Positions 1-64,000 are shown, counted from the stretch's first letter. The stretch: DNA of 64,000 nucleotides from an uncultured Phycisphaerales bacterium (GCA_963844715.1 CAWJPJ010000008.1:832001-896000); one strand, 5' to 3'. Notes: generated from the sequence alone by a model not told the origin. Numbers and translations: made by a program.

Positions 1-469
1 TTCCGCCAGCATCCAGACTATGCGTGCTTTGGCTCGCTACCCGGTGCGGTGAAAGCTCGCGCCACGGTTGCTTGCGGAACTGGGTACTTGCCGTGAGGTC
101 TTTGCATCAGCCGAGGCGTTGCAGGCGTATGCAGGTACCGCGCCGGTCACGAAGAAGTCTGGGAAGTCGGACATCGTACATTTTCGACGGGCTTGCAATT
201 GTTACTTGCGAGCCACCGTTCACCTCTGGGTGGATCTCAGCCGCCACTATTGCGTTTGGGCCGAAGCCTATTACCAGCAGAAGCGCAAGCAAGGCATGGG
301 GCATGCAGCTGCGCTCCGATGCCTCGGCCAGCGCTGGCTCAATATTCTATGGAGCATCTGGCAAAAAAATGTGGCGTATGACGAAGCGAGCCATACGCGC
401 AATCAAGTAAAGCACGGCTCCTGGGTCGTTCGCTTATTACCAAAATCTGAAACGGGTGCCGCGAACTGA
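1..469 (+). CDS. IS110-family transposase, C-terminal part (5' truncated by the window, frameshift near 50)
   Basis: SLPGA..LAPRLLAELG..F.SAEALQAYAGTAPVTKKSG..R.C..YY..KR.QG..H..ALR pattern typical of the IS110 C-terminal domain. Confidence 0.9.
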
Positions 470-531
470 TCCATGTGAACAACATGGCGCGAAAAAACCG
501 AATCTGCTCATTGACGGCAGAGAGAACATCT
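1..531 (+). mobile_element. IS110 element, right part; right end inferred at CT core 530-531
   Basis: Short right end with TTGACG (511-516) followed by AGAACATCT, resembling IS621-type ends. Confidence 0.6.
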
Positions 532-791
532 CCCGCACCTCCTCTCCTTGGCCCTAAATCCGGTGTGTGGTGCTGTCGGAAACAATAAGGATGCGCCGGG
601 AACATTCGGGGAAGGTAGGCCCGCTGTTGTTGAAAGGCCGCACGCGGCCAGGGGGCAGCGGGCCTACGGCATGTTGGTTCGACTCCGCTATCGAAACGCC
701 ACCAGCCGAGTACGGCCTTGCCATGCTCGCCTCCTCGGGGAAATCCGACTGTGAGGTTGAGCAGGTGAAGGGCCGGATTTCCCCTGCGGGC

Positions 792-860
792 CTGCGCGTT
801 TATGTTGAGTTCCGAATTATTTTTGAGTTCGGCGGAAAATCCCTGCATTTCGGGGGTTCT
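792..860 (+). repeat. RIT1 left inverted repeat (69 bp)
   Basis: Exact reverse complement of 4186-4254. Confidence 0.95.
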
Positions 861-937
861 GAGCAGAATGGCGAAGCGGTTTGCTTCACATAATCCTGAT
901 GTCTTTCTTATGCCCATGTGGCGGAAAGGAAGGCGTC

Positions 938-2200
938 ATGTCTCACGATCTGTTTCTTCGATGTGTTCGCAGGCGGATCAGCGGCAATCCACAGGAACCG
1001 CTGTTGGAGCGATTCCTGATTTATCTCACCCAGCGTGGTTACGCTCCGGGAACGTGGTATCGGCTTCTGCGCATTGCCGATCACTTCGGGCGATGGCTTG
1101 GCCCTGGACCTTTGACGTACAAGGCGGCGCAGGGCTTCCTCAAACGCCATTTGCCGAGGTGCCGATGCACAACGCATTCGCTGCGCAGCCTGCAATGCAA
1201 TCGCGAAGCGCTGCGGCTTTTGCTTGAGATGGCCGCAATCACGCCGACTCCGTCGCCAGCCCCCATGCATTTTGCGGATCGGCTGCTGGAACAATATGGA
1301 CAGCACCTGATACAGGCGAGAGGACTCGCGCCGGTGACTGTCCATCATCGGTTGGATCTGGCCAGGCGAATGCTTCGACAGTTCCGAGTGCGTCAATCAT
1401 CACAGTTCCGCGCCTGGACGGCCGCTCAGATCCAGCAATACATCGCGCGAATGGTGCGTCCTTACCAGACGTCCACCGGCCGCGCCATGACTTCAGCGAC
1501 TCGCTCGTTCCTATGCTATTTACTGCAAAATCGCTTGATTCGGCGGGATTTGGCCGCGGCGGTTCCCGCATTGGCCCATTGGCGATTAGCGCCCTTGCCC
1601 AACACTCTGACAATCAAGGAGATTGAACGGCTCCTCAGGGCTGTCCGGCAATGCACCCCGCTCAATCTTCGCGACCGCGCCATTCTCCTGTGCATGGTCG
1701 AACTGGGTCTCCGGCGCCCCGACGTGACGGGACTGGAAGTCATCGGGGTGGATCTGGCCCATCGAGTGTTGCGCCTTCAACATCACAAGGAACGGGAGGC
1801 GGCGGCAACGCCCATGACCAGCCGACTGGCAGAGGCGATTGAAGCGTATCTCCGCAAAGGCCGTCCTGCCTGCCAGTCACCGTTCCTGTTCGTCTCGCAT
1901 CGCGCCCCGGTTGGCAAGCCCTTGTCCACTGCCGGCCTTGGACACATCGTGCTCAGGATTGCTGGTCGCGCGAGATTGCAGGGCCGCGTCAGGGGCACCC
2001 ATATATTTAGGCATAGTCTCGCCAGCCGACTGCTCGCTTCGGGAGCGCACCTTAAACAAATCGCCGACGTGCTGGGTCATCAGTCGATTGAGACAACGAT
2101 GATTTATACCAAAGTCGATCTGCGCGCGCTGATGCAGGTGGCGTTGCCTTGGCCCGGGGGCGCCAAAGACAAAACCTCCGCCGGGGAGGTGCGGCCATGA
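938..2200 (+). CDS. ritA: RIT tyrosine recombinase A
   Basis: GLRRPDV, HIFRHS, LGHQSIETTMIY; C-terminal KVDLRALMQVALPWP; RBS upstream. Confidence 0.9.
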   Translation: MSHDLFLRCVRRRISGNPQEPLLERFLIYLTQRGYAPGTWYRLLRIADHFGRWLGPGPLTYKAAQGFLKRHLPRCRCTTHSLRSLQCNREALRLLLEMAAITPTPSPAPMHFADRLLEQYGQHLIQARGLAPVTVHHRLDLARRMLRQFRVRQSSQFRAWTAAQIQQYIARMVRPYQTSTGRAMTSATRSFLCYLLQNRLIRRDLAAAVPALAHWRLAPLPNTLTIKEIERLLRAVRQCTPLNLRDRAILLCMVELGLRRPDVTGLEVIGVDLAHRVLRLQHHKEREAAATPMTSRLAEAIEAYLRKGRPACQSPFLFVSHRAPVGKPLSTAGLGHIVLRIAGRARLQGRVRGTHIFRHSLASRLLASGAHLKQIADVLGHQSIETTMIYTKVDLRALMQVALPWPGGAKDKTSAGEVRP

Positions 2201-3153
2201 CACACCAACTGACGATGGTTCGCCACGCCAGAGCCTACCTTGAATACCGCCGCTCCCTGGGCTTTGCACTGCGCGGTCATGGCAGATTGGCGATGCAATT
2301 CGCTCGTTTCCTCGATCGCCGCCGTCACGAGCTTCCAACGATCGGCCTGATGCTGCGCTGGGTCAATGGAAAGGGAACGCATTCCCAAAGCTATCGCGCC
2401 AGTCGTTTAACGGCGGTTCGCAGTTTTGCACGCTATCTGGCGGCAAGGGATGAACGAATCCCCATCCCGCCCGCCCGACTCTTATCCGTGAGGATTCGGC
2501 GCTGTCGGCCTCACATTTACAGCCCGCTGCAACTTGAGCAGCTGCTGTCCGCTGCCGGGCGGCTGCATCCTCACTTTGCGCTTCGCCCTTTGACCTATCA
2601 GACGCTTCTGGGACTGATCGCCGCCACAGGCTTGCGCATCTCTGAAGCCATCAGGCTCCAGCGCGGACAGATCGATTTGAAGCGTGGTCTGCTGGAGATT
2701 ACGCAGACCAAATTCAAAAAGTCACGCCTTGTGCCGATGCACCCGACCACAACGCGGGCCTTGCGCCATTACCGCGATAAGCGCGATCAGCAATGGGGAA
2801 CACGACAGGAAGCACCATTCTTTCTCAACGCCGCAGGCCGATATTTGCCATCGGAAACGGTACAGGCTGTATTCCGTCGGCTTTGCGAAGGTCTCGGCTG
2901 GCATCGGGGCAACGGCGAATTACCCAAACCACGCCTCCATGACCTGCGCCACAGCTTCGCCTGCCGCCGCCTATTGATCTGGCATCGCAATGGCGACGAC
3001 ATCGGGAACCGCATCGCCGCGCTGGCGACGTACCTGGGCCATGGCAGGGTCCGGGACACCTATTGGTATCTCACCGGCACCTCGGAACTGCTTGCCATTG
3101 CGGGAGACCGCTTCGGACGATTCGCCGATTCGGCAGAAGGGAGCAACCCATGA
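2197..3153 (+). CDS. ritB: RIT tyrosine recombinase B
   Basis: YLEYRRSLGF N-terminus; GLRISE, HDLRHS, LATYLGH..DTYWYL. Confidence 0.9.
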   Translation: MTHQLTMVRHARAYLEYRRSLGFALRGHGRLAMQFARFLDRRRHELPTIGLMLRWVNGKGTHSQSYRASRLTAVRSFARYLAARDERIPIPPARLLSVRIRRCRPHIYSPLQLEQLLSAAGRLHPHFALRPLTYQTLLGLIAATGLRISEAIRLQRGQIDLKRGLLEITQTKFKKSRLVPMHPTTTRALRHYRDKRDQQWGTRQEAPFFLNAAGRYLPSETVQAVFRRLCEGLGWHRGNGELPKPRLHDLRHSFACRRLLIWHRNGDDIGNRIAALATYLGHGRVRDTYWYLTGTSELLAIAGDRFGRFADSAEGSNP

Positions 3154-4163
3154 AAGCCAAGGAACTTATCCCCACGCTTCCACTGGCGCCGTTACTCCAG
3201 AACTATTTTTGTTCTCATTTGATCGGCCAGCGCGACCTGAGCCGGCGGACGATCCATGCCTATCGCGACACATTCCGGCTGCTGCTGAAGTTCCTGGCTC
3301 ACCGCTTCAAGTTGATGCCCGAAGCATTGCGCGTGAGTGATCTGGACCCGCCAAGAGTCCTTGCCTTCCTTGATGACCTGGAACAATCCCGTGGCAACGG
3401 CGTTCGCACCCGCAACGCCCGGTTGGTGGCGATCCATTCCTTCATGCGCTACATCGCATCCGTCGAGCCGTCGTTGTTGAATGTGGCCCAGCGCATTCTT
3501 GCGATTCCCGCCAAGCGATTCGATCGCCCATCCATCGGCCATCTTACGCGCCAGCAGATGCAAGCCATTCTGGACGCGCCTAATGCCGCGACGCGCGGCG
3601 GACAGCGCGACCGTCTTCTGTTGATGATGCTGTACAACACCGGCGCGCGAGTGTCGGAGGTGGCGGCTCTTCACGTACACGATGTGCGCCTGGATTCCCA
3701 AGCCACGGTGCAGTTGCACGGGAAAGGACGGAAGAATCGCGCCGTACCGCTGTGGCGTTCGACAACGCGATTGCTGCGGCAGTGGCTCAAGGACACTGGC
3801 GCCGCGCCTGAATCCCCGCTGTTTCCCAATGCACGAGGCGAGCCGATGAGCCGGCATGGCATCGCCCAGCGCTTGGCAACGGCCGTGGCTCGCGCCTCGA
3901 AGAAGTTGCCGGGTTTGGGGAACATCCGCGTGACTCCACACAAAATCCGGCACTCCACGGCCATGCACCTGCTGCAATCGGGCGTGGATCTTTCAGTCAT
4001 TGCGATGTGGCTGGGCCACGAACACATCGAAACAACACATCAATACCTGGACGCCGATCTGGAATCGAAGAAACAGGCGTTGGCATGCTTGGATTCACCC
4101 CGTCTGCACCGGTATCGCCGCTCTGCGCCCAAACCGCTCCTTCAGTTCCTGGAAGGCCTGTGA
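3150..4163 (+). CDS. ritC: RIT tyrosine recombinase C
   Basis: TRNARLVAIHSF, GARVSE, GKGRK, HKIRHS, WLGHEHIETTHQY. Confidence 0.9.
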   Translation: MKAKELIPTLPLAPLLQNYFCSHLIGQRDLSRRTIHAYRDTFRLLLKFLAHRFKLMPEALRVSDLDPPRVLAFLDDLEQSRGNGVRTRNARLVAIHSFMRYIASVEPSLLNVAQRILAIPAKRFDRPSIGHLTRQQMQAILDAPNAATRGGQRDRLLLMMLYNTGARVSEVAALHVHDVRLDSQATVQLHGKGRKNRAVPLWRSTTRLLRQWLKDTGAAPESPLFPNARGEPMSRHGIAQRLATAVARASKKLPGLGNIRVTPHKIRHSTAMHLLQSGVDLSVIAMWLGHEHIETTHQYLDADLESKKQALACLDSPRLHRYRRSAPKPLLQFLEGL

Positions 4164-4185
4164 TTATGTTGAGCCATCATGCACG

Positions 4186-4254
4186 AGAACCCCCGAAATG
4201 CAGGGATTTTCCGCCGAACTCAAAAATAATTCGGAACTCAACATAAACGCGCAG
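4186..4254 (-). repeat. RIT1 right inverted repeat (69 bp)
   Basis: Exact reverse complement of 792-860. Confidence 0.95.
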
Positions 4255-4450
4255 AGGTTGAGAGTTGCATATGTGCGTGGCATGGCGTTCGTCCGCTGCG
4301 CTCGACGTTCCCGTCGCCAGCAGGAAGGATTTCTCTTTTTTAGACCTCCCGGCCGCTTCTTTCGAAGCCGGGAGGTCAAAAAATTGCTTGGGCCTTTGTG
4401 GGCCTAAGCCATCCCGGTTTGGAGTTTTCTTCCTTTTCGGGAGGTGCTTT

Positions 4451-5459
4451 GTGGCACACGAGATCGACCAGACAACGGGACGAGCGGCAGTATTCGTGAC
4501 CGGCGAACCAGCTTGGCATCGCTTGGGCACGGTGATCGAGCAGGCGACCACCAGCGCCGAGGCTATCGGCCTCGCGGGATTGGATTGGCGCGTCGAGCAA
4601 TGGCCGGTCCGGGCTTTCGACCCGGACAACAACACGACAGAGGCGGGAATCCCCGACACGGTGGCGAATGTCCGCACCGATACCAAAGCGGTGTTGGGCG
4701 TGGTTGGGCGGCGCTATCGGGTGTTCCAGAACCATGAAGCTTTCGACTTCATGGATGGATTGGTTGGCGACAAGCTGGCCATGTACGAGACGGCGGGCAG
4801 TCTGCACGGCGGCAAGCGCGTGTGGATGATGGCCAGCATTCCCAAAGAGTATCGGGCCGGACCGGACGACCTGATTAAGCCTTACGTTCTCTTGACCAAC
4901 ACGCACGACGGAAGCCAGGCGCTTCGGATGATTCCGACGACCGTGCGCGTGGTTTGCCAGAACACGTTGAATCTGGCCCTGCGGGAATCGGGCGTTGAAG
5001 GATTGACCATTTCCCATCATCCCCGGTTGGAGAGCCGGATTGCCGAGGCGCGGGCGAAGCTCGGCATCATCGCGGCACGGTTCGACAAGTTTGATGATGA
5101 ACTGCACGCCATGCTTGCCAAGGAACTGACCGTCACCGAGGCGGGCGGTTACTTCCGGGGATTGACCGGGGCGGACCTTCCCCACGGCACGGATCGGCAG
5201 AAGAAAACCCGCGAGAAGGTGTTCGGGCAGATGCTCGACAACTTCGATAACGAGCGGAACACGCTTGCCCGGCGTGAAGCACACCGCATGGGGCGCATAC
5301 AACGCGGTGAGCGAATGGGCCGACCATCAGCGGAAGTACCGCGGCGCGTCACCCGCCGACAAGCTGGACCGGCAATTGGATTCGGTTTGGTTCGGCCAAT
5401 CCCATCAACTCAAACAGGCCGCGTATCGCGGAGCGCTTGAACTGGCGGGCGTTCTGTAG
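4451..5459 (+). CDS. DUF932 / phage-plasmid-like protein (TIGR03299-type), frameshift near 5265
   Basis: MAHEI..PAWHRLG..GLDWRVE..YETAGSLHGGKRVW..TNTHDGS..RVVCQNTL..TAWGAYNAVSEW; GGAGG RBS and GTG start. Confidence 0.85.
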
Positions 5460-5572
5460 GCGACCCCTCCCCGAACCCGCCCCGGTGCAGAAAGAGCCGG
5501 GGCGGGCTGGGGAGCGGTTGTCAACGTGACGCCGCATTCACAAGTGGCCATTTCAACGAAAGGAGATTCATC

Positions 5573-6040
5573 ATGGCCAGCTACAACAAAGTGATCCTCA
5601 TGGGACACCTGACCCGCGATCCGGAGTTAAAGACGCTGCCCAACTCGGATACGCAAGTGTGCGATTTCGCGCTGGCGGTCAATCGCCGATGGAAAGACGC
5701 CAGCGGCGACGACCGCGAGGAAGTCTTGTTCATCGACTGCGCCGCGTTCGGCAAGACCGGACAGACCATCGGCGAGAGCTTGACCAAGGGCCGACCGATC
5801 CACATCGAAGGCCGTCTCAAATTCGAGCAGTGGGAGCAGGAGGACGGCCAGCGGCGCAGCAAGATTCGTGCGGTTGTCGAGCAATTCCGGTTTGTGGACC
5901 GCAAGCCGACCACCGGACAGCCAGCCGAACGCAACGGACGCGGCAAACGCCGCACGAATGCCAAGAACAGCCGCCCGGCGCGGCAACCCGAAGGTGAGCC
6001 GGTGGGCGCGGGTGTGGGCAAGGAGGATGTTCCTTTCTAA
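5573..6040 (+). CDS. ssb: single-stranded DNA-binding protein
   Basis: NKVILMGHLTRDPEL..FALAVNR..KGRPIHIEGRL; acidic tail EDVPF. Confidence 0.95.
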   Translation: MASYNKVILMGHLTRDPELKTLPNSDTQVCDFALAVNRRWKDASGDDREEVLFIDCAAFGKTGQTIGESLTKGRPIHIEGRLKFEQWEQEDGQRRSKIRAVVEQFRFVDRKPTTGQPAERNGRGKRRTNAKNSRPARQPEGEPVGAGVGKEDVPF

Positions 6041-6052
6041 CCGAGGTGTCCC

Positions 6053-6406
6053 ATGCGCGAGCAATTGATCGATCCAGACGGATCGGGTGTACAGCATCCA
6101 GCGCACAGCGCAGGGCGTGGTTTGCACTGTCAACGGCAGACCACTTTCCTTGCGGCTGGACCTGTGGAATCACAGCCCGACCGGATTTGAATTCGGCTAT
6201 GGCGGGAGCGGACCAGCGCAGTTGCGCTGGCCATTCTCGCCGACTGCTGCGGGGACGAACTGGCGGTGACGTATCACCAGCCGTTCAAGTGGGCAGTCAT
6301 CGCCCGCTTTCCCGCCGACGGCGGAAGTCTGACCGGGACGTTCGTGCGCGACGTGCTGGCCGGGCTTCAAGCCAAGCGGGAATCGCAGCAGTACCGCAAC
6401 AACTGA
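6053..6406 (+). CDS. DUF6166-like protein (frameshifted)
   Basis: NHSPTGFEFGYGGSGPAQL then, in a shifted frame, AILADC..YHQPFKW. Confidence 0.7.
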
Positions 6407-7039
6407 ATGCGTCGGGGCCGTGTGGCCCCGATGTCGATCAAAGAGAATTTCAAACAACAACAGAGGTATGTTATGAATCGCAATCTATCTCAATTTCATG
6501 ATGTTCAGATTTCCGTTCCGCTGTCCAAGCTGATTCCGAACAAACGGAATCCCCGGCGCGTCAAGCCGGAGCGGGACGCTCACCGGCAAAAGGTGGCATC
6601 CATCCGGGCGTTTGGCCTGATTGCACCGCTGGTGGTCCGGGCGGATGATAAAGCAGCCGGAGGCTATCCGCGTGATCGCCGGCAATCGCCGTCTGGCGGC
6701 ACTGCGCGACGTGTACAAGGATTCAGCCAGACCGCCAAAGGTTCCATGCGTTCTGCGTTCCGTGGACGACGACACCGCCGACGCATTGGCGCTTGGCCGA
6801 AAACTTCGTCCGCGAGCCGATGCACCCGCTGGACGAGGCCGAAGCCTTCGCCAAGCTGGCGCAGGAGGAAGCCAAGGGCGTTGAATCCATCGCCGCCGAG
6901 TTTGGCGTCAGCCAGCCATATGTACGATTATGTGGTGGACAACATAAGCGCACTTATGTGTTGAGTATATTTATGTTGTCAGATCACACCAACCAGTGGC
7001 TTCCCTGGACGCGATAGGCTGTTGTGACCACATAATTTT

Positions 7040-8053
7040 TTACAATGCCTGCAAGAACTCCATCAGTTTTGGATTGGCTTTCCATGATTTGCGTTTGGAC
7101 GACCTTGGCCCAGTGAGCTCGCATGTGGCGAGCATTTTTGCTTTGGTTTCCAAGTCGATCTCGGCGTACACGTTGGTCGTATTGATTGACACGTGACCGA
7201 GCCAGGCGCGAATGGTGTTGATGTCCACGCCAGCGCGCAGTAGATGTGTTGCGGTGGTGTGGCGGATCGTGTGCGGCCCGACTCGCTTCCTGGCCAGCGT
7301 TGCGACTTTCCTGCTGGCCGCGTCGACGTGCCGCGACACCAACGCATGAACGCCGAAACGTGTGAGCGGCTCGCCGCGTTGGTTTAAGAACAGTTTTTCG
7401 CCTTGGGCGCGGTTGTCAGCCAGTTCCTTGAGCTTGTCGATCGTCGTGGGCCAGAGCGGACAAAATCGAGTTTTGTTCCCCTTGCCAACCAAGCGCACCG
7501 ATCCGGCGCCATCGGCGCGGCGTTCGATATCAGCCAGCGTCACCGCAACTGCCTCGCTCACGCGGGCGCCGGTGTTGTACAAAAACAGCAGCAGTGCATG
7601 ATCGCGGCGACCAATCTGGCGCGCAACATCCGGCGCGGCGATCAGAGCGTCAATCTCCGGCTTATCGAGATAGCACAGCGCCGGTCGATGGAACCGCTTC
7701 GATGGAATAACCCGGATTGCCGAGCACCAGGCGATGTGTTCGGGTGCATGGTCGGCGACAAAGCGAGCGAAGGCGTGGATGGCGGCAAGCCGCTGGTTGC
7801 GAGTACGTATGGTGCATTTGCGCTCTGATTCCAGGTGTGACAAAAAGCTTCGCAACCGATCAGGCGAGAGCGCATCGACTGTCAGGCGATCCACCGCCGC
7901 ACCTGTCTTCTTGGAGACGAAAGGCATCAACTGAGCGAAGGCATCGCGATAACTGCGCTGTGTGTTGCGCGATAAATTGCGTTCGGCAACCAGATGTTCC
8001 AGAAGGAAACGGCGAATCCACGTACCCAGTAAAACGCTTTTTTGTGTCATCAT
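7040..8053 (-). CDS. ritC: RIT tyrosine recombinase C
   Basis: TRNQRLAAIHAF, GARVSE, HTIRHT, WLGHVSINTTNVY. Confidence 0.9.
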   Translation of the reverse strand: MMTQKSVLLGTWIRRFLLEHLVAERNLSRNTQRSYRDAFAQLMPFVSKKTGAAVDRLTVDALSPDRLRSFLSHLESERKCTIRTRNQRLAAIHAFARFVADHAPEHIAWCSAIRVIPSKRFHRPALCYLDKPEIDALIAAPDVARQIGRRDHALLLFLYNTGARVSEAVAVTLADIERRADGAGSVRLVGKGNKTRFCPLWPTTIDKLKELADNRAQGEKLFLNQRGEPLTRFGVHALVSRHVDAASRKVATLARKRVGPHTIRHTTATHLLRAGVDINTIRAWLGHVSINTTNVYAEIDLETKAKMLATCELTGPRSSKRKSWKANPKLMEFLQAL

Positions 8054-8980
8054 CCTGCCATCGGTAAGGCGTAGTTGCGGAAGAGAGAGCTTGCCTCCTG
8101 GGCCAGTTCGCTGGTCAGTTGCAGATAAACCTGCGTCTCGCGAACGCTGCAATGGCCCAGATACGTCGCCAAGCGTGGTAGTAATTGCTGAACGTTCTTG
8201 CCCGCGGTACCAGCTAATCAGCCGGTTCACAGCGAAGGTATGCCGCAGATCATGCAACCTCGGCTGAAAGAAAAAGCTGGTTGGTCGGCGGATTCCAATC
8301 TGTTCGCGCAGGAGCTTGTAGCTGTGTTGCGCGGTCTGCTTGGCAATCCGCCGTCCCGTGCGATCGGTTAGAAACGGCTTGTCATTGCCGGCGTCGCCGG
8401 CGCGATGCTTGCCTTGGTAGGCGATCAGCAGACTGCGCAGGTCAGCGCCGATCGGCACCAGCCGGCTTTTGTAGAACTTGGTCTGGCGGATGGTAAGGAT
8501 GCTCGCCCGCAGGTCCACGTCTTCCACATTCAGCGCCAACGCTTCGCTGATGCGAAGCCCGCTGCCATATAGCAGCAACAGAATCGTTCTCATGGTGGCT
8601 GGGCTGAGTAACCAACAGTTGCGATACCGCTGACTGGTCGCTTCCAAGAGCGACTTCATCTCCGCGACCGAATAAATGTAGGGAATGAACGACCACTGCC
8701 GACGAGGCTTGTCCCGCGGCAACGGAGACGCCGATGCGTACTTGCGGCTGATCGCAAACCGATAAAAACCGGCCAGGGCATGATACTTGGAGAGCCAATA
8801 GTTGGTGACGGGGCCATCTCCATCGAGATAGCGGCGCACTGTTTGAGGAGTCACGCGCCGCAGCTCGACATCGCCAACGGCTCGGGCAAAGGCGTGGAGC
8901 AGGCCTTTTTCTCTGCAAAAACCAATGCCCAGTGATTGGCGGTACTCCACGTAACTGTTAACACAGGCCGAGACCTTCAT
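8050..8980 (-). CDS. ritB: RIT tyrosine recombinase B (frameshift near 8200 fuses it to ritC in the ORF track)
   Basis: YVEYRQSLG, GLRISE, HDLRHT; LATYLGH in the alternate frame. Confidence 0.85.
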
Positions 8981-8990
8981 TCCTGCTCCT

Positions 8991-10331
8991 TCAGGCTACA
9001 TAACCACACAGTTGCCGCCGAGCGCATCGCGTCGCGCAAAACCGGTCGGGATGCCGAGAGTGTCGGCGCTCGCAGGCGGCGTTGAACTCGATCAGTTCGC
9101 CCAAATCGACGTCGCCCACCGTCATCAAGCTCGTCATATCCACCTTGGCGTAAATCTCAGTGGACTGAACGATGGAGTGCCCAAGATGATCGCCGATCTG
9201 TTTGAGGCTGAATCCCTCCGACAACAAATGGGTTGCACAAGCATGACGCAAGCCGTGCGGTCCGTAACGCTTGAGCTTTTGGCCCAGCGACTTCTGGCGG
9301 TCGCAGACGACCGTGGCAGCCGACATCAACGGGCGATAAGGCTGAAGCATGGAAATGAAGACCTCTCTGTGCCGGCAGATGGGCCGGATCTTCAGATAGG
9401 CGACGATGGCATCACCCACGGTGGAAATGAGCGGATAGGTTCCGACACGATGCAGCTTCGGCCGTGGCGGACGAATGACCCCATTCTCCCAGTCGATATC
9501 TTCCAGGCGCAGGCCGCAAACTTCGCCTGAGCGAAAACCATAAACGGCCATCAACAGCATCATCGCGCGATCGCGAACGTCGACAGGATCGTTGGTATCG
9601 GCTGAATCAAGCAGTTCACGGACTTGTGCCCATGTCGGCCCCTGGGGGTAGCGTTCGTGGCGATAGAGCCGCGGCGCATGGATGCAGTCCCACAGGGTTG
9701 GTTCGCAACCGCGCCGACCGCCGAGCCAGCGCAAGAACACGCGCACGTGACAGATATGGCTGGCGATGGAGCACCGCGACCATCGCGTGAACTGTGGTTC
9801 CTGTAGATAGCCCGTCAACATTCGCGCGTCGAGCTTCCGCAAATCGCCGCCCGGATGTTTGGCCGCCCAGGCTAGAAACAGGCCAACGTCGCGGCGGTAA
9901 ATGCCGACGGTACAGGGCGACCATCCATGTTCGGCGCGCTTGAACTCGATAAAACCCTGCATCAGATCATCGAAAGGCCCGCGGATGAACGAACGTTCCA
10001 TGCGTCCGCAAAATGCCAGCCAATGTCTTATCCGGCCCAGGAATTTATGGATGGTGGCGGCCGATGGCTTCCTACGATGCAAGCCGCCGCGAAAGTTGCC
10101 GTCACGCCATTTAGGACCCAACGTGCGCAACTGTTCCTCGTTAACAACCTGTCCAGGCTTGAGGTCCAGCAATATGGCAGCATGGAGGGTATATCCAGCA
10201 GCATGTTTGAACGTCTCCAGCGCGCGGCCATCTTCGACCAGATGCCGCAGGTAACGTTCCCGTTCCTCGCGCATCGGGCTTTCGCGGTGCAACTGCAAAT
10301 GCTTTCGACGGGTGACAAACTGCTCAAACAT
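8991..10331 (-). CDS. ritA: RIT tyrosine recombinase A
   Basis: GFRSGE, HGLRHA, HLGHSIVQSTEIYAKVD. Confidence 0.88.
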   Translation of the reverse strand: MFEQFVTRRKHLQLHRESPMREERERYLRHLVEDGRALETFKHAAGYTLHAAILLDLKPGQVVNEEQLRTLGPKWRDGNFRGGLHRRKPSAATIHKFLGRIRHWLAFCGRMERSFIRGPFDDLMQGFIEFKRAEHGWSPCTVGIYRRDVGLFLAWAAKHPGGDLRKLDARMLTGYLQEPQFTRWSRCSIASHICHVRVFLRWLGGRRGCEPTLWDCIHAPRLYRHERYPQGPTWAQVRELLDSADTNDPVDVRDRAMMLLMAVYGFRSGEVCGLRLEDIDWENGVIRPPRPKLHRVGTYPLISTVGDAIVAYLKIRPICRHREVFISMLQPYRPLMSAATVVCDRQKSLGQKLKRYGPHGLRHACATHLLSEGFSLKQIGDHLGHSIVQSTEIYAKVDMTSLMTVGDVDLGELIEFNAACERRHSRHPDRFCATRCARRQLCGYVA

Positions 10332-12090
10332 CGCGGAACAAATCGAGATCGGCTTTGCCCGCTGCTTCGGCAATGAGGCGTGGACGATCAATTAGTTATG
10401 TTGCGAGTATCGGCGTGGGAGTGGAACAGCATTAGCTGATCGAATGATGGCGCACACGGGATGAATCCAACGAAAATAATGCTCTTGCCGTAACAGATCA
10501 GAAGCGAGAAGGCCCACAGACCACAGGAACATCTCTTACGGCCGAGCACATAACTAAACTCAACACATAAGTTCGCCAGCGCATGAAGCTGGCGACTCTG
10601 GCCGAGCCGGTGAAGGCCGCATATCGCCAGGGCGGAATCGACACCGCGACCGCTGAGGCGTTCGCATCCGTTCCGGCAGATCGGCAATTGGAAGTCTGGC
10701 AGGAAGTCGGCGGCAACCCACAGCATGCGCAGCACGTCCGTAACGTGATCGCCCATGCGTGGATCGACGCCAAATCCGCCACGTTCGACGTGTCAAAGCT
10801 GTCGGAATCCGCCGTCAGCAAAGACCTGTTTGCCGAGCGCGTTTTGATCGAACGTAAAGCGTTTATGGAGGCGCAGGCCGAAGCGCTTTTGGCCGAGCGG
10901 CAAAGGCTGATCGAGGAAGGTTGGGGCGATGTCGTGGTCGGACCGCAGGCCGACGTTCAGGATCGGCTTTATGCAATGTCCGATGCTCCGCAGGAGTACG
11001 ACCAGCAGACTACCGCCAAGCTCGAAAAACTGGCGGAGAAGCGGAGCAAGCTGGAAGCGAGGATCGAAGAACTTGAAGCCGGACCGGGCGAGTTCAGCGA
11101 GTCGGAGCAAAAGGCGTATCAGGACGTTCAGGTGAAGTTGGAAGCGCTGGACGACGACGAACAAGCCTTGACCAAGGAAGCCGATGTTCACTATGCCGAG
11201 GCGACCAAGGCCGTCGGCACGGCATTCCTGCTATTCGACCCGGACGGTCGGGTTCGGCGTGAATACCGTATCCCGCGTAACCGTCGCAACGCATCGGGCA
11301 ACGGTGTTCATGGGGGCAACGGACACGCCGGCAACGGTCAGACGGAGGCACCGAAGCCGCCGACTTCGGACGATCTTAAAGAGCCGCAACTTGCCGCGAC
11401 GTTCACGCATCAGGCGTTGGCGGTGCGCGAACTGCTGCTCAAAGACGACCGAGCTCGCAGGCGTGTCTTGGCCCTGATCCTGCATGACAAGGTGCGCAGC
11501 GAGGCGCTTTCCATCCGGCATGATGCCAACGGGACGACGGTCCACGCCGACCGTGCCGAAGGCTTCGCGTCAACCGCACTCGATACGCTCCGCAAACGCC
11601 GAGCCGAGTTGGACCCGCTGCATGACCAGCACTACGTTGAAGATCATGCTGCGTATGAAGCCGTGAAGCGTTTATCCGAGAAGAAGCTGGATGCGCTGAT
11701 CGACCTGCTGACGGTAGAGTGCATTACTGCCCACCTGCAACGCCGCACCGAATTGGTCTGGCGTCTGGCCGTCGAATTGGGCGTTGAGCTGCGCCGTTAC
11801 TGGCGTCCCGATGAGCGTTGGCTGTCGGGATACCAGAAGATTCAACTGGCGCACCTGATCGGCGAGTTGCGTGGTCCGGTGTACGCCAAAGCCGCCGAGT
11901 TGAAGAAGAAGTCAGAGTTGGTTGCTGACTTGGCCAAGCTGTTCACCGAGGCAGCCGAAGGCCGCATGGAGGATGCCAAGGTTGCCGCCAAGTTCAACGC
12001 TTGGCTGCCGTCCAATCTGCGGGAAGCGCCGCAGACGGACAGCAACGAGCAGGCGTCGGCGGCATAGTTCACAGCAACCACTGACAAGCG

Positions 12091-12125
12091 AAGAAGCCGG
12101 ATCGGGCATCCTGATCCGGCTTCTT
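12091..12125. terminator. bidirectional intrinsic terminator between parB and a convergent membrane gene
   Basis: AAGAAGCCGGATC..GATCCGGCTTCTT stem. Confidence 0.75.
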
Positions 12126-12150
12126 TGTTGCCTTGTCTGGACCTCGATTG

Positions 12151-12483
12151 TCATTCCCAAGGGTGAGGCGTGCGCACCACAGGATAGCGCACGACCTGCG
12201 AGAACCATTCCGCCAGCGCTCGCCACTTACCTCCCCGTTGCGCAAGCCGCAGCCAGGTGAATTGCCAAAGGGCGACTTGAACGGCGACAAGAAACGTCGC
12301 CCCGGTCGGCAGCAGCAAGAACAAATAGCTGTCGTGTTTCCGGCATTCAAAGAAGCCCACTGGCCAGAGCGTGAGCACGCCGAAGACTTCGACAATGCAG
12401 AATAGCACCACGGCCAAACGTGCCAATTGCAGCAACGCCAGCCAGTACAGGAACCTCAAGCTGTCGCCAATCCACCGCAGCAT
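12151..12483 (-). CDS. small hypothetical membrane protein
   Basis: AAAGGAG RBS; two hydrophobic segments. Confidence 0.55.
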   Translation of the reverse strand: MLRWIGDSLRFLYWLALLQLARLAVVLFCIVEVFGVLTLWPVGFFECRKHDSYLFLLLPTGATFLVAVQVALWQFTWLRLAQRGGKWRALAEWFSQVVRYPVVRTPHPWE

Positions 12484-12631
12484 ATCGGGCTGTCTCCTTT
12501 GCGAATGTGCATCTGCCAGAGCTTCGCTCTGCCATCTGATGACACACGCTCCATTATATCGTTGGCAACAATCACGTCTCTAAATCTCTTCGATCTTGGC
12601 CACTTTTTCTGAATTCGTTTGAGTCCAGCCC

Positions 12632-12702
12632 GACAGATTTCTGTCTGGCCGACCTTAAATCTGTCTGGCCAGATTTGACGTTCGGCATCTGTTTGGTATA
12701 AT
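12632..12702 (+). promoter_or_regulatory. sigma70 promoter of the relaxase operon with overlapping repeats; candidate oriT region
   Basis: TTGACG (12675-80), 16-bp spacer, extended TGnTATAAT (12697-702); TCTGTCTGGCC at 12640 and 12660. Confidence 0.6.
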
Positions 12703-12901
12703 CGGTTTAGTTCAATTCATTGGGTTGAACTATTTTTTTGTAATTAAGAAGGGAAGGCAAGGTAAAAGCGAGCCAGTGGGTGTTTTTGTAAGTCTCAGGC
12801 CCACGAAGGGTTGGCGCAACCTATGCCAGTTTGATGACAGTGGGTTTCCAATGGGTCGTTTTTCAGAGCTTTGGATGCTCGAAAGAAGCTCGGAGGTACG
12901 T

Positions 12902-14886
12902 ATGCCGCGGAGATTCAGAAGGCAGCCGGATGGTGTTGATTCGGATCAGATCGGCCGAATGGGCGCACGACGACCGCGGGAGCGGAGCGTCAACAGCGAG
13001 CTCGCCCGGCGCCTGCGCGGTTTCAAAGGGCGCACGCGAAAGTACCTGCCGGGCGGTTCCGCCGGCCGGGGTATGCGGCAGCGGGTTGTCGTCAAGGCGC
13101 ACGTCAGCCGACACAAGCCGGGCAAGGCGCGGGGGAGTTTGGCGCGCCATGTGTCATACCTGGGACGGGAAAGCGCCAGCGCCGACGGCAAGCATGGCGT
13201 GTTCTATGACGCCATGCGCGAGGGGGTGAACGCCAGGCAGGAGGCCGTCCAATGGGCGCAGGACCGGCACCATTTCCGGCTGATCGTATCCCCGGAGCGC
13301 GGCGGCGACATCCCCGACATGACGGCTTACGTGCGCGAAGTCATGCGCCGGGTGGAGCGGGATCTGGACACCAAGCTCACGTGGATCGCCGTCAATCACC
13401 ACAATACGGACAACCCCCATGCGCACATTCTGCTGCGCGGGAAGCAGGCGGACGGGGCCGATCTGGTCATTCCCCGACAATATATATCGTATGGAATCCG
13501 GGACCGGGCATCGGAGGTGGCGACCGAACTGCTGGGAGAACGGACGCCCCAGGAAGTCCAGTTGGCCAAATCCAAGGAGGTCGAAGCGGAGCGATTTACC
13601 TCACTGGACCGGATGATCGAGCGAGCGTTGGACAACGGCAAGATCGACGTTTCACCGTCGAAGCATATCGGCTTTGGCGCGGATGATCGGCGGTTGGTCG
13701 TGGGCCGCTTGCAGTTCCTTGAACAGATGGATTTGGCGCACAAGGGCGCGGAACGACCTGGCATGTTGAGGGGGATTTCAAGCAGGCTCTGCGCGAACTC
13801 GGGAACCGCAACGACATCATTCACCAGCTCTACAGCCAGTTGGGCAACGAATCGGGACGAGTTGTGCCGATGGCTGGCGGCAATCGAACCCTCACCGGCG
13901 GTCGCCGGCGTGGTCATTGCCAAGGGCAGCATCGATGAGCTGGGGGAAGATCGGTTTGTCGTAGTTCGTGACGGGAGCGGGCAGGCGCACTACGGCCGGG
14001 TCAGAGACAGCGCGCCTTACCGGGACCTGGAGATCGGGTCGGTCGCCGAACTGGGCGCGGTGCGCAGCGTCGGCGGGAGGTGATCGAGCAGGTCGTGGCG
14101 GTCGCCAACGCCAATGACGGAATCTATTCGCCGCAGTTGCACGAAGCTTATTTGCGCGGGACCGGACCAGACTCGACCGATCGGGAGATTGCATCAAGCG
14201 TGCGCTCGGCAGCATGGCGATTGGGCTTTGTTGCCGGCTTCGAGGGGTCCGGGGTGCGCGCATTGGGGAACGGTGAGTACGCCATCGATGCCAATTCCTT
14301 TGCGCAATTCAGTCAGCGGGGAAGCCAGCGAACCGACGTTCGGGTGATCGCCGAGCACTCGCTGGCAAAGCAAGTTGAGGCACACGCGGCGACGTGGCTG
14401 GACCGTCAGACGTTCGGACGGCAACGGGATGCCCGCACCGACAACAATCCGATCGTTCAGGAAGCGGCGCAGCACCGGCAGGAATGGCTCGTGCTAAACG
14501 GGTATGCCGAGCGATCCGCCGGCGACACCGGAACGGTTCAACTGCTTCCCGGCGCATGGGAGCAACTTGCGGCCGAGGAACGTGCCGAAGTGGCCGAACG
14601 GCTGGCCGGCAAGTACGGCCTGCCAGTCAACGAACTGCCCCAGGGCGGCACGGTCAGTGGCGAGTACCACGGCACGGAACACCTCCACTCGGGCAAGGTG
14701 GCTGTGGTCGTGGCGGAGGAGAGCGTGTTTGTCTCACCCGTCAGCCGCGATCCCGACGTTGGCATAGGCAATGAAGTCAGTCTGCAGCGCACATCGGCGA
14801 GGGATGCGACGGTTGAACTGGCGGCGGGACAAACGCTTGACTTGGATGCCGGACTGTCTCGGGACGGACCGGGAGGTGACGAATGA
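12902..14886 (+). CDS. relaxase, VirD2-like/RlxS (DUF3363) type, frameshifted
   Basis: QRVVVKA, HVSYLGRE, DRHHFRLIVSPE, HUH motif HHNTDNPHAHILLRG; ATWLDR C-terminal motif. Confidence 0.9.
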
Positions 14887-16739
14887 ACGCGCGACGACTC
14901 TTCATTGCATACCTGATCGTATTGGTGGCCGGATTGGTGACAGCCACCCAATGGGTTGCATTCCGGTTGAATTACCATCCTGCCCTGGGAGGCGTGCGCA
15001 TCGGCGGGCACATGGTCTACGCGCCCTGGGCAATGTTCATCTGGGCCCGCGACTTCGGTGACAACATCCCCAAAACGCTCACCGAGGGGTATGCGTTCAT
15101 CGGCGGCACTTTCATTCTGGCCACGCTCATGCTGGTTGGAGCGCGCCAATTGCGCCGCCACATCCCCGTCCGGGAGATCGGCAAGGATCGTTGGGCCAGC
15201 AAACGCGACATGAAGCGCGCTGGTTTACTGACCGGCCAGGGAACCGTTCTTGGACATGCCTTTGGTCAATATCTCACCTACGACGGACCCGAACACCAGC
15301 TTGTTTCCGGTGCAAGCCGGTCCGGCAAAGGCGTGGGACACGTTATTCCCACGCTGCTGAACTGGAACGGCAGCATCTTGGCCTACGACATCAAGAACGA
15401 ACTGTGGGACGCGACCGCGGGGATGCGCGCAAAGCGAGGTTACTGCCTGTTCTTCAATCCGACCCGGCCGGACAGCGCCCGGTTCAACCCGCTCTTTGAG
15501 ATTCGCAAGGGTGCCAACGAAGTGCGCGATGCGCAGAATATCGTCGAGATGTTGGTGAACCCAACCGGCGCAAAGCACACGATGGACATTTGGGACCAGC
15601 AGGCGAGCCAATTTCTGGTGGCGCTGATCCTGCATGTGCTCTACACCGAGCCGGATCAATATAAGAATCTGGCGACGGTGCGGGCGCGATTGCTCGACTT
15701 CAAGCGGACCGCGTTGGCGATGATTCGCACGCCACACCGCTTCAACCCGCAGACCGGTGCGCCGGAGGTTCACCCGGAAGTGGCGCTGGTGGCCAACGAG
15801 CTGCGCCGCCAGCCGGCGAAGTTCCAGTCCAGCGTGTGCGGAACGGCGGCGGCATATCTCACACTTTGGGCGGACGACATCATTGCCCGCAATACAGCTA
15901 CCAGCGATTTTCGGCTGAGTGATCTGGTGTGCGCCGACCGGCCCATGACGCTTTACATCCAGCCGCCACCCTCGGATGCACCCCGTTTGCGCCCTTTGGT
16001 CCGGCTGATGATCAATCAGACATGCCGGGCACTGATGGAATATCTCGACCGCGATAGCGCCGGCCGACCGAAGAACCATCGCCTGTTGTTGTCGCTAGAT
16101 GAGTTCCCGACGCTTGGACGATTGGACTTTTTCACGATGAACCTGCGCCAGATGGCCGGATACGGAATCAAGGCGCACCTGATCGTCCAGTCCTTCAACG
16201 ACATCATCGAGCAATATGGCACGAACAACACGATCCTGGACAACTGCCACATCCTGAGCACCTTTGCCGCTGCCGATACCGTCACCTGCCAGCGTATCAG
16301 CCAAATGGTCGGCACCGTGACCGAGTACCGGGAGAGTTATTCGCAGGCCGCTCGGAACCTTGGGGCGAGAACGATCAGCCACAGCGAACAGGTTCGGCCG
16401 CTTCTGTCTCCCGGAGACATTCGGGAATTGCCGGTGGATGACCAACTCATGTTTGTAACCGGCTTCAAGCCAATGCGCGTGAAGAAGGTGCGATATTTCA
16501 ACGATCCGATCTTTATGAAACGGATTCTGCCAGCGCCGGATCAATCAGCGTATCTGAACGTACCGGCCAAACCCAAAATCGACTGGCTGCACGAGCGGCC
16601 CAAGGGGCCGGAATTGGCGTTGCCCGCACCGAGTCATAACGGCCTATCGGCGAGCGGGAGTCCCGCCGCGGATTCCGACGAGGATACGGAGCAAGACGCG
16701 ACAGACCAGAACCTTCACTCTGAAAGTGAATACACGTGA
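14883..16739 (+). CDS. traG: type IV coupling protein TraG/VirD4
   Basis: SRSGKGVGHVIPTLL, DIKNE, FNPL.EIR, LDEFPTLG. Confidence 0.95.
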   Translation: MNARRLFIAYLIVLVAGLVTATQWVAFRLNYHPALGGVRIGGHMVYAPWAMFIWARDFGDNIPKTLTEGYAFIGGTFILATLMLVGARQLRRHIPVREIGKDRWASKRDMKRAGLLTGQGTVLGHAFGQYLTYDGPEHQLVSGASRSGKGVGHVIPTLLNWNGSILAYDIKNELWDATAGMRAKRGYCLFFNPTRPDSARFNPLFEIRKGANEVRDAQNIVEMLVNPTGAKHTMDIWDQQASQFLVALILHVLYTEPDQYKNLATVRARLLDFKRTALAMIRTPHRFNPQTGAPEVHPEVALVANELRRQPAKFQSSVCGTAAAYLTLWADDIIARNTATSDFRLSDLVCADRPMTLYIQPPPSDAPRLRPLVRLMINQTCRALMEYLDRDSAGRPKNHRLLLSLDEFPTLGRLDFFTMNLRQMAGYGIKAHLIVQSFNDIIEQYGTNNTILDNCHILSTFAAADTVTCQRISQMVGTVTEYRESYSQAARNLGARTISHSEQVRPLLSPGDIRELPVDDQLMFVTGFKPMRVKKVRYFNDPIFMKRILPAPDQSAYLNVPAKPKIDWLHERPKGPELALPAPSHNGLSASGSPAADSDEDTEQDATDQNLHSESEYT

Positions 16740-17329
16740 GCGAACGCAAGACCCAACTTTCGGTCTTTTTAGAGCAACAAGTGCTGCTGGCCGCCAGGCA
16801 GCGCGCAAAAGAAATGAAGCTCTCGATGTCGGCGGTTGTGGCCGAAGCGGCCAAGGAATCGCTGTTGTCCGCTTATCGGAGCGAGCGCGAACAGGAAATC
16901 CTCAAGGCGGTCGAGCGAAACTTTCATGCGCTACGCCGGCTGGACCAGCGGTTGGCGCTGGAGATTCAGATCCTCAAGGAAATGGTCGGGCTGGGGATGC
17001 GCTCGTTTTTCAACCATACCACGCCGATTCCAGACGCGACCAAGGCTGCCGCGATCCTCAGCGGGAAGCAGCGATTTCATGGCTATATCGACATGCTGGC
17101 CAAGAATCTGCGCAAGGGTGAATCGATCCTCAGCGACCTTCCGTTGCCCGAACTTGATCCACCGAAGGAATCAACGCAGCCGCCGCAAAATGTCGAAGAG
17201 GTGGCCCCGACCAATCACGCTCTTAGCGCAGCTAAAGCCAAGGACCGTGCAACAAAACAAACTGTGCCGACCAGCGCGCCGAATGGCGCTCGTGAGTGGG
17301 CGTTGTTCGAGCCAAGCGGAGAGAAGTAA
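16736..17329 (+). CDS. CopG/ribbon-helix-helix protein
   Basis: RHH-like N-terminus; conserved position between traG and trbB. Confidence 0.7.
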   Translation: MSERKTQLSVFLEQQVLLAARQRAKEMKLSMSAVVAEAAKESLLSAYRSEREQEILKAVERNFHALRRLDQRLALEIQILKEMVGLGMRSFFNHTTPIPDATKAAAILSGKQRFHGYIDMLAKNLRKGESILSDLPLPELDPPKESTQPPQNVEEVAPTNHALSAAKAKDRATKQTVPTSAPNGAREWALFEPSGEK

Positions 17330-17351
17330 TTCAAAACAAAGGAAATCAATC

Positions 17352-18311
17352 ATGGCGGCTAACGCAAATTCCGTTCATCACCGGCAGCAGGAAAGCCTCT
17401 ATCACGCCTTGGGACCGTTGATCGCCGAGGCGTTGGGGCGTCCCGACGTGGTCGAGATCATGGCCAACCCGGATGGAAGTCTATGGGTGGACCGCGCCGG
17501 CGTTGGACGTGAGAGAGTCGGCCGAATTGAGCAGGCGGCGGCCGAAACCACGATCCGGCTACTGGCGAGCCATATGGGCGAGACGGTTACGCCGGATCGT
17601 CCTGCCGTCGCCGGTGTTTTGCCGCGCAGTGGGGAACGATTCCAAGGACTATTACCGCCTCTGGCCGAACGGCCCGTATTCACCATTCGCAAGCGCGCTT
17701 CGATTGTTTTTACACTCGATGATTACGTTGCAAAGGGAATCCTGCCGGCCGCTAGTGCCGATGTGATTCGCAGCGCCGTCGTCGAGCGGAAAAACATCCT
17801 CGTAGCCGGTGGCACCGGATCGGGTAAGACCACGCTGGTCAATGCGATCCTGGCAGAGCCACCGTTCAAGAGCGATCGCATCGTCCTCATCGAAGACACA
17901 AAGGAGCTTCAATGCCCCGCAGACGATAAGGTTGAACTCCTGACAAAGAATACTGAGCCGCGGGTAACGATGACGGATTTGCTCCGCATGACACTCCGCC
18001 TTCGTCCAGATCGAATCATCATCGGCGAGGTCCGTGGGCCGGAGGCACTGGCCATGCTTAAAGCATGGAACACCGGCCATCCCGGCGGCGTGGCCACTAT
18101 TCACGCGAATTCGGCATCCGATGCACTTCGACGTATCGAAGACCTGGTCGGAGAAGCCTCGCAGATCATTCCGACGCGTTCTATCGCATCCGCGGTGAAC
18201 CTTCTAGTTTTCATCGAGCGCACGAGTGCTTTCCCCGGCCGATTGGTTCGCAGTATTGTCGAAGTCCGAGGTTTCGAGAATGGAGAATACTTACTGCAAG
18301 AAGGCACTTAA
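17352..18311 (+). CDS. trbB: P-type conjugative transfer ATPase TrbB
   Basis: [48 protein letters not shown]. Confidence 0.95.
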
Positions 18312-18319
18312 CCCCGGAA

Positions 18320-18607
18320 TTACCGACACTCTGGAAGGCTGAGAAGATTGTCGGGCTGCACGCCATCATTTTCCGTCTTGAGATATTTGTGGCCGTATGC
18401 GCTGGTGGACACAATCACATTGACGGTGCGGCCCCCACGATGTACGAAGAAAGTCCATTTGCCTTGCTCGATCCCGGCTATGGCATCCCCTTGCGTGAGC
18501 TTCCAGGAAGTTCCGTCCCCATTGCGTCCCCCGATGTGGGTAATCCGTTCATGAGGATTCATTCGGTCACTCTTGTTGATGCACAAGATTTCATGTTGAG
18601 TTGCCAT
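18320..18607 (-). CDS. DUF3892 domain protein
   Basis: CINKSDR..PHERITHIGG..YLKTENDGVQPDNLLSLPEC. Confidence 0.8.
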   Translation of the reverse strand: MATQHEILCINKSDRMNPHERITHIGGRNGDGTSWKLTQGDAIAGIEQGKWTFFVHRGGRTVNVIVSTSAYGHKYLKTENDGVQPDNLLSLPECR

Positions 18608-18659
18608 GTTGCGTCGTCCTTTCCGGCCGATAAGCCTGTTGGTGTATGCTCTTTCTCAA

Positions 18660-18675
18660 AGCAACATCGATGCCA
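18660..18675 (-). promoter_or_regulatory. sigma54 (-24/-12) promoter for the DUF3892 gene
   Basis: Minus strand TGGCATCGATGTTGCT, GG-N10-GC, near consensus. Confidence 0.8.
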
Positions 18676-18763
18676 GGGCCGCCCCGCATTTTGTTGCCAA
18701 GACGTAGATGCATGTAAATACAACTGTTGCGACGCCTTTGTTCTGCCGATCAGGAGCGAAGGC

Positions 18764-18817
18764 TTGCAACAGCCTTGCTCTCTCGTACAATTCCGTTTGT
18801 GAAGTCACAAGGGAATT
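18764..18817 (+). promoter_or_regulatory. sigma70 promoter of the activator gene with overlapping palindrome (candidate UAS/operator)
   Basis: TTGCAA-16-TACAAT; AATTCC-gt-TTGTGA-ag-TCACAA-g-GGAATT at 18789-18817. Confidence 0.55.
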
Positions 18818-18826
18818 GGTGGTAAC

Positions 18827-20415
18827 ATGGCATCAAGGCGGATTCTCTTTTCTTGGATCGGCCACACGGACTTACGCGCCATGGCGTCCACGCTTCCTGA
18901 GACAGAGCAAGAAGAAGTTCTGGCCAAAATTAAAGCGCCGGTTCTAAAGCGAGGTGAGGCTGGTCCACTCAAGTGCCTTCTCAATCACGAGAAGTTTGAG
19001 GAGGTTCATCTGCTAAGCAATTACCCTTCCGCACTCGGCCAGCGATACGTCAAATGGCTCGGCGACTCGGCAGTGCTGCATCAAGTGAAGCTAAACAACC
19101 CGACTGACTATCCAGAAGTATTCAACGTCGCCGACGCCCAACTTGCAGCGGTGGTTAACATCCCGCGTCCTCACGCAATCGATCTATGCCTGCATCTCAG
19201 CCCGGGCACGCCCACGATGACGGCAATATGGCTACTCCTCGGAAAGAGTAAATATCAGCCCGCGACTTTCTATCAGACCCACGAAAATAAAGCGTGGGTA
19301 ACGACGGTTCCGTTTGATCTCATCATGGAGTTTGTTCCGCAGGTTATTCGAGATGCTGACGCACGGCTCCAGGCTCTGGCTAGCCAAAGTCCGCGCGAGT
19401 TGAAAGGCTTCGAGGGCATTGTGGGTGAATCGAGGAGCCTGCGTGTGGCGGCCGGACTGGCACGCCGCGCCGCAACACGTGATGTGTCGGTGCTGCTTCT
19501 TGGAGAAAGCGGAACAGGTAAAGAGAAGTTCGCCCAAGCCATGCACGACGCCAGTCCACGACGGGAAGAGCCGTTCGTTTCCATCAATTGTGCGGCGATT
19601 TCTCGAGAACTGTTGGAATCCGAGTTATTTGGTCACAAGAAGGCGCTTTTACGGGTGCGGTCGAAGATCGTATTGGCGCGTTCAAAGCCGCTGATCGAGG
19701 AACACTATTTTCGGATGAAATCGGTGAGTGCGACCCGGCAATGCAAGCAAAGCTGCTCAGGGTTCTCCAGCCGCCAGACCACGATCCTTGCCGCCGCACT
19801 TTCTTTCGAGTCGGCGAGTCCAAACCAACGACCAGCGATGTTCGCATCATTTCGGCGACGAACCGCGATTTGACAAATGCCGTTACCCGCAACGAGTTCC
19901 GCGATGACCTCTACTATCGGATTGCGGCGATAACGATCAAGTTGCCCCCGCTCCGAGAACGCCGAGAAGATATTCCTCTGCTTGTTGACCATCTCCTCAA
20001 GCAGATTAACGACAACTTTAAGGACAAAGAACCTGGGTATGTCCACAAAAAGATTTCTGGTTCCGCCATGACGTTTGTGCGGAAGCACCCTTGGCCGGGC
20101 AACGTCAGACAGCTTTATAACACGCTTCTCCAGGCGGCCGTGATGACCGATGCGGAGACCATTGACCGGCAGGATATCGCGGACGCCGTCGCTGAGATTC
20201 CGGGAAAAACGACGTCTGACCTGCTTGGACAGCCGCTCGGCGAAGGCTTTGTCCTGACTGACTTTCTGGAAGAAATCCAGCGTCATTACCTGATCCGAGG
20301 AATGAAGGAGGCAGCAGGCGTGAAGTCGAAGGCCGCCGAGCTTCTCGGGTACAAGAACTACCAGACGTTGGCGGCTCAACTGGATCGGTTGAATGTCGAA
20401 ATACCCGCGACGTGA
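18827..20415 (+). CDS. sigma54-dependent activator (bEBP) with CARF-like N-terminal domain (RtcR/PspF-like); frameshift near 19643
   Basis: [19 protein letters not shown]-domain; [12 protein letters not shown](G)AFTGA across the frameshift; [22 protein letters not shown]-terminal HTH. Confidence 0.88.
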
Positions 20416-20430
20416 CACCGAAAAATTTCG

Positions 20431-20446
20431 TGGCACACGCTTCGCT
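20431..20446 (+). promoter_or_regulatory. sigma54 (-24/-12) promoter for the defence operon
   Basis: TGGCACACGCTTCGCT, GG-N10-GC, 15 bp after the activator stop and ahead of a GAAAGGA RBS. Confidence 0.75.
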
Positions 20447-20478
20447 TTTAGAGCCGTAACACGAAAGGAATTGTGATT

Positions 20479-22147
20479 ATGACCGCCGTAATGATTGAAA
20501 ACGCGATCGGTTATCAACTTCAAGTCCCCAAGGAGATTTCGCTCTCGCTTATCGTTCGAGACCCTGAAACCGTTTACGATCTGTGGCGCCGCAATGATGG
20601 TGAGCCGCGCGATAACTTCGCGCTTTCGGCGCTGCGGTTAGGCGTGATGGCTCTTCGTCAGGCTGCTGGCGCCGTGGATGGCGAAACAGTGCGCCGCGAG
20701 GGCGAAAGGCTTGTGTCGTCTGTCCGCGAATTGCTGACGGAGCGCTCGAACCAAATGATGGAGCATGTATCGACGACGCTAAAAGCATATTTCGATCCCT
20801 CCGACGGTCAATTGCCACTACGGCTTGAGCGCTTGCTGAAACGAGACGGAGAACTGGAAATTATTTTGGCCCGTCACGTGGGCGATGACGGCTCAACTCT
20901 CGCACAGACTCTAGCCCGGCATGTTGGCGAATCCAGTCCTCTATTGAAACTGCTGTCGCCCGATCAAGCGGACGGCGTTATCGGGGCGCTGACTGAAACG
21001 ATTCAGAAGGCAATGGATGATCAGCGTAGGCACGTTCTGCAGCAGTTTTCGCTCGACAAAGAGGATTCGGCGCTTTCTCGCCTGATTAAGCAGGTCTCCG
21101 ACGCCAATGGAAAGTTTCGCGGTGAGCTGTCTGAGGACATCAATCGACTCTGTGGTGAGTTCTCCCTGGACAACGAAGAAGGTGCGCTCACGCGGCTCGT
21201 GCGACAGGTTGAACGGGCACAGAGAAGCATCGTCGAGCAGTTCTCAAACGACAATGAGGATTCAGCCCTACGGCGAATGACCAAACTCCTTGAAACGACG
21301 AACAAGTCGATTCAGAACAGTCTGACGCTGGACGACGATAAATCGCCCTTGTCCCGACTGCGTCGGGAATTGATGAATGTGCTTGAGGAGGAGAAAAAGG
21401 CGAATAACTCTTTTCAAACGGAAGTGAGAGCTGTACTCGATGCGATGAAGGCTCGCCGCGAAGAGGCAGATCGTTCGACTCGGCATGGTGGGGAATTCCA
21501 AGATGCCGTTGGGGCACTTCTCCAAACCGATTCACAACGACTTGGGGATGTTTTTGAGGATGTGGGCGATAGCGCCGGCAGAATTTCTCGCTGTAAGGTC
21601 GGTGACCATGTGATCACGTTGAGCGCGGAGAGTGCGGCACCGGGGGCGAGAATTGTTAGTGAGTCAAAGGCCGACAAGTCATACGACCTTCGCCGGGCCC
21701 TTGGCGAAATCCAGCAGGCCAGAGAGAACCGCGATGCGCAAGTCGGGATATTCGTGTTTTCCTCAGCCAACGCTCCTGCGGATCTTGAGCCACTCAAGCG
21801 GTACGGCAACGACGTCGTCGTGGTGTGGAATCAGGATGATCCTTCCACTGATATTTTGCTGAAATGCGCCGTCTCGGTTGCTCGCGCTGGCGGTTCGTGA
21901 GGTTCGTGCGTCGGCAGAGGCGGAAGCGAACTTTGAAGAACTCGAAGCGGCAATTGCGAAGGTAGGTCGTGACGCAGCCGCTTTGACGGAGGTAACAACC
22001 TGGGCAAATACAGTCCAGAGCAGTGGCAAAAAGATTGCGGATCGTGTCGAAAAAGTTCGCGAGGATTTGGAAAAACAGGTTGATCAGCTTCAAGAACATG
22101 TAGCACGGCTCAAGGCCAGCGTATCGGCGGGAACTCATACTGCCTGA
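20479..22147 (+). CDS. helical-repeat/coiled-coil protein with PD-(D/E)xK nuclease-like domain (RmuC/DUF2130-like); frameshift near 21885
   Basis: FSLDxExSALxRL repeats; HGGEF..GDHVI..IVSESK..GIFVF. Confidence 0.65.
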
Positions 22148-22161
22148 TTCTGCCGCTTATT

Positions 22162-25100
22162 ATGAAGTCACTCAACTTCGAATTTCTTTCCTCAAGCTGG
22201 CCGGACTTAGCCGGCCTTGGCAGCTTTGCCGAGCAATACGCAATTCCAGACCCCTCTCACGCCGCAGTAAAGCTCCGCGCCTTCGCCGAACAGATCGTCG
22301 CCTTCATTTTTCACACGCACAAATTACCCCCAATTCCGCGAGCTAATCTAAATGACCTTCTGGAAACTCATTCGTTCCAACAAACCGTTCCGCGTGTCAT
22401 CCTCACGAAGCTGCACGAACTTCGAATAACTGGCAACCATGCCGCTCACGGCGCCGAAGTCAAAAGTCGACAGGTGCTGTATTTGCTCAAGGAAGCATAT
22501 GATTTGGGATGTTGGCTCAGCATGACTTATGCGGGCACAACAAAAGCCCAGCTTCCGTCCTTTACTGATCCGCTAACGACGCCTGGCGCCGACTCCAAGG
22601 AGCAACTCAAACGCGAGAAGAAAGCCGTGCTTGAGAAGCTAGCCGCCGCCGAAGCGCAGATGCAGCAGCTTTTATCCGAATTGGAAGCGACTCGCGGCAG
22701 GGCCACGGCGGCTGAAGCCAGCGCGGCGGAGCTGCAAGCTTCTGTGGAGGCAGGGCACAAGGCCGTTACGCGCTCTTGATTTCGACGAGGCCACTACTCG
22801 CCGTCGCCTGATCGACACGATGTTGCTGACTGCGGGCTGGGATGTCGATCCTGATGGTGGCTCGACTGCACAAGTCGGTCAGGAAATTGCGGTCGATGGT
22901 CAACCCACGGACACGGGAAAGGGTTGCGTTGATTATGTCCTTTGGGAAGATGAAACCGGCAAGCCGTTGGCGGTGATCGAGGCCAAGAAAACCGCCAAAA
23001 ACGCCGAAGAAGGCCGAACGCAAGCGAAGCTGTACGCCGACGCCCTTGAGAAGAAGCACGGCCAGCGTCCGGTCATTTTCTACACTAACGGGTTTGAAAC
23101 GACGCTCTGGAACGATGCCGACGGTGAACCACCGCGCCGGGTATATGGCATCTATGCCAAAGACAGCCTGCGCTATGTGTTCTTCAAGCGTTCTTCCCGG
23201 CAGCCCGCCACCGCTGTGCACGCGGATGCCAACATCACGGACCGAACGTATCAGATCGAAGCGGTAATGAGGGTTATCGAACGCTTTGCCGCCAAGCATC
23301 GCAAGGGGCTTATCGTACAGGCCACTGGCACCGGAAAAACTCGCGTCGCTATCTCATTGGCCGCATCTTTGATTCGGGCCAATTGGGCAAAGCGAGTGCT
23401 ATTCCTATGCGACCGGCGCGAGCTTCGGAAGCAAGCGTCCAACGCGTTCAAAGACTTTTTGCCGAGCGAGCCGCGGACGGTCGTTACGACGGATACAGCT
23501 CAAGACCGCGAATGCCGGATTTACCTGGCAACCTACCCGGCCATGTCGAAAGTCTTTGAGACCTTCGATGTTGGATTCTTTGACCTCATCATCGCCGACG
23601 AATCTCATCGGAGCATTTACAACCGTTACCGAGATATCTTTCTTTACTTCGATGCGTTGGAGGTTGGCCTGACCGCGACCCCGGTCGATTACATCGCCCG
23701 CAACACCTTTACGCTGTTCAATTGCGAGAACCAGGACCCAACATCGAATTTCACCTTCAACGAGGCGATCAATCACGTTCCCCCTTATCTCGTTCCATTC
23801 AAAGTCCAACGAGTCACAACGGCCTTCCAGCGTGACGGTATTCACTACTCCCAAATGAACGACGATCAGCGGAAGCAATTGGAGGAGGACGAGGTCGAAC
23901 CGGATCGAATCGAATTTAATCCGCACCAGGTCGACAGTCAGGTCTTTAACAAGGACACCAACCGGCACATCCTTCGCAACCTCATGGAACGAGGAATCAA
24001 GGTCAAAGACGGCCAGCAGATCGGCAAGTCCATCATCTTCGCCCGCAATCACAATCATGCGGTATTGCTTCAAAACCTCTTTGACGAAATGTATCCGCAG
24101 TACGGAGGCAAGTTTTGCCGCGTCATAGACAACTATGACCCTCGCGCCGAGGAGTTGATCGACGACTTCAAAGGATTGGGAACCAATCCCGACCTGACCA
24201 TTGCGATTTCCGTGGACATGCTCGATACGGGCATTGACGTACCGGAAGTCGTGAACCTTGTTTTCGCCAAGCCCGTCTATTCCTACGTTAAATTCTGGCA
24301 GATGATCGGTCGTGGCACTCGCCTGTGCAAAGACCTGTTGGGTGCCAGCAAGGATAAGACTCACTTCCTCGTCTTCGATCACTGGAATAATTTCAGTTAC
24401 TTCGACGAAAGCTATGAGCCTGCCGAGCCTTCTAACGGCAAGCCATTGCTTCATCGCTTGTTTGACGCCCGGCTGATTTTGGCCGAAACGGCTCTATCCA
24501 AGCCTGACATTTGCGTTTTCGAGTTGGCTGCAGCGTTGATTACCAAAGACATTGCCGATCTTCCCGAAAAGACCGTATCCGTGCGCGAGAAATGGCGGCA
24601 GGTGATTGTGGTAAAGAACCCCGAAGTGATCCGGCAATTTGAGCCGGCCACACTGGTCGCACTTCGGCAAGACATTGCCCCCCTGATGCAATGGCGCGAT
24701 ATCGCCGGCGATGAATCAGCGTATATCTTTGATCTACTGATTTGCCGACTTCAAACCGAGCTATTGCGGCAATCAGCGCGATTCGATGACCTTAAAGCCC
24801 AACTTCTGGCGATTCTCGACGATCTAGTAATGCACCTTTCCCAGGTCAAGGCGAAGGCTGACACGATCGCTTCGCTCCGCACGCAAGCATTTTGGGATCA
24901 GGTAACAGTCGCCTCACTCGAAAATGTGCGAACCGAACTTCGCGGGATTGTTCGCCACCGATCCCAAATCTCCACTCCTCGTGTTCCGCCAAAAGTCATT
25001 GACGTGAAGGAAGACGAATCGCTGATCGAGCGCAGGGACTACAAGCCCAAACTCGAAGGTCTGGACTTGGCCGCGTATCGGAAGCGCGTGGAGCAGGCGC

Positions 25101-25561
25101 TATCAAGCCTCTTTACAAACAATCCGACGCTACAGCGAATCAAGGCTGGTCAGCCGGTTTCTGAGACGGATTTGAAAACACTCGTTTCCTTGGTCCTCAC
25201 TCAGTATCCGGACCTCGACTTGACCGACCTCACCGAATACTTTCCGGAAACCGCCGGCCATCTCGACATGGCCATTCGCACCATCATCGGCTTGGACGCC
25301 CAGACCGTCGATCAGGTGTTTCAAGGTTTCGTCCGCAAGCATCGTCTGAACTCAATGCAAATTCGATTCCTGACCCTGCTTCAGAATCACATTGCTCGCT
25401 ACGGGTCGATAGAATTGGAACGGCTTTACGATGCTCCGTTTACTTCGGTCCATACCGAGGGCCTTGACGGCGTGTTCCCCGAGAACGCCCAGGTGGACGA
25501 ATTGATGTCTCTAATCAAAAAGTTCAGCCCTTCGGGGCCAAAGGATAGCGCCATAGCATGA
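22162..25561 (+). CDS. hsdR: type I restriction subunit R with N-terminal DUF4145-like domain; frameshift near 22770
   Basis: DYVLW..IEAKK nuclease motif, [28 protein letters not shown]. Confidence 0.93.
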
Positions 25562-27093
25562 TTACCGGCACGCTAAAGAACCGTATGGATCAGCTTTGGA
25601 CGGAATTTTGGACGGGTGGCATCACGAACCCACTCACCGTCATCGAGCAAATCTCCTATCTCATGTTCATTCGTATGATGGACATGCGAGAGACTCGACG
25701 CGAGAAAGCCGCTGCGCGCACAGGCAAACCATTTCAGGGCATCTATACCGGCCCAGACGACCCCCGTCGCTGGCACAATCTCGTTCACATGCCCGGCGAC
25801 CAGCTTCTCGAAACAGTTGACCAGAAGGTCTTCAAACAAATCCGCGAATTGGCTGTGAAAGACACGATCTTCGGCCAATACCTGGCCGACGCTCAGCTCA
25901 TGGTTCGCAAGCCTAGCTTGCTCGTCAAAGCCGTCGAAATGATCGAGGCCTTTCCCCTAGCCACGAGCGACACTAAGGGCGACCTGTACGAATATCTTCT
26001 CTCCAAGCTCACAACGGCTGGCATCAACGGCCAGTTCCGCACGCCGCGACACATCATCCGCATGATGGTGGATCTTGTCGAACCGCAGCCCACATGGCGC
26101 ATCGGCGACCCCGCTTGCGGAACCGCCGGCTTCCTTGTCGCTGCCATGGATTATCTCCTTGAGCACAATACATCCCCAAAGGGCATTCTTACGGAGAAGA
26201 TCAACGGCGACACGGTCAAAGTGTTCTCCGGCGATCTGCTGGAGCCTTACCGAAAGCACATCCAGAACGACATGTTCTTCGGCTTCGATTTCGACGTGAC
26301 CATGCTCCGCATCGCCGCAATGAACATGATGCTCCACGGCGTGGAGAATCCCATCATTCGTTACCAGGATACGCTGTCCAACGGATTCCCTGACAACAAA
26401 CAGCACGGCCAGTGCGCCGAGAATTTCTTTGATGCGATTCTCGCCAACCCCCCATTCAAAGGCAGCCTCGATTCCACCGATGTGCACCCTTCCCTCACTG
26501 GCAAGGTCAAAACCCGAAAGACGGAATTACTGTTTTTGGTTCTCATGCTCCGCATGCTCAAGCTGGGCGGCCGCTGCTCGGTAATTGTGCCCGATGGCGT
26601 CCTGTTTGGCTCAAGCTCCGCCCACATCGCATTGCGAAAACTACTGGTCGAAGAAAACCAGTTGCAAGCCGTCATCAAACTTCCCGCTGGCGTGTTCAGG
26701 CCATACGCAGGTGTTTCGACAGCCGTGCTGATGTTCACAAAAGGCGGCCAGACGAACGATGTTTTCTTTTACGACGTGCAAGCCGACGGTTTCTCCCTCG
26801 ACGACAAGCGTGACTCCATAAAGGAAAGCGACCTTCCCGACGTTCGTCTGCAATGGAAGAAGTGGGCCGATGGCAAGGGAAAAAAGCATTTTGCCGACCG
26901 CACCGGTAAGGCGTTCTTCGTGACCGCCAATGACATCCGAGACAATGGATACGATCTTTCGATCAACCGCCACAAGGAAGTCGTGCACGAGGAATTGAAG
27001 CACGATCCACCAAAGGTAATTCTCAAACGCCTTCGCAAATTGGAAGAGGAAATTGCTAAAGACCTGAGCGAACTGGAGGGAATGCTGAAGTGA
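25558..27093 (+). CDS. hsdM: type I m6A methyltransferase subunit M
   Basis: [22 protein letters not shown]. Confidence 0.96.
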
Positions 27094-28301
27094 TAGCGAC
27101 TCCCTCAATAACTTGGGAGGATCGCGCTTTAGGCGAAATCGCCGAGATCGACCGCGATGGCGTTGCACAGAGTCAATCGACGATGGCACGTTTTACGTCG
27201 GCCTAGAGCACATAACTGGCGAAGGTCAAATCGTTGGAGCTCGGCAGGTTGCCACTGGGGACTTGGCGAGCACTAAATTCCGCTTTGGCGACAGTCACAT
27301 CCTTTACGGCAAACTGCGGCCGTATCTATGTAAGATTGCTCGCCCAGGCTTTGCAGGCGTGTGTAGCACCGATATTCTACCGATTCTCCCCGGCCCGAAG
27401 GTTGATCGCGGATATCTATTTCACTTTCTTCGACATCCCCGGATCGTAGCTTGGGCAACCGCGCGATGCGAGGGCGCGAATCTTCCAAGGCTCAGTCCAA
27501 AGAAGCTGGACACGCTGTCTGTTCCATTGCCCCATCCAGGTGATCCAGAGCGGAGTCTAGCCGAGCAGGAGCGAATCGCTGCCGTTTTGGATAGGGCCGA
27601 TGCCATCTGCCGCAAGCGACAAGAGGCGCATCGAAGTGGTTAGAGGTCTAAGCAACAGCTTATTCCAAGACCTGTTCGTCAACTATCTAAGACTACCAAT
27701 TTCCGAAATGCCTCGGCTTGGCAATCCAGAGCTTTCAGATATAGCGTCTGGTGTCACCAAGGGGCGACGCTTCAACGGTCAACCAACAGTCATCGTGCCA
27801 TATATTCGCGTTGCGAATGTCCAGGACGGCTATCTTGACCTCAATGAGATCAAGACAATTGAGGCGCTTCCTTCCGATGTAGAGGCGCTCCGTTTGCAAC
27901 CCGGAGACGTGCTAATGACCGAAGGGGGCGACTTTGACAAGCTGGGCCGCGGCGCACTTTGGGAAGCCGATATTCTGGACTGCATCCACCAGAATCACGT
28001 CTTTCGAGTTCGATGCAACCGAAAGAATCTTCTACCCGTGTACCTGGCTCATTACATCCGCACCGAACTCGCCAAAGGATACTTTCTCCGATGTGCCAAG
28101 AAGACCTCCAACCTAGCCAGCATGAACATGACTCAATTGAAGGCCACTCCGGTTGCTTGTCCGCCAATGGAGTTGCAGAAGCGATTCACTACCGAAGTGA
28201 AAAACATCGACGACCTCAAGCGCCAACAAGGTACCGCTGTCCGTGATTCGGAAGCGCTTTTCAATTCCTTAGTTAATCGAGCCTTTGCAGGGGGACTATA
28301 G
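27090..28301 (+). CDS. hsdS: type I specificity subunit S (frameshifts near 27170 and 27630)
   Basis: Two TRDs ([25 protein letters not shown]); [25 protein letters not shown]. Confidence 0.9.
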
Positions 28302-28302
28302 C

Positions 28303-29124
28303 TTGGCCGTCCAAACGCAAAATCGAATTGCGGCGTTTTCCGCCCAGCATTTGGAGGCAATCAGCCGCGTGCTGGCAGACACGGAGACCGGGCTGACGGG
28401 TTCGGAGATTGGCCATCTCCTTTCAGATTGCCGAATCAATGATCCTGACCCAGCCATGACGAAATGGAAGCGGCTTTACAATGCATTTGTCGGCTTCCAG
28501 AACAAGAACCATATTGGGAATCACGTAGTCGTGTTTATTGGACGGGCAATGAATCCAGCCAGCTATACTTCCCGCCCGGATGTTTTCCGCCTTCGCCGCG
28601 ACAACCTAAACGCCGTACTCGCATTCTGTGGAATGCATCTTCGAGAAGACGGCAAGGTGCAGCGAACTGATCGGGCCTCCACAATTAACCAGGCATTGGA
28701 GCGGGCCGATCGCCTTCGGGCTGCCTTGACGCTCAGGAACGTACATGCCGACGTCCTCAAATTTTGCACGGCAGAATTACTCGATGAGAATTTCTTCCAC
28801 GCCGTCTTCGAGGCGATGAAAAGCATCACGGCCAAGCTGCGACAAACGAGTGGCCTCACCAATGACGGCGCCGATCTGGTACACGATGCCTTTGGTGACC
28901 GCTATGGCACGCCACTCCTGGCGATCAACTCTTACGACAGCGAAACTCTTGTTATGGAACAGCGTGGATTTGTCAGCCTTTTGAAGGGGCTGTATGGGAC
29001 GATTCGGAACCCGCTAGCCCATGATGCAAGAATCGAATGGGAAATGGATGAGCAAGATGCTCTGGATATTCTGACCATGATATCGCTCGTACACAGGAAG
29101 CTGGATAAAGCCCGTCGGCTATAA
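28303..29124 (+). CDS. TIGR02391-family protein (HEPN-like RNase)
   Basis: GLTGSEI..TKWKRLYNAF N-domain; FHAVFEAMK; RNPLAH (RxxxxH). Confidence 0.82.
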   Translation: MAVQTQNRIAAFSAQHLEAISRVLADTETGLTGSEIGHLLSDCRINDPDPAMTKWKRLYNAFVGFQNKNHIGNHVVVFIGRAMNPASYTSRPDVFRLRRDNLNAVLAFCGMHLREDGKVQRTDRASTINQALERADRLRAALTLRNVHADVLKFCTAELLDENFFHAVFEAMKSITAKLRQTSGLTNDGADLVHDAFGDRYGTPLLAINSYDSETLVMEQRGFVSLLKGLYGTIRNPLAHDARIEWEMDEQDALDILTMISLVHRKLDKARRL

Positions 29125-29154
29125 GTATTCGACCTCTAATGCGTGAGATTGAAC

Positions 29155-30820
29155 ATGATCACTGCAATCGAAATCGAGAACTTCAAAGGCTTTTCCCACC
29201 GGCAACGAATCGAGTTGCGCCCATTGACGTTGCTTTACGGTGCAAACTCTGCCGGCAAGAGCAGCGTCTTTGACGCGATTCACTACGTCCGCGAGGTGAT
29301 CGAACGTAGCAACCTTGATGCCCAACAAGTCATTGGCGGCGGGGACATGGTCGATTTAGGCGGCTTTGACACGATGGTGCACAATCACACGCCGGGCACA
29401 GTAATAAAGCTGCGGATCGACATTGGATTTCTTCCTCCAGGATTCAGCGCGAGCCTCCTCGCAAGCGAAGACGATCCGCAGGTTGTCAGTTGGATCGCAA
29501 ATCGCGCTCGTGATGGTTGGATCGAATTTCACGTCGTTCGCAATGGTCCACCAATCGTGTCGCACTACGAAATGGGTCTCAACGGAAGCCGGCTTCTCGC
29601 ATCTGATACTTCTGCCGATGGTTCTCAAGCCACGCTGACTATGGACGCGGATCATTCCATTTTCCGATTGCCCGATTCCGCTTCCAACGACGTGCCGCCT
29701 TTTATCCAGGAGCTTATTAAGAGATTTGAGGGAAACGAATCATCGATGCCCTCGAACCTGATTCGCCTCTTCTTGACGGCTGAAGACGACATGCCAGCGC
29801 CATTACCTCCCTTGCTTGAAGGTCAGGTATGGACCGTCGCTGGTGATGCATTGCCGCGAACGAACTCGGCTGAGCTAATCCGGTTAAAGCAAGCCATGGC
29901 TGAAATGCCTGAAAACAACTCAGGGCGCGTCGTACTGGGCGCTCGTTTTGAAATTTCTTCAGGAGCCACTTTCGCTGCTCCGACAGGCTCTAAACCGCGT
30001 TGGTTATCTCGGTCCGGTCCGAAAGAAGCCTGGGCGTGGATTCTCGATTGAAAAAATGGTTCCGAACACGGCGCGCGAAGCATGTGGGCTCTCCACCTGG
30101 GATTGGTTGGGGCAAGCGACTGCTGAGGAACTCGCTGAATTCAATCGCTTCATGCACTCAGAAGACCCGCGTTCACTCAAGACCGGCTATGTCATCCAAT
30201 TGAGACAATATAAGGAGCTCGACTTGGCCAGCCGATTGATGGCCGATCTTGCCGCCGGACGGGTGTTTGAAGACGTTGATCTTCGAGACGCGCTTAATTC
30301 CCTTCCCACACGGACGCAGGTGTTACTTAGGGATGAGACATCGGGACAGGGTATGCTCCTGCACCCCGAGGACGTGGGTGAAGGCGTATCCCAACTCGTC
30401 CCCGTGATTGGGATCACCCTTGGCCGACAGCACGACTTACTTATGACCGAGCAGCCCGAACTCCACGTGCACCAGACCATCCAAGCCAATCTCGGCGATG
30501 TTTTCCTTTATCGCGTCGAGCGCAGCATGGATGAATTTAACCGACTGGACGACCTTGCTCCGCTACGATGGCCCGTTCGTCAGCTCGTAGAGACTCACAG
30601 CGAACCGCTTCTTCTTCGAGTAATGCGCCGCATTCGCCAGCAAACGAAAGACAAGAAGGAATCGGCGATCAAACCCGAGGACGTTCGCATTTATTTTTTT
30701 TCAAGGAAGGATGACTCTATTCGGGTGATTCCAATCGATGTGACGCCACAGGGCGATCTCACCCAACCTTGGCCCGATGAGCAGTTCGAGGTCGACTTTG
30801 CTGAGAGGTTCGCCCGATGA
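29155..30820 (+). CDS. ABC/AAA_21 ATPase with DUF3696-like C-terminus; frameshift near 29945
   Basis: IENFK, GANSAGKSS, VGEGVSQLVP, EQPELHVH, ETHSEPLLLR. Confidence 0.85.
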
Positions 30821-31787
30821 TTTGCGAGTTTGCTCTGACACCCGAAATCTTTTCGTCTGATGCCCATGCTGATCGTGAGCTGTGGCTGTCGAGCGTTCGC
30901 GATTTCGTTGCGGCCCTGTTTCCGAAGACGAATCAACTACCAGCATGCATATCTAATTTGTACGATGGCGGTTGGGAAAGCGAAGCCGGAAAACTCGCTG
31001 TTGCAAGTGCTCCCGAAATCCGCGGTGATGTGGCCAAACTACTGAGCCGCCTCCAAGACCTGCTCGTAAAGCGCGATCCTGTCGGAGACTGGCCTGGCGA
31101 CGAAGACGCATGGGCCATGGAGGCGTCTTTGTGTTCTGCTCGACAGCTACAAATCAGCCAAATCTGGGCGAGCAACGAGTGTTGTGGACGGTTGGGCGGC
31201 CATAATTTTGCGACTTTACATGATGTTTCATATCCGGCACGTTGGAACGATTTCCGCCCCACCCGCAGAATCCCCTTGACCGTTGGTGACCAACTGGCCG
31301 CCTTGCGCATGCTGACATTTCATTCCAGTTGGTTGGCTTACATCGACCCCTACATCCATGGTTCGACTGCCGATGACGAGCTAGAGCTGGCGTTAGCGTT
31401 TTGACTCAAATGCGGGCTAGGCCTCGCACCACACCTGTGCTTCTCGACATTCACACTGACGACGCGATAAATCCAACAAACGTTCTTGCCAATATCAACC
31501 GGCGACTTCCGGCCGCCGATCCTTCCTTCCAGATTCGCGCGTTCTTTTGGCCGAGAAAGATGCTGGAGCGGTATGTGCTGGCGGGCGAAGTTAATGCTTC
31601 GGCGGCTAACTTGCGGCAGCAACGAGTTCGTTGGGGCGTGGGCATGGGGCATGTGGCCCGAGACAATGCCAATGCTCGAAACGTAACGCCAGTTACTTGG
31701 TCTCTCCTGCCTAGATCGGAAGTTCCAGGGCTGTTTGCCGAATACTACTCCACAACAGCCCCCACGTTGATTCAGCGAATTCGCTGA
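30817..31787 (+). CDS. hypothetical ATPase partner protein (frameshift near 31402)
   Basis: ATGA overlap with the ATPase; MICEFALTPE N-terminus; IDPY..ERYVL..GVGMG C-terminus. Confidence 0.6.
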
Positions 31788-32030
31788 ATCACGCGACCAA
31801 CGCGCCTCGACCAGATCTGCTTACTTTCCTGGCGAACGTACCGCGCCGAAAATGGCAGGATTGCCAAGACTTTACATGACGACAGGCGTTCCTCTCGCCG
31901 TCCTCGCTGCGTTTGTAACCATTCATAGTTCCACAGGTTTCCAGACGATGTCCCGACGTGGCAATGACCGACGGACACGAAAGTCTAAGGTCGCCTGCCT
32001 TCGTTTCTCCGTTCGGCTGCTGATTGAAGA

Positions 32031-32326
32031 CTATTTGTCCGCGCCCGCATCGACACATCGCTGTCGCGCGATCCATGTATGCGCTTCGTCCGCCGCTTTG
32101 GCCAGAAGCAAAAGATCATCGGCGCCGAAACTGGCGCTTTCTTTCCATGCGTTTTCGCCGTCCTTGTAAGAACGACTGAATGTAACGCAATAAAGTGGCC
32201 GGCTGGTGTTGCCGTTGTCCACGATGTTGCGCAGATCGCGGCACGGACCGAGCCATAACGGATGGTCTGAACCGGACGATTCGTCTTCTTCTCAGTTTTG
32301 CTCGCATTGTTCGTTGATTGCGCCAT
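32031..32326 (-). CDS. small hypothetical protein (frameshift near 32235)
   Basis: GGAGG RBS; RPVQTIRYGSVRAAI..VTFSRSYKDGENAWKESASF. Confidence 0.65.
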
Positions 32327-32354
32327 ATCACACCTCCAGGTTGAGCGGGTTCAT

Positions 32355-32648
32355 TCAGGTCATTGCGGCCGCAAGGGAATCCAGTTCTTCCGCCGTTCCA
32401 CATACAATCCGCTCGCAGACGGGCACGAACTCGGCCACGCCGAATTGTTTGAGGAATCCGATCCGCGGCTGCCGCGCCAAACCCCGCTCTGTCGCAATGC
32501 GCACGGCCTCGTCGTATGTCGGCAACGCCGGCGCGATCGCGTCGTGCGGCCGGATATCCGCCAGGTCCGTGAGGATCGTGACGACTTGAATCGTGGTCGG
32601 TGACGATTGCCGCTTGAATACGGCAAATGTTGCGGTGGCGGCGATCAT
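32355..32648 (-). CDS. hypothetical protein
   Basis: AAAGGAG RBS before the ATG at 32648; fused in frame to the upstream gene in this sequence. Confidence 0.5.
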   Translation of the reverse strand: MIAATATFAVFKRQSSPTTIQVVTILTDLADIRPHDAIAPALPTYDEAVRIATERGLARQPRIGFLKQFGVAEFVPVCERIVCGTAEELDSLAAAMT

Positions 32649-32927
32649 GGTTGCTCCTTTGGCGCCGGCGCCGGTGAAGGCGCAGGGCTGTCGGGGAGCG
32701 CGGGATCGCGCCTTAAGGCCGTACTTGGCGACTTGGAACTCCCGGTCGCCGTCCATGAAACGGCGGGCCATTTCACGGATTAGATCGGATTCTGACACGT
32801 CCGCGCCATAAGCCTGCTTGTAAAAAGCCTTATAGCGTTCCAGGTCTTGCGCCAGCTCGTTATTGATTTCTACGGTCAACTTCACGCGAGTTGTCTGGTG
32901 GAACGGACGCAATGCAATCTCAGGCAT
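32645..32927 (-). CDS. DUF2274 domain protein
   Basis: VKLTVEI..L.QDLERY..Y..AYG..DLI..M..RFMDGDREF; usual position after trbI. Confidence 0.8.
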
Positions 32928-32944
32928 GGATATCTCCGTCAACG

Positions 32945-34266
32945 TCAAGGGACATACGGTTCCAGAATCATGTCTTTGTTCACGAGGACGCGCAGCGGCC
33001 AGCCCTGCCGGATGGTAATCGTCGGCTGCACGTCGAGTTCGCGGTCAATCACTTTCTCGCCGATCCGGTCGACTTGTTGAGCCACGGTATCGCCAACCAC
33101 GTCTTGGCCATTGTTGCCGCTGCTGCTATTGGGATCGCGAGCCAGGTTACCGCCATAGGCGAGGGCCGTGGTCAGTGCCGTTGCTTCCGCCAGCTTGTCG
33201 AGGTGGTAATCGACCTTATCCTGTAGCCCGGCTTGTCCGGCTTCATCCGTCCCCGGCATTCCGTCCAGCACAATCGAGTTGCCGTTCGGATAAATCAGCC
33301 GTTGCCAGACAACCAGCGCTCGGTTTTGGCCGTTTGTGACAAGGCTCTGATATTTGCCAAGCAACTTCGAGCCTTGCGGAATCAAGAGGTAATTGCCAGT
33401 GACGGTATCGTAGACGTTCTCCGTCACCTGGCCGATCACTTCACCGGGCAGATCGGTGTTGATTGCGGTCAGAGCGCTCCAGGGATGACGCTGCCGGCTT
33501 TCAATTCATACTTGGAGATCGGATTGAGGAGCGGCTTGGACAGGTAAGGCTCGACCGCCGCCCCTTGAGTCAAAAACGCTTCCTTCTCCTGCTGATGGTT
33601 TTGGATGCTTCCCCCGGATGGGCCACCGTCGGGTCCACCGACATTCTGATCACCACCACCAGCGCCCATCGCGCCTGCGTCCATCGCATTTCGATTGGCA
33701 CCCGGGCCGAGCATCACTACCGTCGGCATCGTCGCTGGACCCGATGTAATTCCCGTAGATGTTGTTGATGACGACGTTGACTTGGCCCCACCGAACAGCA
33801 GCGGCGAATCGAGGGCCGCTTGTTGCTCCTTTTGCTGTTGTTCCAGCATCTTTCGCCGTTGTTCGGCGAGCTCGCGCATTGCCTGGGCGAGAGCCTGATC
33901 CTGGGCGGATGGTCCCGCTGGACGAGTTGCTGGCGCCGGTAGTCCACTCAAGCCGTCATAACCAGTGCCAAGGCGATTCACATCGAATGAATAGTCCTGT
34001 GGCAGGTCTTTCACCGATTCAATCGGCCCCGACGGACGAATCGCGTTTTCGTCGGCGGGTCCGTCCTTACGCGGCGCACTATGATCGCCGAAGCCGAGCA
34101 TCAGGACGACCAGACCGAGCGAGGCGCCGAAAACTCCGGCCAGCAACAACGCTCGGCGGCTGATCCGAGTCACAGGCAGCGGCGTACCGCGAACGTCGAT
34201 CCGCTCCTCGCCATTGCCGGTTGGTTGTGCCGTCTGTCCCAGGTTGGAAGTATTATTTGGCAGCAT
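32945..34266 (-). CDS. trbI: TrbI/VirB10 (frameshift near 33470)
   Basis: ELKAGSVIP, LLIPQGSKLLG, GQAGLQDKVD.H, QPTITIRQG. Confidence 0.92.
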
Positions 34267-34281
34267 TGCCTCATCTCCTCT

Positions 34282-35288
34282 TCAGTCTTTAGCATCGGCG
34301 CGAACAATCGCCACGATCGTCTGCGGGGCTTGGCCGAGGCGCAATTCCGCCTTGTCGAACAGACGATCCACGATGTACCAGTCGCCTCTTGACCCGGTAG
34401 TTCACGAGCTGCGCGTCGCCATTGCGTCCCATGACGAACAGCGGCGGCGCTTCGGTCACCGTGACTTTCGGCGGGAATTGGATGTAAGTCTTTTGCCCGT
34501 CATCGAAAGCCCGCAGCGGACACCAGGGCGGTGTCGCCGAATGCTTTTGCCGCAGGATCAGGTAATTGAAGTTGGCCTTGGACAGATCCAAGCCCGTCGC
34601 AACCGTTGCTTGCGCCGCCGCCTGCTGCGCCGCGACTTGATTGCGGATCATCACGGCATCCCCAAAGGGATAGTTCCAGGCGATCATGGTGTGGTAAACG
34701 CCCGTATCAATGCTGGTCAGATCCAGTGTGTAGATTCGCTGGTCGGTGGTGATGAGCAGATTCGTTTGCAATCCCGCCTTACGCGGCTTGACGAGCAACA
34801 ACGTCTGCGCCGTCTCGCCCGAACCGGATTGCACGCTATCGACGAGCCACCGCACCGTATCACCCGCCGCGGCGGTGATGAGCTTTTCACCGGGGCACAG
34901 CGCGATGGTGGTGACGTATCCCGGCGAAGTGATGGCCGTATAGACAACGCCCGGCGCGTAGTCGTAATACTGAATGGCATTCAGGAAGCCATCGGTTGTC
35001 GGTTGAGTCGTCGCGCCCGCATTCGCCGCGGCGATTGCCGCAGCGCCAGTTTGGACCGCCGGCGCGTTATTGCCCGAACCGATGGGGCGAAGTTGCGGAC
35101 TCGCCACCGGCACTTTGACCTCGACGATCCTTGGAACGGTCGCAAAGTCATCGGGCAATCAGCGCCGCCGGTCTCAGCCGTGGGTCCGGCATCACCGGCA
35201 CCGTCGGCGTTTCGCAGTATTCGCAGCCGCCAAGGACAAATGTGGCGATGACGAAGCCGCAAAGTAATAAGCCTCTTCGATAATTCAT
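34282..35288 (-). CDS. trbG: TrbG/VirB9 (frameshifted)
   Basis: Lipobox-like LGGC; NAIQYYDY, AGDTVRW, LLVKP, AFDDGQKTYIQFP, PPLFV, LVNYR. Confidence 0.9.
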
Positions 35289-36075
35289 TGCATGCCTCCG
35301 TTGTCAGGATTGTTTGGATTGGGAGCCGACGGGATTGGGCGGCAGTGCGCAGACTATCGTCGCGCATGACCGCTCCCGAAAACTCTCTGCTCCACGTGAA
35401 ATTCGTGATGTAGACGCCAATGGGGTTCTTGAAGGAATCCGACTCATCCCGTGGGGGCATCAACTTGACCTGAAAGAGCCCCGTGTATTCCTCGCGCGAT
35501 CGGCGGAGGCCATTGGCATAGGTCGTCTCGACCCAGCGCACCTGAAAGGTGTCGTTGGCTTTTTGAAGGATGCTGCTGATTTCGACGGTACGGGCCGTCG
35601 CTCCCTCGCCAGGCAAGCTCTTCATGCCGGCGTCGGATGCGGCGTATTCGTTCATCGCGTTGACCGCTTGGCCGGCGAGGAATTGGTATGCCTTGGTCCA
35701 CTGCTGGCGCATCACGACGGGATCGAGCGGACGCTCGCGCACCATCCGCACGACTTCGCCAACGAAGTAGCCCACCTGCGCCGTCGCCGGCTGATACGGC
35801 GCGCTGGCCAGCGTGATCCGACCCGGCATCCCGGCCTTATCCACTTCAACGACGTAGGTGGCGACTTGCTTCTTGACGCCCAGGACGACGGCGCCGCTCG
35901 TCGAGATCAACGCGATGGCCATCGACGCGAACGCGATGTAGCGCCAGTTGCGGGCCTGCACGCGCACCGATCCGATCCGTTCATCCCACGCCGCGGCGGC
36001 GCGAGCGTAGGGGTTGTGACTGTCGCCCGATCCACCGTTCTTGCCGTAACTCGTTGTCATGTTGGGAAAACTCAT
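35285..36075 (-). CDS. trbF: TrbF/VirB8-like
   Basis: PYARAAAAWDERIGSVRVQARNWR; FQVRWVE; NPIGVYITNFTWS. Confidence 0.92.
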
Positions 36076-37246
36076 GTTGGAGTCCCTCCTGTGTTGGTTG
36101 GACCGCTCGTTCCATTTGGCGAGCTTGACCCTGGCACGCGGCTGGCCGTATTGGCGGCTGTCGTGCTGCCCGCTTGCGGCGGCAGTTGAGCCCGACACAA
36201 CCGATGCGGCGGTTGCTCCCGTCTTATTGCCCGCGCTGCCACTGCCGCCGGTGATCTTTCGGACAACAGCCGTTCCCGCCGACGCGACCAGCATGGCGCC
36301 TTTCGTCGGCACGGCCGCCGCCATCTTCACGGCCATGACGGCGGCGCGGGATCGACCGGCGGCACGTGGTTGTGTTGATCGCCGCTGCGGTCGTATTGAT
36401 CGCTGTGCCGACGCCCAGGCTCGGGCCGCCGATAATCATGTCAGTGGCCAGCCGCGAGGCGACCAGCGAAAGCGCCATGAGAAGCAGCGCCGCCAGCGCG
36501 ATGCAAAAAGCCTGATAGGTCGTGACGGTCTGGCCTGCCGGCACTTTGAGCGATTGGAAGATGTTGTTGCCGACTCCAAGGACGAGCGTCAGCACCATCA
36601 GGCGCACCCCGGACCCGACCACCCAACCCAAAGGGCGCTCGGCGATGAATGCCGTTTTGGACAGGACCGCGAACGGCACCAGCACGAACGCGGCGAGGCT
36701 GCCGAACTTAAACGTCAGCACCGCGACGACGACCTGAATGGTGATGACACAGAACGCCGCGACGATCGCGGCGACGGCAAGGAAGAGGAATATGATCTCG
36801 ACAATGTTCTTGAAGAACGCCACCGGCCCAGTCAGCCGCGCGATCTGGTCCATAAGCGGCTGCGCCGTCGTGTACCCGAGATATGCGATGTTCCCCGGCT
36901 GCGACGTGTAGTAGCTCGCGCCGTCGAATCCACCGGCCTTGAGGCCGAGATTCATGAAGGACGATGCGAGCTTGTCCGTCAGCGACTGCCAGTTCTGGAT
37001 GATCCAGGCAAAGAAGCCGATGTAGACGATTTTCCTCGCAAAATGGGCAATGACATGGTCATCGCTCAGCGCCCACAGCGCCGCCGACCACATGATGCTC
37101 AGGATGATGAGGACATTGAGAACCCAGGTGACATCGCCCTTGATAAGCCCAAAGCCGCTGTTGATCGCGTTGATGTACTGGTTGGCCACATCGTTGATGA
37201 GATCGGGGCCACCGTTGCCAAAATCAACTGCCAGAATCGCCGTCAT
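36072..37246 (-). CDS. trbL: TrbL/VirB6 (frameshifted tail)
   Basis: INSGFGLI.GDV, KIVYIGFFAWII, multi-TM protein, G/A-rich tail. Confidence 0.9.
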
Positions 37247-37282
37247 GGAATCACCTGACCTTTCCTCGCTGTCCATCCGTGG

Positions 37283-38018
37283 TTACTGACCTGCCAAGGG
37301 AAAAGCATTCGACATGGAGCTGGTTGGCTGCTGAGGATTCGCCCAATCACCGCGAACTGCCTGTTGCTGCTGCAACGCATACGCTTGTTCGGCCTGATCC
37401 TGCGCATTGCGCTCCACTTCGGCGCGGGCATCGGTGATTTCCTGCGCCTGCAATGCTTGAAGCTGCGCCACCAGCGTCGCCACTTCTTCATTGCCCGCCT
37501 GCATGGCGGAGGTGGCGCCGGACGCCGAATTGGAATGTTCGACGTAGGATTGAATGCGCTGCGCGGTCGGTTGCAGGTTCAGATACGTCTGGTTCTGGAC
37601 GGTGCGGTTTTCGATCAGGACGTTTCTCTCTTCCTGATCCCAGCCGTTTTGCATCGACTGGTAAGCTGGCATCCGTCATGTTGGCGTAATTGCTCGGATC
37701 GGATGGATATTGGCTATTCAGCGTGCTGCCGGGATCGGTGGACGAATAGGTTGTGCCGGCTTGGCCGAACACCTGCTGCCAGATATTCATGCTTTGCAGA
37801 ATTCCGGGTAGCTGGGTGAAGTTCCAGCTTTTCAGCATGGCCACTTCGTTAGTGACCTCTTGGTAGAGCTGGTCAACCATTTGCACATCGTCCGCCACCT
37901 GGATCACCGCTTCGGCAAAGTTCGTCGGATCGAAAACGATGTCCGCGAATGCGGCCGTGGGCACAAGCAGCGCCGCCGTTGCAGCGACAATGAGAAACCG
38001 TTTCTTTGAGCGTGTCAT
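37283..38018 (-). CDS. trbJ: TrbJ/VirB5-like protein 2 (frameshift near 37672)
   Basis: Signal peptide, IVFDPTNF, SASGATSAMQAGN. Confidence 0.8.
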
Positions 38019-38066
38019 GGCAAACCTCCTATTTCGCAAAATTCCTTCGAGTGGTTTGTTCGCAAT

Positions 38067-38835
38067 TCAGTTCTGAAACGGATCAACGACCGTCTCTGTC
38101 GGCGGCGCCGGGTTATCCCAACCAGTGCGAACCCGCTGCCGTTCAGCCTCCGCGATACGACGATTCCGATTGCTGTTGGGCCAATTTTCGGTTTTGAGCC
38201 GCGAGCGCGGCGATCTTCAGAGATTGCAGCTTGGCCAGTTCACCCGAGGCCACCGCGAGCAGATCGTTGTGCGCCTGGACCGCCGACGTTTCGCCGGATG
38301 CCGAGTTCGACGCATCGACGATGTCCTGTACCTGCTGGGTCGTCGTATCCATGTCCTGATAGACCTGATTCTGCAATTGCCGGTTCTCCACCAGCGATTG
38401 GCGCTGGTTATCCGTCCACGTCGATTGATCCGACTGGTACTGCGCCCAGGTGGCGTTGCTCATGTCCGCCGGATAGCGCGTGTCGAGTTGGCTGGCCGGA
38501 TTCGGCGTGCTGTAGAGGCTGGATTCCAATTGCCCTTCCACGCCGGAGACGATTCCGGCAATGTTCGGCACGTCGCTCAGGTTGAGATGCTCCAATTCCT
38601 TGACTTGGTTCTCCACCTGCTGAACCACCGCGTCGATCTGCTCGCCAAGGTCCACCACCTTCAGGACATTTTCGACCAGATTGACCGGGTCTAAGACAAT
38701 GTCGAACAAGAAGGCGTTGGCTCGCTGCGCCGGGAGAAACACCAGCGCCGCACCGGTGGCAAGGAACACGGCCGCCAGAAGCCTAGCTCGCCGCGGCGGA
38801 TGCTTCGGAACCAGCCGATTCGCCGTCGAATTCAA
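38067..38835 (-). CDS. trbJ: TrbJ/VirB5-like protein 1 (frameshifted tail)
   Basis: Signal peptide, IVLDPVNL, SASGETSAVQAHN. Confidence 0.78.
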
Positions 38836-41301
38836 GGGATGAGTTGGTCATGATCTTTCCTTTCAGTGTTGAAGGTCTCCAGGCGCTCGGCCCAATGCCC
38901 GAGGCCCCGTTCGTTCAGGTACGCACGCGCGAATTGCTCGCGATCGTGCTCTTTCAGCACATTGGTGATCCGCGCTTGATCCTGCGGTGAACCGGCGGCG
39001 CAGAAGGCCAGCGCCAATTCACCCAGGCCAAGCTCAAAGAGCCGGTTGCCTTCCCGACTCTGGTAGTAGTAATCGCGCTTGGGAATCGACTGCTGGAGGA
39101 TTTGCAATTGCCGCTCGTTCAGCCCAAACGATTCATAGACTTTGCGCGTCCGCTCCTCCAGCGCGTTGCCATTGGGCAGGAAGATGCGCGTGGGGCAGTT
39201 TTCGATGATCGCCGGCGCAATGGCGCTGTCCGCAATGTCCGATAGACTCTGCGTGGCGAAGATGACCGCCACATTCTTCTTGCGAAGAACCTTGAGCCAT
39301 TCACGGATCTTGGCGGCAAAGAGCGATTCGGTCAGGTACAGCCACGCTTCATCCAGAATCATCAGCGTCGGCGAGCCGTCGAATCGCTTCTCCAACCGGC
39401 GGAACAGATAGGTCAGCACCGGCAGCAGCGCCTGCGCGAGTGCATCAGGTGTTCCATCTCGAACGCCTGCCAGCGGGCACCGCGTTCCACGTCACCGTCG
39501 CCCAGAGTGTCCTGATTGGCATCCAGCAGCCGCCCATGCGGACCGTCAAGCGTGTAACTCCGCATCGCTTGTCGAACATGGGCATCTTGAACCAGGCCGA
39601 GGAGCGTGCTGAGCGTGCGCTGCACGCGCGGCATCGAAGCCAGGTTGGACAGCGCGGCCCAAAGCTCCTGTTTGGTCGCCGGGGTGATTTCTGCTTTTTC
39701 GCGGTGCAGCAGGTCCGCGATCCAATCCTGCGCCCAGGCCAATTCCGATTCGTCCTCGATTCCGGCGAGCGGCTGGAAGCAAATCTCTTCACCTTCGCCG
39801 CCCAGGTCGTAAGAAGTCGCCGCCCATCGCCAGCGTCATTGCCCGGCAGCTTGCGCCCTTGTCGAAGATGTAAACACGGGCATCGGGATAGCGCAGCCAT
39901 TGGCAGGCCAGGAGATTCAGAAGCGTTGACTTGCCCGCGCCGGTGGGGCCGGCAATGATCGTGTGGCCGACATCGCCTTGATGCAGAGACAATCGGAATG
40001 GCGTCGATCCCTTTGTCCGGGTTACAAGCAGTGGCGGTCCGTTCAGGTGTGAACAACGTGCCGGTCCGGACCAAACCGCGCTCAGCGGGACCAGATCGCA
40101 GACATTCAGAGACGACACGAGTGGCCGGCGCACATCGGCGTAGGCATGACCCGGCAGACTTCCCATCCAGGCTTGAACTGCATTGAAATCCTCGATTTCA
40201 GTGACGAGGCCCACGCCATCCACGACTTGTTGAACCGCCCGTGCTTTTTCCGTCGCGGTTTGCTCATCCTCATCCCAAACCGTGATCGTCAGCGTGAAAT
40301 CCCCGAACGAGCAGTGATCGCCGCCAAGCTCCTGCAAGGCATCATCCACATCTTCGGATTTGTTCAAGCTGTCGGAATCCTCCAGCTTGGATTCCTGTTT
40401 GGTGATGGCTTCTTTGAGCAGGGTCACCATCCCCTTGCGTTTGGCGAACCACTGGCGGCGAAGCTTGTTCAGTTGCCGCGTGGCGTCGGTCTTATCCATC
40501 GGGAGGTAACGCCCGATCCAGCGGTACTCGATCGGCAATTCGTTCAGGCGGTCCAGCAGGCAAGGAAGCGTGCGATTGACATACGCGCGGACCGAAACCG
40601 TCTTGAGGAAAAGGCGACCGAGCCGGGGCGACAATCCGCCGGCCAGAGGTCGGTCGGTAATCATTTCGTCGAGATAGAACGGAACGTCCGGCACGGCCAC
40701 GTTCAGCCGCCGATCCGAGATGCACGAATGCAGGTAGGTCAGCGTTTCGCCATCGTCCAATGGATGGACTTCGGGCATGAACGACGCCATCAGATTCACA
40801 ATCTGATCCACCTGCCCGAGGAAATGATCGAAATGGGCGCGATAAGAAACCCGCCCATCTACTTTGTTGTTAGGTCGGTCGATGAAAAAGTCGCCCAGCC
40901 GCGTCATACCTTCGGCCGGCGGCAGATACGTGAAGGTGATGAAGCACTGGCTTTCGAAATGGATCGCATCGGCCGTGAACGAATCCCGGCGTTCTTGATC
41001 GACTCAGCGCCGCAACCGGATTCGGAAAGTCGCTCGCCGGGTAAACCTGTGCCAAACGTCTTGCTGCCTCGACATGCACGCACCAATGAGAACCGAGGCG
41101 ACGGAGCACATTGTTCATCCGGGCGCGTGCGGCCACGAGTTCGTAAGGGGTTGAGCTATCCAGGTCGGGACCACGAAACGCGATGGTTTTCTGCAAGCTG
41201 CCGTCTTTGTTGAGCATCACGCCGGGCGCGATGAGCGTCGCCCAGGGCAGATGGTCAGCAAGACGCTGCGGATGTTTGCGATATTCGCCAAGGTTCCACA
41301 T
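38832..41301 (-). CDS. trbE: TrbE/VirB4 ATPase (several frameshifts)
   Basis: LADHLPWA..NKDGSLQ..FRGPDLDS; GPTGAGKS; LDEAW..FATQS..NCPTRIFLPN. Confidence 0.93.
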
Positions 41302-41316
41302 GAATGTCTCTCCGAT

Positions 41317-41586
41317 TCAGGAATCCAGATGCGTCGGCTGGCGGACGTGACGCCGGAAGATGTCAAACCAGTGCGGGTCACGCTTGCTCATCAGCACCGC
41401 CGTCATGTGCAGAGCCGCACCCGCCGGAAATCCAAGCCACCACAGGTGCAAGCCCATTCCGATGACTAAGGCGACCGTTCCATTGAGGATCGCGAACGTC
41501 CGCGGCGCACCGCCCATGAGGATCGGCTGGGTCAGTGCCACATGGAGCGGCACTTCGTAACCTTCGATTTCTTCAGGGCGCGTCAT
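41317..41586 (-). CDS. trbD: TrbD/VirB3
   Basis: EVPLHVALTQPILMGGAPR..DP.WFDIFRRH. Confidence 0.9.
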   Translation of the reverse strand: MTRPEEIEGYEVPLHVALTQPILMGGAPRTFAILNGTVALVIGMGLHLWWLGFPAGAALHMTAVLMSKRDPHWFDIFRRHVRQPTHLDS

Positions 41587-41624
41587 GGTTGCACCAACTT
41601 TCCGCAGAGCGGCCATACCGTTGC

Positions 41625-41972
41625 CTACCAGCCGGCGCCGCCGTCGAAGCCGAAGAACGTCACGCCGAAGCTGGTGGCCGTGACCGCGATGGACACGCCC
41701 AGCAGCAGGCCGAGGATGCGCCGCAGCCCACCGCCTTCGCTGAACGCGAAACCAAATCCGATGACAACGATGGCCAGGATGCACAGCGCCTTTGCCACCG
41801 GGCCGGTGAAGCTGGCCAGCACTTGGTTCAATGGACCTTCCCACGGGAGAGGCTGACCGCCATTGGCTGCCGCAGCTAAACTGGCACGAGGAATGCTCAG
41901 AAGTGTCAGCACACCCGCGATAGCAGGCGCGACAATCGAGCGTCGATAACGAACGAGGGATCGACTGTTCAT
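41625..41972 (-). CDS. trbC: TrbC/VirB2 pilin
   Basis: LPWEGPLNQVLASFTGPVAK and two TM segments. Confidence 0.92.
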   Translation of the reverse strand: MNSRSLVRYRRSIVAPAIAGVLTLLSIPRASLAAAANGGQPLPWEGPLNQVLASFTGPVAKALCILAIVVIGFGFAFSEGGGLRRILGLLLGVSIAVTATSFGVTFFGFDGGAGW

Positions 41973-42034
41973 GATTTGACTCCTTGTTGGCCCACAACTC
42001 GTCGGATCACTTGATCCATAACGATGTCATGGTT

Positions 42035-42075
42035 GGTATGGTCAATACCGTACACTTGCCTAACGAGGAAGTCAA
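42035..42075 (-). promoter_or_regulatory. trb operon sigma70 promoter with operator-like palindrome
   Basis: Minus strand TTGACT-17-TACGGT; GGTAT-N5-ATACC at 42035-42049. Confidence 0.55.
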
Positions 42076-42308
42076 GAAAAAAAGTTCGCAGTTTGTTTGG
42101 GTTGGCCTGGATCGTGCGGACTACGTTCGGGCGGGAGAGGCGTTTGACGGCGGAATCAAAAGGGATTGGCCGGAGCGTAGCCGCACCTAAGTGCGTGCCA
42201 ATGCCCCAATTTCGGCATGAAATCTAGTCGCACAACTTTGATTCGTTGGGGGAGGTGGTGGGAGTCAATCCCGCAAATGCCTCACTGCGGTTTGCGGGGC
42301 GAGGGTGT

Positions 42309-42560
42309 CTATTCTTCGTCCCGCGCTCCGGAACCGATACGCTCGCGATGCTTGTGCGCCATTGCCGCGCGTTCGTCTCGGCTCGCATCCAGCCAATGCA
42401 GGATCAATGCCTCAATCACTCGCTTGGGGTTCGCCAGGTGCGTTGCACAGTCGTCTTCAAATGCCTCAAATAGCTTGGTGTCGAAGCGGTAGGTCCGCTG
42501 GACCGTCTTAGGCTTGAGCTCCTGCTTCGACGCACTGCGGTTTGATCGGGCGTTGGCCAT
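42309..42560 (-). CDS. small putative ribbon-helix-helix regulator
   Basis: VQRTYRFDTKLFEAF..C..NPKRVIEALILHW beta-alpha-alpha pattern. Confidence 0.6.
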   Translation of the reverse strand: MANARSNRSASKQELKPKTVQRTYRFDTKLFEAFEDDCATHLANPKRVIEALILHWLDASRDERAAMAHKHRERIGSGARDEE

Positions 42561-42753
42561 AACGAGGTATTTTAGGTGAAATGCGATGGTATGCAAGATA
42601 CCAAATGGTAAATGTGAAGTTATTTGGTAAACATGGTCCCCTCGGGGGGTAGGGTTGAAAAGTACCGGACTGGTTCACGAGTAGTGGCATGGAGCAAAAT
42701 TCGCTGTACAATGTGCATGTAAATGCCGATAACTACAGACGGATGGTACAACC

Positions 42754-43393
42754 ATGCGAACGTCCACGCTTACTAAAACCCATAACGGCAGCAGCGCAGA
42801 GCGGCAGATTGTGAAGCTGGTCCGACGCAAGGGCCTGCTCCGCGCCCGCGACCTGCGGCCGCTTGCCATTCCCCGACGGCACCTGACCCGACTGGTCGCG
42901 GAGGGCGTGCTGCTACGGTCCGGTCGTGGAATTTACGCACTCGCGGATGCCGCGGCCAGCGAGCATCGGTCGCTGGCCGAAGTCTGTGCGCAGGGTTCCG
43001 GCAGGAGTCGTCTGTCTCCTGTCGGCGCTTCGCTTTCACAGCCTAACGACGCAAAACCCGTGGGAAGTATGGCTGGCGATCACTCCGGCAAGTCGAAAGC
43101 CGCGTATCGACCATCCGCCGCTTCGCATCGCTCGATTCTCTGGACCGGCGTTTCGTGAAGGCGTGGACCACCATCGCATCGAGGGGGTGGAGGTCAAAGT
43201 TTATTCGCCTGCCAAGACCGTCGCTGACTGCTTCAAGTATCGCAACAAAATCGGCATCGAAATCGCCATTGAAGCACTCCGCGATGCCTGGGGCAAACGC
43301 GCGGCGACCGCCGATCAGCTTTGGCAGTATGCAAAAGTTTGTCGAGTCACCAACGTCATGCGGCCCTACCTCGAAACTATCGCCCACACCTGA
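42754..43393 (+). CDS. abiEi: type IV TA antitoxin AbiEi (frameshift near 42990)
   Basis: GRGIY, VCLLSALRFHSLTTQNP, AKTVADCFKYRNKIG. Confidence 0.9.
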
Positions 43394-43415
43394 ACTCGCG
43401 AGACTAACGACCGGC

Positions 43416-44355
43416 ATGAAGAATCCCCCTCATAACATCGCCGCTTCCGTTCGCCAGCGTCTTTTGAACCTCTCGAAAGCGTCGGGCGTGGATTACAACC
43501 AATTGCTGATCCGTTACGCCATCGAACGGCTGCTGTACCGTTTGAGTCGTTCCCGTCATCGCGAGAACTTCGTGCTCAAGGGGGCGATGCTCTTCGTGAT
43601 TTGGGAGGGATCGCCGCATCGGCCGACTCAGGACGTGGACCTGTTGGGATTTGGCGACCGTTCGCCCGATCGCATCGCTGGCGTGTTTCGGGAACTCTGC
43701 GAAACAGCCGTCGAAGACGACGGGATCATCTTTGCCGCAAAAACCGTGGAAGCCGAGGAAATCCGCACGACCGACGAGTATGGCGGGGTCCGAGTGCGTT
43801 TCACGGCATCGCTTGGCGGCGCGGTCATCCGTGTCCAGGCGGATGTGGGATTTGGTGACGCCATTACGCCGGCTTCGCCGGAATCGAACTATCCGACGTT
43901 GTTGCCAAATCAGCCGGCGCCGCACTTGCGCGTCTATCCACGCGAAACTGTCGTTGCTGAAAAACTGGAGGCTATCGCCAAGCTCGGGATGCTCAACACG
44001 CGGTTCAAGGATTATTACGACTTGCGATATTTGGCGGAGCGTTTCGAGTTTGATGGTGCGATGCTGATCGAAGCAATCACGGCAACGTTCGAGCGACGCG
44101 GCACGCCGCTGCCGATCCGCGCTTCCAGTCGGCTTGAGCGCGGCTTTCGTAACTGACGCAGTGAAGCAGACGCAATGGGCTGCTTTTCGTCGACGCCAGC
44201 CGGCACAGAAGCTACCGGACCTGCCCGATGTGGTTGCGGCAATCAACCGCTTCGTTGAGCCTGCGTTGCTGGCCGCCGGCGAACGATCCTCGTTCGCGCG
44301 CAAATGGAATGTCGCGCGCGGTTGGTCGGTGAGCGGTGCGTCAACCGCGTCGTAA
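43416..44355 (+). CDS. abiEii: type IV TA toxin AbiEii nucleotidyltransferase (frameshift near 44120)
   Basis: SVRQRLLN, FVLKGAML, RPTQDVDL, AEKLEAI, TRFKDYYD. Confidence 0.92.
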
Positions 44356-44557
44356 AATAAAGCATTACACTAGCGTGCCGTTCCGACAGACGATGGGAAC
44401 GCCACCCCCGTCCCGGAGCGGAATCGTCATGCGGACAAAGGCCAATTGGTATGGAGAGGGGATCCCGATGCACCGGGATCGCCGCGCCGAAAAAATAGAT
44501 TGACAATGTCTCTAAATTGGCCAAATTGACCCGCAAAACACTTAAGCTAGGTGCCAG

Positions 44558-45601
44558 ATGAAAGCGCAAAGGAAACTCGCAGATGGAATAGCGCAGTTAA
44601 GGCTCGCTGCTCGATGCTTACACGCTGGCGATGAAAGTGGTGGAAACATCGCCAAAAAGTTTCAGCAATTGGGGGTCAAAGACACGGCCGAAAATCGCAT
44701 CGCTTATCGGGGCGCGATGTTTACCACCCCCGGTTACGGTAAGGTGATCGGCGGCACAATCCTCTTCGACGAGACTTTTCGACAAACCTATGAGGGCCGC
44801 TCCGTTACTGATATCTTAAAACGCCAGGACGTCGTCATCGGCGTCAAAGTGGACTCTGGTTTGCAGTCCTTTGGTGGTTCAAAGATCGAACAGGTCGGAA
44901 AGAATGAGTTGAGTGCGCTCCCAAAGCGTATGGAAGAGTACGCCACGAAGGAAGTTCAATTCACCAAATTTAGGGTTGTCGCGAATATCGGGCGCGAGAA
45001 TGGGAAAACTCTTCCCAGTGATGAATGTCTGACAGCTAACGCCGCATTGTTAGCAGAGTACGCTGAAATCTGCCACCGCGTCGACATCGTGCCAATTGTC
45101 GAGCCTGAAGTACCGATGGAGGGTTCGCATTCTTTGGAGGACTGCCGTCAAGCGACTGTGCGTTTTCTGAAGGCGACTTTCGCCGCTTTGAGGAAAAGGC
45201 AGATTGTTCTACCGGGAGTTATTCTAAAGACCAGTATGGTCCTTCCTGGCACCGAAGGACCGAAGGCCAACGAGGCTGACTGCATTAGAGAAACGATGTC
45301 GACTCTGGCAACGACCGTGCCGCCGGATATCGGCGCAGTGGTATTTCTATCAGGTGGCCAAGCAACTGAAGATGCGATGAGACGATTGGAAGGGATGCGC
45401 AACGCCGCCGCACAGACCGGTTTAGCCTTCACCGTGAGTTCGTCCTTCAGCCGCGCCCTGCAGGGCCCCGCCTTAGAAGAATTCGGCGCTGCGGTCCGAG
45501 ACCATGGGAACGCCGCCGAAATCAAGAGGCGGACGCAATCAAAATTCGCAGAAACTCTGAAACTTAATGGAATGGCACTAAATAATTCAGTTAGGCATTG
45601 A
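44558..45601 (+). CDS. class I fructose-bisphosphate aldolase (divergent)
   Basis: DES, ILFDET, GVKVDSG, VPIVEPEV, ILKTSMV (Schiff-base Lys), FLSGGQ, FSRALQ. Confidence 0.88.
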   Translation: MKAQRKLADGIAQLRLAARCLHAGDESGGNIAKKFQQLGVKDTAENRIAYRGAMFTTPGYGKVIGGTILFDETFRQTYEGRSVTDILKRQDVVIGVKVDSGLQSFGGSKIEQVGKNELSALPKRMEEYATKEVQFTKFRVVANIGRENGKTLPSDECLTANAALLAEYAEICHRVDIVPIVEPEVPMEGSHSLEDCRQATVRFLKATFAALRKRQIVLPGVILKTSMVLPGTEGPKANEADCIRETMSTLATTVPPDIGAVVFLSGGQATEDAMRRLEGMRNAAAQTGLAFTVSSSFSRALQGPALEEFGAAVRDHGNAAEIKRRTQSKFAETLKLNGMALNNSVRH

Positions 45602-46178
45602 GGGGATTCGAATTCAAAGGGCTCATTCCCGTGGTCCAAGACCACCGAAGCCAACAAAAGCTAGACAATCGTATGCCGCCGACTTGATGACGAAGTTCGT
45701 CGCTTCTCGAATCGTCCTCAGGATTCGATGGTGTGTGACCGGTGCGTCAATCGCGTCCCACCCCAAGTAAGGCCGTTAGCGCAATGAATCCGTCGCAGAT
45801 TATGGATTTCAATAGGGATCGTCGGATCCGTCTGAATTGCTTAGTGTTGGGAATAGACATCCCGCCAGCCAGGATCAAAGGCGCCGTCGAGGCCGTTTGA
45901 GCGTGCGCAATGTCGCTAGACTCCGCGGCCGCAAAAAACTCTTGTTGTATGGTCAGGTTATCCACCAAATTGTGCACCACGATCGACCTTTTTCCGTAAG
46001 CACTTGCGCCAATCGGAGAAAAAGCAGGCCAAAATCTTTCGAAAATATGGGGGTTTGGCTTGATTCGGGGTATCGTAGCGCCTCACGGAACCTCGCGCTT
46101 CCTTCGAGATCGGGCGTTTCGGCCTCCGATTGAATCGGATTGCCGCAACAAATGGCCCCTTTTAGACAGGAGTTTGCC

Positions 46179-47474
46179 ATGAGCGAGATTAATACAATGC
46201 AACCAGCCGCCGAGCAGGCGGCTCACAAGAATACGCTTCGCCCAATCCATCTGAGTGTTCCGGAACAGCCGGCTGACAAGACCGCCATCCGTCCGTTTCG
46301 CGTGACTTTTCCAGAAGCGGAACTCACCGAATTGCGCAGGCGCATCAACGCGACAAGGTGGCCCGACCGTGAAACGGTCACGGATCAATCGGAAGGCCCC
46401 CAACTCGCGACCCTGCAGAAACTCGCGCGCTATTGGGAGAAAGAGTACGACTGGCGCAAGGTCGAGGCCAGACTGAACGCCCTGCCGAATTTCATTACCG
46501 AGATCGACGGTCTCGACATTCACTTCATTCACGTTCGTTCGAAACATAAGAACGCGTTGCCCCTCATCGTCACGCACGGATGGCCCGGCTCGATCATCGA
46601 GCAGATGAAGATCATCGATCCACTGACCAATCCCACGGCTCACGGCGCGAGCGCATCGGACGCTTTCGATTTGGTCATTCCGTCGCTCCCGGGCTACGGG
46701 TTTTCAGGCAAACCGACCACGACCGGCTGGGATCCCGTCCACATTGCTCGTGCCTGGGTGGTGCTGATGAAGCGCCTCGGGTACACGAAATTCGTGGCGC
46801 AAGGCGGCGATTGGGGCGCGATTATCACGGACGTGATGGGCACACAGGGGCATCCGGAACTGCTTGGCATTCACTCCAATATGCCAGGCATCTTTTCACC
46901 CGAAATTGACAAGGCTGCCCGCGAGGGCGCTCCGACGCCGGCGGATCTCTCCGCTGACGAGAGACTCGCGTACGAGCGGGTGGCTTCGGTATATGCGAAG
47001 GGCATCGGTTACGGATATCAGATGGGGTTGCGCCCACAGGCCCTGTACGGGATCGCAGATTCTCCCGTCGGCATAGCCGGTTATTTTCTTGATCACGACG
47101 CGCGTAGCTTGGCAATGATCTCTCGTGCGTTTGACGGGCAGCCCGAAGGCCTTACACGAGATGATGTCCTGGACAACGTCACGCTTACCTGGTTGACGAA
47201 CAGCTTCGTTTCCGGGGCGCGCCTCTATTGGGAAGACTTCGCTTCACAAGTTTCGTTCTTCGGTGTCAAAGGCGTCTCCATCCCGGTTGCCGTGAGCGTC
47301 TTTCCCGACGAACTCTATCCAGCTCCACGGAGTTGGACCGAGAAGGCGTATCCCAAACTGATCCATTACAACCGGTTACCAAAGGGCGGACACTTCGCCG
47401 CTTGGGAGCAACCGCAACTTTTTTCAGAGGAAGTTCGCGCGGGCTTCAGATCGCTGCGGGAGGGTTCGTCATAG
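46179..47474 (+). CDS. epoxide hydrolase (EHN plus alpha/beta hydrolase)
   Basis: HGWPGS, QGGDWG, GGHFAAWEQP. Confidence 0.95.
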   Translation: MSEINTMQPAAEQAAHKNTLRPIHLSVPEQPADKTAIRPFRVTFPEAELTELRRRINATRWPDRETVTDQSEGPQLATLQKLARYWEKEYDWRKVEARLNALPNFITEIDGLDIHFIHVRSKHKNALPLIVTHGWPGSIIEQMKIIDPLTNPTAHGASASDAFDLVIPSLPGYGFSGKPTTTGWDPVHIARAWVVLMKRLGYTKFVAQGGDWGAIITDVMGTQGHPELLGIHSNMPGIFSPEIDKAAREGAPTPADLSADERLAYERVASVYAKGIGYGYQMGLRPQALYGIADSPVGIAGYFLDHDARSLAMISRAFDGQPEGLTRDDVLDNVTLTWLTNSFVSGARLYWEDFASQVSFFGVKGVSIPVAVSVFPDELYPAPRSWTEKAYPKLIHYNRLPKGGHFAAWEQPQLFSEEVRAGFRSLREGSS

Positions 47475-47625
47475 GAGCGACTTGGAATTGAACTTCGGCC
47501 GGTACCTCCCTGCGCTCGGGCGGACGGACGACCATGACACGGGTACGCAGCCCGGCTGATTCTCGCCCTCGGCGTTGCCTTTTGGCGCAACGTGGAATCA
47601 CTGTCCAGGGATTTTGAAGGTCAAC

Positions 47626-48834
47626 ATGTCATCCGCTTTCCGCTTCCAGGACATCTTCGTGCGAGGGGTCCAAGACCCTTATCCTTTTTATCACTGGCTT
47701 CGCACCGAGACGCCTGTCTACTGGAACGCCGAGATCGTACCGGCCTGGTTCATCTCCCGCTACGATGATGTGGTGGCCATCACCGAGAATGATCGGCGGT
47801 TCGGCAGCCGGGGAGGGATTGAATCAGCCGTCCAACAGGAGCGGGACGGTTGTTTCTGGCACACCCAAGCCGCGGGGGTCCTCTTCACCGACGGGGCAGC
47901 CCACAGCCGAGCGCGTGGCCTGTTGGATCAGTCGTGGCCCTCCCAGCACATCGCACAGATGCGTGGCCGCATTCTGGAACTCGCAAATAGCCTCCTCGAT
48001 CGGGTCCGGGGGGCCGGGACGATGGAAATCGTAACCGAATTTGCCGAACCCCTCTCTTATACTGTCTTCAGGGAGTTCCTGGGGGCTGCCGATCTGGATT
48101 TGCCCACGCTCATTCGATGGGCCATCGCCATTCATGCCGCCTACGACCCCCTCGGAGGGCCTGAAGAAGCCGCAAGCGCCCAGCAAGTCTGCCGCGAGGT
48201 GTCGACCTACTTCCGCGACTTGATCGGCCGGCGCCGCAAGAGTCCGAGAACCGACTTCCTGAGCTGCATGGTCGCAGCCGAGCGCGGCGGCACTCCGTTC
48301 ACCGACGAAGAGATTCTCGGCAACCTGATTCAGATCATAGCCGGTCCGGACTCCCTGATGATGCTGATCAGCAACGCGGTGCTCGCCCTGCTTCGCCACC
48401 CCGACCAACTCGCCTTGCTGAAGAAGGACCCCGCGTTGATTGGGGGTGCCGTCGAGGAGTGCTTGCGGTACGACTCTCTGATCCTGGGGTTCCCACGCGT
48501 GGCGACGGAAGACGTCAACGTGCGCGGCCAGTTGATCCGCAAAGGCCAGCACGTGTTTCCTCTTTTGCGGTCCGCCAACCGCGACCCGGTCCGATTCCCG
48601 GACCCCGACCGCCTGGACATTACGCGCCAGGACCTCGGGCAGTTATCCTTTGGCCACGGCGTCCACTACTGCCTCGGCGCGCCTCTGGCTCGACTGCTGG
48701 CGCAGATCGGCATCGGTACGCTGGTGCAACGATTGTCCGGGCTCCAACTCGCCGCCGATACGCTGGAATATCGCAAGCATTTCAACTTCCGTGCCCTGCT
48801 GGCCCTGCCGATCAGTTTCCAGCCTGCGTCGTAA
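47626..48834 (+). CDS. cytochrome P450
   Basis: EECLR (ExxR), ANRDP, FGHGVHYCLG heme motif. Confidence 0.95.
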   Translation: MSSAFRFQDIFVRGVQDPYPFYHWLRTETPVYWNAEIVPAWFISRYDDVVAITENDRRFGSRGGIESAVQQERDGCFWHTQAAGVLFTDGAAHSRARGLLDQSWPSQHIAQMRGRILELANSLLDRVRGAGTMEIVTEFAEPLSYTVFREFLGAADLDLPTLIRWAIAIHAAYDPLGGPEEAASAQQVCREVSTYFRDLIGRRRKSPRTDFLSCMVAAERGGTPFTDEEILGNLIQIIAGPDSLMMLISNAVLALLRHPDQLALLKKDPALIGGAVEECLRYDSLILGFPRVATEDVNVRGQLIRKGQHVFPLLRSANRDPVRFPDPDRLDITRQDLGQLSFGHGVHYCLGAPLARLLAQIGIGTLVQRLSGLQLAADTLEYRKHFNFRALLALPISFQPAS

Positions 48835-48902
48835 TCGTTCTCGGGAGACCGACCTTCGTGCATTGAGGACAGCCATGATCGATCACATGCGACGTGACGC
48901 CA

Positions 48903-49090
48903 CATTACAACCGGCCACTTTGCGGCCTGGGAACAGCCGCAACTTCTTTCAGAAGATGTTCGTGCGGGCTTCAGATCGTTACGGTAGGTTTCTTCACAAG
49001 AGAGCGGGAAAAGAACGAGCTTGCGTTCCCAGTGTTAAGCGACATCGGCAACACGCTTGCTCGCAAGTTTGGAATTGTGTTTGAGCTGGT
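48903..49090 (+). pseudogene. fragments: second epoxide hydrolase C-terminus plus an AhpC/TSA-like piece
   Basis: HYNR/HFAAWEQPQLLSEDVRAGFRSLR* then EKNELAFPVLSDIGNTLARKFGIVF. Confidence 0.7.
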
Positions 49091-49129
49091 GGTGACGACC
49101 TCGAAACTAAAAAACTCATGGAAGGAAGT

Positions 49130-50676
49130 ATGAAAACATCAACCTCAACGGAAGAATACGATCTGCTCGTGCTGGGCAGCGGTGGTGGCGGCAAAGTTCT
49201 TGCCGGGGCCTTCGCACAAAAGGGACAACGCGCGGTTGTGGTCGAGCGCAAATGGGTGGGCGGTTCGTGCCCGAACATCGCGTGCCTGCCCAGCAAGAAC
49301 ATCATCCACAGCGCCAAGGTTGCTTCGTTCTTTTATCGCAGCAACGAATTCGGCATCAGCAAAGAGAATGTTCACATCAACATGGCAGCCGTGCGTGACC
49401 GCAAGCGCAAGATGGTGAGGAACGTTGTCGACATTTTTCGCGACACCTTCTACACGAAGACCGGCGCGGAACTGGTGATGGGCACAGGACGCTTCGTTGG
49501 CCCGAAAACCATCGAAGTTGCCTTGAACGACGGCGGGACACGCACATTCCGCGGCAAAACTGTAGTCATCAACACCGGCTCGCGCGCCACGATTGAGCCA
49601 ATTCCGGGATTGGCCGAGGCGAATCCGCTGACCCACATCGAGGCCCTGGAACTGGATCACATCCCCGAAACATCTCCTGGTTCTGGGCGCTGGTTATGTC
49701 GGACTCGAACTTGCCCAGGCCTTCCGCCGTTTCGGCGCCGAGGTCACGCTGATCGACCGCAACGGCCGCCTCGCCCACCACGAAGACGAAGATACCTCGC
49801 AGGGACTGGAAGAAATGTGCCGGGATGAAGGCATCACCGTCGTGACGAATGCAAAAATAACCCGCGTCGAGGGCAACTCCGGCGAGTGGATCAGGCTCCT
49901 CGGCTCGGCGCGACGGAACCGAACTTTCCCTGGAAGGCACGCACCTGCTGGTGGCCGGAGGACGTACGCCAAATACGAGCGGCATCGGCCTGGAAAAGGC
50001 GGGAGTGGAGACGACCGACGCGCGGCTATGTGAAGGTGAACGAGCGTTTGCAGACGACCGCCGAGGGTGTTTGGGCCATCGGAGATTGCGCCGGAAGCCC
50101 ACATTTCACACATATCTCATTCGATGATTTCAAGGTTGTGAGTGAAAACATGGCCGGTGGCAATCGCGTGACGACCGGCCGCCAGGTTCCGTTCTGCATG
50201 TTCACCGACCCGGAGTTGGCCCGTATCGGACTCAGCGAAACGGAGGCGAAACAGCGCGGCATCCCTTATCGCGTTGCCAAGTTGCCCATGGCTGCCGTCC
50301 TTCGCACGATGACGATTTCTGAAACGCGCGGATTTATGAAGGCGTTGATCGAGACGGAAAGCGACCGCATCCTCGGATTCACCATGTTTGGCGCCGGCGC
50401 TGGAGACGCTCATGGCAGCCGTGCAGATGGCGATGCTTGCCGGATTGCCGTACACCGCGGTACGCGACGCGGTCATCGCTCATCCCACCATGCCGGAAGG
50501 GCTTGAGATCGCTCTTTGGTAACGTCCCTCCCATCTCCGCGCATCTGCCAAACGTACGAGGTAATGCCGAAGGCTCGTCACCAGAGATACGGATTAAACA
50601 CGGCCGCTTTGGAACAAGTTGGAATAGGGCGCAGGGCAGTACCGCATTCGTCAATTTCGTAGGACGGTCATCATAG
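49130..50676 (+). CDS. pyridine nucleotide-disulfide oxidoreductase (MerA-like/RclA-type), frameshifted; 3' end uncertain
   Basis: GSGGGG, GGSCPNIACLPSK, WAIGDC, FTDPELARIG, HPT. Confidence 0.85.
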
Positions 50677-50704
50677 TTGATGGGCCAGTCATCAAGGAGA
50701 AATC

Positions 50705-51487
50705 ATGAAACTCACAGGCAAGAAGGCTCTCATCACCGGCGGAAACAGCGGCATCGGCCTGGCCACTGCCCGCCTTTTTGTTGCAGAAGGCGCCGAAGTC
50801 GCGATTACCGGCCGGGACCAGAAGACGCTGGATGAAGCAGTCGCCGAACTGGGACCCAACGCGCGCGGCTATCGCGCCGACGTTACCCTGGCGGACGACC
50901 GGAAGCGGCTCTTCGCGGATCTTGCCAAGGATTTCGGCAAGCTGGACATCGTCTTCGCCAATGCCGGCATCTCCGGCCAGACCCCTACCGGCTCGACCGA
51001 CGAGGCGATTTTTGAGAATGTCATTCGTACCAACCTCAATGCCGCTTTTTTTACGGTGAATTCAGCTGCCCCTTTGCTGAACGACAACGGCAGCATCATC
51101 TTTAACGGATCGGTACACAACCATCTGGGCCAGGCCGGTGTGGCCGCATATGCGGCCACGAAGGGCGGCGTTGTCTCCATGGCGCGTTCTATCGCCGCCG
51201 ATCTTGCACCGCGCAACATTCGTGTGAACGTCGTGGCGCCAGGGGCGACGAAGACTCCTATTTGGAATCGCGGGCCACGCGCTTCTATATCTGAAGATGA
51301 ATCCACCAAGCTGGCCAAAGCCATATCGTCCAGGATTCCACTGGGCCGCTGGGGTGAGCCGGAAGAGCTTGCCAAAGCCGTGCTTTTCCTTGCCTCAGAT
51401 GACTCCTCCTACATCAACGCCATCGAGCTGATGGTCGATGGAGGCGCGACGGGCGCACCGTGGGGAGCCCCCATTTTTCACGAATAA
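50705..51487 (+). CDS. short-chain dehydrogenase/reductase
   Basis: TGGNSGIG, NAG, YAATK, VDGG. Confidence 0.95.
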   Translation: MKLTGKKALITGGNSGIGLATARLFVAEGAEVAITGRDQKTLDEAVAELGPNARGYRADVTLADDRKRLFADLAKDFGKLDIVFANAGISGQTPTGSTDEAIFENVIRTNLNAAFFTVNSAAPLLNDNGSIIFNGSVHNHLGQAGVAAYAATKGGVVSMARSIAADLAPRNIRVNVVAPGATKTPIWNRGPRASISEDESTKLAKAISSRIPLGRWGEPEELAKAVLFLASDDSSYINAIELMVDGGATGAPWGAPIFHE

Positions 51488-51629
51488 CCTCGGAGCCCGT
51501 TCCGTTTTCGTGCAACAACAACCTCCGCACGCCTGAAACCGGAAACGGGACAGGTTCCCCTTTCCGAAGGGCTCATTCGGCTCCTCCTGGGGATTCCAGC
51601 GAAGGCACAAGCTGCCGACCGAGTGGGTT

Positions 51630-52144
51630 ATGAAACGTCGCCTTTGTCTTCGTGACGAGCTGTTGCTTGCGGTGCTTCCAACCGTAACCGTGCTATTGGT
51701 GCTTGGATTGGTCAAAGCACTAAGCACGCAACATCTGCTTTGTGCAACCCTCGCATCGACGCGATGCTTATCTACCTGGACCCAAGGCATAAGACAAACA
51801 CAGTTCGTACGCTCGTCCTGGCACAGATGACGGCGGCACTTGTGGGATGGGCGTTGTGCTGGCTGTTTGGTCCTGGATACCTGGCGGCTGGCACGTCAAT
51901 GACGGTAACGATCCTGCTAATGATCGTGTTCGACGCCGTTCACCCGCCAGCCGCTTCCACCGCCTTGGCGTTTCCCCTTCGGCTGGGAGGGAACAATAGT
52001 CTGATGATCTTCGGCTTAGCCGTCGGAATTACCGCCGTGCTCATTTTGTTGCAGCGAGCCGCCCTCTGGTTCCTTAACAGATGCTCTGCAGCAAACAAGT
52101 CGCTATCCCGGGCGTTCGATCTCTCCCATCGTTACGCTCAGTAG
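51630..52144 (+). CDS. HPP-family membrane protein (frameshift near 51755)
   Basis: HPPAASTAL motif, multi-TM. Confidence 0.75.
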
Positions 52145-52245
52145 CCGTGGCGGGGACAACGGGTTTTTGAGATCGACTATCCGCAGACACATCCGCCTCT
52201 ACTGTGAATTCTTCGTCGGGCAGTTACCCCGGAGATTGACCTGAA

Positions 52246-52269
52246 TTCTTGCCCCATTTCTTGCCCCAT
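52246..52269 (+). repeat. 12-bp tandem repeat, candidate integrase arm sites of ICE1
   Basis: TTCTTGCCCCAT x2, ~120 bp inside the att. Confidence 0.6.
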
Positions 52270-52388
52270 ACGAATTGAAAAACATGGCAAATATGCGTAC
52301 CATGGAGCATCGAGAGCAGTGGACGTAAACCGCTGCTGTCGCTGCAAATAACGGCGGCATCTGGAACTTACGGTTTTGAGCGAATTAC

Positions 52389-52432
52389 GCTCATAACCCG
52401 GAGGTCGGAGGTTCGAATCCTCCCCCCGCTAC
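52389..52432 (+). repeat. att site: 3' half of a tRNA-Met(CAT, probably initiator) gene
   Basis: GCTCATAACCCGGAGGTCGGAGGTTCGAATCCTCCCCCCGCTAC; no matching 5' half upstream. Confidence 0.88.
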
Positions 52433-52443
52433 TGCCGATGGAT

Positions 52444-52476
52444 AAGGGACTTGCGACATCGCGAGTCCCTTTTTCT
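52444..52476 (+). terminator. intrinsic terminator after the att/tRNA 3' end
   Basis: AAGGGACT..AGTCCCTT plus T-tract. Confidence 0.65.
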
Positions 52477-52590
52477 TTGCCTGTTTTCGGCCCGGTGTAC
52501 ACAAAACTGTACACAGGCTTGACAGGAAACATGGTAAGGTAAAGTGACTCGCCAGAAGGATAACTCTTGCCGCCTACGGCAAAGGGCATC

Positions 52591-53784
52591 ATGGCGAGCC
52601 TCATTCAGCGTCCCAATTCTCCGATCTATTACATCCAGTACATGGCTGGCGACCGCGCTCGCCGCGTCTCCACCGGCACAGAACTGCTTCAGGTGGCCAA
52701 GGAAAAGCTCCGGCAGTTCGAATCGGCCCAAGCGCGGGGAGCAGAACTCCCCTTGGCCTCCAAGACCCCGATAGCCGATGTAGTCGGTGCCTACGTCTCC
52801 CACATCCGATCGGTCAAAACCGCCAAATCCGCTCAGACGGACATCTATTATTTACGCGACCTGTTCGGTCCTATCTGCGACGAACTCAAAATCACCAGCC
52901 GGAAACTCACGGCCAAGAAACGCCCGAAGAAAGATGGCGACGACCGCCGCCGCAAATCTTCCGTTCTGGACGCTCGACATTTGGAACAGGTGACCACGGC
53001 CCAAATCTCGTCTTTCGTCAGCACTCAGGTCCAGAGCCGCGGGCTGGCACCCAAGACCGCCAACCGCTATCGCGAGATTCTCTCTACTCTCTTCAATTGG
53101 GCGATGACCCAGCGCGGCGTGCGTATGCCCGGCGACAAGAACCCGGCCGCAACCGTCTTACGCTATAAGGAGCAGGCGCCGGAGATCCGCTTCCTGACGC
53201 TCAAGCAAATCGACGAGCAGTTGGAATCGCTGGCTGAAAGCATCCAGATGCAGGCGATGGCGGCGGTCCTGATCTACGGCGGCTTTCGACGCGAGGAAAT
53301 TCTTTGGCTGACTCACGACGACCTTGATTTGTCGGTTAAGACGTTCGGCGTGATTCGTATTCGCGCGAAAACCGTCGAGAGCGAATCGTGGGAGCCCAAA
53401 ACGAAAAAGAACCGCGCGGTCCCTGTCAGTTCTCGGCTCCGCTTCTACTTAGATAAGTGGCAACTCAAGTCCGAGCGCAACAAATGCCCTTGGCTTTTTC
53501 CGAGTCCCCAAGGCAAGCGGTGGGACCCGGACAATTTTTCTGCCGATCTTCGCGCGGCCAATGAGAAAGTAAAATTGAGTTGGGGTTGCCTGGACTTCCG
53601 GCACACGTTCGGAAGTCAGTTGGCGATGAAGGGCGAGAGCTTGTACAAAATCAGTCAGTTGATGGGCAACTCACCCGAGATTTGTCGCCGGCATTATGCG
53701 GCGCTATTGCCTGAATCGTTGGTAAATTCGGTGGAGTTCGCGGTTCAAGCTTCTTCGACCGAAGTTTGCGCTGCCACGGCTTGA
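52591..53784 (+). CDS. tyrosine integrase
   Basis: GFRREEI, PKTKK, DFRHTFGS, MGNS..RRHY; adjacent to att. Confidence 0.9.
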   Translation: MASLIQRPNSPIYYIQYMAGDRARRVSTGTELLQVAKEKLRQFESAQARGAELPLASKTPIADVVGAYVSHIRSVKTAKSAQTDIYYLRDLFGPICDELKITSRKLTAKKRPKKDGDDRRRKSSVLDARHLEQVTTAQISSFVSTQVQSRGLAPKTANRYREILSTLFNWAMTQRGVRMPGDKNPAATVLRYKEQAPEIRFLTLKQIDEQLESLAESIQMQAMAAVLIYGGFRREEILWLTHDDLDLSVKTFGVIRIRAKTVESESWEPKTKKNRAVPVSSRLRFYLDKWQLKSERNKCPWLFPSPQGKRWDPDNFSADLRAANEKVKLSWGCLDFRHTFGSQLAMKGESLYKISQLMGNSPEICRRHYAALLPESLVNSVEFAVQASSTEVCAATA

Positions 53785-53807
53785 AGATCGCTGAAATACG
53801 TGACAAG

Positions 53808-53849
53808 ACCGCTCCGGCAACTTTGCGTCGCCGGAGCGGTTTTGTTTTC
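53808..53849 (+). terminator. intrinsic terminator after the integrase
   Basis: ACCGCTCCGGC..GCCGGAGCGGT plus T-tract. Confidence 0.7.
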
Positions 53850-53874
53850 TGCCGACGCTGGGGGTCCGTTCAGT

Positions 53875-54495
53875 CGTCAAGCCGTGCTGAAAGATGCCTC
53901 AGCCCGCAGGCGGATTCTGGCGATTGTTCTGCATGAAAAGGTGCGCAGCGAAGCGCTGGCCATCCGGCATGACGCCAACGGCAGCACGGTTCTCCTCTGT
54001 TGCTTTGCCTCGGCCGACACGGTGACGCAGCAGCGGACAAGTCAGATGACCGGCGAGGTCGTTGAATACCGCGCCAGCTACAGCCGACCGCAGACGGTTG
54101 TCGGCGTGGGCCGGCGCAACATCAGCCACAGCGAGCAGGTCAGGCCGCTTTTGTATCCAGGGCAAATCCGCACGCTGCCCAATGACCAGCAGTTGATATT
54201 CGTCACCGGCTTCAAGCCCTTCCGCACCCAGAAGCTACGGTATTACGAGCACGCAGCCCCGGCTCAGCGCATCATCGCGCCCCCGGATTCTTTAGATACC
54301 CTGCCGCAACTTAAGAGCGCTGCCGCCGGCAATAACGATTGGCGCGATCAGCGCCCCAAAGGATCGCCCTTGCCTCTGCCGCCGGACCTGCGGATTGGCG
54401 GAGGGGAGGATGAGATACCGGCGATGGCGCCCCAGCGCACCTCCATTGACAATCCACCAGAGGATCAGGGCAGGAGAATCGGAGGGTTTTACTGA
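53875..54495 (+). pseudogene. parB internal fragment fused to the traG 3' end
   Basis: LHEKVRSEALAIRHDANG (matches ICE1 ParB) joined to FASADTVT..SHSEQVRPLL..VTGFKP (matches ICE1 TraG). Confidence 0.88.
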
Positions 54496-55022
54496 TGAAA
54501 ACAAAGAACAAGGTTCTGGTCTCCGGCACGATCGATCCGGAGGTTTTTGAGTCCTTAACCCGCTACTGCCAGGCGCATCCGAACCGATCCCGCTCGCAGG
54601 TGATGAGTCTGGCGCTCAGCCAATTCTTCAGCCCCGAGCAGCAGGACCAGCGCCAGCGCGTGGTGGCCCAGAACCTGGACCGCCTTTACTGGCACGTTCA
54701 CAACCACTCCAAGCGGATGAGTCAGGAGTTGCGCGTGATTCGGGAAATGCTGGCGCTGTTTGTCCGCACGTTTTACAATCACATGCCCGATGTTCCGGAA
54801 GAGCATCGTGAAGCCGCCGCGGCGGATGGCCAACTCCGCTTTGCCCACTTTCTAGAGATTTTGGCGGAACATGCCGGATCAGGGCCTTCGGCCCTGGAAC
54901 TGATGCCGGAACCTGGGATCGCGGCACCAGAGGATCCGCCCGGCGGGGATGAGCTTCCACCCGAGCTCGACGAACTTCAAATAGGCGGGAAGAAAGAGGA
55001 ATCCGATGACCGCGACAAATAA
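54495..55022 (+). CDS. CopG/RHH protein, paralog of 16736-17329
   Basis: Same position and ELRVIREML..FVRTFYNH motif. Confidence 0.75.
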   Translation: MKTKNKVLVSGTIDPEVFESLTRYCQAHPNRSRSQVMSLALSQFFSPEQQDQRQRVVAQNLDRLYWHVHNHSKRMSQELRVIREMLALFVRTFYNHMPDVPEEHREAAAADGQLRFAHFLEILAEHAGSGPSALELMPEPGIAAPEDPPGGDELPPELDELQIGGKKEESDDRDK

Positions 55023-55960
55023 TCCATCAACAGATCGATGTGGAGACATGCTCCGTGCCGCCCTGGGATCAGCCATCCTTCAAGCCTTGGATGATCCGCG
55101 CGTGGTCGAAGTGATGGCCAACGCCGATGGGCAGGTGTGGATTGACCGAGCCGGTAAGGGTCGCTTGCGCATCGGCAGTATTGAAGCTTTTCGTGCCGAA
55201 TCGGTCATTCGTCTGGTGGCCGATCACGTCGGCGAAGCCGTTGGCCGGCACCGCCCCCTGCTCAGTGGGACGCTGCCCCACACCGGCCAGCGCTTCCAGG
55301 GTCAGTTGCCGCCGATTACCCAACGGCCCGTCTTCTGCATCCGCAAGCGGGCGGAACTGATCTTCACCTTGGACGATTATGTGCGACAGGGAATCATGGC
55401 CGCAACTCAAGCCCGGACGATCCGCGACGCCGCCGAGCGGCGGGACAACATCCTTATCGCCGGAGGCACCGGATCGGGCAAAACCACTCTGGCCAATGCC
55501 GTGTTGGCCGAGCCGACATTTTCCGAGGATCGGCTGGTGCTCATCGAAGATACCCGCGAATTGCAATGCAGTTCTCCCGATCGCGTGGAACTGCTGACCA
55601 AGCCGACTGATCCGCCGGTGACGATGGACGAGCTGGTGCGCTGCACTCCGCCTCCGCCCGGATCGGATTATCGTGGGCGAAGTGCGCGGGGGCGAGGCGC
55701 TAGCGTTGCTGAAGGCATGGAACACGGGACATCCGGGTGGACTGGCAACCCTTCACGCCAACAGCGCCGAAGATGCGCTATCCCGGCTGGAAGATTTGAT
55801 CGGAGAGGTCTCGCGTCACGTTCCGCGCAGGGCCATCGCTCGCACGATCGGAATAATCGTATTCATCCGTCGCACGCACGAGGGCCGGCGCATCGAGTCC
55901 ATCAGCAAAGTCACCGGATTCGATGGAAGCGAATACCGCATCGAAGCTATTGACAGTTGA
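55006..55960 (+). CDS. trbB: TrbB ATPase, second copy (frameshift near 55650)
   Basis: [26 protein letters not shown]. Confidence 0.9.
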
Positions 55961-56142
55961 ATAATCACCAATGAAAACTTGCCCAGCGCCGCCGCGTCCG
56001 GCGGTAATATACTTTGGTGTTCGTACCGGAGGGCGCGGTGATTCAATTATGCGTGGCTTTCCTCATCGCGGTGCGAGTGGTTGTGCTGGAACGTCTCCTT
56101 TAAGTGGTCGATGACATGGAGAACGTAAATGCCGGTAATACG

Positions 56143-56371
56143 TTACCGTTGCGCCATCCGCTTCAGGAAATCCGCGGCGACGTCTATCTTCAGTTCGGCA
56201 GGCATGAGTTCTAAAACCGACGCTTGAATCTCTTCTGGCTGCTTAGCAATCCATTTCCATGAGCCGGCTGGTCACCGCCACCTGGGTCATGCCGAATTGG
56301 TTTGAAACCTTACTGAACTGCTGGCGAGCGGTTGGCAGGACATCAATGCGCATGATCACGCGATGGGCCAT
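56143..56371 (-). CDS. small hypothetical protein (frameshifted; absent from the ORF track)
   Basis: GGAGA RBS; MAHRVIMRIDV..FGMTQVAVTSRLME/WIAKQPEEIQASVL. Confidence 0.5.
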
Positions 56372-56452
56372 TGATTTCTCCGATTGTTTAGCGGCTGCAT
56401 GATAGTCCCTGCGTACGCCGCGGCAAATTTCCGACTTTAAAGGGATCCTCCA

Positions 56453-57278
56453 TCATTGGATTTGCGCGGTTACCTTAAGGGAAAGCGGGGGCAATCTAGG
56501 ATCATCGGTTGTTAAGACAGCTTGGCTGTCGAATCGCCCAAACTGGTTCAGAGGTCGGACGACGACTTGAACGTCAATCGTCCCAGTAGCCGGAATAGAA
56601 CTCGGCGGATCGGGGAGGCTTGTGCAGCCGCAGGATACATTTACCCCACGGACAGAGAGCTGCTGCCCATTGGGACTGCTCAAATGGAACAGCGCCGTCC
56701 ACGATCTGCCCGGCGGGATCGTCCCTAGGTTCGCAGCCCATTCGTATTTATTGACAGGCGTAGCGACGGCATCGGGACGAATCGCGGGCCCATGCGGTAT
56801 CGACACGTAGCGCGGAAGAGGACGTGGGGCGGCGAATATCAACGCGATTGTACCTAATACGATCGCAGTACCGGCCCCAAGGAAACGCCCGTGAAGATCT
56901 GCTCCCGATTGAAGGATCAAAACCGAGACAATCAAATAATCGAGTACAAAAGTCTTAACCGGTGAGATTTCCAGCGCCGAAACACCCGCATGAGGGTAGT
57001 CCCTGATGGAATTCAACCAGGGAGATGAAAGCAAAAACCGTGAAAAGAAGGATAGCGCTCCTTCTCGCCCACATGGCTGCAGCGCCGCTGGCCAGCCATA
57101 GGACCATGAGGACTTCAGCGCTGATTTGAGCGATGCGAGGCAGAGTCTCGCTCGAAAGTCGCCACATTTGATAAGCCTTGGCGGCGGCGGCAAAAAGAAG
57201 AATGAGCGCGATGAGGCGCGGAAACAACTGACGGCGTCGTGAATCAGCTCGGATTCGTTGTGCGGCGTCAAAAAGCAT
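56453..57278 (-). CDS. MauE/DoxX-like membrane domain plus DUF1573 domain protein (frameshift near 56975)
   Basis: TM segments with SCGCFG; Ig-like part with VSCGCT. Confidence 0.7.
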
Positions 57279-57284
57279 TTTGGA

Positions 57285-57893
57285 TTATGGTTGACCGTCA
57301 GGTCCCGTGGCGGGCAGGGGACCCATGAGAACGAGTTTCTCTCTTGCCCACTGAACCCACTGTGGGCGCGTGTCAACACAGACGAGCTTGCTCAGCAGCT
57401 CTCGAATCTTTGCGTCTTTGTCCCCTCGACGGAGGCGGGCCCGAGCGGCGTTGCCGACGAACTGCGGATTGTCCGGCTCGATCTTTAGGGCCTGGTCATA
57501 ATTGTCGATGGCATCGTCAAGTTTACCGGCGGCTTCAAGGGTAAGCCCCAGATTGCTTCTAGGCTCGGGTTGATACGGCATGAGTTTGGCTGCGTACTGG
57601 AACTCCCAAGCCGCTTGATACAAGTTGCCCACGTGAAGGTAGACGGTTCCGAGATTGTTGTGCGCCGGGCCGAAGGTTACGTCGGCGTCAAGCGCTTTGA
57701 CAAGAGTCGCCTGCGCCTCACTCCACTTGTTTTGATCGATGTCGCTAACCGCCTGGGCCGTCAGCTTGCGAGCCAGATCAGTATCTTTTTGGGGACCAAC
57801 AACGGATTCGTGAGGGGCGCCGGTCGCGCATCCTGCCAGGAGGATCGCCATTACAACCATGATCAGGAATGTTGTTGATAATCGTTGCGCCAT
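57285..57893 (-). CDS. TPR lipoprotein (pilotin/PilF-like)
   Basis: LAGC lipobox; AHNNLG and SNLG TPR repeats. Confidence 0.8.
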   Translation of the reverse strand: MAQRLSTTFLIMVVMAILLAGCATGAPHESVVGPQKDTDLARKLTAQAVSDIDQNKWSEAQATLVKALDADVTFGPAHNNLGTVYLHVGNLYQAAWEFQYAAKLMPYQPEPRSNLGLTLEAAGKLDDAIDNYDQALKIEPDNPQFVGNAARARLRRGDKDAKIRELLSKLVCVDTRPQWVQWAREKLVLMGPLPATGPDGQP

Positions 57894-57912
57894 AACATGG
57901 TTCACGAAAGGG

Positions 57913-58455
57913 TCATATTTTCCCGCCGGTTCCACCCGGGCTTGTCATGGGGGAATAGATCATCGATGTGACGGTGATCTCCGCGCTCCACAAATCACCG
58001 GTCACCTGCTGCGGCGGGATGGAGAGGTGAATCGCTTTGATGCGCAAACCGCCGCGGTTATCGGATAAATTGCACAAAAGTTTGACCAACTGCGGCAGGG
58101 TAACTTCGCGTAATTGTACTGTCGTAGCCTGCTCCAGGTATGGCGATTCGGCCAGGCGCGTGGGCTGGTCCGGAGCGATGGAGGCGATGTCGTCTGGATT
58201 GATTCCCACGGATTCAGCCGACAACTGGACCCGCGCGGCAAGTTCTTCAATCGCTTTTTGACTGGTGTCCGCCATCGTCGGCTGGGTGCGGAGGGAGGTA
58301 ATTTGCGCTGCCAATTTGCGGCAGATTTGGGCGTCGCGAAGAGAATCCAATGCATCGCCTCTGGCACGTTCGTATGTGGCCCAGGCGAAAAGATTCGCGC
58401 CAAGCAGAATAGCCGCGGCCAGAGATAAGACAATTTTGAATTGCCGCTGATTCAT
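57913..58455 (-). CDS. GspM/PilO-like protein
   Basis: N-terminal TM; position after the gspL-like gene. Confidence 0.6.
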   Translation of the reverse strand: MNQRQFKIVLSLAAAILLGANLFAWATYERARGDALDSLRDAQICRKLAAQITSLRTQPTMADTSQKAIEELAARVQLSAESVGINPDDIASIAPDQPTRLAESPYLEQATTVQLREVTLPQLVKLLCNLSDNRGGLRIKAIHLSIPPQQVTGDLWSAEITVTSMIYSPMTSPGGTGGKI

Positions 58456-59745
58456 CGGGCGCCCTCCGAGACGGCCGCTGAGATCGTGAAATTCACGTCT
58501 TCTCCCGGCGCCTGCTCCGTATGCGGCGGATCGACCCCCAGCGCAAGGCGCCGGCGCAGGGAAGTGGCGATTTGGTCCGCCGCGGCGTGATCGAGGGTCT
58601 GGCCCTCCAGGTAAAGTTGCTGAGGCTCCAGGCGCATCTCGACAACCCGGTAGCGCAAGCCCCGCGGCAACGCGGAAAGTACGTCGCGGAGCAGCGGCAG
58701 AACGGACTGAATCGCCTGCTGAGGAACCGAAGTATCGATATGACTGGCGGCGGCTAGGCGTCTTGCTTCGCTAACCAGACGCGACGTAATCGCGGCAGGG
58801 GGCGCGGTATTGGGCATGGCAATCAAATAGACCTGAACTTGCTGATCGTGCGCCGTCGACGCAAGGCGGTCATATTGAGCAGAGCGCCAGAAGAGGAAAA
58901 TTGTCAAACACAATACGAAGAACGCCGCGCCGCACGAAGCCGCGATCAGAGGAGTACGCACTCGGACGAGCGGCGTAGCGGTCGCGAGCGCTCCTTGGCG
59001 CAACTCAATCGACGGGATGTTTTGACCGTTCAAACATTTTGAAGCCGCCAGCGCGGCCATTTCCGACGGATTCGAGCAGGAATGCAATCGAAGGGCCAGA
59101 TCGGGTGGACGCAAATGCTCGGGTAGAGCGACGCCGATCGCGCGGAATGTCGCAACGCGCCCAGTTTCATGTAATGCATCTGTCGATCCAGGGCGTCCGC
59201 TTGAGGTGGCAAACATGTCCAGTCGCGGATCACGCTATTCTTCAAACAAACAAAATCGACATGGTTCTGTTGGAATATTAAAACAGCATCGGCATCTTCG
59301 CTGGCAAGGTATTGGGCGATAAGCAGCGCCGCCGGGCAAATGCTGGTGACGCTTATTCCGCGGGATTCCAGGGAATCGACGATTGCCGCAATCTTCTTCG
59401 TCTCGACGGCAACGCCCAAACAGACCTCAGCATCCTCGACGAAATCTGCGGTTAGTTCCTCGATTGCCAAAGGCAATTGTTCTTCGAGCCGAAACCCAAG
59501 AGCCGTTTCGCGCCCCCTACGGGGAAGACCCGCAGCACTTACCTTCGCCACAGGCAGTCCTCGGGAGGCAGAGCGAGCATGACCGCTTCATCTGTGAATT
59601 CAAGTTCTCGCAATTGCGATTCAATTTCGGCAATTGGCGCGTGCTCCTGACTCACCGTGACGGTGGCCAAGGTGACGGTCTCACCATCGATCCGCGCGAC
59701 CGACCAGTGTGTTAGCCCTGGGAAGATGACAAATTCTTTTTCCAT
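58452..59745 (-). CDS. GspL-like protein (frameshifted)
   Basis: FRLEEQLPLAIEELTADF actin-like motif; TM plus periplasmic domain. Confidence 0.7.
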
Positions 59746-60236
59746 CAGTTTGCAGCGTTCTGGTTTATTGTCTCCTTCACGACGGCCAGTTCCTGCGACT
59801 GGCCGTAGTAATCAACGCGAATACTTCCCTTTTCGATGTCGGTTATGCGCACCGCGCCAGCCAAGTCTCCCACGGCTTTAAGTTGAACAGAGCCGTCGGC
59901 AAGCTGGATCATCGCCCGCGAATAGCCCGGCTCAAAGATCGTCCCGGTGAGACGGATATCCAGAGGCGGGATCGCCTGCGCCAAGGGAGCGGGCGCCGGC
60001 GGCGCATCGTGAAGAGGTCGGCGCAAATCGAACTGCGCGAGCTTCTCCAGTTCGCGCGCATCGATGGGGCTCGTCGGGTTCGCCGTCGAGCCGGTTGCCG
60101 AGTTCCGGCGCAGGGCGGATTGGTCCACCGTCATGGGGAGCGGCACACAGGCGGCCCATGCGATTAGGACCACACCCCCGGCGGTGAATGCCACAGCCGC
60201 TGACCAGAGGATGTACTTAAGCCGTCTAATCCTCAC
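59745..60236 (-). CDS. GspC/PilP-like protein
   Basis: TM; IRLTGTIFE..AMI..VGD..ITDIE HR-like domain. Confidence 0.55.
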   Translation of the reverse strand: MRIRRLKYILWSAAVAFTAGGVVLIAWAACVPLPMTVDQSALRRNSATGSTANPTSPIDARELEKLAQFDLRRPLHDAPPAPAPLAQAIPPLDIRLTGTIFEPGYSRAMIQLADGSVQLKAVGDLAGAVRITDIEKGSIRVDYYGQSQELAVVKETINQNAAN

Positions 60237-60246
60237 AAACAACACC

Positions 60247-61120
60247 TCACCACAAAAATTGATGCAATTGCCAGGCGCCATTTTCGCATTGGCCCACGAG
60301 CAGGGACCAGTCGCTTCGCCGCGCCGTGCGGCAGTTCACCCAGAGCGAATAGCAACTGGGGTGATCCGTCAGGACCGTCATCGCCGCGCTTTGTGTCTGG
60401 TCACTCAACTGCATTTGTTTAAAACAGTTCGCCAAAGTAATTCCGGGTTGCGCCGCTGGAGTTCGACAAGCTGATGGATTTGACCCAGATTCAAGATGCC
60501 CTGGCAAACTTCCTCCAGCACATCTTCGCTGGCTCGCTGAACGTTGACCCGCCCGTCGCCCCAGCAGGTTAGGATTTCGGCCGGAGCCGCGCTTGGGAAT
60601 CATCACAAAGCTGGGCGGGCTTGGAGTTTTCAAAGACATCCCCAAAGCTACGGGGCTGGGGGGGATTATTCGCATCGGGTTGCCAGCGAAAATACACGTT
60701 TCCCGCCAGGTCCGGGCTGGCCAAAGACAGCCGGCGGATCGTAAGCTCCGCTTCTTCCTTGCCCTGCTGCCTCAGAATCGTTCCCACGTTCGCCTTGGCC
60801 GATTCGTCGGAAAAGATGAGATGAAATCTCTGGCCGCCCATGTCGATCGCCGTGCGAAGAGACGAAACGGGCTGGCCGGTTTGGACCTCCCGGGCATGGA
60901 GCAGCGCTTCCGCTTTGGGGAGAAGAGTGACCTGGCAAGAGAGGGTTCCCCAATTGCGTTGAAGGTCCGCCTCCGCTTCGCCGGCAGCCTGGGCTTTTAA
61001 GATCGATGCGCGGGAGATCGCCACCATCGCCAAGGCCGCAATCATGAGGAGAACAAGAGTCACCAGGAGGACAAATCCTTGATGATGCTGTGAACCGCGA
61101 TGATACAAACGGTTTGTCAT
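60247..61120 (-). CDS. GspK-like minor pseudopilin (frameshifted)
   Basis: GFVLLVTLVLL; DESAKANV. Confidence 0.75.
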
Positions 61121-61681
61121 GGCAGACACACGATCTGGTCGATTTTGGATGCCGGGTCGTCGAAATTCACCTCCAGATGTACGCGACGACAGATAATGGG
61201 GACTCTTTTCGTGGACGTTGTTGACGATTCCAAAACTACAGGGCGAATCTCGCTCACATCGATCTTTTGGACTCCAAAAGCCACCAGATTTGTCGTTGGT
61301 TGGGGCAAAATGATCTCATCCAAATACTGCTGTCGCCGAACCAGACAATGCGCACCATCCGAGCCCGTGACTGAATAGGTAACCACGCTGGGCCGATCGA
61401 TCGGCCGGAGATTCGCATCAAGCGAATGGTCCGTTTGCAGGCTGAGGGATTGCCCGACCCCGCCGGAAAAAAAGCTGGCGCCTGCCAAGTCTTTGGAAAT
61501 TACCTGTACAATCTGCCGCGCGGTCGGCGCCGATACGGCCGTTCAAAGCAGCCAGACGAGATCGATCCCGCGCAATGGATGCGAAGACCGACAGCACGCC
61601 GCACATCAGGACCACGGCAATGGCCGATGCCACGGCGAGTTCCACGAGTGTGAAACCATTTCTATTTGCTGTCGCCTTCAA
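61117..61681 (-). CDS. GspJ-like minor pseudopilin (frameshifted)
   Basis: GFTLVEL prepilin motif. Confidence 0.7.
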
Positions 61682-62121
61682 GGAATCTCCTTGGACGCGG
61701 GTGGCGCATCCACCACCACTTCAACCTTGGTCAGCGGTTGGGGCTTTAGGGCTAGACCACGGTCTTGTGCATCGAAGATTTCCAGTCTCATGATGCGAGC
61801 ATCCAATTCCGGGCAATTCCGCACAAAAATGGTTCGCCAGAGCAAATGTGCCTCCTTTAGTTCTCCGGTAGCGGGCCTCAGCGATGGCGCTGGACCACTC
61901 CACCAACTTGAGAGCAACGCGTCGGCCGCTTCGACGGCTGCCTGTTTTCGCTCGGCGCGCGACCACTGCTCAAGGTAGCGCGCTCGGGCGACGACGAGGG
62001 AAGCAAGTACGGTTCCCAGGATCGTCATGCCCGCGACGACTTCAATGAGCGTTCGCGCTCGCCTGCGTCTCAAGGCTCGGCGGCGCCAGCGAGCTAAAAA
62101 TGGACTCCAATTGCTTCTCAT
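61678..62121 (-). CDS. GspI-like minor pseudopilin
   Basis: ARTLIEVVAGMTILG prepilin-like motif. Confidence 0.65.
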   Translation of the reverse strand: MRSNWSPFLARWRRRALRRRRARTLIEVVAGMTILGTVLASLVVARARYLEQWSRAERKQAAVEAADALLSSWWSGPAPSLRPATGELKEAHLLWRTIFVRNCPELDARIMRLEIFDAQDRGLALKPQPLTKVEVVVDAPPASKEIP

Positions 62122-62570
62122 CGTCTGTCCAGAAAACTCGGCCGGAAAGGCCGGCAACCATCATCCAGCGATCGTCATCGCCATGCGGCAGGCGAATCGC
62201 ATAAGTCTGGCTAAATCCCTGCTGCGAGTAGGCGATATCCACTTGGCCGCTGTCCACCGCGGTTCCGTCGGGTGTGCGAAGTTTCAATTCCCATGCTTCC
62301 GGCAGGCGCGCCAAAACCGTCGCGCTGTCGGTGGATTGCTGCCAGAGGATTTCATTGTGATTGAGGTCAACGATCAAATGCTGAGTCGATCCGCTTTGCC
62401 GCGCAGGCCGAGCGCACTTGGGCGTCCGCAAAGGCCAGTTCTTTGCAGAGGGCGTCGAATTGGTGTTCCCGCGCGGTGGGAATGAGCGAAAGCACGCAGG
62501 CGGCGGCGAGTAATCCCATGATTGCCAATACCGCGCTCAATTCAATCAACGTGAAACCGGATTTTCTCAT
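62042..62570 (-). CDS. GspH-like minor pseudopilin (frameshifted)
   Basis: GFTLIELSAVLAIMG. Confidence 0.7.
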
Positions 62571-62986
62571 GGCGCCGCCTTTGCCGTATCCGGCGCCGTG
62601 TCCAGATCGTCGCTGCTGATATTGTCCGCCCCCTCCTTGCCACTGGCCCCCAGACAGAGCACTTCGTACGGACCGTTGCGGCCAGGCGCGTTGTACTGAT
62701 ACGAATGCCCCCACGGATCGTTGTGAACCTGTTCGATGTATTTCGGAGCCAGTACCGCCAGCCCCTCATCGTTTGTCGGATAACGCCCGTTTTCTGCGTA
62801 GAAAGCTGCCAAGGCGCTCTTGAACGTACTCAAATCAGTGCGGGCGCGATTCTGCTTGGCTTTATCGAGGAAATGCCGCGTGCTCAGCGTCACCGCGCCG
62901 GCCAAAAGGCCGATGATCACGATGACGATCATGATCTCGATGAAGGTGAAAGCTCTTCGACCGATTATGCGATTAGCCGAGTACAT
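62567..62986 (-). CDS. gspG: major pseudopilin GspG
   Basis: AFTFIEIMIVIVIIGLL; YPTNDEGL; DPWGHSYQY. Confidence 0.92.
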   Translation of the reverse strand: MYSANRIIGRRAFTFIEIMIVIVIIGLLAGAVTLSTRHFLDKAKQNRARTDLSTFKSALAAFYAENGRYPTNDEGLAVLAPKYIEQVHNDPWGHSYQYNAPGRNGPYEVLCLGASGKEGADNISSDDLDTAPDTAKAAP

Positions 62987-64000
62987 CGCCGGCCTCCAAA
63001 ATAGGGAGCATGGTCGCCAGGGCGATCGTCGCGACGATAGTGGCGAGCAAAAGAATCAAGACCGGCTCCAAAACGGAAGTGAGGCGTTGCGCCGCCGCCG
63101 CCACCTGATCGTCGTAATCTCTGGCCAGTCGTCCCAGCATCTCCTCCAGCCGGCCGGATTCCTGGCCAACGGAAAAGACCTGTACGACGAGTGGCGGGAA
63201 CGCCGCGGAGGCCCGCAGAGCGGGAGCGATGTCTCGGCCGGCCGAAACTGCCGCCTCGCATCGCGCCAGCGCGTCCTGGAGTACGACATTGCGGGTGCTC
63301 TTTCGAGCGACCTGTATCGCCCGCACAAAAACCACGCCGCTTTGGAGGAGGGTTTCCATGACCACAGCGATGCGGACCACCGCCGCCTTTTGGGCCAGGG
63401 TTCCGACCAATGGAAGACGCAAGATAAGAAAATCCCATCCCCATCTGCCCCTCCGAGTTTGCAGGAGGAATGTCCACATAACGGCCGCGGCGACGGCAAT
63501 CAAACCGACCAGCCATCCCCGACTCACCAGGAAATCACTCGCGCCCTTGACGATCCGCGTGGGTAATGGCAAGGGCCGCCCCTCATCGAGGAGCGGTTGC
63601 AGGATCGAAGGGACGACGTAGGTCATTAAAAAGATGCTCACGGCGACGGCGGTCAGGAGAACGATGCAGGGATACAACAAAGCCGTGCCGAGTTTGCCAC
63701 GGAGTTGCTCGCGGCGCTCCCGGAACTTCGCCAGACGATCCAGGGCAACATCCAATGTTCCGGTGTCTTCGCCTACTTCCACGAGATTCAGGGATAGCTC
63801 ATCAAAAATCGCCGGTTGACTGGCCATGGCCGCCGCCAAACTGCTGCCAGCCGATACGCGATCGCGCACAAGCAGTATGCTCGACCGAAATGAGCCGCGG
63901 TATTGGTTGGCGATGGTTTGAAGGGCTTCGGTCAACGGCGCTCCAACTCCCAACAACGTCGAGAGTTCCCTGGCGAAGGAAGTGACTTTGTGACTTTCGC
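62973..64000 (-). CDS. gspF: T2SS/T4P platform protein GspF/PilC (5' end outside the window)
   Basis: GEDTGTLD, ALLYP, GQESGRLEEML, LEPVLIL. Confidence 0.93.
   Translation of the reverse strand, partial: ESHKVTSFARELSTLLGVGAPLTEALQTIANQYRGSFRSSILLVRDRVSAGSSLAAAMASQPAIFDELSLNLVEVGEDTGTLDVALDRLAKFRERREQLRGKLGTALLYPCIVLLTAVAVSIFLMTYVVPSILQPLLDEGRPLPLPTRIVKGASDFLVSRGWLVGLIAVAAAVMWTFLLQTRRGRWGWDFLILRLPLVGTLAQKAAVVRIAVVMETLLQSGVVFVRAIQVARKSTRNVVLQDALARCEAAVSAGRDIAPALRASAAFPPLVVQVFSVGQESGRLEEMLGRLARDYDDQVAAAAQRLTSVLEPVLILLLATIVATIALATMLPILEAGDVLG

Follow-up and report, generated by a model that had tools for sequence, protein, structure and literature searches.

Type I restriction is commonly held to be constitutive, with control exerted post-translationally. 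Among the regulators closest to the one described here, RtcR of Salmonella drives an operon that includes Rsr, and its CARF domain binds tRNA halves with a cyclic phosphate (PMC7790460). Makarova 2014 (PMC4012209) lists an RtcR-like family encoded before type I R-M genes without a link to rtcAB, predicts sigma-54 activation with cyclic-phosphate RNA or a phage nucleotide as the ligand, and records in Supplementary File 4 the order activator-hsdR(DUF4145)-hsdM-hsdS-DUF3696 ATPase for Desulfobacterium autotrophicum HRM2. Bell 2024 (PMC11090510) states the cyclic-phosphate RNA signal, feedback by HEPN proteins and the superoperon logic. The gene combination studied here, which the preliminary description did not recognise, is therefore not new as such, as these two papers give its family, order, ligand hypothesis and feedback loop. 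Our literature search found no experimental test of a signal-gated sigma-54 switch over R-M, BREX, CBASS or Abi-like genes, predicted since 2014.

The window is a stretch of 64,000 nucleotides from an uncultured Phycisphaerales bacterium, and all positions are counted from its first base (Table 1). On the operon side, the activator gene is followed by a -24/-12 promoter and then by seven co-oriented genes, as initially reported, in the order gene 1 (predicted nuclease), hsdR, hsdM, hsdS, TIGR02391, DUF3696 ATPase and last gene. Their junctions range from -4 to +31 nt, and 63 nt separate the activator stop from the first operon ATG. The hsdRMS genes lie downstream of the activator, the sole rtcB match of the genome sits on another contig, and rpoN was found in the genome. 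The locus belongs to an integrated conjugative element some 80 kb long, the location already proposed for it, and conjugation genes follow the defence locus at 32 kb. PADLOC called the activator as PDLC01995. Overall, the original observation is confirmed and its interpretation supported in part. Because related genomes share descent and are not independent, all locus counts given below overstate significance.

Table 1. Features of the activator locus and its two arms, in window positions.
Feature	Position	Strand	Basis or remark
DUF3892 gene, divergent regulon arm	18320..18607	-	Pfam PF13031, E 6e-22
Divergent sigma-54 (-24/-12) promoter heading DUF3892	18660..18675	-	11/12 consensus
Putative sigma-70 promoter of activator, TTGCAA-16-TACAAT	18764..18791	+	Consensus scan; upstream operator overlaps
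Upstream tandem palindrome, ACAA-N6-TTGT-N6-ACAA-N6-TGGT	18786..18821	.	Candidate enhancer of divergent promoter and candidate autorepression operator
RtcR_PspF2-type CARF-AAA+-HTH sigma-54 activator	18827..20415	+	PADLOC PDLC01995; frameshift ~19645
Intragenic tandem palindrome, candidate enhancer	20044..20079	.	Dual-coded in AAA+ lid region
Sigma-54 (-24/-12) promoter of defence operon, TGGCACACGCTTCGCT	20431..20446	+	12/12 on our own consensus
Gene 1, coiled-coil/repeat protein with predicted C-terminal PD-(D/E)xK (Mrr-like) nuclease, 473 aa	20479..21900	+	
Separated C-terminal coiled-coil tail of gene 1	21878..22147	+	Matches C-terminus of full-length homologues
hsdR with N-terminal DUF4145 (HEPN-like) domain	22162..25561	+	PF13643, PF04851, PF08463; frameshift ~22770
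hsdM	25558..27093	+	PF02384, PF12161; MTase_I 580 bits
hsdS, two frameshifts	27090..28301	+	Specificity_I models
TIGR02391/Ymh HEPN protein	28303..29124	+	357 bits; Rx4H motif RNPLAH; homologue of PD-lambda-3 B
ABC ATPase with DUF3696, Menshen NsnB-like	29156..30820	+	Architecture as in PMC12065111; frameshift ~29950
Last gene (earlier 'unknown'), PIN-like and PLD-fold, Menshen NsnC-like	30817..31787	+	Frameshift ~31400

The activator ORF spans two frames with the break inside GAFTGA, and once one base is restored the bEBP architecture seen at first (Walker A, GAFTGA, HTH) is borne out, the motif being intact in a relative that is 94% identical (P0001). The motifs FSWIGHTD, HLSPGTP, Walker A and HTH are present, and the AAA+ and HTH domains match PF00158, PF25601 and PF02954. 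Among the PADLOC profiles, PDLC01995 (PspF2) scores 229 + 296 bits, compared with 97 + 123 for PspF1 and 54 + 117 for RtcR; the profile name RtcR_PspF2 presumably derives from Makarova 2020. The suspected CARF-like nature of the N-terminal domain was confirmed by both Foldseek and VIA: the AlphaFold2 model (pLDDT 85) aligns with the CARF domain of Csm6 over 137 residues (VIA Z 14.8, rmsd 2.3 A), and the top 20 VIA-align rows are all CARF proteins, while a CARF profile searched against PDB sequences gave nothing significant. Fold and family are in this way assigned by comparison. As for relatives, a search of 301 genomes with PDLC01995 matched all generic activators, so that about a dozen full-length matches were used; a metagenome scan returned generic activators only, with no CARF match, and was reused as a negative control, and a single-sequence genome scan found nothing.

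Frameshifts affect six of the eight genes on the operon side (activator, gene 1, hsdR, hsdS twice, ATPase and last gene), which the preliminary description did not mention. Together with a Walker B motif that reads FSDE in the window, compared with FLDE in 25/25 aligned homologues, and a split of gene 1 common to a relative, these breaks would fit a decaying, non-functional relic with genuine frameshifts. We consider this quite improbable, since in the same genome rpoB is in four pieces, rpoC in two frames and rtcB in three, and a small sample of other genes, 12.6 kb in all, has 13 frameshifts, and since the relative P0001 is intact. Most of the frameshifts look like assembly errors, and the one in the activator probably is one. 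Nevertheless, the activator copy in the window may be impaired, because it carries FSDE at Walker B and also the G273R change. The split of gene 1 appears real, as judged from a 94.7% identical homologue (P0284) that ends at the same residue.

The -24/-12 promoter, noted from the start 15 nt past the activator stop, was borne out, and its significance lies in conservation across loci and not in the single match, which is not rare by itself (nine one-mismatch matches in the window, 5.7 expected). A promoter of at least 10/12 was found in 56 of the 76 scored loci, 16 out of 92 having been left out as truncated, compared with 2/76 on the opposite strand and about 2% in shuffled sequences; it follows the stop codon in 54/72 relatives and in 15/74 unrelated activators. 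Five of five proteobacterial plasmid copies examined (of seven matches) also reach at least 10/12. Moreover, R-M or ATPase genes lie downstream in 47 of the 54 promoter-bearing loci and in three of the 18 promoterless ones. These comparisons support a predicted sigma-54 control of the downstream genes and make it very probable that the activator switches on the defence operon. Upstream, a second sigma-54 promoter that is absent from the preliminary description faces the DUF3892 gene, with a divergent match of at least 10/12 in 30 of 85 upstream windows compared with 3/85 on the same strand, and the DUF3892 gene occupies the same position in six further loci (L044, L046, L047, L048, L049, L051). 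The sigma-70 consensus scan of the region is not significant alone (five matches, 7.3 expected); in 23 of 39 strong upstream palindrome sites, however, the site begins with TAYAAW.

Two tandem palindromes are candidate binding sites of the activator, as judged from their conservation. The upstream one, which sits over the putative promoter of the activator itself, reaches at least 14/16 in 39 of the 86 loci, for the most part between -35 and -45 (shuffles 0.01%), and is the best site of the genome, although the window was in the training set. The intragenic one precedes the operon promoter by about 390 bp; when scored with a matrix built from upstream sites only, it is the second-best site of the genome and occurs in 50/72 family loci compared with 1/74 controls. 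The operon promoter is also present in 48 of these 50 loci, and loss of the promoter mostly goes along with loss of the site, with six promoter-bearing loci scoring below threshold; in the plasmid copies an internal site of at least 12 was found in only two of the three where it could be located. No other site in the genome exceeds 16.9 bits, so a wider regulon was not detected by this score. Furthermore, wobble bases within the site match at 273 of 297 positions (98.5 expected), and an unbiased scan of synonymous conservation (480 codons, 49 genes) placed the top peak of the activator gene exactly there (z up to 13.2; 12-codon mean 6.5 compared with a gene mean of 1.6, sd 1.3). The stretch could instead be an element acting at the RNA or translational level, or the activator an autoregulated neighbour of a constitutive operon: helical phasing between site and promoter was dropped (distances 366-453 bp, p 0.62), and 20% of generic activators also show a downstream promoter match. 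We regard this as very improbable, given that the stretch shares both sequence and spacing with the upstream palindrome and is lost jointly with the promoter in an rsr-linked clade (see below) whose CARF domain is still 56-59% identical. We infer from this comparison that the activator binds both palindromes.

The cargo combines several kinds of defence genes. Gene 1 has three FS(L/N)D repeats, and its family shows an invariant G-D and E-x-K (43 homologues, 21 of which match Mrr_cat weakly, best E 4e-4); a PDB profile search gave chance matches only, and membership in DUF2130 was dropped (HHalign probability 1.6%). In L044 and L046, gene 1 lies in the divergent arm, and gene 1 and DUF2130/BREX cargo swap between both arms. 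The type I R-M set is complete, with hsdR and hsdS frameshifted in the assembly, and hsdR matches REase_I of PADLOC with 876 bits. HEPN activity of the DUF4145 domain of HsdR is uncertain because its motif is R-x7-H, with RxxGNxxxH in all 30 motif rows listed. Ymh is a HEPN family (PMC3710099), and the feedback on the activator suggested for the TIGR02391 protein is a weak proposal: the protein itself is encoded here, but it was found in only two of 91 related loci, one of them a 29-aa fragment. The last gene has no HDR/HKD motif; the model (pLDDT 96) of P0121, a homologue with 31% identity where the two align, matches a PLD fold clearly (Z 10-11.7) and a PIN-like fold less well (Z 6-7.5), and an assignment to a PADLOC family was dropped (one chance match in 81).

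A silent off state that avoids self-restriction, as first suggested, is doubtful, because the operon promoter also precedes hsdM and hsdS, and without any transcription the host would stay unmethylated. Of 54 loci, one (the window itself) has a terminator-like hairpin in the stretch separating activator and operon, so that transcripts started at the activator's own promoter are likely to run through at a basal level; in the window, a weak hairpin plus four T lies over the promoter and would reduce this read-through. If the switch were strictly off-to-on, its induction would cut the unmethylated host chromosome, as in abortive infection. It would suit such a suicide switch that hsdR comes first after the promoter in 41/71 loci, that a large part of the cargo resembles Abi systems (HEPN, NsnBC-like, CBASS), and that a conserved internal promoter before hsdM had to be dropped, with no peak over the final 600 codons in 27 hsdR genes. 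However, the wobble test would hardly pick up degenerate promoters, there is a sigma-70-like match 143 bp upstream of hsdM, albeit at chance level, and Bell 2024 expects internal promoters (PMC11090510); with terminator-like structures absent in 53/54 loci, we consider a suicide switch improbable.

A sister clade gives a hint to the ligand. In all seven of its loci the activator drives rsr (Ro60), and the clade (SH-aLRT 100, in a quick tree without bootstrap) is nested among R-M-linked clades; the link to rsr counts as one evolutionary event, and intragenic site and promoter were both lost there. All seven loci also carry a candidate Y RNA adjoining rsr on the same strand, with the motif GNCGAAN0-1G exact in four and one C-to-U variant in the other three. 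Its covariation is weak because the stems are nearly invariant; the double changes in helix 3 are no support and probably stem from one poorly aligned row (L052), and membership in Rfam was dropped, as no match was found. Neighbourhoods of rsr-linked PspF2 activators were not found described in our literature search, and a term search of the whole Supplementary File 4 of Makarova 2014 (PMC4012209) gave no TROVE entry, although Makarova 2020 may already cover PspF2 neighbourhoods including rsr links. Since rsr is also RtcR's output in RNA damage, the sister clade supports an RNA ligand, and the RNA-damage signal of the preliminary description stands as a best guess by analogy with RtcR: the ligand is most likely RNA with a 2',3'-cyclic phosphate end. 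With the same wiring, the signal sensed by the CARF domain might instead be a cyclic oligonucleotide, a nucleotide modified by phage or a product of DNA breakage. A cyclic nucleotide is possible because the closest solved folds are the cOA-binding Csm6, Can2 and ring nucleases and because some loci contain CBASS cyclases (L051, L059, L072, L073, L093), and Makarova 2014 names a nucleotide specific to phages as another option (PMC4012209). Yet the motif after strand 4 (SPGTP in 89/90 matches) contains no basic residue, as noted by Makarova 2014 for RtcR-type domains (PMC4012209), Cas10 and SMODS gave no match in the 85%-complete genome, and the sister clade drives rsr; another ligand thus appears rather unlikely.

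Taken together, we consider it likely that the locus is an RtcR_PspF2-class, CARF-gated sigma-54 switch over an ICE-borne defence operon. The activator would be made from its own sigma-70 promoter and would repress itself by binding the palindrome over that promoter. When tRNA or other RNA is cut in the course of infection or DNA damage, the CARF domain would most likely bind RNA ends with a 2',3'-cyclic phosphate and the AAA+ domain would oligomerise, so that the upstream site would serve to open the divergent promoter (DUF3892) and the intragenic site the promoter just past the activator stop, boosting the nuclease, type I R-M, the HEPN RNase and the Menshen NsnBC-like pair, with a presumed anti-phage benefit. 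Low read-through from the activator promoter probably keeps the host methylated, which makes the switch low-to-high rather than off-to-on. More tentatively, and somewhat short of probable, CARF gene, dual-coded site and stop-codon promoter may form a widespread, portable stress-response cassette of about 1.7 kb in which the activator gene is its own enhancer and which puts flanking defence genes under RNA-damage control. If so, the cassette would control type I R-M, BREX, CBASS, Menshen-like pairs or TerY-P landing on either side, tRNA cleavage by one immune layer would transcriptionally arm others, and one lineage would have connected this sensor to a Ro60/Y-RNA clean-up operon instead. Such a switch may also explain why some defence islands seem inactive when cloned without their trigger. 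Genome analyses had foreseen the wiring itself; the present comparison contributes the conserved intragenic site and the rsr-linked sister lineage. Given the conserved promoters and both palindromes, the prediction lends itself to direct testing, for instance with synonymous changes that keep the protein the same, and the sister clade gives reason to test cyclic-phosphate RNA first.

Compared with known systems, the late cargo recalls two of them in part. TIGR02391 matches component B of PD-lambda-3 (357 bits), but its other components were unmatched among 15 ORFs. Menshen (NsnABC; PMC12065111), which often adjoins type I R-M, has a DUF3696 ABC ATPase followed, in the PB-PLD1 variant, by an inactive-PIN and PLD-fold protein; the last two genes here resemble this pair in the ATPase and the PLD fold, and more tentatively in the PIN-like part, whereas the PLD part of the last gene has L-D/E-R in place of HDR; the region contains no NsnA-like ParB-DUF262 gene, and a DUF262 query matched only L067, L093 and L038. 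The last two genes are NsnB/NsnC-like, without NsnA. Canonical RtcR (Salmonella, E. coli; rsr-yrlBA-rtcBA) is also a CARF-gated sigma-54 activator, but the activator described here scores 95 + 214 bits with NF038308 (cut-off 650) and 17 bits, against 23, with PF06956; RtcR is divergent from its target, RNA repair, whereas here the main target is defence and lies downstream of the activator gene, which holds the candidate enhancer, and rtcB is not adjacent. CoCoNuT superoperons (PMC11090510) share an RtcR-like CARF activator, type I R-M directly behind it and a long co-oriented operon; unlike them, the locus gave no match to McrBC/CoCoNuT (15 ORFs) and has Ymh HEPN and the NsnBC-like pair as late cargo. 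The passages of Bell 2024 drawn on here propose an upstream activating sequence without identifying it, and the text and part 1/3 of Supplementary File 4 of Makarova 2014 (PMC4012209) contain no promoter or binding-site sequences. The closest relative remains the RtcR_PspF2/Makarova family, with the same architecture and gene order, to which the present locus adds an extra nuclease gene preceding hsdR.

Both halves of the activator matched the PADLOC profile RtcR_PspF2 (CARF-AAA-HTH) at 229 and 296 bits, while the canonical RtcR profile gave 54 and 117 bits. The CARF-like N-terminal domain proposed in the preliminary description was borne out in a predicted model, since for the AlphaFold2 structure of residues 1-195 (pLDDT 85, 9-sequence alignment) the top 20 VIA-align rows were all CARF proteins (best Z 14.8) and Foldseek likewise returned CARF domains. 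ORF and junction coordinates also confirmed the described anatomy of activator, -24/-12 element and seven co-oriented genes (junctions -4 to +31 nt), and rpoN is present in the genome. Frameshifts interrupt six of these eight genes and look mostly like assembly errors, because rpoB (four pieces), rpoC (two frames), rtcB (three) and 12 other genes (13 frameshifts, 12.6 kb) are broken in the same assembly, and GAFTGA is intact in P0001, a relative 94% identical to the activator. The break in gene 1, the first operon gene, looks real, as its 94.7%-identical relative P0284 ends at the same residue. Two apparent activator substitutions, G273R and L278S, lie near Walker B.

Features of the activator locus, its mobile element and the rsr sister clade (window positions unless stated; G000:C8 is the contig carrying the window)
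Feature	Position	Strand	Remark
Tyrosine recombinase gene triplet	881-4163	+	
Tyrosine recombinase gene pair	7040-10391	-	one with two integrase domains
Divergent sigma-54 promoter	18660-18675	-	consensus match, before DUF3892
Upstream tandem palindrome, candidate site	just before activator start codon		ACAA-N6-TTGT-N6-ACAA-N6-TGGT
Activator gene	18827-20415		frame break within GAFTGA
Intragenic palindrome copy, candidate site	20044-20079		matrix match
-24/-12 element	20431-20446		starts 15 nt past activator stop
Gene 1	20479-22147		homologues P0222-P0341
One-mismatch sigma-54 consensus	41882-41897	+	near trb block start; chance level
AbiEii toxin gene	43155-44156		same element
Metabolic cargo block	44558-51487		class I aldolase, epoxide hydrolase, P450, SDR
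tRNA-3'-end-like direct repeats, 43-60 bp	52374-52433; G000:C8:804456-804498 and 920468-920527		
Integrase gene	start at 52567		
Candidate Y RNA stretch, rsr clade	~200-480 nt upstream of activator, e.g. L055:9575-9795	minus (L055)	opposite strand to activator

The activator family is common, with at least 580 of 600 pattern matches confirmed in the genome collection and at least 79 loci; we analysed these 79, 12 regions from a 301-genome search and the window. A promoter match (at least 10/12, between -30 and +150 of the activator stop codon) was present in 54 of 72 family loci, leaving out 16 truncated loci and four duplicates, versus 15 of 74 unrelated activators (6 of 80 skipped), and in 48 of the 54 it lay within 45 nt of the stop. 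R-M or ATPase genes came next in 47/54 loci with the promoter versus 3/18 without it, and the promoter was found in all five proteobacterial plasmid copies fetched. A divergent promoter was detected in 30/85 upstream windows, compared with 3/85 on the other strand. Gene 1 sits in this divergent arm in L044 and L046, both among the nearest relatives, as expected of a two-armed regulon. A close activator homologue (CARF domain, 68%), accompanied by DUF3892 and R-M, occurs in a genome labelled Alcaligenaceae (L048), which suggests cross-phylum transfer or mis-binning.

The upstream palindrome (39 of 86 loci reach at least 14/16, as do 0.01% of shuffles) lies ~110 bp from the divergent promoter and overlaps a sigma-70-like -10 box, suggesting that the activator may repress its own gene. 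Using a matrix trained on upstream sites alone, we found the intragenic site in 50/72 family loci versus 1/74 controls; 48 of these 50 also have the downstream promoter. At six wobble positions, chosen after the alignment was seen and with 8 loci left out, 50 genes gave 273/297 matches versus 98.5 predicted by the codon usage of each gene, an excess that holds at high GC3, while 14 promoter-less genes gave 36/83 versus 22.1 expected. Because of this choice of positions, an unbiased synonymous scan was run over the last 480 codons of 49 activator genes, and its top peak coincided with the same 12 codons (z up to 13.2); 600 codons of 27 hsdR genes showed no such peak. Judged from these alignments, the constraint at the intragenic site acts on DNA. 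Three points weigh against this: helical phasing between site and promoter was not detected (p 0.62), the site scores under the threshold in six loci that have the promoter, and the compared genomes are related.

Regarding the signal, seven loci, mostly from Gemmataceae (L050, L052-L057), carry rsr/Ro60 beyond the divergent promoter, preceded by a conserved hairpin-rich stretch, so that this promoter heads a structured non-coding stretch and rsr/Ro60; the ORFs listed out to 5 kb include no evident rtcB. A quick IQ-TREE phylogeny (74 proteins) places this rsr clade as the sister group of the clade to which the window belongs, for which P0001 stands in (SH-aLRT 100), and R-M-linked clades surround it. 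Downstream promoter and intragenic site are both absent from the four loci passing filters (L053-L056), the promoter is absent from L050 and L057 too, and L052 is cut short. The structured stretch is a candidate Y RNA, with the Y RNA motif of PMC4201824 exact in 4/7, weak covariation and no Rfam match. According to passages of PMC7790460 and PMC9879122, Rsr and Y RNAs head a Salmonella operon activated by RtcR on binding cyclic-phosphate tRNA halves; because the sister clade matches this output, we favour an RNA-damage type of ligand, although the rsr link is a single evolutionary event, with cyclic oligonucleotides as a less favoured but tenable ligand.

HsdR begins with a HEPN-like DUF4145 domain (R-x7-H), and the TIGR02391 product, rare among related loci (2/91), is a Ymh protein with intact Rx4H, homologous to PD-lambda-3 B; Ymh is described as a HEPN family in part of PMC3710099. 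The label 'repeat nuclease' for gene 1 stands as to its three short repeats, whereas the nuclease is a prediction because its Mrr-like PD-(D/E)xK domain is weakly supported (21/43 homologues, best E 4e-4). The family of gene 1 is large and has no name (2632 matches out of 8000 scored); its members are repeat/coiled-coil proteins that end in an Mrr-like domain. The first-gene slot of gene 1 is taken by DUF2130 in other loci and by an RmuC/ShdA-looking gene, judged by eye, in L049. The last gene, listed as unknown, is present but not wholly without likeness: a homologue's model (pLDDT 96) predicts a PLD fold after a PIN-like domain, and together with the DUF3696 ATPase it resembles NsnB/NsnC of Menshen as described in part of PMC12065111, although the locus lacks NsnA and the HDR motif. 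Across 71 loci, the gene directly after the activator was hsdR in 41, an ATPase in 4, hsdM in 1 and other or none in 25, and a scan of 36 cluster representatives also turned up BREX with DUF2130, CBASS, TerY-P, AbiTii and YhcG. In L037, L079, L107, L119 and L121 the sigma-54 promoters of the activator locus are immediately followed, in one arm or the other, by DUF2130 and then BREX genes, except that L037 has no DUF2130 in its BREX arm and L119 no promoter match. CBASS cyclase/effector pairs occur in the divergent arm of L051, directly behind DUF3892, and downstream in L059, L072, L073 and L093.

The proposed silent off state avoiding self-restriction is doubtful: hsdM and hsdS lie behind the same promoter as hsdR, and strict silence would therefore leave the host unmodified. 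Of 54 loci, the window alone has a terminator-like hairpin between activator and operon, and under a stricter rule none is listed there either. Since the two are also co-oriented, we favour basal read-through from the activator into the operon, plus induction, over the rival reading of a suicide switch.

The block is ICE cargo, as had been proposed, because it is flanked by conjugation genes (relaxase, coupling protein and TrbB-like ATPase to the left; trbI, trbG, trbL and trbE to the right) and enclosed by 43-bp direct repeats ~80 kb apart. The tRNA-3'-end-like repeats delimit this ~80 kb element and a second tandem element of ~36 kb; ARAGORN called no tRNA within the window. Both tyrosine recombinase clusters resemble RIT elements. 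The closest named homologues among the matches listed are from Planctomycetota.

Overall, the locus stands as a genuine and well-supported addition to a predicted class, for which no experimental test was found in the literature searched. The preliminary model is probably right in outline but already in print, and the gene combination it did not recognise as a named system is an arrangement found in passages of Makarova 2014 (PMC4012209), where RtcR-like CARF-AAA-HTH proteins beside R-M are likely sigma-54 activators sensing, as proposed, cyclic-phosphate RNA or a phage nucleotide, with the same gene order in Desulfobacterium (Supplementary File 4), and of Bell 2024 (PMC11090510), which describes superoperons, type I R-M directly behind a CARF gene and a HEPN feedback loop. 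What our analysis adds to these accounts is a map of the cis-regulatory elements and a sister clade linked to rsr.
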